Assembly (NCBI GenBank): GCA_016748015.1
Contig: JAAOMT010000664.1
Location: forward strand, 70,715 to 134,714
Length of the DNA stretch: 64,000 nucleotides
Reading direction: 5' to 3'
Source of the DNA: Geosiphon pyriformis uo1
Lineage: Eukaryota > Fungi > Glomeromycota
Shown: piece after piece, positions 1-64,000 of the stretch
Position numbering within the stretch: position 1 is the stretch's first letter
Layout of the letters: every line of letters begins with the position of its first letter
Made by a program: the position numbers and the translations under genes
Notes under the pieces: generated by a model
Told to the model about the DNA's origin: nothing
The model's input: only the letters and a program-made list of their open reading frames with translations
The model's database searches: none

Positions 1-310
1 CTAATTCTTGGTAGTGTTTGTGAAATTGTTCAGGGTCCAGGAGATTTATGATAGGTTCTGCATCCCAGTCAAGCTCTAAAAGTTCTGGGGGGTTGTCTTT
101 GATCGTTTTTATCTCTTCTGGCGTCACTCCTTCGATTTTTGCAAATGCTATTCGCCAAATTTCATTGTTATCATGTGAACAACTGTTCAGTTATTGTACA
201 GCTCTTCTCCAGGCTGCTTCTATTGAAGTTTCTTTCCTTACCCAGTCACTTATTAGAATCGTGTATTGACACAACATGTCACACATTCCTCCCCATCCTG
301 GGATGTTGTT

Positions 311-3300
311 CTACATCTCTTCATCTAGCAGAGTCTTCCCACAAGTGAGACAAGGTTGGTTATTCCATTTTTCTTGTCTCTTTGGTTGTCCGAAGTGTTT
401 GAGTAAGCATAGACGGCAGTAGAATTTTATTGTAGTGTGGTATTCTTCATCGTCACCACAGCATGTGCTTATTGACGACAATTTCTTGCCACAATCAATG
501 CATATAAGCTTAGATCGACAATAGATAGATTGTTGTGAAATAATGTAGGTATTATTATAAGCAGTGATGGTTTGGGTGGTCTTTTCTTCTTTCTTTTTTC
601 CTTTATTTTCTTTGTCTTCTTCCCATTTCCAGCTTGAAGTCGGTTTACTCTCATCATTGTCGGTCCATGTCAAGTCATTGGTCTCCCAGGTAAGTTCTTC
701 TTTTTGTTTCCCTTTTTCCTTGTTGTTGTTGTCCCAGGAGAGTATTGGCAGCAATTTGTTGTGCTTTTCGTCAGTCCATGACACTTGGTAGGCTTCTCAG
801 GTAGGCTTCGGTTTCTTCTCGTCGAAGTCGATTAGTGGTGCCATGGTGCTGGTAGCCTTGAAGTGGCCACATGTTGCTGGTACTTGTGTGTGTTTTCCCT
901 TTTGGCTGAGTATTAACTCTTGGGTCATCCAATCGAGCATGGCGTTGGTTTTGGACAGCCAGTCATTACCAACTAGGGCCTGGTATTGAGTGATATCTAT
1001 TACTAAGACTTTGATAAGTACTATGATGCTATTAATTTCTATAGAGAAATCATCTATCTCACCAATAGGTGTTTTGGTGGTGCTGTTACGGGATGGTTTT
1101 CTTGTTATATTTAATTGCTGATATCCCGCTTTAATTGCAATCAGTCTTTCGTGAGTTCCTCAATTCTATTTGTGTGATAATGTCACTGTTACACTGAAGG
1201 CTTTCTTTTTACTGTTGCGATGTAAGTTATTCTTTAATTCTTGATTGTTGTGTGTGTTTATGTACTCCTTCTCAGAGACTGAACTGAAATCTACCCACTG
1301 TCTGGGGTCTTCTCTGAGGCTATCCTTGCAATTGCCTGATGTGTTTCTCTAATCTAGAAACACAGAATGTTAATGGTTTTTAGTGCTTTTCTAATTCTCA
1401 CAATAAAGCTTTTATCAATTAGTAACAACGTGAATAATCTTGATCAAGGATTATTCTTCCAAGGGATTCAGTTGATGAATGATAGTTTCATTCAATAAAT
1501 AATACAAGTAAGTTTCTTAATACTTTGGGTTGTGATAGTTCAGTTTTAAATATTCTTTTTCATTTCTTTTTGATTTTAAAGGTTTCTTGGAATATTTAAT
1601 TTGAAAGTATGATTTAAAGTGGAGTTTGTTGGATAAAATTGGATCTATTGCTTGATAAGTTATGATTTTTATTACTTGATTGATTCTTTCCCAATATTAA
1701 AACTACTGTATATATACATGTTTGTAGTTCTACGAGAAAATACTTTCTTTTTGATATTTCAACCTGGTGCTTGCTGCTATCACCAGTTGGTATTGGCTGC
1801 TATTGTGAACTGGTGCTTGCCACTATCGCGAGATGGTGTTTGCTACTATGTTAATCATTACCTTTCTAAGATTATTACTGTGCTATATTATGATTGAATA
1901 GTTTGTATTATTTTTATGATTTTTTTTTCTAAATTCTTAAACTGTAACAGTGCCATCAGCAGTGATAATTCTAGTGCTGGCAGCTCAATTAACTCGGTGA
2001 CCTAATTGATCCATGAGCTGTCTTGTGATTATGCTACCAGCTGATCCACTATCTAGAATGAGTTTGATGGGATAACTATCAACTCTGGCATCCGTATACA
2101 TTGCTGTTATGGGTTTCTCTTTGAGGGCAGCTCTACTGAACAATGGTATTGGTGTGTTTTCTTCGAGTTTGAAAAGAAAGATGGCTGCTAGGGATTTGTT
2201 GCTAGAGATGGTTGCTGATGGAATTGTGTTGGTAGGTATGTGCTGATTAGATTTGGTGTTGTTGGATGTGGCGTCTTCTGGGATAACCAGAAGACTTAAA
2301 TAATGTTGGGAATTTGGGTTTTGGATGCAACTGGTATCCAAATGCCGGGTGTGTGATCTTGATGGTGGGTTTAGCAAACTGGGGATCAGTTGGTAAACAA
2401 CCATCGCCGATCTCCAGTTTTGAGTGACTCTGGATTGAGGGTTACCTGATGTCATTTAAGCTGGGTTTTGGGTTGGTGTTTGAATTGGTTGGGGTTGATA
2501 GATGATTTGTGGCTGCGGTTGATATATTACTTGTGGCTGTGGCTGATGAATCGGAGATTGATATATTGGCAGTTGATAGATTGGTTGCTGTGTCATGGGC
2601 AGATAATTATTTTGATATTGGTCTTGACTCTGATTTGGATAATGATTTGGAGTTTGGAACCGGCAATCGGGGTTTCGATATTGATTTCCTGATCATTGGT
2701 TATTTAGACGCTGGCGACAGTCAATTTGGATATGTCCTTGTTTATCACAATAATGGCAGATATGCGTTTCCAGTTGCCACTGTTGATTGGTTGATAAAGA
2801 TGGACATAGTTGATTTTGGCCACAATTAGAATTTCCTTGATTATTGTGTCATTGTGGAGGCTGATAAATGATGTGATTGTCAGCTAAGTATCTTTTCAAC
2901 TTCTTATTAATTGATTTACTGAACTTCTCCAATTTGGAATCCAATTCAGATGATCTGTTCATTACTAGATTAATGGCTTGGATGTGATTAGCCTCTGACT
3001 CGGTAGATTCAAAATCTTTGGCACGTGTAACTGCGTCTTGAAGGGTACCTGGATGCAATGGATGTACATGTTGCAAGATGCTGCTGCACAGGCCATGGAT
3101 AAACTGATTGAGTATCTGTGGTGCTGTGAAATAGTTGGTGTCAATTGCTTGAATTTGGCATAGGTTTTGATGGAAGCGCCCCAGGTAAGTAGTGATGGCT
3201 TTAGTTTCTCCTTGTTTTATGGTGGTGAATGCATTAACTAGGTGATTGATGCTGTTATTGTTGCTGAAGTATTGTAGAAATTCCGCTTTGAAGGCATTGA

Positions 3301-4480
3301 AATTTTGTGGTTTATTAATCAAGCTCTGATACCATGAATTGGCAGTATCCTTGAGAAAGTAGGGAATAGCTTGTATTGCTTGGGCGTCATTCCATCCATT
3401 GGCTGTGATGGCCTTTTCTACATCATTCAGCCATATTTGAGTGTCATCCTCTTCGCCCGTAAAGTTGTCAAGTTTTGTGATTGGTGTGTAGGCTATTGGA
3501 TCTAAGTTAGGTGGTTGTGGTGGCTGTTGAAGCAGTTGTTGTTGTCCTGGCTGTTGGGGTGGTAGCTGAAGTAGCTGCTGTATGGGTTCGGCTATGGGAT
3601 TAATCGGTGGTTAATTGATGATGATTACCGGACGTAAGTTTTGCTGATTAATTAATTCAGGTTTTTGATTTCTTTGATTTGGCGGCATTCGAATATTCGG
3701 AGTTTTGATTTCCGGATTTTCTAACTGTTGCTAAGTTTGAAGGTTCGGGGTTTCAACTTCCAAGTTTTCAGTGATTGGGTGCTGGTAAGTGAATTCTTGA
3801 TTCTTTGATTTTTCTTCCTCTTTTTCTGATTCCACTGCTTCCCACAAATCAGAGATTCTGAAATCTGGTGGAGGCGGTGGTGATCAAAGTCCTGATGGGG
3901 TTGATAATCGCGAATTAAATCCCTCAAAGTATTTGCCATATGGTCCTAACAATTCTGTTTTCCTTTGTCTACTTTAGAATGGGAATCGTCCAAATGCTGA
4001 TGTTGTAGTTGATGGGAACACATCTGTTGATGATATGTTGATGGCACTTTTAGGTGTATAGTGGTAGGATGGGTTGCTTAGGGATTCAACTCTGGTTTTC
4101 TTTCAAGCAGGTGGCTGTATTTTTCTGGGTGTTACTGCTGGTGTTTGTAATTTTTCCTTGTCTTTACTAGTGTATGTAATTAGATATCTTTGTTGAGTGT
4201 GGTGTTCAATTTCTTTGTTGATCTCAGTGATGATGGATGCAAAATTATAATTTGTTGGTAGGTTGGTGTTTTGAATTAATTCCTTATAGAAAGTTTTTTT
4301 TGCTGATTTAGTATTCACTGGTGTTCCTAATAAAGAGGAAATCTTTTCATTGACATAGAAATTGAAAGCTAATTTGGCGGATATATGATTGTGGTTTAAT
4401 CCCAAGTATTGACAATAGTGTTGAAATAAGGATTTTGCGAATCCTAAATGGTTTGCTCCTATAATTTCTGATTCTGCCAC
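311..4480 (-). pseudogene. gag: degenerate gag-protease-Cys-rich polyprotein of element X (many stops, interrupted by the solo LTR)
   Basis: ORF fragments 4103-4480, 2849-3322, 1985-2455 and 311-784 are collinear with the same domains in elements B and D. Confidence 0.85.
1084..1949 (-). mobile_element. solo LTR (866 bp) inserted into the protease of element X
   Basis: TGTTAC...GTAACA termini; 4-bp TSD GTGC at 1080-1083 and 1950-1953; removing it restores ITADGTTKTPIGEID; the TATA-like ctgtatatatacat (~1706-1719) and TGATCAA hairpin are oriented as in the minus-strand LTRs. Confidence 0.93.
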
Positions 4481-4523
4481 TTTTGGTTTGGTGTTGTCGG
4501 TGCTGGTTCTTTGTAGAATTATA

Positions 4524-4540
4524 CCTCACAGGGAGCACCA
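4524..4540 (-). promoter_or_regulatory. primer-binding site of element X, tRNA-Ile(UAU)-like
   Basis: TGGTGCTCCCTGTGAGG 2 nt after the LTR's terminal CA; resembles the complement of the eukaryotic tRNA-Ile(UAU) 3' end (...CCUCAC..GGAGCACCA), recalled from memory. Confidence 0.75.
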
Positions 4541-4542
4541 AA

Positions 4543-5429
4543 TGTTACAGGTGATTATTTTTGTTGTTGAATTGAATAACAACCCGTAACTTGGTGCTCA
4601 AAAGCTACTTTTGTGGATGATGTGCAGAAGGTAAGGTATCTGAAGATTTTGGTTGATCTGAAGGTTTTGTTGTGGAGTTCTTTGTATAATAGACAGAGAT
4701 TCAATAAGGTTGATAGTGGTTGTATCCTCAAGTGGTTTTCCCAATTTCTTTCTCAGCATGGTGGCCAGATTTAGTCTGGCAGTCGTGCCCTTCTGGTAAG
4801 CTATCCAATAATATATATAAAATCCTACTCTTATTTCTGGGTCTTTTACCAGGTTATCCTTGACATCAATAACTCAGTGCTTAATCTTTTAATCAATTAG
4901 TATACAACAACAAAATCAAAATAAAATAAAAAAAAGAATTAAAAGAAAATAAAAAAAGCAAAGAAATAAGCCAAGGCGATTTGCAGATTAGTATCCCATC
5001 AATAGCCATGATCAAGAGCTATTGTTCCAGCATGGTTAAGTATTAATTACTATCAACATGAAGGGTTAATAGTGGGGAGTGGATTGAGATATGAAATAAT
5101 TATTTATTTGATGATTGTGTTTCTAGGCTAAGGATTTTTGTGGTATTGATTCTGTCTTTTCTGCTTCTAACACTACTGCTATATATACATAATTGAGATT
5201 CTTCAATTCCTCGATTCTTCACGATAGGAATTCTGGAATTCCTGGAATTCTACAATTCCTTTGAGAGGAATCCTGGAATTTTGAAATCCTGCAATTCCTC
5301 ATTGGAAATCCTGAAATTCCTGGAATCCTGCAATTCCTGAGAGGAATCCTGGAATTTCACATTTACTATACTTGCTTCTGATTGGCTAATAATTATGCTA
5401 ATATATTTCCTATATTTCTATGAATAACA
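4543..5429 (-). repeat. 5' LTR of element X (GGAATTCC-type U3)
   Basis: TGTTAC...ATAACA termini; homologous to LTRs at 47168-48019 and 59368-60182; TATA-like box ~5179-5190. Confidence 0.92.
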
Positions 5430-8400
5430 ATGGTGAATTGGTGTTGGAGCCAGATGAAGTTAGACTTAGTGTGAATAAGATTATGGAGGGTTGGACCCAA
5501 AAATGAGCAGTGTCTTTGGCTATATCTAATTTTTGGGCTTGCCAATATGCACTATTGGATTACATAGATAATGATGCTTTTTCAAATGTGATGAATTCTA
5601 TCAGTATAAACAAATTGGCTTTAGTTGTTAAAGATCTACCTGATGGCAAATCTGCTGGATTGTTTGGTATTCTCAATGAATTATGGAAGCACTGTAGAGA
5701 TAATATATTGGACTGTCTTTTGGGCTTGCTTAATGTATGTTTAGAGGAGAGTGTAGTTTCTGCTTTGTAGAAAAGGGCCTGGGTTTTGATAATTCCTAAA
5801 CCATATGATTGAGATGGAGTTCTCATGAATACTTGCTCTATTGCCTTGATTAAGATGGCCAAGAAGATTCTTTCCAAGATCTTTTCAGATAGAATTTTTT
5901 TTGCTTGCAGCAAGTTTGGTGTCCTTTGTGGTAACAATTTCTCGGTGTTAAAAGATACTTCTATTCAGTCTCCTGTGTTCACTGTCAGATCAGTAGTTGA
6001 AGATGCTCTCAAGAAAAACAAAGAACTCTGGTTGGTTTTACAGGATATATATAAAGCCTATAACTCAGTTGGATGGCACTACTTAAGAGTGAGCTTGTAT
6101 TATATTAAAATGTGTGACAGATTTATTGAATTTTTTGGTGATATTCATAAAGACAAAATTAATAGGGTGATGACTGATTTTGGTCTTTTAGATGGCTACA
6201 GGATGCATGATAGTCTTAATCAGGGTAAGATCTTTTTACTCCTTCTTTAAAGAATCTTTTATAATTTGCTCTTGTGTGAAATTAAGTGGCATAAACATTT
6301 GTGTAGATACCAGATCAATACTAAATTTGTGGCAAAAACTGGTAGAATCAAGAATAGTAGTGGGATGATCTTCTTTTTTGTGGCTGGTGCTTTTGTAGAT
6401 AATATGATTTGGGTTGGAGATTGCCAAACCTCTATGCAATATGCTTTGAATATTGCTAGTAAGTTTTTTTTGATTAACAACATTTTCATCAATAATAAAA
6501 AAACAGTGGCCATTCCAATCAATCAGGGTGTTAGAGTTGTTTCTTTGAGTATAAGTAGTCAGCCAATTTCTATAGCCAAGAAGGAAAAGGCATACAGATA
6601 TCTGGGAATTTTTTTGTCAACTAATGAGTTGTCCAAACCAAGTTTGGCCAAGGCTCATTTAGATATTCGGTTTTTTGTCAATGTGGTATTCAGGAAGACC
6701 ATTACTGATAAGCAGTTCTTCTATTTAGTCTCAGCAGTCTTGCAACCTATTATGAGTTATAGAACACAGTTTAATTTTGTTTTATCTGAGGTGTGTTACA
6801 AGTGGAATGTTATGGTTAAGAAAGGCCTCAAGTCTAAGGCATGCTTGTCATGTGACTTCTCTAGTGAGGCTTTGTATTATTTCTCTCTGTATAGTTTAAA
6901 GTCTTTTAAGCAAGTGCAATCTGAAAGTAAAGTAGCTGCTGTTGTTTCCTTTTTAAATGCTCCTGGAATTCTTGGGTGTCTGTTTTTCCATTGTTTCTTG
7001 GATTTACAGGTTCTTGGGTGGGCTCTTTTAAATTTTTTGCAGTTTTCTGTTAAGTTGCTTGTTAGTCCAATAAATAATTTTTTAGTTGGTGTGGTCAAAA
7101 TTTTCATGAGTTGTGAATTGTCTTTGGTAAACAATTTGCCTAGTGCTTTTTGAAGTCTTGGTGATTTTTTTATGTCAATAATTCTGGAGAATGCTTTATT
7201 CCTTGGTTGTGTTCATTCTTTAAAGTGATTTGGAATTGCCTTTGGTAATAGACTTGTTGACAAAAAGAGTGGTATAATAAAGTGAAGAACATTCTATCAT
7301 TGAAAGAGACTCAGTTCTAGAGATTCTATTCCATGGTAGTTTGATGTTACATCAAAGTTTTTACATGATAAGAGCTCATTGTTATTTAATGCCATGGGTC
7401 TTGAGCAATCTTCTAACTGTAGCATTTTGGCTTTTGAGCAGTTTGCTAAGATGCACAGTAGTTTGTTTGAGATTTGGTCTGGCTCATTTGGTGTTTACAC
7501 AAATGGTTTGTTAAAACTTACTGGCTCTACTAATATTGTTAGTAATGCAGCTACATATTTTTCTGCTTTGGATATGAGAATCAGTGTTGGTGTTTGTGGT
7601 CTTCTTTCTTCTACTATGGCTAAATTGCAGACTGTTGCCCTTTTTTTAAAATGCGTTCCTTCTTCCAGTTCAGTAGTTTTGCATCTAGACAGCCAAGCTG
7701 TTATTGATGCATGTGTATCTGAGGTCTCTTTTGATGTTCTAGATTTTTGTAATCAGTGCTGGATTGAGAAGATGCATATTTTCAATCTAATTCAAGATAA
7801 GGATCTTTTTGTGTATTGGGTCAAGATTAAAGATCATTCTGAAATTTCTGGCAATACAAGAGCTGACATCTTGGCCAGTGAAGTTGCTGGCTCTTCTTTT
7901 GTGTTACCAACAAGGATGTGTGAACACTTTTTGATGGCTGAGAACTTTGTTGTATCTGGCAATGCCTATTACTTTGTTAGAGATATTTTTCATTCTATTT
8001 GTCATGCTTAATAGAAGGCTGGTTCTGGCCATGATGTGGTTCTAAGTTATATGTTAAAAAATTTTGATTGATATGTCACTGCTAAGGTTTGGCATCTTGA
8101 CTCACACATGCTGGCTGGGTTTACTAATTGGAAGTCTTTGGGACTTTGCATGTATATGATGAAAGCTGTGCATAGAAAACTTCCAGTAACTGTAAGGAAA
8201 AAATTATATGATAAAGATTACTCTGGTGTTTTGTGTTTACTTTGTGGTAAGATTGAATTGCTGGATCATGTTTTTATTTGTGCTTGTAATGTGTTTGTTC
8301 ATGATGGAATCTTGACAGAGACTACTACTTGCTGGACTTCTTTGGTGAGTAATTGTAACTTGGCTTCCTCTGCTGTCTTGAGAGTTCTTGTCTATTGTTC

Positions 8401-8918
8401 ATCAGATGTTGGTCTGTACTCTGCTGTGTGTAAGAGATTTGTTCTAAAGGAATAGTACATAGAGGCTATTAGGATTTTTGATGACAGAAAGAAGGCTTCC
8501 TGTGTGGTTATTGATTTTGTGAGGCATTTGGTTAAATTACACTAGTCTAAAGTGTGGTTGGTTAGGTCTAAATATAGAGCAGATATGAAAAGGGCTAGTT
8601 TGGTTAAAAATGGTGGTTTGATATTGGGCTTGTCACATGGTGTGTCTTTTTTGCTGTCAGATAGTATGGTTAAGTTGTTTGGCATTATTGAGTCTTTTGT
8701 TGTCAGTTTTGGTCATCGTAAATCATGTCTTTTTTTTTCTGGGCTTGATTGTAATATGCAAGTTATGTTAGATATATAGTATTGTCTTGTCAGATCTGAG
8801 TGGCTAGCCATATATAGTAAGTGCATAAGTTGTGTTTAGTGTGAACCACTTAGTTTGGTTCTATATACTAAATAGTGGTTGGGCTTCACTCATTAAATGC
8901 ATTAATATAAAAAAAAAA
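5430..8918 (+). mobile_element. non-LTR retrotransposon (LINE), 3' portion: degenerate ORF2 (RT, RNase H, C-terminal Cys/His finger), 3' UTR and poly(A)
   Basis: RT motifs (LPDGKSAG..GI.NE, DIYKAYNSV, NQG..F.LLL, AFVDNMIW, YRYLGIFLS); RNase H (VYTNG, LDSQA, WVKIKDHSEISGNTRAD); CLLC...DHVFIC; ORF ends ATATAG at 8779; A-tail 8909-8918. Confidence 0.92.
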
Positions 8919-9576
8919 CAATAATTAAGTTATTTTAATAAGCAATTATATTTAATTTAATTTTAATTAAGTCTTATTTAATTACAAATTTATTATGTAA
9001 AACATTATTATATAATCTTAAAATTTTATTGTTAAACAAATATAAACTTTAAATTAAAAAATAATTAAATCAAATCATAAAGATAAACATATTTGATAAA
9101 TTTAATAATATTGTGACTTTAAATCAAAAAGCCATAACTACATCTATATATATACAGTATATATATATATATGAAAATTACTAACATAAAAATCAAAATA
9201 TTAAACTCCAGCCAAATTATTTTACAGATAATAATGACGATGATTTAGAGTTTAATGATGCTAGGCTTAAATCAGAACAATTAGTAAGAATTTTTGAATT
9301 AAATTTTCTAGATTTGGTAATGAATCTTTCCCTTATTTACAAAGGATGCGTCAATTGATGAGATTTATTCTTAAAATCTGAAAACTCTGAATTGACCACT
9401 AACCACGGACTTCAATCTGCTTTTTGAGTAACTTTATTTATTAATCAGATAGATTGTCAAAATACAAAATATAATTTAAAATCTTCGCAGCGAAAGCAGT
9501 ATTTTTAAACTTAAGTTTTCCGCAATTCTGATTTCTTTACTTATAACCCTTTTTAATGGTAATATAAAATCATAGT

Positions 9577-10508
9577 ATGCCCGTACATTCAAAACCTGTT
9601 CCTATTGTACAGCAGCCTCGAAATTTTCCAGAAGCTCTGTTAGCTTGGTATCTTCTGCAAATAGCTTCAAATCCTTTACGAACCAAAGCGATCACAGCTG
9701 GGGTTTTCTCAGGCTTGCAAGAATTTCTTGCCCAAAAATTGAGTGGCTCGAGAAACAAAGGGAAAGCTGCAGAAAAAAAAACTTTATTTGGCAACCCGAA
9801 CAATGATAAAATTTTCAAAATGACTTTATATGGTATGTTTAACAGGGCTAACGCCCTTTAAAAACAAAACTGGACAGAAGAGTTTCTTTCCATGTCTAAT
9901 TCCTTATTTCTAATAAATCATTGCCTTATACTTAGGTCTCTTGGTTAGCGGTCCTCTTAGCCACATTCTGTTTGAAGCTATAAACAAGATTTTCAAAGAT
10001 CGTGCCGGCACTAAAGCTAAAATACTGCATTTTCTGACATCGGCTTTGATTGTTTTGCCAATTCAGAATGCAGGTGAATCTTGACTTTCTAAAATTCTCA
10101 ATTAAAATAATCACCTTCATGTTAAATTTTTTCTCAAATATTACGTCTACCTTCAGTGTATTTGGCGGCAATGGCCAGCATAGAAGGAGAAAATACACTT
10201 TCAGGCGTACTTTCTGTCGTCTCAAAGTCATTTTGGCCCCTTATGAAAGTTTCATGGGTTGGTTTTCCACTAACATTAACATTCTCCAAGAGGTTTGTTA
10301 GGCCTGATCTTTGGGTACCTTTCTTCAATCTTGTTGGGTAAGTTTCTCAGCACATCTTTATTAATTTTTGAAGTCAGTTAAATCGTTAAAAATTAGCTAA
10401 TTATTGTTTCTTTGTTTCATATATAGATTCGTTTTGGGCTTGATTGGAAATACCAATACAAAATTGATTCAGCAGAAAAAAACCAAGGAACAAGAAAGAG
10501 AAGATTAA
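9577..10508 (+). CDS. Mpv17/PMP22 (PXMP2-like) peroxisomal/mitochondrial membrane protein; exons 9577-9832, 9936-10073, 10157-10337, 10427-10508
   Basis: N-terminal WYL..IASNPLRTKAITAG...LAQ, YG.LVSGPLSH, W..MK.SW..FP and P.LWVPFFNLVGF motifs; three GT-AG introns with matching phases join the exons into one open frame ending TAA at 10506-10508. Confidence 0.9.
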
Positions 10509-11699
10509 GAAAATCAGCAACTTTTCGAATTGGAATGTGGATCATCATCAAAGTTATTACTTTAGGAAATTGGAAATAATTAAGAAAATTGTTGGAATTT
10601 TGGAAATTGTATTTTTTTGTAAGAAATTATTTTTAGTAACCTTGATTTTGACAAAAACGTTAATTAAATAATAAAAAATATTTTTAATATGGGGCATACT
10701 GCAAGTCTGTGAACATTGTTCACGATAATTACATGATTCGCACAATGGTTTTGTTTTTCTTATGGCTTGAGTAATTTGTGGATGAGTTCACTTCACCTAT
10801 GCAGATTAAAAACAAGGGTAATGTAAGAGCAAAAGACAAAAAGTGAGCCGGGGTAAATAGAGGACTATCCATTCCACAGTTTCTCGATAAACCCTCTCCA
10901 ATCTACCATTACGACAAGGCAATAATCTTAATGCAGTTTTTCGAGAAATAGATCGATAGGCAGTTAAGAGAATAGGAATTGGTTATTTGCAATGCTGCCT
11001 TGGAAACGATATTATAAAGCTAAAGTTGACCATTTTTATAAGTGAAAAAGGGAAGAAAAGTGGAAAGAGTGGCTACCCCAGAGATTTTGTTGTAAACCTG
11101 CATTTATTTCGGCATTCAAAGCCTCTAAAGATTTACAGGTGGGATATAGAAGGACAGTTCTAACTCTGACGCCTCTTCCTTCGTTCAGACAGTTTAAACC
11201 TTGATGAGCAATTACGTTTAACACCAGATCAAATTTAACCATTCCCAACAAATTTGTGCTCTTACTCTTTTTATTCGTGCAATTACTTGGGGTGCCAAAT
11301 TCCTGCAGGCAAATACTCACTTGTACTTTTCCTGATTCAAATTGTTCTCTTTCTGCTCTTGCTTTCATTGTCTTAACCCACGAAACAGTATTATTTATAA
11401 TGTTCTGTTCAAGGAAAGAATATAAATAAATGTTATTCCAAATGAATAAACCAAAAAAATATGAAATGTATTAACTTTAATTTGCAACATTGCACGTGCA
11501 ACATCAATAAGGCCCCCAAGTTCGTCATAAGTAGTGGGTATTTTGAATTCAGCGACATGTAGAAGCCAGCACCAACATAAACAACCAGAATTATGTGAAT
11601 AAAAAAAGAAGAAACAAATCCAGGCATTATTAGCTTGGAAAATGGATTGATGCGAAAACACGAGAGGGCCATGGCGAACAAATAGTTCAACACCCAGCT

Positions 11700-11846
11700 G
11701 ACAAGTAGTCCCTATGATGTGTCACAGGAGGCCGAAGAGAAGGACAGACAAGTAGTCAATTAGCCAAGGACAAGTAGTTTCCTTGCTCAGTCCGACATCT
11801 TCGTAATGCCTCTTCAAATTTGCAGCAACCAAAAGAAACAAGTAGT
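11700..11846. repeat. four dispersed copies of ACAAGTAGT
   Basis: copies at 11701, 11748, 11770 and 11838. Confidence 0.7.
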
Positions 11847-12249
11847 ATTCTCAGGCCACATACAAATTCTATCTCAGCGTATTATAAAAATCTACTTACC
11901 TTTAGATTCCCTAACCTTCTGCATCATTTTCTCCAAATTTAATTTAGTCTTGTTAAGATTTTTGAGACTTTTCTTAATATGATTTAAAAACTTTTTTTCT
12001 GTCGCACACCAGCAACAAAAATCATTGAAGTTCCACAAAACTGATGGAGTTTGTTCTAAATAATCTTTCCCCAGTGTCCTTCACGTAATGAAATTGCATC
12101 TGTTTTGTTGTAAAGATAAGGAGCAGTGGGAAAGAGTAGAAATAGTGATTTCAGCACATGTGTAAATAATCAGAATAGAAACGCGTAATGGACAACTCAA
12201 TACAGTTATTTAAAAAATTTTTTTACGCGTTCCTTAATACAGTACATAT

Positions 12250-13800
12250 TTTTTGCCAGGGTATACAAAGAAAATCCTAATAATAAATATATAAATTAAG
12301 AAAATTGAAAAACGTATACTATTGGAAATTGTAAATTTCCAACCAATTTTTTATTAGCTTGGTAATATTTAACTTTTTTAATAAAAATTGAATAAAGAAT
12401 TATGGCAATATCTTATTATATAATAATAAATATATATAAAAAATAAATTTAATATTACAATAATATTAAATTTTTTAGAAAATTCTAGAAAATGATAAAA
12501 TTATATATATATGTATAAGATTATATGAAAAGTAACAAATATAGTTCTAATAAATATTAAAAAGCAATTAATTTTTTTTAAGAATTTTTATATTAAAATA
12601 TAATTTGTTTTAATTTTAAGATTAGTAATAATTAATTAAATTTAACATATTAAACAATATAAATAAAAAATAATTAAAATTAAAATTAACAAATATGTTA
12701 TTAATACTATTATTTAAAACAAAAAAACTATTATTTATAATTAAAACTAAATTAAATATTGTAATTAATAATAATAATAAAGTTGTTTTTTAACAGTTTT
12801 AATTCTTTTTGTTTATTTATATTATAGCAGAAAAAATTTTATTATCAACATATAATTAAAATTTAAAATTTTTTTACAATAATAATAAGTATACTAAAAC
12901 TTTTAAAAAAAAAGCATTTATAATTAAAGACAAAAATAATAATTTTTTAATAATTAAAAACTGTTTTATTTTTTTGTTATTTAAAAAAAAACAATTTTTA
13001 AAATACTTTTTAGCTATTTTTATAATTAAAAAAACTTTTTAAATAATTATATTATTTAAAATAAAAGTTTTTTTTTAATTTATAATAATAAAATTAAATG
13101 AAATTTATAAAAAAAAATTTTTTTCAATTACTTAAGTAATACTGTTCTTATTTTATTAATTTAAAACTTAATTTTAAATTTTTATAAAATTTTCATTATC
13201 AAAAAAACATATTAAAAATTTGTAAATTTTAATTAATTAAAAATAGATAAATATTTTATTAATCTTTAAAAAAAATTTACTGATATTAAATATTATTTTA
13301 AAATTAATTACTTTTTTATTTTATTTATAAATAATATAAAAAATTGTAATATTTTAAAAAAAATTAAAAATTACAAACTTTATTTTTAAAATACAAAATT
13401 TTGTAAGATAAAAATTTATTAAAACGAAATAAAAATTATAATTTTTATTTTTTCAAAAATCGTGAAATTAAATATTTTCTGTAAGAATATACGCCATATA
13501 CAGGTATTTAGTTTTAAAATTTTTGTCTTTCCCAATTTAAAAATAATGTTTAACACCAAAAGATATATATATATATATTTTTTTTTTAAGTTGAAAATTT
13601 AGAATTTGAAATCAAATCAAAGATTTTATTATACAAATAAAAATCTAAAAAAAATGTTTCAAGTTTAAGAATATTCACCGTTTAAAAAAGAGAATGTGAT
13701 TAAATTTAATTTTCAATTATTTATTTTATTTTTAAAAAAAGTTCTTTCTAATTTAAAAAAAAAAAACGTTTTTGTGTGATAGAATATTTTATATTCTGGT
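12250..13800. other. extremely AT-rich low-complexity tract
   Basis: almost no G/C by eye and no ORF of 60 aa or more. Confidence 0.8.
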
Positions 13801-15047
13801 TTTGAATTTCATGTCTCAAAACATCTTTCAAAGATTTGAACCTTCTTTTTTTTAAGGTAATGCTTGGGGAGTATCATTATAATCAACAAATCTTTCCCTG
13901 AATTTCATTATGTGATTTAACATGAGGTGTTTACCATATTTAATGACATAGATTTTAAAGAGATCCAAAAAGCATAATTAAAAGATCTTCAATTCCATAC
14001 TCAGACTCGGAAACACAAAAACAAAATATCAAAACAAAACCAAATTTGATCTCTTTAAACAAATCACTTTTAAAAATTATTTCCCCGAAAATTCCTAAGG
14101 AATCCTCCATTTGGGCTCTTTGACTAGTACTAAAAGAGATTAAAAACAATCAAGCGAACGAAATAGATCACATTATGTTGTGTAAAGTTATTTGAACTTT
14201 CAACAACACAAACTTGGGATAAATTTGCAAAAAATCAAAAACATGTTTTTTATTGGTATTACACCCTTTTATTGATCAGTGTGAGACAAAGTGTCATTGA
14301 AAATCGTAAACTTAGTCTGGATGTAAGGGACTTCAGGCAGAGAATATCGGTGAAACGCGAGAAAAAAAAAATAATTTCGGGCATTCAAAAGCTGTAAAGA
14401 TTTGAACCCTTGCGTTTTTTTAAATCACCGAAATAACCCCCAAAATTTTTAAACCAAAATTTTTTTTCACCCTACCCGAACGTTTCACAATATTTCTATA
14501 CTCCGAAACACTACACAAAACTGAGTTGAATGAAAACCTGACTGACCTTTTACCCACACTAACCATCTTTACATAATCTAATATTAATCTTGTCCTTTGG
14601 AAAACGAACAGAGTTTTCTATACTAGCTAAGCGGAATTTTCCCACAAGATAACCTTCCTCCCCCAAAAATTTCAGGGCCAAGCACGACATCGATATTAGC
14701 CCAAACAATAAAACAAATAATGCCGCAATTTTAAATACCACATCCTTTTAATCACAACATCAAAATGTTATTTATCAATTTTTAACATTAAGATTATATT
14801 AAAATTCATTCATTAATTAAATGTTTCATCAAAATAGTGATTAATCAAGAGATAATAAATTTTCGTACCAAAATTTGGTTTCTTTTTTCCGTTCCCAAGT
14901 CCCTTTAAAAAGATTAGCATATTAAAACAAAAATCAGCTTTATTGCTAATAATATTTATCATTGTTATTGTTTAAAGATTTTTCAAAGGGACAACTTTGA
15001 AAAATTTTGACTTATTTTCCGATTAATAAAATCATTAATTGGAATGA

Positions 15048-15136
<89 letters not shown>
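15048..15136. repeat. (ATT)n microsatellite
   Basis: about 29 perfect units. Confidence 0.97.
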
Positions 15137-16396
15137 GTTTAATATTGTTGAATATACTTGTGACCGTGTAAATAATAGTCTGCTAAAAAGGTAAAAGTAC
15201 ATTTTTTTGATTCTCGGGATTTTCTAATTTTATTTCATATTTTGTTAAACCATCATTTAGCTATGTAACATACTAATAAATAATAATACATAATAGGATC
15301 CGAATTTACGTAGTTTGAACTTGCACCGAGTAAAAAACCATCAGGTTTAATTACTATTATGATTCCAAATTGTATTTCTTGCCGAGTTGAGAAAATTTCC
15401 CGAGATTATTAGGGTTGATCAATAATTTTCGGATTAGGACAAAATTGGGTATTATCAATTTTTGTCATTGTCTAGCCTTCCGAAACCCGTACTTCTTTGG
15501 TCCATTTTCATCATGTGCTTTTATATACATACGTGGTCATTGGATCAAGAGAAATATCAAGAACAGGTAATCCGAGCGAATCTACAATTCCCTTTTCGTC
15601 AAGTCTAAAAAGGTTTACAAACAAAAACTAAAAACGAGAAAAACATACAAAATGTCAATCTTTTATAGATCAATGCCGCAAAGTAATTTTTGCACTGCAT
15701 GTTCACTTTGCCGTTTAGGGAAGTTTAAAAGTACAAAATGGAAATAAACAAATAACCTATATAGAACGATAAAACAATGACATGATGCGTTTACAGAAAT
15801 TTTTTTTGAAACCCATTTTAAATATGAGTCAAAGTTGTGACCCATAGGAATTAACCTCCAACCCAATCACAAATAAAACAAGGCAAAGACGGTTGAACGT
15901 GTGTAAAATTTGCATGTATATATTTTTGTCTTCAGCCAAGACCTCTGTTTACAAAGAAATATCACAACTATACAAAAGAAAACCTAGATTTATGACTGAC
16001 GTTCAGAAAGTTAGTTCTTTCTCAAAATTCTCGTCAAAAAGGAGAAAGTGGATTCTTCATTAACTACTACCAAAATTGTATCTGATGAATTTTTTTTACT
16101 CTACTAAGATAATTATCTCCATGATGACGAAAGGAAGTATAAGAAAACTGGTTACAAGGAAAAAGGATGGAGCAGCAACTCGAATAAAGAAAGAGTTATT
16201 AAAACAAAGGGAGGGGGAGTTTTCAAAATTATTATTACAAGTGGATTCGTCAATTAAAAATTCACGGATCAAAGAAAACGAATATTCGCAAAAAAAAAAA
16301 TAAAGGGAAAAAAGGGGAAGGTGAAAATGTTACAGAGGTGATGAAATACATCCATGCCCGAGATATTAACTTACGTCATTAATTGTAAGTGCAGAT

Positions 16397-16458
16397 GGAT
16401 GATAATGATGATGATGATGATGATGATGATGGTGGTGGTAGTGGTTATGGTGGTGATG
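16397..16458. repeat. (GAT)n/(GGT)n microsatellite downstream of the MADS gene
   Basis: seen directly. Confidence 0.85.
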
Positions 16459-16646
16459 GAATAAAGAAAAAAAAATGCAAGAAAATCGAAAATTTTTGTG
16501 CATGAAAGAAGGGTTGCCGATCGACATGAACATCAGTCTTACCTACAATATAACCAAATAGGCCAAAAAGAAAAAGAAATAAAAAATAAAAACTTCAGTA
16601 TGTTTATCTTCTTGATCGTAGTAGTATTTAATACGCTGGGATTCCT

Positions 16647-17882
16647 TCACTTTTTTTCGGGCGATTGATTTGGGAATTGTTGAACTTTGCCATTTCCGTT
16701 TGGATTGCCATTTTGTCCACCAGCCCAATAATTTCCTGATGGCATGTAAGGGGAACTATTTGGTCCGTATTGGAGATATTGTTGACCGTGTTGTGGTGGA
16801 TATTGCGCTGGAATGTAGTTTGAAGATAATCCGGAAGTGTTCATCGGTAGATTATTAGGCATATTGTATTGACCTCCAAAACCCAAGTTGCCGAGCGTGT
16901 TTGCTGGTACATAGTTGGGGATTGGACCGCCCGATGATTGATGCTGTGCATTGACGCACCAAATGGAAGAGGATGTACAAACATAGAGAGATCAGATAAA
17001 CCGGCTTACCTAGTCACATGGGAGTGACAAGTTTTTCAATTCACATTATAACGGGAGGGAAGTTTTACGAGTTTATACCTTCCGTTCCTCATTATTATTA
17101 TTATATAAATTGTCATTGTTACCATCCACTGGTGGAGTATCATTTCCATATACTGGAGGAGTTTGAGGAGGTCTTGACTAATAAATTTGATAAAAGTTGG
17201 ATTTAAAATTTAAAAATCAATCAATCAATCAATCAATAAATAAATAAATAGTTAGTGATCAATTCTTTATTATTCTTACTGGAGCTGCTTCTGAAGTTTG
17301 AGGATCTGGCGCGTTTAAACACGCTTGGATAAGATTTTTGCCTTCTGGTTTTGTGACAAGTGGTTGAAGTTTTGGAGTGGTAAAAGTGTAAACAAGTCCT
17401 GTTTCAGATACCACTAAAAGAAGTACTTGTGTGCCTGTCAATGTACTAAGTTCGTATGCCTATTTGAGAATCAAAATTATAGAAAATAAGATTAATATTT
17501 TTTGATTAATAAAATATGAAAAAACATTAAATTATTTTCTCCTTTTGATCAAGAGGATAAAAAGTAAAAGGAATCGAATCGAATCGAATCGAATCAAATC
17601 AAAACATTCATTAGAAATTTTGAAATATTTTACCTTTTTCATTATACCGGCCTTTCGTTTACTAAAGGTAATGTGACGTCTACTTTTATCATCAATGTAT
17701 TCAATTTTAATCTTGCGACGACCAGCACGCTTCTCTGGTTTAGATTCATCATCAACATCAGATTCACCTTCGTCATCTTCGAGTTCACGTTTAGAACCTC
17801 GAGGTGTGACTTGTTCAGGTAGGTCACCAGGATGACCACTAGCACTGCTTGTCTTTCGTTGTGGTGTGGTTAAGTTACTCAT
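16647..17882 (-). CDS. MCM1: SRF-type MADS-box transcription factor (Mcm1/SRF orthologue); exons 17882-17634, 17459-17280, 17177-17079, 16943-16647
   Basis: GRRKIKIEYIDDKSRRHITFSKRKAGIMKK|AYELSTLTGTQVLLLVVSETGLVYTFTTPKLQPLVT..EGKNLIQACLN; all three introns phase 0 with GT..AG; N/P/Q/Y-rich C-terminal tail. Confidence 0.95.
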
Positions 17883-18241
17883 TTTTGAACGAATAATTTG
17901 TTATTGGAAATAACTTTGAGTTGATAACTATTGTGAAGTTAATTGAGATGATGACAAGAGGAGAGGATGGATATGCGTATATGCGTTTTCGAAAAGTGAG
18001 GAAAAAAAATTGATATGGTAAAAAGTAGAGTTAGCGGACGGTTTTTTAACTATTGTTCCAGATATGTATGCGTGTTGTTTTTTCTTTAACTAGGTTTGGT
18101 AGCGTCACCAGGAATTAACAAGAGTTTAACATTTTCCCAAACAGAGTAGCAAACAAAGTGAAGCAGTTACCAAAAACGTTCACCAAGACATAAAGTTTTT
18201 TACGAGTTTCCCAAAAAACTTTTTGTACTCGATGAGTGTGT

Positions 18242-18245
<4 letters not shown>

Positions 18246-18274
<29 letters not shown>

Positions 18275-18340
18275 GTAACAATAATTATAATTATAATAAT
18301 AATAATAGTAATATTACTATTATTGTTATTACTATTATAA
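18246..18340. repeat. (AAT)n/(ATT)n low-complexity tract upstream of MCM1
   Basis: seen directly. Confidence 0.85.
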
Positions 18341-18899
18341 TTTTGACTAAGTACCTTTTTTTTTTCTTCTCTTGTGAACTTTTTGGTGCAAAAAAAGCGT
18401 GTTGTGCAGCGAGAAAATAGCTTGTATATATCTTTTATAACTTTCACAATAACAACAAAAAGAATAAAAAGCGCGCGAGTGATAGTAGTAAATACAAAAA
18501 GAGAGAAACGAAAAGACGCAGTAACCGACCACCCACCAAAAAATTTTTTGGTAAAGTTAGTGGTAATAATAATAGTAGTAAGTAGTAGTAGTAGTAGTAG
18601 TGGTGATAAGTGGTAAGCAGCAGGTGCAAAAGTGGAAAAGCGGGCTTGAACAAAAAAGGGACGAACGGAGAAACAAATGTCTGGACGGAAAAGGAGGTCG
18701 GATTTTATAAGTTATTAGATTCCAAAGCGGGTAATGGAATGGGCGCACCATTCATCGCCGCGATTTGCACCAAAATGGGGGTTGTTATTTTTATGATTTG
18801 TTAGGGTTAGGTCAATAATCAGAAGTTACATGAACCAAATGATTTCAATAGTATTAGTGGCTATTTTCTATAGATTTCTATAGAGAGCAGTATGAACAG

Positions 18900-18958
18900 T
18901 ATGTGTGTATGTGTGTGTTTTTGTGTGTGTTGTGTGTTGTGTGTGTGTGTGTTGTATG
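18900..18958. repeat. (TG)n-like microsatellite
   Basis: seen directly. Confidence 0.85.
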
Positions 18959-19455
18959 TATTTACTCTGAAAAAGGTTGTGTAATATTGAATTTATGATA
19001 AATTAAAAAAAATTTTTTTTTTAAAGTGAAAAATTGTCAATTGTGAAAATGACTAAAAAATGATGTAGTCCAAAAAGTTCATGAGATGATTATTTATTAT
19101 TATGATGATGATGACCTTTTTAAAATATTATACATAGTTTAGTTTAAAATAAAATATTGTGAAACATCAAAAGAGTAGAAGGCAAAAAAAAACGCCCAAA
19201 ACCCGTTCTAATCAAGAAATGAAACGGATGGCTGTTGTGGTCTCCGAGTTAGGTGACCACTGTTGTTCAACAAACCAAAAATAGAAATGTATGTAAGTCA
19301 TTTCTATAAAAGTATTAGTGTAAATCATCTTTTAGCCAGTCAATCTCAAGAGTGTGACAGCGTAGTAAAGATTCCGAACAAAGAAAGACTTTTGCGTTGC
19401 TGCTGATGAGAAAACTCAAGGCACGTCACATTGGCTCAAACACAAAGAATTGCAG

Positions 19456-19491
19456 TGTTGTTGTTTTTGTTGTTGTTGTTGTTGTTGTTAC

Positions 19492-19531
<40 letters not shown>

Positions 19532-19557
19532 ATTGTTGTTACTGTTGTTGTTGTTGT
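19456..19557. repeat. (GTT)n microsatellite
   Basis: seen directly; explains the poly-V and poly-C spurious ORFs. Confidence 0.95.
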
Positions 19558-20997
19558 GGCTCCCATTTTAAACAGACTGGTTTTTCTTCATCTCGAAATT
19601 TTTTTGACTTTTCATCTAATATTAAAAATTTTTTTTTTTTCCTAATTTTCTCCTCCACTCTCTCTTTTTCCCTTTTAACTACTAATAGATTACCAAACTA
19701 GACTAAAACAACAAAAGATTAGAGATAAAAGTAACACCACATTGCAGGTAAACAACATACACAAATAAGAAAATAATAGACCGGCGGACCGGCAAAGCGG
19801 CATTAACATAAGGAAAAAGCAAACATTGAGCTGCTCCTCCGACTTGATACGATACATTTTCGAAAAGTCAATCTGCACATCTCTGCACATTGTTCCCAAC
19901 AAAAATGGAGAACGAGCGACATCGGCAATTAAGAATTTGGTTTGATTCTTGAATATCTACTTGTACGTTGAAAGTCTTTTGAATTTGAATGAAATTCCAT
20001 TCTTTTAATTATGATTTAATCTTTTGAAGTTTCATTTCATATTTTCTAATCTGGGAAAATCGTGTAAAAATCTTAAAAAATTATCTTGGGTCTCTTGGAC
20101 AAAAAGCATGTGTTACAAGAAATGTTCTTGAATTCCAAGTTTTGCTTCTTTTCTGAATCACTATTTTATTTAATTTTCTATAAAACAGTACTATAATACT
20201 CGAATCTATATGAGCCTTAATCTAACGTACTTTGAAGATTAAACGGTGACACAAAAGAGAAATGACGAATTTTGTATCACTTAGAAAAGTGAAAAAGTAA
20301 AGCCACACTGACCACAAAACTTGTCCCCATTTTCAAAGAGAGTGAAGAGAAGTCCTCCCCTCATCCATAACGTTGTGCACAGAAATGCTACACACACTGT
20401 TCAACATAATAATAAAAACTGCATGTGCGATTGATCATTCGAAACAATTCAATCATTCCCCACATTATTCCTTATGCGTCTCTATCGGTCTTTGCGGGTT
20501 TTACTTCTATTGATTTTTCCTTTCTCTGAATTTTAACTCGGGAGTCTTTGGTGTCATGTTGTCGCGAGTTTGAATCTCATATGAATCGAATCAGCTTTCA
20601 ATTAAAAAAAAATTTAATTGTGTGATTTGATAATTGGTTACCGACGATAGTTCGTGCCGTACACGCAATTATCAAGTTTTTAAAGTCAAAGTATCTGTAA
20701 AAAAAAAAAAAAATTGTCATTGAAACCTCCTTGTCGGGGATGTCGCGTCGCGCCAACTAGCAGGAGTTCCGACATTGCAGAGCAAATAACACTGTTGGTG
20801 CATAATAATTAGTATCGATAACTTATTATATCGCTATTATACATCAACACCTTCGCGGCGTCAACAACAAACACTGTCTGTGTATATGAAAGCTCGTAGC
20901 GGGGCAAAACTTTCTGATCCAATTGATTTATGAATTGAGATTGCCAATAGGGAATTGGAGAAATACACCATTTTTATCTTTGGTGTTGCAGATTTTA

Positions 20998-21007
20998 CCA
21001 AATTAGG
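20998..21007. promoter_or_regulatory. CArG box CCAAATTAGG (possible Mcm1 autoregulatory site)
   Basis: perfect CC(A/T)6GG with a TTA flank, about 3.1 kb upstream of the MCM1 ATG; could be chance in AT-rich DNA. Confidence 0.25.
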
Positions 21008-22499
21008 TTGGTTTAAAGATTCAAGTTGAATGAACTCCTAAATTTATAATCCGAGTTTTAATAGATTCCCACATGATTCCCACGGCTCCTATTCTAAACT
21101 GAATGTTCCCAAGATTTATTGGCCCCATCAATCCTAACAAAAATCTTTGCCATCGAACTTGTTTCAATTTTCCGTCTCAAAGAATTTTTGAGAAAAAGAT
21201 TATTTATTCATGTCTCCAGGACTACGTAGGTTGTCTCAGACTAATCGTCAGTCAACCATTCATCACCACTAAAGTGGGAAAATCTTTGGCGATTCTTCTT
21301 TAATAATGATCCAATGACTAGGTATTATTGGATTGGTGATTCTGGTTGTAGTATCTCAATCGACGCGGTCAACATTTTCATTGCGGACAATTCATGTGTG
21401 AATTACTAGAAATTTTATTAGTTGCATCTGCCACGATTCAGACAGCTTTTTTCTCGTTTCAAAAAAAAAATTTACTCAATTTTTCTAGTGATTCAGTTTC
21501 TTCCTCGCTTTTTCTCCCACCAACCAAATTGATTAAATGCGATTCTGGTCATCTATATCGAGACAACAATCATCCAAATCTTTGTGCCGCGTGTGAGCAC
21601 CACGAAAAACCATCATAATGTGAAATGGTGAAACGGAAAAACATAAAACTTATTAAGTGAAAAGATGACTGTCATCGAATTTTTCTATCAAATCTGGAAA
21701 AAGATGTGTCATCATTTCTGTGGTTTTATTCATTTCTTCTTTTGGGTCTTACCTACAAGCTGCACGTGCAGAACAACAAACAAAAAAGTACAAATCTTTG
21801 AGAAGCAGCCGAGCGCGAAGCCACTCCAGAAATGCTTTTAATGGGTTTTTTTCGCAGATCAATGGTTGTAAACTTTAATAAATGATAATGTCTTGGAGTA
21901 AATCAAAACCAAACAAAAGAGCCGGTTTTTTATTTACAGCTTTCCCTAGATTTCTAATTTATCGAAATTTGTGAAAGTCTGAAACCAGTCTCCCAGAAGC
22001 AGAAATAGATAAGAGCGGTGTCAACTTTTTAAGCCAAAATATTATTTCGTTAATGAGGATTAGCCTTTAAAAATTGACAATTTGGTAATAAGGTTGTTTG
22101 TTCCAGTATACTCAATTTAGCATTAATTGAATGATTTGCCGTGCAAATCTAAATTAATTTTATTTTTTATATCTTATTCAGTGATCTCATGATCCAGAAA
22201 ACCAATTTCGGCGCATAATAAATTAGGTCAAAATTTTCAAAACACATTTCTGCAAATTTATTTCATTTTAATTGTTCTAGTTAAGCATTTTCTGTTTTTG
22301 TATAATAAACTAGACAATTATATTGGTTACCAATAACTTTTGTTTCATGTGAGAGAAAAATAATTTAATTAAAACTTTAATATTTTGAAAATTCTCAAAT
22401 TTGTGATATCATAAATCTGACCTTCGATCTTTTATCATGTAAATAATATATATTCTTGTGATTCTAAAAGATTTAGATTCGATCAAGATTTATGATAAA

Positions 22500-22674
22500 A
22501 AAAAAAAATTCTTGAAGCAATTTTTAGTTTGTGGATGTATTTGAAAATTAATTTATTATAATCTTTTTTTTTTTTTTTATTTTTCATGATTAACTGAATA
22601 AAAAAGCCAAAAACAAGATTTTGTTAAAAATATCATATTAATTAAAATAATATTTATTATTATTATTATTATTA

Positions 22675-22721
<47 letters not shown>

Positions 22722-22945
22722 AATACTTGGGATTTTATTAAATTTGAATATTTTGTTTACAGATTAAGAAATCAATTAACAATTTATTTTATTTTATTTT
22801 ATTTTGTTTTATTTTTAAATAATTTTCATTTTTCCAATTAAATTATATCAAATTCTAAAATTCTAAAAATTTGATTATTTTGTAATTAATTATAATATTT
22901 TTTTTAATAAAAAATAGCAATTTAATAAATTATAATTAGTAATAT

Positions 22946-22990
<45 letters not shown>

Positions 22991-25779
22991 TAAAATCAAA
23001 AAAATTTAAGTAATTTGTTTATTAATTAGTTAATTTCAAAAATTATTTTCATCTTAATATTAAAATTAATTGCTTAAAAATAAAAATTTTATCTAAATTT
23101 TAAAGAAAAACTTATAAATTATTAATTATAATTATTAATAATCAAATTCAAACCTGCTTTTAAAATATCAAATATTAAAGACAAAATATAAATATTATTA
23201 TTTTAAATCAATAATTTTTAATCATAATTATTAACAAAATACTAATTTATATTTTTTTATTTTTATTTATTTATTTATTTATTTTTTGTTTTATATTTTT
23301 GTTATTAAATATTAAAATTATAATATTAAAAAATTGTCTGATAAAAAATACAAAAATAAATATAATATTAAATTTATAAAAAGTTAAATAACTTATTAAA
23401 AAAGTAAAAAACATCTAAATAAATTTGTTAAAACATAAAAAAAGTTATATACCAAGTATTAAAAGCCATTAAAGTATTAAATTTTGTTTTTTATACAAAA
23501 AACTCAACTAAAAATTTTTAAATTTACCAAAAATTTTAAAAAATTTTAAGATATAATAGTATTAAATTACAAAAAATTACCAATAAATTTATTTGTAATA
23601 CTTAATATTTTTTGTAAAATATAATTTACAGAAAACATAATATTATTAATAATAATTAATAAAGTGATAAAATAAAATATATAAAAACAAATTACTTTTT
23701 ATTTATAAAGTTTTATCTAAATATTTTAAAAAAAATTTAAAATTATTATAAAATTATATTTAAATTAAATTAGTTTTTAATTTTTGTATTTATAAATTTA
23801 TTTTATTTTATTTAATAAACAAAATCCAATTATTATCTAATACAATACAATTGTTTAAAGTTCTAAATTAAAAATAATTTATGTACTTGTTATATATAAC
23901 CAGTTACTTCATTAGTTAAGACATTATTATAAGATTATATTAACAAAAACAACATTGATTGTATTAATAAAAAACAAATAACTAAATTTTAATTTAAAAT
24001 AAATAACTTGATTTTTAATTATCTTTAGTAAACAGATAACTTTATAAGACATTATAGCGAAAAAATTTATCATATAAAAACTATTTGTATTTTTACTACT
24101 TAATAAGCTTTTATATTCTAATTTTACTTATAATTTTAAATTTAATAATTAAATACAGTTTTTATAACTAATAATATAGTTATATATAAAATAATTAAAA
24201 CAAATATAATATTTTTAATGTTATCAAAAACTATATTGATATTTACTATTTAATTATTAAAAATAAAAATTTTATATAAAAATAAATACAAATTAGTATC
24301 TGTATAACAAAAAACCAAAAACTGAAATATTACAAATAATACCAATTTTTTATTAATAAACAAATTATTTATTTAACAATTCTCAATAAATAATAGTGTT
24401 TAAATAATAAATAAAGATATAATTCAAAATTCTATTTTTTATAGCATATTATTTATAAATATTTTTAAAATATTTTAAAAACAAAAAAAATTTTAAATTA
24501 ATAAACAAAATTTTTATTAAGAATTTAAACAATATTTAAATAATATTAATTTTATAATTTTATAATTATCATAATAAAAATACACTAATAAATCAAAAAA
24601 TACATTTTAAAAAAAATTTATTAATTTTTAAAAATATAAAAAACAATATTTAATTACTATTATTCTAAAAAAAACAATAAATACTTTTATTTAAAAATTA
24701 GTTTTATTATTATATATTAAAAAGATAATTTAATTTTAATAAATAAATTAAATTAGTAAAAATTTAATATATAAGAGATTAGTCTTATAAATATTTTAGT
24801 TACTATTCTTTTTAAAAGTAATAAAAAAATCTGAAAGTAAATGAATATTTTATATTATTAATAAAAGATAACAATTAATATAATTTTATGTTTTATATTA
24901 ATATTCTTATATTAGATATTAATTGTATTTTTAGTAAATATTTATTTAATATACTTTACAAAAACTAATAATTATACAAATTAAAAAAAAAAAGAAAAAA
25001 AATAGCAAAAAATAACAAAAAATTGATATTATTTTATTAATTTAAATATAGATTTAAGTATAAATAATTTTTTTATAGTTTTAAAAATTATTAAATAAAA
25101 AAAAACAACATATAAATTTGGTTAAATAATATAAAAATACAATATAAATAATTTTATATTTTTTTTTAAATACTATAAATTTATAATATTAAAGTTTAAT
25201 AATTAAACCAATTAATTAATAACTTTAAACTCATATTTTTACAAAATTTAATAATTTAAACAGTATTATTTGCTTATAAAATTAATTTAATATTATTAAA
25301 CAAAATATTTATTACTTATTTAAAATGCTTTAATTAAAGTCTTAAACAAATACAAACAATTGAATTTAATTATTATATTATACTTTAATAATTTTTAAAA
25401 AAGGTATTATATTGGCCAAAAATTTTAATTAACTAAACAAAATATAAATTACATATAAGTTATTAATTTAATAATTAACAAAATATCTAATTTAAATACT
25501 AAATTAAAATAATTTAACAAATTTATTATGCAAAAATTAAAAAATATTTAACTAATAATTAAACTATTAATTATTTTAATAAAATAAAAATAATTAAAAC
25601 AATTTTTTTTTTAATTTAAATATATTAACAAAATTAATCTTAACAATAACAATAAAACAATTATATTTGCAATTTATTATTACAAATAAAATTATATTAA
25701 ATTAAATTATAAATTATAATTAAAAAACTAAAAACAAAAAATTAACAACAAAATTTAATTAATAAATATTAAACTTTGA
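22500..25779. other. about 3.3-kb extremely AT-rich desert with (TTA)n 22654-22720 and (AAT)n 22948-22988
   Basis: no ORFs, G/C nearly absent by eye. Confidence 0.85.
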
Positions 25780-27320
25780 TTTTTTTTTAATTTATTGTTT
25801 AATGAGTGCAATTCAAAAGCTACCTAGCATAATACATCAAACTAAGTGATTTAATTTAGGTGCTAATCATGTGTTTTCTATATGTAACTAGTCATTTGAA
25901 TCAATCAAAAACACACTATATTGAAGCTTTAAAAGAAAACTTACCCAAAGAAAGCATCTTCTAAACAATACTAAACAAAGTAATACTATTAAGAACCAAT
26001 TCAACCAGTTATTTAGCTGTTTTCAAGAGATCAGTTTTGATATAAACAGATTCATAAGTCCAAAGAGACATCAAGTTAGAAAATATATTATTATCTACAC
26101 CAATTAGATATTCCAAATTACCAGACATATTAATATCTTTCATGCAGCATTTTTTTTTCAAAAAGATTATCTCTCTTTTCAGTTTATCAACAATCTTATT
26201 AAAGAAATCTATATGCACCAAAACTTCATTGATCCTAAGACCAAGAGCATTACTTGAAACCAAATTATCATTAATAAACTGTTCAAAAATTGTAACCAAA
26301 GAACCAATAGGCTTAACAATAGACTCAACCAAAGCAAAAAACTTAGTTAAATCAAATTCCAAAGAAGACAATCAAAACAGCACTAAAAGATTACCAACAA
26401 CAATTGGAGAAAAAGCAAAAAGTAACAGAGGTAGAAACCCAGAGGAGCTCAAGAGAGTAAAAGTCTTAACATAAAACTTAGAACCAATAAAATGTGGTGT
26501 AAACATCTTGAGAAACTTGGAAAAGAGAAGTAGAGAAACTTTATAGTCCACAGCCAGATGATTTAATTCTTGATACTTGAAACAATGATAACAACCAGGA
26601 GTTTCTCACCAAATATGGCATTTCTTCAATGTATCAGTTTTGACAATAGCAAAATTTAAATTAGCTTGGAAACCAAATATAACCAGAGCAAACTGAAAAT
26701 GATGACCAAATTTAAAAGAACAAGAGATAAAACATGTTTGACTACTAACTTAAGAAATCATATCACTAATTTCAAAAGCTGTGTATTTAAAAAGAAGATT
26801 GACCAACTTGGCCTTAAACTTATTATGAAACAAAATAGTCTTATTTTGATTCATTAGAAGGAGGATTTTAACACTATCTTTGCCCACCAAGACTGACCAA
26901 TAATTCAAAACAGATATAGCAGAGTTCAACTTCTCAAAATAAACTACTATATACTATCAAATGCCAGCAGGCTTCAGTACAATACAAGCAACACTACCAA
27001 ATACATTGAAAGCTGTCTTAATTTTAGTAGCAGACATATCTAAGAGCACATCATGCAGTGCAATAGCAGCAAAAGAAGAACCAGACTCAGAAACCATCAA
27101 AGACTTGGTAATTTTAAGAGTGGCCAAATGTACAAAACATGTAGGCTCAACCAAAAATGCAGTTTCTAAAGACACTTGAGAAGCAAACTCTACACAAAAC
27201 AGCTTCACATTGTCTTTTAATACTGATTTTGCATTCAAAAACCATGTATTGACTAAAAAACAGCCTTAATATGAACCAATTTAATTTTAAAAGTAGCACT
27301 AAGCATTAAGTAAAGACCAC
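25780..27320 (-). mobile_element. ORF1-only non-autonomous LINE derivative (HAL1-like), 3' segment with degenerate RRM+CCHC ORF1, LINE-type 3' UTR and poly(A)
   Basis: RRM-like segments (KLFCVEFASQVSLE; ALHDV..DMS..IKTAF.VFG), degenerate knuckle C-FK-Y-QELN-H-LAVD-Y at ~26545-26585, stop at 25916, 3' UTR aligns with LINE 8774-8918, T-run 25780-25788. Confidence 0.75.
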
Positions 27321-28090
27321 TGTTACAGATGATTATTTGGGTCTCAAAGCAAATAACAAATCCATAACTTGGTGCTTAATTGGTACTCTGGCATAGATAT
27401 CTGAAGGTTTTATTGATCTGAAGATTTGTGGTAAAGTCCTTTGTATGATAAACAGAGATTTAGCAATTGTTTTCAATAGCCTTCTGAAATTGCAATTCCG
27501 TCAAATTTTTTTCTCAGCATGGTGGCCAGTAATTCTCCTGGTAAGCTATTCTCAAATCTATGAGTGTTTTACCCTTGTTTCACAGGTTTTTTACCAGTCA
27601 CTATGATGTCTGTATCTTAGTGCTTAATTCTTAATCAATTTAGTAAAATTACAGAAATAACAAAAGAAATAAAATAAAAGAAAATAAAATAAAAAAATAA
27701 CAAAAGCAATTGCAAATTAATATCCTGCCAATAGCCATGATCAAGAGCTATTATTCCAGTATGATTAAGTATCAATTACTATCAACATGAAGTGTTGATA
27801 GTGGGAGTAGATTTGAGATAGAGAATAATTATTTATTGATATTTGTGGATGGGAAGATCACTTAGATAAAATCTAAACTGAAAGGTTTGTCTTTTCTATT
27901 TCTAATGCTACCATTATATATACATAATTTGGGTTCTATGAGATCACTCACATTTTTAAATGATGTGCTATAATTTCTTAAGCAATGCTCACATTGCTTA
28001 GCAATGTGTCATATTTTCTTGACATTGTTCTATATTGCTGAGTAATGTGCTGTGATTTTTGATATTGCTCTATATTGCTAAGCAATGTGC
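27321..28090 (-). repeat. 3' LTR of element B, segment 1 (continues at 37576-37648)
   Basis: aligns with 45939-46703; interrupted by element A at GTGC. Confidence 0.92.
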
Positions 28091-29068
28091 TGTTACTAGA
28101 CAAAATTAGAGATATCATTTAGCATGAAACTATCTCATAATTCCTATCATTAATTAGCATATATTATCATTTCAAATTATCACTTATTATATTAGCAAAA
28201 AATGTCCAAAATTATCATTTAATTAATAACCCAAATTGTACACAACACAAATGTAACCTAATTGCAATGATCAATCATGCAATACCCCGAACTATGTAAC
28301 ATTCAAAAGTTCGCCGAAATTCATAGAAATTTGCCGAAATAATTGATAGTTCACTGAAATATTTAATAGTTCGCAGAAATAACTTGTAATTCGCTGAAAT
28401 GTATCTTTAGTTCAGCAAAATTGTAGAAAATAGCAAAGTTCAAGTTCATAGAATAGTGTTACAACAAGTTGTATAAAAGAAGAGCTTCTCTCTTCGAGAA
28501 AATGTATCTTACTTTAGATTTATCTCTTAAAACCATTCCTATACACACAAAAAGAAATAAATATCAAATAATTCGAAAAACCAAATTCTTTAATTATTGT
28601 ACTTGGAAAATCCCCAAAACCCAACTAACATTTTCAAAATTGATTAGCTACCAATTTCAGTAAACTGTTAGTGACTCCAGGCCTGGATAGAAAACGTTTT
28701 CCTTAATAAAATTCCTATTTCTTTTTACATTTCTTTTATTTTTTTCTTTTATTATTATAATCATTAGGGTAGCCTACAGACAAAATTCCTGTAGAAGAGT
28801 TGACTTTCACAGCAAAGTAACTACATTTTTAGTGAGCTTTCAGACAAGCAATTCCTGGGAAAGAGTTGACGTTTACTACAACATAACTACATAAAGTAAC
28901 TGGCAAAGAATTGGCCATTCCACTTATAAGCCCAGCAGTTCAAATTATAGGAGATAATTTGAAGATAAATTCAGTTACTGGAGGTTCAACCACATCCAGA
29001 AAACGTAAATTCACAGCAAATAAGTATCAACAACATTACAGAAAAGAGACCAAAAACCTCCGGTAACA
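28091..29068 (+). repeat. 5' LTR of element A
   Basis: direct repeat of 36618-37575; TATA-like GTATAAAA ~28471. Confidence 0.95.
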
Positions 29069-29113
29069 TTTGGTGCTCTCCCATGGAAACAACACAGCAA
29101 AAACAACTTCAAA

Positions 29114-31290
29114 GTGGCGACCACACCAGACACAACAATTCTAAAGTATTACCAACCAATTTACACCCACTGCAAGCAAAGATTCAACATTCCAGACGGA
29201 ATTGAAGTTGTCAAGAAATCAGTATACCAATACATTGAAAACCGCATCAACAATTATCTTTTTGGAAATTACAATATCTCAAAAGTTAGAAGCAACCTTT
29301 ACAATAATTTAGCACACTATTTACAGTTGGGAACTGAAGACCTTAATAGTGAAACACTTGCCACTTACTTTCACGAACTTAATTTTAACATTATCAAATA
29401 CTGTGAAGAAACATATCCAGTACAGTCTCAATACANNNNNNNNNNNNNNNNNNNNCAAAGATTCAACATTCCAGACGGAATTGAAGTTGTCAAGAAATCA
29501 GTATACCAATACATTGAAAACCGCATCAACAATTATCTTTTTGGAAATTACAATATCTCAAAAGTTAGAAGCAACCTTTACAATAATTTAGCACACTATT
29601 TACAGTTGGGAACTGAAGACCTTAATAGTGAAACACTTGCCACTTACTTTCACGAACTTAATTTTAACATTATCAAATACTGTGAAGAAACATATCCAGT
29701 ACAGTCTCAATACATTATTGATTTTGAATCGGAAACAGAAACAAGCAACAAAGACAAAAACAAATTAAAGCAATATTCAAGAACCATCCCAAATACTCTA
29801 ACACTACCGAAAACAACTGCCAAACATTTACAAACACCTGAACAGGGAACCAGTTCAAAACTTCCACTTACTATTACACTTTTTCCAGCTTCACTTGCAC
29901 AAGCACAAACATCTAATTCACCCTTGAATTGATTTGCAAAACCAGAAGATTTTACATCACTCAGAAGTCCTACCAGACAACAAGAACCCCTTCAAACTAG
30001 TTCCAATCTCCTTGATTTTCTAGCTAAAAATCAAAGTGAACACTCTGAGACAGCAGCAAACAAAGAAAACAACTCTGAAATAACCGAAGAAAAATCAATA
30101 AACAGTGAAAACAAAGAAGACGAAATGACAACATACATTGCAAAAATCCCTGAATTCAATGGAGAAGATATTGAGACCAGTCCCCAAGAATGACTCGACC
30201 AAGTTACTAAAGCTGAAGATGCAAATGGATGGAATGCTGCTAGAATGTTAAGAACAATACCCTACTTTCTCAAAGGAATAGCAGGAGAATAGTTTGAAAA
30301 CCTTGCCGCCCCATTCAATGATTGGAATGCTTTCAAAGCAGCCTTCCTTAAACAGTTCACCAACAATAATACCTCCATCACTCTTCGCAATCGTTTTCGA
30401 AATATCAAACAAGAACTCTCCGAATCTATTATGACTTATATTGGGAAATTCAACAAACTTCTCAAACGGATTTGCCAACTCGAGACAAACAATTATTATT
30501 CTGATGCTCAAATCTTGGATCAATTTATCACTGGTCTAAAAGATAAACTAATTAAAAAAGTTCACCTACACGCACCAGAAGATTTAAACTCTGCCATACA
30601 GCATGCGAAAAAATACGAAATGGTCATGGAAGAAACCAATTGTACAAAACTTGTAAATTTGGCAATTGGAGAAACCAGCTCAGCAGCTGAGAAAAAAATT
30701 GACCAACTCACAAAGAAGGTCGAAAACTATTTTACCAACCAACAACAACAACAACCCCAAAGATATCAACCACTCCAAAGACGAAATCAAAATAACTTTG
30801 CACCACTTTCCAATAACCAGCCCCAGAATTGCCATTACTGTGGAATCTCTGGCCACTGGAAAAGAGATTGCAGAAAGCTGCAACAAGACCAACAAAATAA
30901 GGGTAATTAATATTACTCTCCACTACAGCAATTTTATTATCAATCATCACCACCAGCTTACTATCCACCAAGACCCCAATACCAAAATAACTATTATCAG
31001 CCCGCCCCACAACCAATCCAACAGCAATACCAACAACCACCCACCCAACATTATCAAGTACCTGCTCGAAGACTGATTACACAAAATCAATTTACACCAC
31101 AAAACCGATACCAAGTAAACAACAGTAGAATTAGTTCGAACAACCAATTGGTTCCCCGAAATACCACTCAAACAAGACCCAACCATTACCACACTCAACC
31201 CAGTTATTTAACAATGCCGGAAGAACAGGATTTTTACCATACTGTACTCTCGGAAGGTAGAGCTGCAGCAACAACAACGAAACTCTTCTC
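29114..31290 (+). pseudogene. gag: gag of element A (long N-terminal domain, capsid, CCHC knuckle, Q/P/Y-rich tail)
   Basis: IPEFNGEDI..SPQEW.D.V, W.AFKAAFL..F, CHYCGISGHWKRDC; several premature stops; includes an assembly gap. Confidence 0.88.
29436..29455. other. assembly gap flanked by an exact 259-bp duplication (29177-29435 = 29456-29714)
   Basis: N run with identical sequence on both sides. Confidence 0.9.
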
Positions 31291-32744
31291 ATAACCACAC
31301 CATTATTTCACCAGCCCGAATTGTTGAAAACGCCAATCTTTCTGATATCTTTCCTTTTGAATTTGAAGCAAATGAATCACCATTTTTGCTTAGCAATGCA
31401 GCGGCTAATGAGCAAAAAGCCATCACTGCAATGTACACAGAAGCTAAAGTAGAAGGAAAGCCAATTCGCTTGATCCTAAACAGTAGATCTGCCGGAAGCA
31501 TTATTACCTACCAGTTAATGCAACAGTTGAAAAGAAATGTCAACCAACCAGCTCAAACAGTAATCGTCACTGCCGATGGCATGAAAAAGACCCCAGTAGG
31601 AGAAATTGACAATTTTCCATTCACTCTTGATGGAATCACCATTCCAGTTAAAGTTCTTGTAATAGACGCACCTCAGTATCAAGCTCTTGTCGGAAATGAT
31701 TGGCTTCAAGAAACCAATGCTAATCTGAATTGGGAAACACAAGAGTTAACAATCTCCTACCAAGGACAACATGCCCGGGTATCTGCCATTTGTGGTACAT
31801 TCAACAAATGCTCTGAAAAAGCCCCAGCTTTTGAATTTGAACCAGAAGAAAAAAAACCAATACTCGAAACATTTATGGCTCTTGGATTAACATCCAACTG
31901 GGCCGATGAAACAGAACAAGAACATTTTACCCCATACACTAAACCCGAAACCGCTGGATGGAATATACCTTACTCAAAACCCGAACCAAGAAAACAATGC
32001 CCCTATATTCCCCTTAAATATAAGGACTGCCACAAGAAACTATTGTCAATGGGAGCCTGCATTTCACCTGAAGAAAAATATGAGAATCATACTTGTTATT
32101 ACTGCAAGGCTTGCCACAGAGAGTGATGGGGCTATCTAATAAAAAGGAGCGGAAAATGGGACAACACCCTTTGTTTGACTTGTGGAGATATGCTACCAGA
32201 AGAATGCAATTGGATTGATATAGCAATGAGAAGAGGCATCTGTGATCAGACCTGCCAATATGCTTTATCAATTTCAGAAAAAGTAAAAAGAGGAACACCC
32301 TTTAATGCAGCATACAACAGTGCTCTCAACAAACTTTATCACTACCCTCATAATGCTGAGATGATTTTCGACTTAAAAATGGCATTAATTAATGGAGCTA
32401 CCAAAGAAGATGTTCATTAAATGAAGGAAGCAGAATACATTGAATACACTATGGAATTAGCTGGATTCAATTACGAAGATGAAGTAGAAGTCTATCACCA
32501 AATTGCAAGTCATACCTACTCGACCCAAGAAGCTCAAATTCAACGATTAGAGCAAATAAACATTAGGCTATGTGAAGAATGCATTATGTCTTGCGATAAA
32601 CAATGGTGTCTTGAATGCTATGCTCTTAGTATACCCTTGCCCAGTGAAAATGATGAGAATGAAATTAAATTCGGAGAACCTGAAGAAACAGAAGAAATTG
32701 AAACAACACCCATCTACCTTATCAAAAATCAGCCTGCCTTACAA

Positions 32745-33170
32745 CTTAAATACTTCAACAACAATGAACAAGAAATAAAACCTGAAAAAGCACACAAAAT
32801 TGATGCTGGATATGACCTAAGATACCTAGGCAAGGATACTCTTGTTCTCAAACCTAAATCTCTTACAAAAATCAACCTTAAAATTGCATTCGAAATCCTG
32901 CCAGGAGCAATGGTTCAAATCGCCTCCCGGTCCTCTTTGGCAAGCAAAGAAATCAATGTCAGAGGAGGAATAATCGATGCTGGATATACTGGAGACATAA
33001 CAGTGATGCTTCAAAATGAAACTGACAAACCATTCAAGATCAAACATGCTGAAAAAATTGTCCAAGCTATTTACTTACCCTTAATCAACATTTCCAGTTT
33101 GCAACTAGTCCATCAAAGAGAACAATTAGGAAAAAGCAATAGAGGAACCCAAGGTTTTGGTTCAACTGGA
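32745..33170 (+). CDS. dut: dUTPase domain inside pol of element A (between PR and RT), reading frame open
   Basis: all five motifs: DAGYDL, ASRSSL, GGIIDAGYTG, EKIVQ, RGTQGFGSTG. Confidence 0.93.
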
Positions 33171-34609
33171 CGATTCACAGTTCCAGTTAATATAGCTCTT
33201 AACACACAGAATGAATCCTACCAGATTCTCAGACTTCCACAACTGATTACTATCTCACCCTTTGGAGAACATCTGGAAATCTACACCTGCCCAAAGTCAA
33301 CAACCACACAACAAATTTTTGAGTCCAATGAACAAGTTTGCTTGGAACATAATATTTCGATCCCAAACATTTATATTCCAGAAGAAACAAAGAAAGTCCA
33401 AGTTACTTTTTACAACCCCAATAATTACCCCATAATTTTATTAAATAATTTAGAAATTGGAGTTATTCACAGTAATATATTTCAACAAGAATTACCCCAA
33501 ATAGTTTCCAATTTCTCTAAAATTATTGGACATTCAATACCAAAAACCAACCCAAACTTCAGCTCCGAAAACTACCATGTTGTCATGGAAAAACTATCTC
33601 GAATCAACATGGGACAACTTGAACCACAACAACAGACCCAGCTCAAAGAGCTAATTGTAGAATTTGCTGACATCTTTGCCGAAAACAACAATGACTTAGG
33701 AAGAACTGATTTGGTTCAACACCAAATCTATACAGGAGATACCAAACCAAGGCAACAACAAGCCTACTGAGTTGTCCCAGAAAGTCACCAATTTATCCGA
33801 GAAGAAGTACAACAGATGCTTAACAATGAGCTTATTCAATCATCAATGAGCCCATGGGTCTCACCTGTGGTCCTAATTAAAAAGAAAAATGGAAAAATAC
33901 AATTTTGTGTTGATTACCGACAACTCAACAGTGTCACCATTGGGGATGCCTACCCTCTTCTCCGAATTGATAACATGTTGGATGCCCTTGAAAAGTCCAA
34001 ATACTTTTCAACATTAGATTTAGAGAGTGGATACTAACAAGTTGCTATGGATCCCAAAGACCACCCCAAAACAGCATTCACCACTCAAGAAGAAAATTAC
34101 GAGTTCAATGTAATGCCTTTTGGATTATGCAATGCACCAGCAACATTCCAAAGACTCATGGATGTTGTTTACAAAGGCCTCTTTTGGAAATCAGTAGTAG
34201 TTTATCTCAATGACACTGATGTTTATTCACCATCTTTCGAGCTACATTTAATCCACCTGTAAGAAGTTTTTCAACGATTACGGAAAGCAGGATTGAAACT
34301 GAACATTGAAAAATGCTACTTCAAAAAAACAAGTTTAGCTTTTCTTGGTTACATTGTTAGCAAAGATGGAATTAAACCAGACCCCAGAAAAATCAGTACT
34401 GTCAAGAACTTCAAGACTCCATAAAATACCACAGAATTAAGAGGATTTATTGGATTAGCATCCTATTACCGAAAATTCATCAAAGAATTCTCAGAAATTG
34501 CAAAACCCCTCAACCAGCTCACTACTAAAAATGTCGAATACAAATGGACAGAAGAACACCAAAATGCCTTTGAGATACTTAAGGAAAAACTCACAACAGC
34601 TCCAATCCT

Positions 34610-34680
34610 NNNNNNNNNNNNNNNNNNNNNNNNNNNNNNNNNNNNNNNNNNNNNNNNNNNNNNNNNNNNNNNNNNNNNNN
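34610..34680. other. assembly gap where RNase H and the start of integrase should be
   Basis: N run; flanks jump from LTTAPI (end of RT) to the integrase zinc-finger region. Confidence 0.9.
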
Positions 34681-35929
34681 CCACCCAAAGAACACTAGAA
34701 TACTACTTTTGGCCTCGAATGAGAAAAGACATTCATGAATATGTCGAATCTTGTGATAGTTGTCAAAGAAGAGGAGAAACTCGCCCTACAGAACCTTTAA
34801 ATTCAATCAAAGTTGGACAGCCTTTTGACAGAGTTGGTATCGATTTAGTCAGACCACTATCTATCACCACTCAAGGAAACCGTTATATTGCAGTAGCTGT
34901 AGACTATCTTACTAAATGGCCTGAAGCCAGAGCCATTCAATGAGCAGATGCAAAATCAGTAGCAAATTTCATCTACGAAGACATCATTTGTAGACATGAA
35001 TGTCTAATTGAACTTTTATCCAATCAGGGAACACACTTTGTGAACAACCTGATACAAGAAATTTGTGAATGATTCAGTGTCAAAAGACTTCTGTCTTTGC
35101 CTTACCATTCACAAACAAATGAACTTGTGGAACATTTTAACAGAACATTGTGTGAGTCATTAGCCAAAGTCTCAACCGATTTTGGGCAAGAATGAGATCT
35201 CTTTATTCCATCAGTGTTACTAGCATATAGGACATTAAAACAAAATACCACGAAACACACACCATTTGATTTAACTTATGGAAGGATGACAACGTTACCA
35301 ATTAGTTTCACAGTGGAAACATACCCAGCACAACCGATCGATAAAAACAATTTCCAAAAAATGCTTCAGCGAAGAGCCTACACTCTGCTTAGCACATTGG
35401 AAAGAAAATGACAAATAGCAGCCACCCATATTGAACACTCCCAAGCTCAACAAAAAGAATGGCATGATGACAAATTGTCTTCAGTCACTAATAAATTCAA
35501 AATTGGAAACAAAGTTCTCTTACACAGAACTAAAGCTGAAAAACAATGGAGTGGAAAATTTGAAAATAAATGGGATGGACCATTCTTTATCCATGAAGTC
35601 CTAGACAATGAATCATACAAGCTAAGACTTGATGACAAAATCCTAGCAAAAGTTGCACATAGAGATTATTTGAAACACTATCATTCCAGAAACAATCCTG
35701 AACTATTAATTTCACAAATTGGTACACATTCCCCTTTGATCAGTCCCGAAGATATTCCCCGAAACTTAGAACCAATAGTTGTCATTGAACAACCTTTCAA
35801 CTTGAACACTTAATTTAATTTTACTAGTTATTCTCTTATAATTTAGAACAATCTCACAAAAACAAAACAAAAATAACATAAAAACCCATAAACCAAAAAT
35901 AAATTTTTATTTTTTTTCAAGTGCTTATA

Positions 35930-36649
35930 ATGACTATTACTCAAAACATTCAACAATTATCCCAAAAACTAATGTTAGCTTTAAAAACAATACCCGAATT
36001 ATTCATTACTGTTACTGAAAACCACATAAATTATACCCAAACAGAAGTAGTTACAAATTTAGCCCCAAATTTACGAAAATATCACCCATATAAAAAGAAC
36101 ACAAGAAGTTATACTGGAATTCACCTGCCAGAACTTTTAAAGCTTGCTTTAAGAGAAAACCTAATGCTCACTCCGATTAGTATCCCACCAAATGCTACAA
36201 GTCAACAAAAACTTCAACTGTGTCTCAATGAGAAAAACACTGAATATCCTCCAATCTATAGATATTTTCACATTGGAAAAACACTCTATGAATGGAAACT
36301 GGAACTTACAACAGCAAACCTCACAAAAGAAGCTATTCAGAAACAACTCCACAATGAATTCAAGACAACAGCTGGATCAACAAACAGTCACTATAGGCTT
36401 AGATCTGCTCTTAGACTTTATGACCTATTCCACACCTGTGAAAACGTACTACAAAACCCAATTTTTCAACCTTTGAAGATTTAATACATTGGAAAGCTTA
36501 CAGAACTGAAATTTCAACAATTTTCAGACCAAATTTCTTCAATAATTTTGGATTATTATCTGGAAATAACAGACAGTACTTGGACTTCGACAGAGCTCAG
36601 TTTTGAGGAGGAGGTTATGTTACCAGACGAAATTAGAGATATCATTTAG
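35930..36649 (+). pseudogene. ORF3 of element A (240 codons, one internal TAA), env position, unknown function
   Basis: ATG 35930 preceded by a T-tract+CAAG acceptor; runs through the PPT into the 3' LTR; homologous motifs in B, C, D and E. Confidence 0.75.
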
Positions 36650-37575
36650 CATGAAACTATCTCATAATTCTTATCATTAATTAGCATATATTATTGTTTC
36701 AAATTATCACTTATTACATTAGCAAAGAATGTCCAAAATTATCATTTAATTAATAACCCAAATTGTACACAACACAAATGTAACCTAATTGTAATGATCA
36801 ATCATGCAATACTCCAAACTATGTAACATTCAAAAGTTTGCCGAAATTCATAGAAATTCACCGAAATAATTGATAGTTCACTGAAATATCTAATAGTTCG
36901 CAAATGTATTTTTAGTTCAGCAAAATTGTAGAAAATAGCAAAGTTCAAGTTCATAGAATAGTGTTATAACAAGTTATATAAAAGAAAAGCTTTTCTCTTC
37001 AAGAAAATGTATCTTACTTTAGATTTATCTCTTAAAACCGTTCCTATACACACAAAAATAAATAAATATCAAATAATTCGAAAAACCAAATTCTTTAATT
37101 ATTGTACTTAGAAAATTCTCAAAACCCAACTAACATTTTTGAAATTGATTAGCTACCAATTTCAGTAAACTGTTAGTGACTCCAGGCCTGAATAGAAAAT
37201 GTTTTCTTTGATAAAATTCCTATTTCTTTTTACATTTCTTTTATTTATTTTTATTATTATTATAATCATTAGGGTAGCCTACAGACAAGATTCCTGTAGA
37301 AAAGTTGACTTTCACAGCAAAGTAACTACACATTTTTAGTGAGCTTCCAAATGAGCAATTCTTGGGAAAGAGTTAACGTTTATTACAATGTAACTACATA
37401 AAGTAACTGGCAAGGAATTGGCCATTCCACTTATAAGCCCAGCAGTTCAAATTATAGGAGATAATTTGAAGATAAATTCAGTTACTGGAGGTTCAACCAC
37501 ATCCAGAAAACGTGAATTCACAGCAAATAAGTATCAACAACATTACAGAAAAGAGACCAAAAACCTCTGGTAACA
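36618..37575 (+). repeat. 3' LTR of element A
   Basis: direct repeat of 28091-29068, lacking about one U3 repeat unit. Confidence 0.95.
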
Positions 37576-37661
37576 GTGCTTATGTGCTAACTATTACTTT
37601 CTTATTGGCCTACTATTTTTTATATCTGTTTTCTTTTTATGAATAACATTATTTTTTCTTT

Positions 37662-38297
37662 TTAATATTGAGTTCCATCAAAATCTTTGTTTTGAATTAA
37701 TTCTAGTACTTTTTTTTCAAGTATTGTTTGTTCAACTCTATTTCTCATATCTTCTACCTGTGTATTGTTTATTCTTCCCTATTGGTTAATGGTTATGGTT
37801 TCCATGTTAGAGTGTAACAGTATTTTTGGATAGTTCTGAAATATGTTGTGTAATTAATACATTGTTTTAACATGTAATGTTAAATTTGTTTTCTTTCTGA
37901 TAAATTCTTCAATTTGCTGTATTATGTTTTGGTTGAATATTCTCTTGGATTTATCGATATACAACTCCTGAATATTTAACTTTTAACCTAACTGGTAGTA
38001 TTAATATGATATTAGAAGTTGTTCTGTTCATTGTTTTCAATTTTTTTTTGTAAGCTCTTCTGTTAGTGCCATAATAAATATTTTTCTAAAAGTGTTCTTT
38101 ACTTTTTCTATTAAGTTATCTGTCCAGTTTTTATCATTCTTTGGTGGCTGCTGATATAGTGTATTTTTTGTCTTTCTTTGGGTGTTTTAATAGCAAATTA
38201 TTTGGTTGTTAATAACAATTTTCATGTCTAACTGTTGTTGACTTAAGGCCTGGAACAATTGTTGAGCTATAGTGTGAATATGATTTGGTATTTCCAT
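37662..38297 (-). pseudogene. ORF3 of element B (212 codons)
   Basis: ATG GAA ATA CCA...CAA TAT TAA in frame; homologous to D. Confidence 0.75.
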
Positions 38298-38354
38298 TTT
38301 TCTTGGTTGCTTTTGTCATGTGTACTGTGTCTTTATATACTTTTGATTGTTCAA

Positions 38355-41300
38355 TTTGACGTGTTTGGTTTAATAACTATAATTGGTTTTAGATCTCATG
38401 GAATTTCATCTGATTGAACTAGTATTCTTTGTACTTCCAGTTGTAGAATGTTATCGGTAGATGATGATACTATCTGATAATATGGTTTCAATCAATTACC
38501 ATGTGCTGCTTTGGCTAAGATTTTATTGTTCCATCTTAATTTATAAGCTCTATTTCCTAGAATTTCTTCTATGTGAAATGGTCCGTCCTATTTGGGGTCA
38601 AATTTTCCACTCCATTGTTTTTCCACTTTAGTATGATGTAGAAGTACTTTGTCTTCAATCTTGAATTCAACTGGTTTGTCTAGTAGTTGGTTATCATGTC
38701 TCTTTTTTTGTTTTTCTTGTAACTTTTGTATGTTGTCAGCTGCTTTTTGTCATCTGTTTTCTAGTGTTTCTATTAAGTCATATGTTCTTTTCAACAATGT
38801 TTCTTGAAAATTATCTTCTGTTATTGGTTCAATTGGATATGTATTGACCTCTATCTCAACTGGTAATGTTGTTGTTTTACTGTATACTAATTTAAATAAT
38901 GTTGCTTATGTGGTATCTTGCTTTATTGTCCAATAAGCAAATAATACTGATGATATAAACAAATCTTATTCGTCCTGGTTTTTTTGGCTAATTTTGGCTA
39001 TTGCTTCATATAGTGTTCTGTTGAACTTTTCCACTAACCCATTTGTTTGTAGATAATATGGTGATAATAGTAGTCTTTTTATTCCAAATTTTTGGCTTAA
39101 TTCTGCTAATGTTCTATTTACAAAATGAGTTCCTTGATCTGGATAATAATTTTTTTGGACATCCATGTCAACAGATCAAATCTTAATAAATGAATTTGAC
39201 AATGAATTCTGCATCTGCTCTTTAAATGGCTTTTGCTTCTGGCCATTTAGTGAGATAGTTCATGGCTACTGCAATATATCTGTTGCCTCTGCTGGTAATT
39301 ATTAATGGTCCAACTAAGTCAATTCCAATGTAATCAAATAGTTTTCCCACTTTGATTGGTCTTAACAGTTCACTGAATTTTGTTTCTCCTCTTCTTTGAT
39401 AAGCATCACAATTTTGAACATATTGGATGATGTCTGGATATATTGATGGCCAATAATATTTTTTTCTAGTTTTTTCCATGATTGCTTCTTTATAAAAATG
39501 TCCTGCTGTTGGATCTGAGTACATGTTGAACAATATTGTCTCTTTTTCCAGTTCTGTAATTACTCTTGTTGGTTGGTTTGAAGTTCTTCTGTTTTTCTGG
39601 TAAAGTATATTTTAATGATTGATAAAATATTTTGATTGTTGTTTTATGTTGTTTTGTTCTTTTTGAGATAATTTCTCCTTGAACAATTGGGTATTCATAT
39701 AATGTTGAAGTTGTTGGTATTTTTGTATATTCATCTTTTGTTATATTTTTGAGTTGAAATGTTTTTAGATTTGTCTCATTCGTGACAAACCGTCAGCATT
39801 TTTATTGTCTTTTCCTTTTTTATAATATACTGTATAATTGAATAGTGAAAGTTCTATTTTCCATCTGACATAGCAGTTGTCTCCAAATTCTTACTTTTGG
39901 ATTGAAGTCAATCCTTTGTGATCCGTATATATTTCAAACTTTTGGCTCAAGTATTTTTTCTATTTCATGATTGTCCAATAGATTGCTAAGTGTTTTAATG
40001 CTGGTGTTTTATAGTTCTTTTCAGCTGGACTTAAGCTTCTACTGGTGTAAGTTACTGGATGTTCTCTTCCATCTGGTTCTTTTTGTGATAGTACTGCTCC
40101 CAATGCTTGGTCTGATACATCAGTGGTGATTATGAATGGTTTGTTGTGATCTGAATACATTAATACTGGAGCTTGGATAAGCTTTCTTTTTAATGTGTCA
40201 AACACTTTTTGTTGAGCTTTAGTCTATTTATACTTCACATTTTTGGTTTGTAAATAATAGAATAGCTGAGCTAGTTTAGAAAAGTCTTTGATAAAGTGGT
40301 GATAATAGTCTGCAAATTCCAAAAATGCTCTTAGTTCTGGCAAGTTTGTTGGTATTGAAAAGTTTTTTACTATTGTAATCTTATCTGAATCTGTCTTGAT
40401 ATCATTTTTGCTCACTATATGTCCCAAAAATTTGAGTTCGGTTTTTCCAAAGAAACATTTGGTTGCATTTAGCTTTAATCTGGCTCTTCTTAGTTTTTCG
40501 AACACTTGTTGGAGATGATGCAGATGATCATTGAATGTTTTTGAGAACATATTGGTGTTATCTAAGTATATGACTACTGATTTCTATAGTAGTCCAGTAT
40601 ATACAATTTCTATAAGTCATTGGAAAATGGCTGGTGCATTCATTAAGCCGAATAGCATTACTTCAAATTCAAAGTTTCCTTCTCGAATTGTGAAAGCTGT
40701 TTTCTCTTTGTCTTCTAGTTTCATAGCTACTTACCAGTAATTACTGTTTAAGTCTAGTGTCAAGAACCATTTATTTTCTCCAAAAGTGTTGAACAGCTCT
40801 TGAATCTTGGGTGTTGGATAGTTATCACCTTTGATTACTCTATTCAGTTTCTAATAATCCATGCAAAAGCAGATTTTCCCATTTTTTTTCTGGACTAGTA
40901 CCATTGGTAATGACCATGGACTCATTGATAGCTGAATTAACTTATTGTTAAGCATCTGATTAATTTCTTGATGAATAATCTCATGACTAGCTGGTAGTAC
41001 TCTGTATGCTCTTTGTTTTATTGGCATTGCATCCCCAGTCTTGATTTGGTGCTAGATAATATTGATGCAGCCAAATTCATTTTCACTTGCAAAGATGTCA
41101 TTGAAATTGTTGAGTAACATCTTTAGCTGCATTTGTTGGAGTGGGTCTAGATTCCCCATGTTTATCTGTTCCAATTGTTCTGGTTAGAATAGATAACATT
41201 TGCTTCATCTGTAAATAGTTTATGATGTGATGTCTACATATCTGCAAAGCTGTGGAAAATTTGGAATGTGGTTTGGTGGTTGATCTTCAACTTTGGTGGT

Positions 41301-44300
41301 TAAATATCCAATGATAGTTCTTTTTGGTATTTCAATGACATTTCCTGTTGTGTTGTAGATGAAAATTTTGATATTTTTGGGGCTTTTGGCTGATATGTAG
41401 AGATTAGTGAGTCCAATCTCTCTTAATTTGCAAATAGTGGCTTCTGTTTCAAACAACTGAGCTTGATTCTTTACTTCTCTTTTTATGGTTAACATATATT
41501 GATCATATGGTGGAATGGAAATTGTTTGACAGGTTGAGATAATTTCTTCTTTGTCAATAACTTCTTCTTCTGTCATATTAATTGGTATGTCTATTCTATC
41601 TGTTGATCTGAATCCCTGTATCCTTCTAGCTGTAATCCCTAGTTCTTTCCTGTTTCCCACTGAGACTAATTGAGCTATTTTTATCAAAGGTAGAAATATT
41701 GTCTATGCTATCTTTTCATTTGGATCTATAGTATATGCTTTTTCTGAGTCATTTTGTAGCATAGCAATGATATTTCTTATGTATTCTGCATCAATTATTT
41801 TTTCTCTGATCCCTTTTTTTGTTAAACTACTTCTGGATGCTAGTTGAACCATTATTGTTGCTAGAATTTCTAGTGCTATTTTCAGATCAATGCAAGTGCA
41901 CAAATGTGGTTCCAATTTGATGGGATCTTTCCCTGAATATCTCAGATCAAACCCTGTATCAATATTATGCACATATTTAGACATAATACCTTTGTTATTT
42001 TCACTAAACCATTTCAGTTCTTGTTCCTTGGTGAGATCAGGCAGTGTAATATATGCTTTGGGGTTTGAATTGGAGTCCAAATCATTGTTATTTTTGTTGC
42101 CATATTGAGTGGAACTGGAACCATTGTTTTTATCGTCATCATTGTCAAAGTTTGAATCAGGATTGAAAGTTGATTCTGATTCTAATGCACAATTGCTGAT
42201 TGGTTCTTCCTTTTCTGAGATCATGTAGATCATGTGTGGTGGTGGATTGTAAATGAGGTCACACTTATTACAATATTAGAAGTCACATGGAATTAGGCAA
42301 TGTTGACACAGTCGAGTGTTTAATTGCTCTAAGCATTGCTCTTGTTCTTCTCTTGTGGGCACTAATCACTGATAATGTTTATGGAATTCTTCCAGGTCAT
42401 TCTTAATGTTGCCAAAGACATTGAAAGTTTGGATGTATTCAGGTTCAGAAAGAGATAGAGGATTGTTTTTGATTTTCAGTAGTTTGCTGGTTGTTGCGCC
42501 TTCTGTTTTTGTGTATGCCATTCTTCAGAGTTCATGTTTGTCATAGAGATATCCTTCCAATTGTCATAATGCTTTTTTCCAGGCATTATTAATTGGTGTT
42601 CTCTTGAATACTCAGTTGTTGATTAGGATCATATACTAATACATCTCATCATACTTTCCTCCACGTCCAGAAATGTTATTTCACATTTCTTTGTTAGGTA
42701 AAATAGTTCCACAGACAAGACACAGTTCATTGTCTTATTTTTTTTGCTATTTTGGTTGTCCAAAGCATTCTATAACACATGGGTGACAGTAAAACTTGGT
42801 TGCCATTTGATATTTCTCATCGTCATCACAACATGTGCCCATTGATGACAATTTCTTGTCACAATTGATACATATGAGTTTTGGTCGATAATAGGTAGAT
42901 TGTTAAGGTGTAGTGTAGGTGTAATAATTATAAGTGGTGCTAATAGATGTTGTTCCTTTTTTCTTTTTCTTTTCCCTTGTCAGTCTTTTCCCACTCCCAA
43001 GTTGATGAGTTGTCTTGGTTATTATCAGTTTTCTAGGCTTGGTTGGTATTCCAAGTAAGTTCTTCCTTTTGCTTTTCTTTGTTGTTGTCATCCCAGGAGA
43101 GTATCAGCAGCAACTTGTTGTGGTCTTTGTCAGTCCAGAACACTTAATAGGCTTCTCAGATAGGTTTCTTCTCTTCTTCCTCAAATTCAATAAGAGGTGC
43201 TGATATGTTAAAGGTTTTGAAATGGCCACACGTGGCTGGTATTCATGTGTGTTAACCATTCTGGCTGAGTTGGAGTTCCTGCATCATCCAGTTAAGTATG
43301 GCATTGGTTTTAGCTAACCAGTCATTTCTTATCAATGTATGATATTGAGTTGCTTTTATCACTAAGACTTTGATGAGAATGATGATGCTATTGACTTCAA
43401 AAGAAAAGTCATCAATTTCACCAATAGGAATTTTAGTTGCCCCATCAGCAGTGATTATGCAAGTGCTAGCAGCACGATCAACTCAGCAACCTAATTGGTC
43501 CATGAGTTGTCATGTAATGATGCTCCCAGCTGATCCACTGTCTAGTATCAGCTTAATGACATAACTATCAACCTTTACATCAGTGTACATAGCAGTAATC
43601 AGTTTGGTGTCAAGAACAGCTCTACTAAATAATAGGACTATTGTGGTTACCTCAAGTTCAAAAGGAAAAATAGCTGCTAAAGATTTGTCATGAGAGATGG
43701 TTGCTGGTGGAATATTACTAGTAAGTAACTGTTTTTGACTGGATTCTGGGTTGTTAAATGTGGCATCTTCTGGGGTAACCAGGAGACTTAAATAGAATTG
43801 AAAATTTGGATTTTGGGTGTACCCAATGCCCAAATTCTATTGTCAAAATCCCAATTGTTGCATTGAAGAACTGAGGATCAATTGATGGACTACTATTGAC
43901 AATCTCCAGCTTTGTTGTGTCAGTTTCAGCCTTTGAATTCTGTTTTGAGGTAAGTTCTATGGCAGTGTTTGAATTAGTTGGGGCTAATAAATTACTTAAG
44001 GTTGTAACTGATAAATAGGTTGAGACTGTAGTTGATAAATGACAGAATTTGTTGGCTGATAAGTTGGTGGTTGATAGATTGGCTGTTGTATCATAGGTAG
44101 GTAATTCAGTTAATATGGTGCCAGGTTGGGTTGATAATTTGGAGCTTAAAACCAGCAATTGGGGTTTCGATATTGATTTCCCAATCGTGAGTTATTATTA
44201 TAAAATCAGCAGTCGGTTCTAATGTGTCCTTGTTTACCACAGTTATGGCAGACACGTGTTTCTTGTTACTATGGCTGATTTAATGATGGACACAACTGAT

Positions 44301-45876
44301 TTTGGAAATGATTTGTGTTTCCTGGATTATTGCGCCATTGTGGTGATTGATAAATTGCATGATTGTTAGCTAAGTATCTTTCCAATTTCTGATTAATTGA
44401 TTCACTAAGTTGTTTTAATTTGGAATCCAAGTTAAATGATTCATTTATGACTAGGTTAATAGCTTGGGCATGGTTTGCTTCAAGTTCTGCCAATTCAAAA
44501 TCTCTTATATTGGTAACTGCATTTTGAGGAGTTTGTGGGTGCATTAGGCATATGCGTTGAAGAAGACTACTGTGCAGTCCACAGATGAACTGGTTTAGAA
44601 TCTGTGGCACTGTAAAATAATCAGCCTGAATTGCTTGAATTTGGCACAAGTTTCTGTAGAAGCATTCCAAGTAAGTGGTAACTGCTTCAGTTTTTCTTTG
44701 TTTAATTGTAGTAAAAGCATTGACCAGATGATTAATGCTGTTATTATTACTGAAATATCCCAAAAATGCAGTTTTAAATTTCTGGAATGTTTGAGGTTTA
44801 ATGGCTAGACTTTGATACCATGAATTGGCAGTATCTTGTAGAAAATAGGGAATCACTTGAAGGGCTCTGTTGTCGTTTCACCCATTGGCTATGATGGCTT
44901 TTTCCACATAATTAAGCCATACTTGGGTGTCATCTTTTTCACCAGTAAATTTCTCTATTTTAGCAATTGAAGTGTAAGCCATTGGTTGTTGTTGTGGTTG
45001 CTGCTGGATTTGTTGTTGGGGTAGCAGTTGTGACTGTTGTTGCTGTTTGGCAATTGGTAGAGCTGGTGGTGAATTAATCACAATTACTGGAGGTAAGTGT
45101 TGGTTAATTATGTTAGAGTTTTGATTGTTCTGATTTTTCAGAGTTTGATTAACCAGAGTTTTAATTTCTGAATTTTCTAGAATCAAGTTTTGCTTGTTAA
45201 CTTCCTAATTGCTACTTTTTTCTTTCTCAGAGTCAGTTATTTCCCAAGGACTAACAGCTCTGAAATCTGGTTGTGGTGGTGGTGATCGAATTCTTGATGG
45301 TGTTAGGGATTATAATTTAAATCTTTCGAAAAAATTGCTATATGTTCCTAATAACTCTGCTTTCTTTTGTTTACTTTGAAATGAGATTTTGTTTAGCAGT
45401 GTTGTCATGCTTGCTGTAGCTGTGCTTATTATATTGATAGTGCTTTTAGGTGTGTGATAATATGATGGATTAGCAGATAAATCAAATCTTTGTTTCTTCC
45501 AAGTGGGTAGTTGGATTTGTTTTGGTGTTCCTGCTGGTGTTTGTAACTTTCCTTTTCCTTTGTTGGCAAAAGTAATAGGAAATTTCTGTTTGGTGTATTT
45601 TTTAATTTCCTTGTTTATTTCTGTAATTAGAGGTGCAAATAAGTAGTTTTATGAAAAAGTGGTGCTTTGGAGCAATTCACTGAAGAAGTTGTTAAAGGTA
45701 GATTCTGGATCTCTTTGGTCTCTTAAATAGTATACAATTCTCTCATTGACATACCAATTGAAAGCTGATTCTGTTGGCCAACTATTATTTGTTAATCTGA
45801 AATGAGTATAATAATATTAAAATAAAGATTTTGCAAATCCCAAGTGGTTTGTTCCTATTTTTTCAGATTCTGCCAC
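38355..45876 (-). pseudogene. gag-pol: degenerate gag-pol of element B (gag ~45876-43800, PR ~43600-43230, Cys-rich ~42900-42240, dUTPase ~42010-41600, RT ~40930-40200, RH ~40200-39770, IN ~39735-38355)
   Basis: LILDSGSAGS, DTGFDLRY, ASRSSL, TDVSDQALGAVLSQ, SDPTAGHF..C..Q, IGIDLVGPL, NGLVEKFNRTL. Confidence 0.92.
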
Positions 45877-45919
45877 TGTTTGGATGGAGTTGTTGGTGCT
45901 GGTTCTCTGTAAAATTATA

Positions 45920-45936
45920 TCTCACAGAAAGCACCA
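45920..45936 (-). promoter_or_regulatory. PBS of element B
   Basis: TGGTGCTTTCTGTGAGA 2 nt after the LTR, a transition-mutated version of the X PBS. Confidence 0.75.
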
Positions 45937-45938
45937 AA

Positions 45939-46773
45939 TGTTACAGATAATTATTTGAGTCTCAAAGCAAATAACAAATCTGTAACTTGGTGCTTAATTA
46001 GTATTTTGGTGTAAATATCTGAAGGTTTTATTGATCTGAAGGTTTGTTGTAGAGTTCTTTGTATAATAAACAAAGATTTAGCAATTGTTTTCAGTAGCCT
46101 CCCAGAATTACAATTCCATTGAATTTCTTTCTTAGTGTGGTGGCTGGTAATCCTCCTAGTAAGCTATCCTCAAATCTATGAGTGTTCTACTTTTGTTTCA
46201 CAGGTTTTTTACCAGTCACTATGATGTCTGTATCTCAGCACTTAATCCTTAATCAATTTAGTAAAATCACAGAAATAACAAAAAAAATAAAATAAAAAAA
46301 GATAAAGAAATAACAAAAGCAATTGCAAGTTAGTATCCTGCCAATAGCCATGATCAAGAGCTATTATTCCAGTGTGGTTAAGTATCAATTACTATCAACA
46401 TAAAGTGTTGATAGTAGGAGTAGATTTAAGATAGAAAATAATTATTTATTAATATTTGTAGATGGGAAGGTTACTTAGATAAAATCTAAACTGAGAGGTC
46501 TGTTTTTTCTACTTCTAATACTATCACTATATATACATAATTTGGGTTCTATGAGATTGCTTACATTCTTGAGTGATATGCTATAATTTCTCAAACAATG
46601 TTCACATTGCTTAGCAATGTGCCATATTTTTTTAACATTGTTCCACATTGCTGAGCAATATGCCATGATTTCTAATATTGTTCCATATTGCTAAGCAATA
46701 TGCTTATGTGCTAACTATTACTTTCTTATTGGCCTACTATTTTTCTATATCTGTTTTCTTTTTATGAGTAATA
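45939..46773 (-). repeat. 5' LTR of element B (CACATTGC-palindrome U3 type)
   Basis: TGTTAC...GTAATA termini, followed by TSD CCAC. Confidence 0.92.
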
Positions 46774-47167
46774 CCACTCACTCAGCAAATCTTTGACAAC
46801 TAGTAATAAATTTCTAAGCACTATTAATAGCTGCACCAAAAACCAGAGAAGGAGATGCTTTAGTTTCTATTTGGTCAGCCCAATTCTTAAAAACAAATAA
46901 CACCACAGAAAATGTTTGTTTTACTTCTAAAACTGGCAATAATCTGCCAGAAGACACCACATTTGGCAACACAGCTAGTGGTTGATCTTGGCTCATTTTG
47001 GATAATATGCTGAATGATACAACAGAGATCTTATTCGAGATTTCATTTGAAACCACAAAAAAGTTTGGTGTAACAATAGCAAAAGCAAGTGACTGTCCCC
47101 ATTTTTCTGAACTTTTGGTTTTTTTAATCATTTTCTTTGAAAAGAAGGTGCTAAAAATACCAGACAT
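46774..47167 (-). mobile_element. upstream segment of the HAL1-like ORF1 element (joins 27320 across B; cut again by C)
   Basis: ORF 46814-47167 lies directly between the B TSD and the C LTR, and the TSD makes it contiguous with 27320. Confidence 0.75.
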
Positions 47168-50100
47168 TATTATAGATAATTATTTGGGATCTCAAATCAA
47201 ATAACAAATCTGTAACTTGGTGTTAATAGCTAAAATGATGAGAATATTTGAAAGTTTTTTTGTATCTGAAGGTTTTTGTGAAGTTCTTTGTATAATGAAC
47301 AGAAATTCAATAGTTGTTTTATTAATAGCTTCCCAGAATTGCAATTCTATCAAATTTTTTTCTCAGCATAGTGGCCAGTAATCCTCCTAATAAGTTATCT
47401 TTAAATTTATAAATTCTCTATCCTTGTTTCATGGATTTTTTACCAGTTTCTATGATGTCTGTAACTTAGCATTTTTACTCCTAAATCAATTAGTAAAACA
47501 AAACAAGAAAATAACAAGCAAAATAAAATAAAAAATAAAAAATAAAAAAATAAGCCAAGGCAATAAATGTTAGTATCCTGTTAATAGCCATGATCAAGAG
47601 CTATTGTTCCAGCATGATTAAGTATCAGCAACTATCAACATAAAGTGTTAATAATGGAGGATAAATTAAGATAGCAAATAATTATTTATTAATATTTGTG
47701 ATGTAAAAGGTTGCTTAGATTAAATCTAAACTAAGAGTTCTGTTTTTTTTACTTCTAATACTATTGCTATATATACATAATTGAAATTTCTCAATTCCTC
47801 AATTCTTTACACCAGAAATCCTGGAATTCTTGAAATCTTGCAATTCCTTTAAGAAAAATCTTGGAATTTTGAAATTCTGCAATTTCTTATATGAGAATCC
47901 TGAAATTCCTGAAATCCTGCAATTTTTCTGAAAGGAATTCTGAAATTTCACATTTACTATATCTACTTCTGATTGGCTAATTTATATGTTAATATATTTT
48001 TTATATTCTAAGAATAACATTATTTTCTCCTTTTAATATTGAGCTCTGTCAAGATCTCCTAATTCTAACTCTCCATTCTTAAGTATTTTTTGAACTTTTT
48101 TTTCGAAAATTACTTGTGTTATCTTGTTTTGTAATTCTTCAAATTGAGCATTGATTATTTTTTCCATTTAATTAATGGTAATAGAGTCCATTGCTAGATT
48201 GAGTAAAATTTCTAGTCGGTCTTGAAATCCAACTTGTAATTAATAGATGGCTTATACTTGTGTGGTTAGATTGTTCTTTTCCACAAATTGTCCAAGTTGT
48301 TGTAATATTTCTGGATTGAATAATCACTTTGTCTTATCTATATATAAGTTTTGAATATTCAGATGTTGTTCTAAGTGAAAATAACAAAAGTTTCTTGGAA
48401 ATTTTTGTATCCACCAATTCCAAGTTTCTTTGGTTAATTTTTAATATAGAGTAATTTTTGTTGGCTCTTCTATTGCCAATTTTATTTTTAGAATTATTTT
48501 GTTAATAGTGTTTTCTGGTTTCTTTTGTACTTTGTATTGGAGTATCTTTCTGGTATCTTTGTATTGAATGGTTTGTTAATTGATAGTAATTTCCATATTC
48601 TGTTGTTGAATTAATTGAAAGAGTTGTTGTACTAATGAGTAAATATTGTTGGTAATTTCTATTTTTCTAATATCTTCTGTCACATCTATTATGTTTTTAT
48701 ATTCTTTTAATTGTTCAATTTAATGTGTTGGTGTTGATAATAATGATTAGTTCTAGATCTGGTGAAATCTCATCTGGTTAAACTAGTATTCTCTGTGCTC
48801 CTAATTGTGGAATATTACTAGTAGATGATGATATTATATGGTAATATAGTTTCAGTCAATTATCATATACTGCTTTGATTAAGATTTTGTTGTTCAACCT
48901 TAGTTTATATGCTCCATTTCCTAGAATTTCTTTTATGTGAAATAGTCCATTCTATTTGGAGTCAAATTTTCTACTCCATTGTTTTTTCACTTTGGTATGA
49001 TGTAAAAGTACTTTGTTTTCAATCTTGAATTCAATTGGTTTATCTGGTAGTTGGTTATTGTGTCTTTCTTTTTGTTTTTCTTGTAATCTCTGAATATTAT
49101 CAGCTGCTTTTCACTATTTGTTTTCTAATATTTCTATTAAGTTATATGTTTTTCTTAACAATGTTCTTTGGAAATTTTTTTCTGTTATTGGTTCTGTTAG
49201 ATATGTTTTGACTTCTATCTTAACTGGTAATGTTGCTGTTTTACCATATAATAATTCAAATAGTGTTGCTTGTATAGTGTCTTGTTTTATTGTTTAGTAA
49301 GCAAATAATACTGATGATATAAACAAATCCCATTCATCTTGATTTTCTTGACTAATTTTAACAATTGCTTTATACAATGTTTTGTTAAACTTTTCAATTA
49401 ACCCATTTGTTTGTGGGTGGTATGATAATAATAATGGTCTTTTTATTCCAAATCTTTGGCTTAATTCTGCCAATATTCTGTTTACAAAGTGAGTTTCTTG
49501 GTCTGATAATAGTTCTTTTGGACATTTGTGTCAACAAATCAAATTTTGATAAATGAATTTGGCAACGAGTTTTATATCTGCTCTTTGAATTGTTTTTGCT
49601 TCTGGCCATTTAGTAAGATAATTCATAACTACTGCAATATATCTGTTTTCTTTGCTGGTTATTGTTAATGATTCAACTAAGTCAATCCCAATATGATCAA
49701 ATAGTTGTCTCACTTTGATTGGCTTTAATGGTTCACTGGGTTTTGTTCTTTCTCTTTTCTAACAAGCATTACAATTTTGCATATATTGAATGATGTCTGG
49801 ATACATAGATGGCCAATAGTATCTTTTTCTGATTCTTTCTATGGTTGCTTCTTTGTAAAAATGTTCTGCTGTTGAATCAGAGTGCATGTTAAATAATATT
49901 GTTTCTTTTTCTGGTTCTGTGATTACTCTGGTTGGTTGATCTAGATTTTTTCTGTTTTTCTGATAAAGTATATCTTAGTAAGTAATAAAATGTTTAGATT
50001 GTTGTTTAATATGGCTTTGTTTTTTTAGAAATAATTTTTCCTTAAACTGCTAAGTATTAATATAGTGTTAGAATTGTTGATATTTTTGGATATTTATTTT

Positions 50101-51264
50101 TTGTTATATTTTTGAGTTGAAATGTTTTTAGATTTGTCTCATTCATAACAGACCATTGGCATTTCTATTTTTTTTTTTTTTTATAATGTATTGTATAATT
50201 AAATGGTAAAAGTTCTATTTTTTATTTAGCATGATGATCATTTTCAAATTTTTGCTTCTGAATTGAAGTCAATCTTTTATGGACAGTGTATATGTTGAAT
50301 TTCTGGTTTAAGTATTTTTTCTATTTCATGACTGTTCAATAGATTGCTAAGTGTTCTATAGTTTTTTTCAGCTGGACTTAAGTTGTGACTAGCATATACT
50401 ACTGGATGTTCTCTTTCATTTGGTCTTTTCTAAGATAGTACAGCTCCTAATGCTTGTCCTGATGCATCAGTTGTGATTATAAATGGCTTGCTATAATCTG
50501 AATAAATCAGTACTAGAGCTTAAATAAGCTTTCTTCTTAATGTATCAAAAGCTTTTTGTTGAGTTTTTATCTATTCATATTTGGTGTTCTTTGTTTGGAG
50601 CTAGTGTAATAACTGAATCTGTTTGGAAAAATCTTTAATAAAGTGTTAGTAGTAACCCACAAATTTCAAGAATGCTTGTAATTCAGTCAAGTTGGTGGGT
50701 ATTGGAAAGTTCTTAACTATCTTGATTTTGTTTGAATCTGTTTTGATTCTATTTTTGTTTATGACATGTCCCAAAAACTTGAGTTCAGTTTTCCCAAAAA
50801 AACACTTGGTTGCATTTAATTTTAATCTGGTTTTTCTTAATCTTTCAAATACTTGTTAAAGATGATGCAAATGATCATCAAATGTCTTAGAAAACACATT
50901 GGTGTTATCCAAATATATGACTACTAATTTCCATAGCAGTCTGGTATAAACAATTTTCATGAGCTGTTAAAATATTGCTGGAGCATTCATTAAGCCAAAT
51001 AGCATTATTTCAAACTCAAAATTTTTTTTTCAAGTTGTAAACATTATTTTTTTCTTATCTTCTGGTTTCATGGTTACTTGTTAATAACCACTGTTTAAGT
51101 CTAAAGTTGAGAACCATTTCTTTCCTTCAAAAGTATTGAAAAGTTTTTGGATCTTTAGAGTTGGGTAACTATTTTCTTTTGTTATTCCATTAAGTTTTTG
51201 GTAATCCACACAAAAATAAATTTTTTTATTCTTCTTATGAATTAATATCATTAGTAATAATTAT
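47168..51264 (-). mobile_element. Ty3/gypsy element C, 3' part (3' LTR 47168-48019, PPT, ORF3 48033-48662, IN, RH, RT); most degraded copy; interrupted in RT by D
   Basis: degenerate terminus TATTATAG (=TGTTACAG), PPT AAAAGGAGAAAATAA, IN fragment 49531-49713; sequence aligns with B/D/E. Confidence 0.9.
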
Positions 51265-54200
51265 TGTTACAGATAATTATTTGGGGTCTTAAGTCAAATA
51301 ACAAATCTGTAACTTGGTGTTGGGTTGGTATTCTGGTGTTGATATCTGAAGGTTTTGTTGTGGAGTTCTTTGTATAATGAACAAAAATTCAAATGTTGTT
51401 TTTTTCATAGCCTTCCAGAATTACAATTCCGTCAAATTTCTTTCTCAGTATGGTGGCTGGTAATCTTGGCAGAGATGCTCTTCTGGTAAGCTATCCTTAA
51501 ATTCTCAATTCCTATACCCTTCTTTTGGGGTCTTTTATCAGACCATCCTTAACATCAATAACTCAGCACTTAATCTTTAATCAGTTTAGTAAAACCAATG
51601 AAATGACAAAACAAAAGAAATAAAAGAAAAAATAAAGAAATAAATGAAAGCAATTACAAGTTAGTATTCCATCAATAGCTGTGATCAAGAGCTATTGTTT
51701 TCGTGTAATTAAGTATCACTTACTATCAACACTTCATGTTGATAGTGAAGAGTAGATTAAGATAGTAAATAATTATTTATTGATATTTTTGAATGGAAGG
51801 TTGCTTAGATCAAATTTAAACTGAGAGGTTTGTCTTTTCTACTTTTAATGCTATCATTATATATACATAATTTGAGTTCTATGAAATCACTCACATTCTC
51901 AAGCAATGTGCTATAATTTTTCAAGCAATGCTCACATTGCTGAACAATGTGCCATATTTTCTTGACATTGCTCCACATTGCTGAGCAATGTGCCATGATT
52001 TCTAACATTGCTCCATATTGCTGAGCAATGTGCCATACTTTCTGACATTGCTCTACATTGCTGAGCAATATGCTCACATGCTAACTACTATTCTCCTATT
52101 GGTCTACTATTTTTCTATATCTGTTTTCTTTTTCTATAAGTAACATTATCTTCTCCTTTTTAATATTGAGCTCTGTTGAAATCTTTGTTTTGAATTAATT
52201 CTAATACTTTTTTTTCAAGTATTGTTTGTTCAACTCTGTTTCTCACGTTTTCCACTTGTGTATTGTTCATTTTTTCTTATTGGTTAATGGTTATGGTTTC
52301 CATGTTAGAGTGTAACAGTATTTTTGGATAGTTTTGAAATATGTTGTGTAGTCGGTACATTATTCTAATATGTAGTGTTGAATTTGTTTTTTTTCCAATA
52401 AATTCTTCAATTTGTTGTATTATGTCTTAGTTGAATATTTTCTTGGATTTGTCGATATACAACTCCTGAATATTTAACTTCCAACCTAACTGGTAGTAAC
52501 AATATAATATTGGAAGTTGTTCTGTCTATTGCTTCTAATTTTCTTTTATAAGTTCTTCTGTTGGTACTATAATAAGTATTTTCCCAAACGTGTTCTTTAC
52601 TTTTTCTATTATGTTATCTGACCAGTTTTTATTATTTTTTGGTACTTGCTAATATGATGTGTTTTTTGTCTTTTTTTTAGTGTTTTGATAACAAATTGTT
52701 TGGTTGTTAATGATAATTTCTATGTCTAACTGTTGTTGACTTAAGGTCTGGAATAGTTGTTGAGCTATAGTGTGAATATGATCTGGTATTTTCATTTTCT
52801 TGGTTGCTTTTATCACATGTATTGTGCCTTTATATACTTTTTTGGGTTGTTCAATTTGACATGTTTGGTTCAATAACTATAATTGGTTTCAGATCTTATG
52901 GAATCTCATCTGGTTGAACTAGTATTCTTTGTACTCCTAGTTGTGGAATATTATTGGTAGATGATAATGCTATCTGGTGATATTGTTTCAGTCAATCACC
53001 ATGTGCTGCTTTGGCTAAGATTTTGTTGTCTCATCTTAATTTGTAAGCTCCATTTCCAAGAATTTCTTCAATGTGAAATGGTTCTTTCCATTTGGGATCA
53101 AATTTTCCACTCCATTGTTTTTCCACTTTAATATGATGTAGAAGTACTTTGTCTTCAATCTTGAATTCAACTGGTTTGTCTGGTAGTTGGTTATCATGTC
53201 TTTTTTTTTGTTTCTCTTGTAACTTTTGTATGTTGTCAGCTGCTTTTTGTCATCTGTTTTCTAGTGTTTCTATTAAGTCATATGTTCTTTTCAACAATGT
53301 TTCTTGAAAATTATCTTCTGTTATTGGTTTAGTTGGATATGTATTGATCTCTATCTTAACTGGTAATGTTGTTGTTCTACCGTATACTAGTTTAAATGAT
53401 GTTGCTTGTGTGGTATCTTGCTTTATTGTCCAATAAGCAAATAATACTGATGGTATAAACAAATTTCATTCATCTTGGTTTTTTTGACTGATTTTGGTGA
53501 TTACTTCACACAATGTTCTATTAAATTTTTCAACTAGTCCATTGGTTTGTGGATAATATGGCAATGATAATAGTCTTTTAATTCCAAATCTTTGACTTAA
53601 TTTTGCCAGTATTCTGTTCACAAAGTAAGTTCCTTAATCTGATAATAGTTCTTTTGGACATCCATGTTGACAAATCAAATCTTGATGAACAAATTTGGCA
53701 ACGAATTCTGCATCTGCTCTTTGAATAGCTTTTGCTTCTGGCCATTTAGTGAGATAGTCCATGGCTATTGTAATATATTTGTTGTCTCTGCTAGTGATTA
53801 TTAATGGTCTGACTAAGTCAATTCCAATACGATCAAATGGTTGTCTCACTTTGATTGGTCTTAATGATTCACTTGGTCTTGCTTTTCCTCTTTTCTGACA
53901 AACATTACAATTTTGCACGTATTGGATGATGTCTGAATACATTGATGGCCAATAGTATTTTTTTCTGGTTCTTTCTATGGTTGTTTCTTTGTGAAAATGC
54001 CCTGTTGTTGGGTCTGAATGCATATTGAATAATATTGTCTCTTTCTCTGGTTTTGTGATTACTCTGGTTGGTTGATCTGGATTTCTCTTGTTTTTTTGGT
54101 AAAGTATATTTTGATGGTTGATAAAATATTTGGATTGTTGTTTTATGTCTTTTTGTTCTTTTTGAGATAATTTCTCTTTGAACAATTGAGTCTTTATATA

Positions 54201-57200
54201 ATATTGTAGTTGTTGGTATTTTTGTATATTCATTTTTTGTTATATTTTTGGGTTGGAATGTTTTTAGATTTGTCTTATTCATGACAATCTATCAGCATTT
54301 CTATTATCTTTTCCCTTTTTATAATGTACTGTATAGTTAAATGGTAAAATTCTATTTTCTATCTAACATAACAATTGTCTGCAAATTCTTGTTTCTGAAT
54401 TGAAGTCAGTCCCTTGTGATCCGTACATATTTTAAACTTTTGGCTCAAGTATTCTCTTCATTTCATGACTGCCCAATAGATTGCTAAGTGTTCCAATGCT
54501 GGAGTTTTATAGTTTTTTTCCGCTGGACTTAAGCTTCTACTGACATAAGCTACTGGATGTTTTCTTCTATCTGGTTTTTTCTGCAATAGTACTGCTCCCA
54601 ATGCTTGACCTAATGCATCTGTAATGATGATAAATGGTTTGCTGTGGTCTGGATACATCAACACTAGAGCTTGAATAAGCTTTCTTTTCAATGTGTCAAA
54701 TGCTTTTTGTTGAGCTTCAGTCCATTCATACTTTACATTCTTAGTTTGTAGCTGGTGAAGTGGCTGAGCTAGTTTGGAAAAGTCCTTGATGAAGTGGCAA
54801 TAATAGCCTGCAAATCCCAAAAATGCCCTTAGTTCTGGCAAGTTTGTTGATACTGAAAAGTTTTTTACTATTGCAATCTTATTTGGATCTGTTTTAATAT
54901 CATTTTTGCTTACAACATGTTCCAAAAACTTGAATTCAGTTTTTCTAAAAAAACACTTTGTTGTATTTAGTTTTAATCTGGCTCTTCTTAGTCTTTCAAA
55001 CACCTGCTGGAGGTGATGCAGATGATCATCAAATGTTTTTGAGAATACATTGGTGTTGTCTAAGTATATGACTGCTGATTTCCATAGTAGTTCAGTATAT
55101 ACAATTTCCATGAATCATTGGAATGTTGCTAGAGCATTCATCAAGTCAAATGGCATGACTTCAAATTCGAAATTCTCTTCTCTTGTTGTAAATACAGTCT
55201 TTTTTTTGTTAGCTGGATCCATGGCTACTTGCCAGTAGCCATTATCTAGATTCAGTGTCGAGAACCATTTGTTTCCTCCAAAAGCATTGAATAGTTCTTG
55301 GATCTTTGGAGTTGGGTAGCTGTCTCTTTTGGTTATTCTATTCAATTTCTGGTAATCTACACAAAAGTGAATTTTTCCATTCTTCTTCCAGACTAGTATC
55401 ACTGGTGATGACTATGGACTCATTGATGGCTGAATTAGCCCATTGTCAAGCATCCAATTGATTTCTTAATGAATAATCTCATGGCTAGCTGGTGGTACTC
55501 TGTATGCTTTTTGTTTAATTGGCATTGCATCTTCAGTTTTGATCTGATGCTAGATAATATTGGTGCAGACAAATTTATTTTCACTAGCAAAGATGTCATT
55601 AAAGTTGCTGAGTAACATTTTTAGTTGCATCTGTTGGAGTGGGTCTAGATTTTCCATGTTTATCTGTTCCAATTGTTTTGGTTGGAGCAGATAACATTCA
55701 CTTTGTCCATAGATGGTTTGTGATGTGATGTCCACATATCCACACAGTTGTGGAAAATCTGAAATGTGGTTTGGTAGTTGATTCTCAACTTCAGTGGTTA
55801 AATATCCAATAATAGTTTCTTTTGGTATTTTAATAACGTTTTCAGTTGTGTTGTGGATGGGAATCATAATATTTTTGGAGCTGTTGGCTGAGATGTAGAA
55901 TTTGGTGAGTCCAATCTCTCCTGATTCACAAATGGTGGCTTCTGCTTCAAACAATTAAGCTTGATCCTTCACTTCTCTTTTTATGGCTAACATATATTGG
56001 TCATATGGTGGAATGGAAATTGCTTGATGGGTTGAGATAATTTCTCTTTTGTCAACAATTTTTTCCTCTGTCATATTGATTGGTATACCTATTCTACCCA
56101 TTAATCCAAATCCTTGTATCCCTCTAGCTGTAATCTTTAATTCCTTCCTGTTTCCCATTGACACTAATTGAGCTATTTTTACTAGAGGTAAAAATATTGC
56201 CTGTGCTATCTTTTTGTTTGAATCTATGGTATATGCCTTTTCTGAATTATTTTGTAGTATAACAATGATATTTTCTACGTATTCTGCATCAATTATTCCT
56301 CTTCTAATGTTAATTCCCTTTTTCGCTAAACTACTCCTGGATGTTAGTTAAACTATTGTTGTTGCTAGAATTTCCAGTGGTATTTTCAGATCGATGTAAG
56401 TGCGTAAATGTGGTTCCAATTTGATGGGATTTTTCCTTGGATATCTCAGATCAAACCCTGTATTGGTATCATGTACGCATTCTGGCATAATATCTTCATC
56501 ATTATCGCTGAACCATTTTAGTTCCTGCTCCTTGGTGAGGTCAGAGAACACGATATATTGTTCATAGTTTAAATTGGAGTTTGAATCTAAGTTGGAATTG
56601 TTGTCATTGTTATTGTCATTTTGAATAGAGCTAAAACCATTATTTTTGTCATCATTGTTGTTGGAGTCTGAATTGGAATTGGAAACTGATTCTAATTCTG
56701 ATGCACAGCTGCTGATTGGTTCTTCTTCCTCTAAGATTGTGTAGATCATGCATGGTGATAGATTGTAAATGAAGTTATACTTATTACAATATTGGAAGTC
56801 ACAGGGAATTAAGCAATAGTCACATAGTTGAGTATTGATTTCTTCCAACTATTGCTCTTGTTCCTCTTTAGTGGGTGCTAATTTCTGGTAGTGTTTATGA
56901 AATTGTTCTGGATCTAGTAGATTTATGACTGGTTCTGGATCCCAGTCAAGTTTTATGGGTTCAGGTAGGTTGTTTTTGATTGTTTTTATTTCTTCTGGGA
57001 TCACTTTTTTGATTTTGGTGAGTGCTATTCACCAGATTTTGTCATCATCATGTGGACATCCATTCAGATATTTGACAGTTTATCTTCAAACAGCATCTAT
57101 GAGCATTCCTTTTCTTACCTAGTTGCTTATAAGAATCATGTATTAACACGATTTGTTGCACATTTCTCCTTATCCAGAAATGTTGTTCCACATTTCTTTG

Positions 57201-59367
57201 TCCAGAAGAGTTTTTCTACAAGCCAAGCATGATTCATTGTTCCATTTCTCTTTTCATTTTGGACATCCAAAGTGTTTTATAATGCATGTGTGGCAATAGA
57301 ATTTGGTTACTGTTGAGTATTTCTCATCATTGCCACAACATGCACTCATTGATGACAATTTCTTGTTGTAATTAATGCATATGAGTTTTGGATGATGATA
57401 GCTTGATTGTAGTATTGTGTACATATATGTAGAGTGAATAGAGGTTGGTATGAAATTTTTTTTTTTTTTTTTTTTTTCTTTTATTTTATTCTCTTCCCAT
57501 TTCCAGGTTGTTGATAATTCGTTCTGATCATTGTGGGTTTTCCAGTTTTGGTCAGCATTCTAGGTAAGTTCTTTTCTTTTCTTTCTTTTCCTGTTATTGT
57601 CATCACACAAAAGTACTAGCAGCAGTTTGTTGTGTTCTTCGCCAGCCCAGAATACTTGATAAGCTTCTCAGATAGGTTTTTTTTTCTTCTTTAAACTCTA
57701 TAAATGGTGCTGTCGAGTTGGTGGTTATGAAATGGCCACACGTGGCTGTTACATGTGTGTGTTGTCCGTTCTGGCTGATTTGAAGCTTCTGCGTATTCCA
57801 ATTAAGTAATGTGTTGGTTTTAGATAGCCAATCATTACCAACAAGTGCTTGGTATTAGGTGGCTTCTATGACTAATACTTTGATTGGTATGATGATGTCA
57901 TTGACTTCTATAGGGAAGTCATCAATCTCACCAATGGGAGTTTTGGTTGCTCCATTGGCGGTTATGATTCTGGCGCTGGCAGTGCAATCAACTCGGTGAC
58001 CTAATTGGTTCATGAGTTGTTTTGTAATAATGCTGCCAGCTGATTCACTATCTAGGATCAGTTTGATGGAATGGCCATCAACTTTGGCATTAGTGTACAT
58101 AGCGATAATTGGTTTGGTGTCAAGAGTGACTCCACTGAATAATGGGACTGGTGTAGTTTCTTCAAGTTCAAATGGAAAGATTGCTGCTAGTGATTTGTTA
58201 TTGGTGACAGTGGCTGGAGGTATGTTGTTAGTAAGTGATTGTTTTTGGTTGGTTTTTAGATTATTGGGTGGGACGTCTTCTGGGGTAACTAGGAGACTTA
58301 AATAGTTCTGAGAATTCGGGTTTTGGGCATACTTGGTGTCTGAATTCTATGGTCAAAATTCTGATAATTGTGCCATGAAACTGGGGATCAGTTGATGGAC
58401 TACCATTAATGATCTCTAGCTTTGCTGTGTTAATCTTGGTCTTTGAGTTCTGTTTTGAGGTAAGTTCTGTAGTGGTGTTTGATATTGTTGGGGCAAATAA
58501 TTTACCTGAAACTGCGGCTGATAATTGGGTTGGGACTGTGGTTGATAAATTGCTGCTGGAGGCTGATAGACTGGAGGTGAGTATAATTGCTGTATTATTG
58601 GTGTTTGATATATCGGCTGCATCATAAGTAGGTAATCTTGTTGATATAGAGCTAAGTTTGATTGATTACTAATGTAATTCTAAGTTTGTAGTCGGCAATC
58701 GGAGTTTTGATACTGATTAACTAATCTCTGGTCGCTTATTTTTTTTTGACATTCAAATTGCAAATGTTCTTGTTTACCACAATCATGGCAAATACACATT
58801 TCCTACTGCCACTGTTGATTGGTCAAAAATGTTGGACACAACTGATTCTGAAAACGATCTGTGTTTCTGGAATTATTGTGTCATTGTGGTGGTTGATATA
58901 TTGTGCAATTGTCAGCTAAGTATCCTTCCAATTTCTGATTAATTGAATCACTGAATTGTTTCAATTTGGAATCCAATTCAGATGATCCATTTATGACCAG
59001 ATTTACAGCTTGAGCATAATTGGCTTCTAATTCAGCTGCTTCAAAATCTCGTGCATTAGTAACTGCGTCCTGGAGAGTTTGTGAGTGTATTAGATGTACA
59101 CATTGGAGGATACTACTGCACAACCCATGGATGAACTGGTTTAAAATTTGTGGTGCTGTAAAATAGTCAGCTTGGATCACTTGAATTTGGTGTAGGTTCC
59201 TGTAGAATTGTCCCAAGTAAGTGGTAATTGCTTTAATTTCTCCTTGTTTGATTGTGGTGAAGATGTTGGCTAACTTGTTGATGCTATTATTGTTACTAAA
59301 GTACCTCAAAAATTTGGTTTTGAATTCATTAAAATTTTGGGGTTTGATGGTGAGGCTTTAGTACCAT
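51265..59367 (-). mobile_element. Ty3/gypsy element D (3' LTR 51265-52145, ORF3 52160-52795, IN, RH, RT, dUTPase ~56090-56520, Cys-rich, PR, part of gag); interrupted in gag by E
   Basis: ORFs 53634-54233 (IN HHCC), 54458-55111 (RT/RH), 56348-56848 (DTGFDLRY), 57855-58100 (LILDSESAGS), 58881-59309 (capsid). Confidence 0.93.
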
Positions 59368-62300
59368 TGTTACAGATGACTATTTCTGGTGTTGGATTAA
59401 ATAACAAACCCATAACTTGGTGTTCAAATCTAGTTGCAGTTGATAGTAATCTGAAGGTTTGTGTCTAAAAGGTTTGTATCTAAAGGGTTTGGTTGAGTTC
59501 TTTGTATAATGAACAGAGATTCAATGGTAATAGTTTTATCTATAGTTTCCTGAAACTGCAGTTTCATCAATTTCTTTCTCAGCTTAATGGCCAGTATTTC
59601 TTCTGATAAGTTATTCTCAATCAAGTGTTCTACTCTTATTTCTGGGTCTTTTACCAGTCACGTTTATCCTGATGTCAGTACTCTGCACGTTAATTCTCAA
59701 TAGAGTTAGTAAACAACAATAAAATCAAAGCAAAAAATAAAGAAAAGAAAAGAAAATAAAGAAAGAAAAGAAATAAGCCAAGGTGATTTGCAAGTTAGTA
59801 TTCCATCAATAGCCATAATCAAGAGCTATTGTTCCAGTGTGGTTAAGTATTAATTACTATCAACATAAAGTGTTGATAGTGGCAGTGGATTTGAGATAAC
59901 AAACAGTTATTTATTTGTGATTTGGAAAGTTGTCTAGATGAAATCTAAACTGAGAAGTCTGTCTTTTTAGCTTTTAATCCTACTGCTATATATACATAAT
60001 TGAGATTCCTCAATTCCTCAATTCTTTACAACAGGAATCCTGCGATTCCTTGTGAAAATCCTGTAATTCTTGGAATCTTGTAATTCCTAAGAGGAATCCT
60101 GGAATTACACATTTTACTATGTCTACTTCTGATTGATTAATAACTATGCTAATATATATTCCCTATATTTCTATAAGTAACATTATTCCCTTCTTTTAAT
60201 ATTGAGCTCTATCAAAATCTAACTCTGTTAATTCCCTTTCTTGAAGTATTTCCTGAATTTCATTTTCGAGAATTACTTGTGTTATTTGAGTTTGTAATTC
60301 TTCAAATTAAGCATTGGTGATCTTTTCTAATTGATTACTAGTAACCATATCCATTGCTTTGTTGAGTAAAATTTCTGGTCAATCTTAAAATGCTATGTGT
60401 ATTCAGTATATGACTCAGGCCTATGTAGATAAGTTGTTCTTTTCCACAAAATGTTCTAATTGTTGTAGTATTCTTGTGTCAAATAATCACTTTGTTTTAT
60501 CCGTATATAGATTCTGGATATTTACGTGTTGTCCCAAGTAAAAATAACAATAGTTTCTTGGAAATTGTTGTATCCACCAATTCCAAGTTTCTTTAGTTAA
60601 CTCTTGGTATAGTGACTCTTTTGTCAACTTTTTTATTGCTAATTTTACTTTTGTAATGATTTTGTCAACAGTATTTTCTGTTTTCTTCTGTGTTCTATGT
60701 GGCAATGTCTTTCTAGTGTCTTGATATTGGATGATTTGTTGATTAATTGTAATTTTCATCTTTTGGTGTTGAATCAATTAAAAGAGTTGTTGTGCTAGTG
60801 AGTAGATATTATCTATAATTTTCATTTTTCTGATATTTTTTGTCACGTCTACCATGTCTTTATATATTCTTTTGATAGATTAATTTAATGTGTTGTTGTC
60901 AATGATGATGATTGGTTCCAGATCTTGTGGAATCTTCTCTGGTTGGACTAGTATCTTCTGTACTCCTAATTGTGGAATATTACTGGTGGATGGTGGTGTG
61001 ATATTGTAATATGGTTTTAGTCGATCTCTATGTGCTGCTTTGGTTAAGATTTTGTTATCTAGTCTTAATTTGTAAGCTCCATTCCCTAGAATTTCTTTTA
61101 TGTGAAATGGTCCATCCCATTTGGGGTCAAATTTTCCACTCCATTGTTTTTCTACTTTGGTATGATATAAGAGTACTTTGTCTTCAATCTTGAATTCAAC
61201 TGGTTTGTCTGGTAGTTGATTATCATGTCTTTTTTTCTGTTTCTTTTGTGACTTTTGTATGTTATTAGCTGCTCTTTTTCATTTGTTTTCTAATGTTTCT
61301 ATTAAGTTATATGTTCTTCTTAACAATGTTTCTTGGAAATTTTTTTCTGTTATTGGTTCAGTTGGATATGTGTTAACCTCTATCTCAACTGGTAATATTG
61401 CTGTTCTACCATATATTAATTCAAATAGTGTTGCTTGTGTGGTGTCTTGCTTTATTGTCCAATAAGCAAATAATACTGATAATATGAACAAATCCCATTC
61501 ATCCTGGTTTTTTTGGCTGAGTTTTACTATTGCTTCACACAATGTTCTATTAAATCTTTCAACTAATCCATTGGTTTGTGGATAGTATGGTGATGATAGT
61601 GGTCTCTTAATTCCGAATCTTTGGCTTAGTTCTGCTAATGTTCTATTCACAAAATGGGTTCCTTGGTCTAATAATAGTTCTTTTAGATATCCATGTTGAC
61701 AAATTAGATCTTGATGGACAAATTTGGCAACAGATTTTGCATCCGTTCTTTGAATTGCTTTGGCTTTTGGCCATTTAATAAGATAGTTTATGACTACTGC
61801 AATATATCTGTTGCTTCTACTGGTAATTGTCAATGATCTAACTAAATTGATTCCAATACGGTCAAATGGTTGTTCCACTTTGATTGGTCTCAATGGTTTG
61901 CTGGGTTTTGTTCCTCCTCTTCTTTGACAAGAATTACAATTTTGCACATATTAGATGATGTCTGGATACATTGATGGCCAATAGTATCTCTTTCTGGTTC
62001 TTTCTATGATTGCTTCTTTATGAAAATGTCCTGCAGTTAGATTTGAGTGCATGTTGAACAGTATTGTCTCTTTTTCTGGTTCTGTAATTACTCTGGTTGG
62101 TTGATCTGAATCTTTTCTATTTTTTTGATAAAGTATATTTTGGTGAGTGATAAAATATTTGGATTGTTGTTTGATCCTCTTTTGTTCTGGTTGAGATAAT
62201 TTCTCCTTGAACTGTTAAGTATCTATATAATGTTGAAGTTGTTGATATTTTTGTGTGTTTATCTTTTGTTATATTTTCATGAGTATTGTTTTGGTTTTGT

Positions 62301-64000
62301 TATATTTTTGGGTTAAAATGTTCTTAGATTTGTCTTATTCATGACAAACTGTTGGCATTTCCGTTGTCTTTTTCTTTTTTATAATGTATGGTATAAGTAT
62401 ATGATGACAGTGCCATTTTCCACTTTGCCTGTCTTCTGTCCCCAAATTCCTGTTTATAAAGTGATGTCAATCCTTTGTGGTCAGTATACACGTCGAATTT
62501 CTGACTTAAGTATTTGGCCCATTTCATAACTGCCCAATATATTGTTAAGTGTTCTAGTTTTAGAGTTCTATAATTCTTTTTGGCTGGTGTTAGACCTCTG
62601 CTGGCATAAGCTACTGGATGCTCTTTCCTATCTGATCCTCTCTGAGATAGTACAGTTCCCAATGCTTAACCTAATGCATCAGTAGTGATGATAAATGGCT
62701 TGTTGTGATCTGAATAGATCAATACTGGAGCTTGAATTAGCTTTCTTCTTAGGATGTCAAAAGCTTCTTGTCAGGTTTCAGTTCATTCATATTTTGTATT
62801 TTTGGCTTGGAGATAGTTGAGTGGCTGAGCTATTTTGGAAAAGTTTTTTATAAAGCATTGATAATAGCTTGTGAAGCCTAAGAATGATTGTAACTCTGTC
62901 AAGTTGGTTGGTACTGGAAATTTTTTTACTATCTCTATCTTCTCTAGATCTGTCTTGATGTCATCTTTGCTGACTATATGTCCCAAGAATTTTAGCTCTG
63001 TCTTGCCAAAAAAACATTTGGTGGTATTTAATTTTAGCTCTGCTTGTTGTAGTCTTTCAAACACTTGTTGAAAATGATGAAGATAATTATTAAATGTCTT
63101 TAAAAATACATTGGTGTCATCCAAGTAAACTACTACTGATTTCCACAATAAACCAGTGTACACAATTTCCATTAGCCATTGAAATATGGCTGGAGCATTG
63201 GTTAAGCCGAATGGCATAATTTCAAACTTAAAGTTCCCTTCTCTGATGGTAAATGCTGTTTTTTTTTTGTCGGCTGGATCCATGGCTACTTGTCAGTAAT
63301 TACTATCTAGATCTAGTGTTGAGAACCATTTATTTCTTTCAAAAGCATTGAATAGCTCTTGGATCCATGGAATTGAGTAGCTGTCTCCATGAGTAACTCT
63401 GTTGAGTTTTCTATAATCCACACAAAAGCAAATTTTTCCATTCTTCTTTTGGACAAGTACCACTGGTGATAATCATAGGCTCATTAATGGCTGGATTAAT
63501 TCATTGTCAAGCATTTGATTGATTTCTTGACAAATGATTTTATGGCTGGCAGGTAAAACTCTGTATGCTCGCTGTTTAATTGACATTGCATTTCCAGTCT
63601 TAATTTGATGTTAGATGATGTCAGTTCTGCCAAATTTGTTTTCACTGGCAAAGATGTCATTGAAATTGTTGAGTAACATCTTGAGCTGCATATGTTGTAG
63701 TGGGTCTAGATTTCCCATGTTTATTTGTTTCAATTGTTCTGGTTGGAGTAAATAACATTTATCTTGTCTGTAGATTGTTTGTGATGTAATGTCAACATAT
63801 TCACAAAGTTGTAGAAAGTCTGGAATGGGGTTTGGTGGTTGGTTTTCTATTGCTGTGGTTAAATATCTAATGGTGGTTCTTTCTGGTATCTCAATGACAT
63901 TTCCAGTGTTGTTGTAGATGGAAATTTTTATGTGGCTATAGTTTTTGGCTGGTATATGGAAATTGATTAGTCCAATCTCTCCTGATTCACAAAGGCTTGC
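59368..64000 (-). mobile_element. Ty3/gypsy element E, 3' part (3' LTR 59368-60182, ORF3 60196-60825, IN, RH, RT); continues beyond the window
   Basis: RT with intact YLDD (62783-63283), RH 62339-62662, IN 61279-61947, PPT AAAAGAAGGGAATAA. Confidence 0.93.

What the first reader, a model, noticed from the sequence alone, without database searches (positions are those of the whole stretch)
35930..36649. Conserved third ORF in the env position of a fungal Ty3/gypsy lineage, not Env-like, with a candidate splice acceptor
Seen: all five elements whose 3' end is in the window carry an extra ORF between integrase and the 3' LTR: A 35930-36649 (240 codons), B 38297-37662 (212), C 48662-48033 (210), D 52795-52160 (212) and E 60825-60196 (210). 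Start and stop are in the same frame in every copy despite internal nonsense transitions. Two divergent families (A versus B-E) share motifs: I..IAQ.L...L....I.I....I.Y, Y.YF.(L/I)G..L, RL(Y/H).(L/I)F, I..I.K.(T/N). I see no signal peptide or TM helix. In A a T-tract+CAAG acceptor (35904-35921) sits 8 nt before the ATG, like the spliced env of errantiviruses. Inference: a maintained soluble accessory protein (anti-silencing, targeting or movement). It loosely recalls a helical domain of unknown function expanded in Glomeromycota genomes.
Basis: partly seen in the sequence, partly recalled or inferred. Interest (0 to 1): 0.8.

Follow-up and report, generated by a model that had tools for sequence, protein, structure and literature searches.

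The report
Fungal retrotransposon's extra gene-plus-operator cassette
A group of fungal jumping genes carries, after its integrase, a conserved extra gene for a small protein with no membrane anchor, and this gene varies between families together with a family-specific row of DNA palindromes in the element's promoter, so it likely encodes a DNA-binding switch for its own element.

Summary
The ORF is real. All 5 elements carry it in one frame, and stop-free relatives are annotated in Geosiphon pyriformis. A is homologous to B-E (HHalign probability 92.7), and the ORF is under purifying selection (C-E pN/pS 0.32 vs null 0.60). A metagenomic contig repeats the layout. It is not Env. The core is predicted as a helical domain (pLDDT 90) with only weak ParB/DUF1016-type resemblance. 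The splice acceptor is not conserved; B-E have a TATA box at -39 to -42 instead.

Two new points. Each ORF3 type goes with its own phased palindrome array in the LTR U3, and ORF3 plus array are far more diverged between B/D and C/E than integrase is, as if swapped as one cassette. Integrase is a separate ORF behind a conserved TAA.

Best reading (0.5): an element-encoded DNA-binding regulator of its own LTR, working like foamy-virus Tas or VANC. Binding is untested. This scan noted similar third genes in other genomes.

The parts
35930..36649 (+). ORF3 of element A (239 codons, one internal TAA at codon 185); ends 32 nt inside the 3' LTR
   Evidence: 92% identical to stop-free annotated protein P0002
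37662..38297 (-). ORF3 of element B (B/D type), 7 internal stops
48033..48662 (-). ORF3 of element C (C/E type), start decayed to ATA, 6 internal stops
52160..52795 (-). ORF3 of element D (B/D type), 5 internal stops; 80% identical to stop-free P0122
60196..60825 (-). ORF3 of element E (C/E type), 8 internal stops
28091..29068 (+). 5' LTR of A; A is nested in the 3' LTR of B with a 4-bp duplication GTGC
   Evidence: LTR pair 92.7% identical
36618..37575 (+). 3' LTR of A
28309..28423 (+). A-type U3 array: six near-palindromic TTCRSYGAAA sites, period 20-21 bp
36836..36928 (+). A-type U3 array in the 3' LTR (four sites), upstream of the TATATAAA near 36976
36598..36622 (+). Conserved cis element (GAGCTCA..., polypurine tract, LTR start) read in one frame by A and L001 and in another by B-E
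35904..35921 (+).
27990..28089 (-). B/D-type U3 array (19-bp palindrome, three sites, period 40-41 bp) in the split 3' LTR of B
46603..46702 (-). B/D-type U3 array in the 5' LTR of B (three sites)
51933..52072 (-). B/D-type U3 array in the 3' LTR of D (four sites)
47817..47949 (-). C/E-type U3 array (GGAATT.CAGGATT units) in the 3' LTR of C
60036..60108 (-). C/E-type U3 array in the 3' LTR of E
38332..38339 (-). TATATAAA at -42 of ORF3-B (same box in C 48694-48701, D 52829-52836, E 60859-60866): candidate internal promoter
39732..39767 (-). RNase H / integrase junction of B: TAA 39765-67, second TAA 39741-43, integrase ATG 39732-34 (same two stops in C, D, E)
32421..33767 (+). dUTPase-bearing segment of pol of A, between protease and RT
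   Evidence: Pfam dUTPase E 1.2e-20
35412..35813 (+). C-terminal end of the integrase of A (SH3-like, no chromodomain hit), stop at 35811-35813

Best explanation
ORF3 is a conserved, selected gene of these Ty3/gypsy elements, and its product is likely a soluble DNA-binding regulator that would recognise the family-specific palindrome array in its own LTR. Shown: the gene, its homology across families, selection, absence of membrane segments, the arrays upstream of the LTR TATA box, and the joint deep divergence of ORF3 and array beside nearly equidistant integrases. Predicted: an N-terminal helix plus beta-hairpin, a linker, and a compact helical core with conserved basic residues on the helix after a G-K-T-N turn, as in a helix-turn-helix. 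Inferred: ORF3 is made from a short transcript started at an internal TATA box after integrase. The protein would bind the phased palindromes, probably as a dimer, and switch on or de-silence the CpG-depleted element. ORF3, polypurine tract and U3 array would be exchanged as one specificity cassette, so that each family activates only itself.
Confidence: 0.5

Rival explanations
1. Integration-targeting tether: ORF3 stands in for the missing chromodomain and guides the separately made integrase to silent, repeat-rich or CpG chromatin.
For: No chromodomain hit after integrase. The elements are nested in each other. Integrase is a free-standing ORF next to ORF3.
Against: An integrase partner should diverge with integrase, but ORF3 is 43-44% identical between B/D and C/E while integrase is 74-85%. 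It tracks the U3 array instead.
Confidence: 0.15
2. RNA-binding accessory protein: a silencing suppressor, RNA chaperone, or packaging or movement factor in the multinucleate hypha.
For: Helical, partly basic and non-enzymatic. Top Atlas hit is closterovirus coat protein at 0.91. Gypsy elements are small-RNA targets in Rhizophagus (passages).
Against: The Atlas hit shares 138 of 256 features, below the 170 typical of true family members, at low recognition. No viral fold match. A sequence-independent RNA binder gives no reason for co-variation with DNA palindromes.
Confidence: 0.17
3. Negative regulator: the same protein binds the array but represses the LTR, as copy-number control or exclusion of related elements.
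For: The cassette and array evidence fits equally. ParB-like and helix-turn-helix domains are often repressors (own knowledge). No clear activation domain.
Against: LTR elements have expanded to 41.2% of the Geosiphon genome (passage). Arrays upstream of a TATA box are usually activating (own knowledge).
Confidence: 0.13
4. Env-like fusogen made from a spliced RNA, or a captured host gene with no role for the element.
For: Position after pol; an AG with T-tract in A.
Against: No transmembrane or signal segment, 0-3 cysteines. The acceptor is absent in 5 of 6 sequences. The ORF is kept under selection in every family seen, down to 21-32% identity, which a passive passenger would not be.
Confidence: 0.05

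Closest known systems
Sense-strand additional ORFs between pol and 3' LTR of Ty3/gypsy elements (PMC7264820, abstract and section 4 read; 'add. ORF' in fungal Gypsy figure legend, PMC2864245, passages read)
   Same: Position, orientation, presence in all copies
   Different: The sense aORFs described there are Env-like with transmembrane segments and, in Bagy2, spliced. This one is soluble, has a TATA box upstream in 5 of 6 sequences, and matches no Pfam, PHROG or NCBIfam family convincingly
Foamy virus transactivator Tas (PMC4929722, abstract read)
   Same: Accessory gene near the 3' LTR whose product binds the LTR and an internal promoter; L001 shows LTR motif + TATA upstream of ORF3
   Different: No sequence or fold link found; no env; host is a fungus; binding here is inferred only; the motif before ORF3 is clear in 1 of 6 elements
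VANC anti-silencing proteins of Arabidopsis VANDAL transposons (PMC5735166, abstract read)
   Same: Element-encoded accessory protein; candidate targets in tandem repeats that differ strongly between related elements
   Different: VANDAL is a DNA transposon; no Pfam link; loss of methylation not tested here; targets here are phased palindromes confined to U3
dUTPase-bearing fungal Gypsy elements (Postia PosPlaTy3-5, Phanerochaete, Tuber Tmt1; PMC2864245, passages read)
   Same: dUTPase between protease and RT
   Different: No chromodomain hit here; integrase in its own ORF; extra ORF3
ParB/Spo0J helix-turn-helix domain and DUF1016_N (PF17761)
   Same: Helical order and a colinear Y.IG..L / G..N / R.Y..F pattern; full-span structural alignment

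Membership tests
Ty3/gypsy LTR retrotransposon | LTR pair, target duplication, gag and domain order PR-RT-RH-INT | tested here: met
   the RT-RH of the related locus L001 is closest to Ty3 (E 6e-47)
Ty3/gypsy LTR retrotransposon | Integrase translated as part of the Pol polyprotein | tested here: not met
   In-frame TAA after RNase H in 5 of 5 informative sequences, two stops in B-E. A has an N gap there. A variant feature, not an exclusion
Chromovirus | Chromodomain at the integrase C-terminus | tested here: not met
   Pfam on the C-terminal 133 aa of A integrase gives only SH3_Tf2-1 and a weak DUF; none in ORF3. C-termini of B-E were not scanned
Env / env-like ORF (errantivirus, Athila, Bagy2) or small fusogen | Signal peptide and transmembrane helix | tested here: not met
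   Maximum KD19 0.27-1.29 in 10 of 10 proteins (hydropathy only, no dedicated predictor)
Env / env-like ORF (errantivirus, Athila, Bagy2) or small fusogen | Conserved splice acceptor before the ORF | tested here: not met
   T-tract+AG in 1 of 6 sequences
Env / env-like ORF (errantivirus, Athila, Bagy2) or small fusogen | Spliced subgenomic mRNA | not testable with these tools
   needs RNA reads
DUF1016_N (PF17761) | Pfam gathering score 32.8 bits | tested here: not met
   12.9 bits for P0002; best E 0.015 among 54
DUF1016_N (PF17761) | Remote profile homology | tested here: inconclusive
   HHalign against 9 natural members: P 0.004-0.007, probability 5-8%
ParB/Spo0J HTH domain | Shared fold | tested here: inconclusive
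Tas-like transactivator (works-like) | Internal promoter upstream of the gene sharing a site with the LTR | tested here: inconclusive
   TATA box in 5 of 6; shared motif clear in 1 of 6
Tas-like transactivator (works-like) | Direct DNA binding and transactivation | not testable with these tools
   bench assay needed
VANC-like anti-silencing system (works-like) | Non-coding tandem motifs that differ between related elements along with the accessory protein | tested here: met
   (pattern only; four types; linkage not excluded)
VANC-like anti-silencing system (works-like) | Sequence-specific loss of DNA methylation | not testable with these tools
   needs expression and methylome

The most novel reading that the evidence does not exclude
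An LTR retrotransposon lineage of early-diverging mycorrhizal fungi encodes its own sequence-specific transcription or anti-silencing factor, of ParB/DUF1016-like helix-turn-helix ancestry, expressed from an internal promoter. The gene and its operator array form an exchangeable lock-and-key cassette on a shared pol backbone whose integrase is a stand-alone gene: a complex-retrovirus-style regulatory circuit in a fungal retrotransposon without env.
Probability: 0.35. Interest if true: 0.85.

Novelty: new variant of a known kind. Interest (0 to 1): 0.62.

Why it matters
Most extra ORFs of LTR retrotransposons have no known function. Here each protein type comes with a candidate target written next to it, so a 3x3 binding matrix tests the idea directly. 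If true, it extends element-encoded, sequence-specific self-activation from VANDAL transposons and complex retroviruses to fungal retrotransposons. It could help explain an LTR load of 41% in Geosiphon, and it would supply orthogonal protein-operator pairs. It also means that hundreds of 'hypothetical' Geosiphon genes are transposon ORF3 copies (206 hits for family A alone). The stand-alone integrase raises a separate question about how Pol proteins are expressed and packaged.

Full report
OBSERVATION. The five ORFs are at the stated coordinates and in one frame each, with 1 (A), 7 (B), 6 (C), 5 (D) and 8 (E) internal stops; C starts with ATA. Element A (LTRs 28091-29068 and 36618-37575, 92.7% identical, duplication GTGC) is nested in the 3' LTR of B; D interrupts C and E interrupts D. 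The pol genes hold protease, dUTPase, RT-RNase H and integrase domains, and the RT-RH of the related locus L001 is closest to Ty3. The window is CpG-depleted (observed/expected 0.35) and B-D differences in ORF3 are 75 transitions of 81, which explains the stops as decay.

A REAL GENE FAMILY. ORF3-A has 206 relatives at E<=0.001; the 120 listed are 119 Geosiphon pyriformis hypothetical proteins and the window's own protein. Of these 120, 26 are 235-245 aa with the canonical end and 38 are 221 or 225 aa, the length expected from the second methionine. ORF3-D has a stop-free relative, P0122 (80%). A vs B-E profiles align over 188 columns (probability 92.7, E 4e-7). B/D and C/E are separate families, 43-44% identical. 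A profile search of 1.84 billion representatives gave 71 hits; I looked up 18 of them: 15 Geosiphon, 3 unnamed metagenomic. By eye the alignments show about six Geosiphon types and three metagenomic types. One metagenomic contig, L001, reads RT-RH, stop, integrase, spacer, stop-free ORF3, polypurine tract, LTR: the same layout at 32% ORF3 identity to A.

SELECTION. With stop-containing codon pairs left out, pN/pS is 0.32 for C-E against a null of 0.60 +/- 0.10 that keeps the substitution spectrum (0 of 1000 permutations as low), 0.32 vs 0.49 +/- 0.11 for B-D (28 of 1000), and 0.46 vs 0.77-0.79 for two cross-family pairs (0 of 1000 each). Integrase controls give 0.22 and 0.25.

EXPRESSION SIGNALS. 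The proposed acceptor is an AAG with no branch-type motif within 100 nt, and has no counterpart in B-E or L001. A TATAWAWR box stands at -42, -39, -41 and -41 in B, C, D, E and at -126 in L001, none within 200 nt in A; the background is about 1 per kb per strand. An internal promoter is the simpler reading for 5 of 6; A is unexplained.

THE U3 ARRAYS. Each LTR family has its own repeat array directly upstream of the LTR TATA box. B/D: a 19-bp palindrome every 40-41 bp. C/E and the element at the window's left end: GGAATT.CAGGATT units. A: TTCRSYGAAA every 20-21 bp. L001: TTGCCCT. The B/D motif has 10 of 12 hits in B/D LTRs, the C/E motif 19 of 21 in its LTRs, the A motif 15 of 26 in its two arrays. 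The motifs were drawn from these arrays, so the informative part is that they exclude each other. B and C LTRs are 88% identical for 150 nt after the TATA box and 53% before it, against 49% shuffled. In L001 the LTR motif gives the two best sites of 2455 internal bases, at -200 and -179, before the TATA box (0 of 20000 shuffles, and the only GC-rich one of 14 repeated LTR 7-mers to occur twice). B-E show no such site, and A only a fifth-ranked one.

CASSETTE. Integrase does not separate B/D from C/E (pS 0.32-0.35 across, 0.37 for C-E, 0.25 for B-D), whereas ORF3 is near saturation across (pS 0.71-0.75, third-position transversions 29-32% vs 3-5%). Since silent sites differ too, this is older ancestry and not only faster protein change: ORF3 and the U3 array were recombined as a block onto closely related pol genes, or pol was homogenised around them. 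Recombination between distant families is known for Athila (abstract). Linkage alone could produce the pairing, which is the main weakness.

INTEGRASE. B, C, D, E and L001 all have TAA right after RNase H; B-E have a second TAA eight codons later; an ATG follows in B, D and L001 (ATA in C; E is shifted by an insertion). Chance decay (about 2 stops per 100 codons) does not explain a shared position in families 50% apart. A has an assembly gap there.

MECHANISM. Best reading (0.5): ORF3 is a DNA-binding activator or anti-silencing factor for its own LTR. Shown: gene, selection, solubility by hydropathy, arrays, joint divergence. Predicted: helical core. Inferred: internal promoter, dimer, binding, activation. 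CG methylation and small RNAs on transposons are documented in the related Rhizophagus (passages). Rivals: RNA-binding accessory protein (0.17), integration tether (0.15), repressor on the same array (0.13), Env or passenger (0.05).

COMPARISON AND NOVELTY. Extra ORFs after pol are known in plants and drawn as 'add. ORF' for fungal Gypsy elements, some of which carry dUTPase. The logic resembles VANC, whose targets form tandem repeats that vary between related elements (abstract), and foamy-virus Tas, which binds LTR and internal promoter (abstract); it is a member of neither. My searches listed no description of this family; I read passages of PMC11952901, PMC3248453, PMC5911963 and PMC6431247 and saw other titles only as listings. 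Earlier notes of this scan describe helical third genes in dUTPase-bearing Gypsy elements of other genomes and also favour a regulator; my sequences found no look-alike among them, so kinship is open. The excerpts shown did not mention arrays, cassette exchange or the stand-alone integrase. Verdict: new variant of a known kind, interest 0.62.

Noticed in passing
window 39732-39767, 50095-50130, 54231-54266, 62300-62326 (-); L001 772-800: Integrase is a separate ORF behind one or two conserved TAA stops after RNase H, while gag through RNase H looks like one ORF apart from copy-specific frame slips. How integrase is expressed and packaged is unexplained.
   Followed up: partly
window 28087-28090 and 37576-37579: 4-bp target duplication GTGC of element A, compatible with a decayed CpG-centred site.
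   Followed up: no
window 29069-29085 (+), 45920-45938 (-), 4525-4542 (-): Primer-binding sites begin TTTGGTGCT directly after the 5' LTR in three elements; the primer tRNA was not identified.
   Followed up: no
window 31900-32700 (+), 41700-42600 (-), 56350-57560 (-): A long cysteine-rich region with several CxxC pairs lies between protease and dUTPase; no Pfam hit in the segments scanned.
   Followed up: no
window 29177-29714: An exact 259-nt duplication flanks a 20-N gap in A, probably a scaffolding artefact; a second gap at 34610-34680 hides A's RNase H/integrase junction.
   Followed up: no
window 1-5429 (-): A sixth element of the lineage (5' LTR with a C/E-type array, gag and protease in one frame); its 3' end lies outside the window.
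   Followed up: partly
window 5813-8452 (+): Decayed ORF segments that look like a non-LTR (LINE-type) reverse transcriptase region; not scanned.
   Followed up: no
window 12000-14000 and 22500-26000; 14977-15178, 18235-18348, 22558-22753: Very AT-rich tracts (GC 10-17%) and short-period tandem repeats.
   Followed up: no
window 16650-17900 (-): ORF segment ending RAGRRKIKIEYID, which resembles a MADS-box (Mcm1/SRF-like) host gene by recall; not tested.
   Followed up: no
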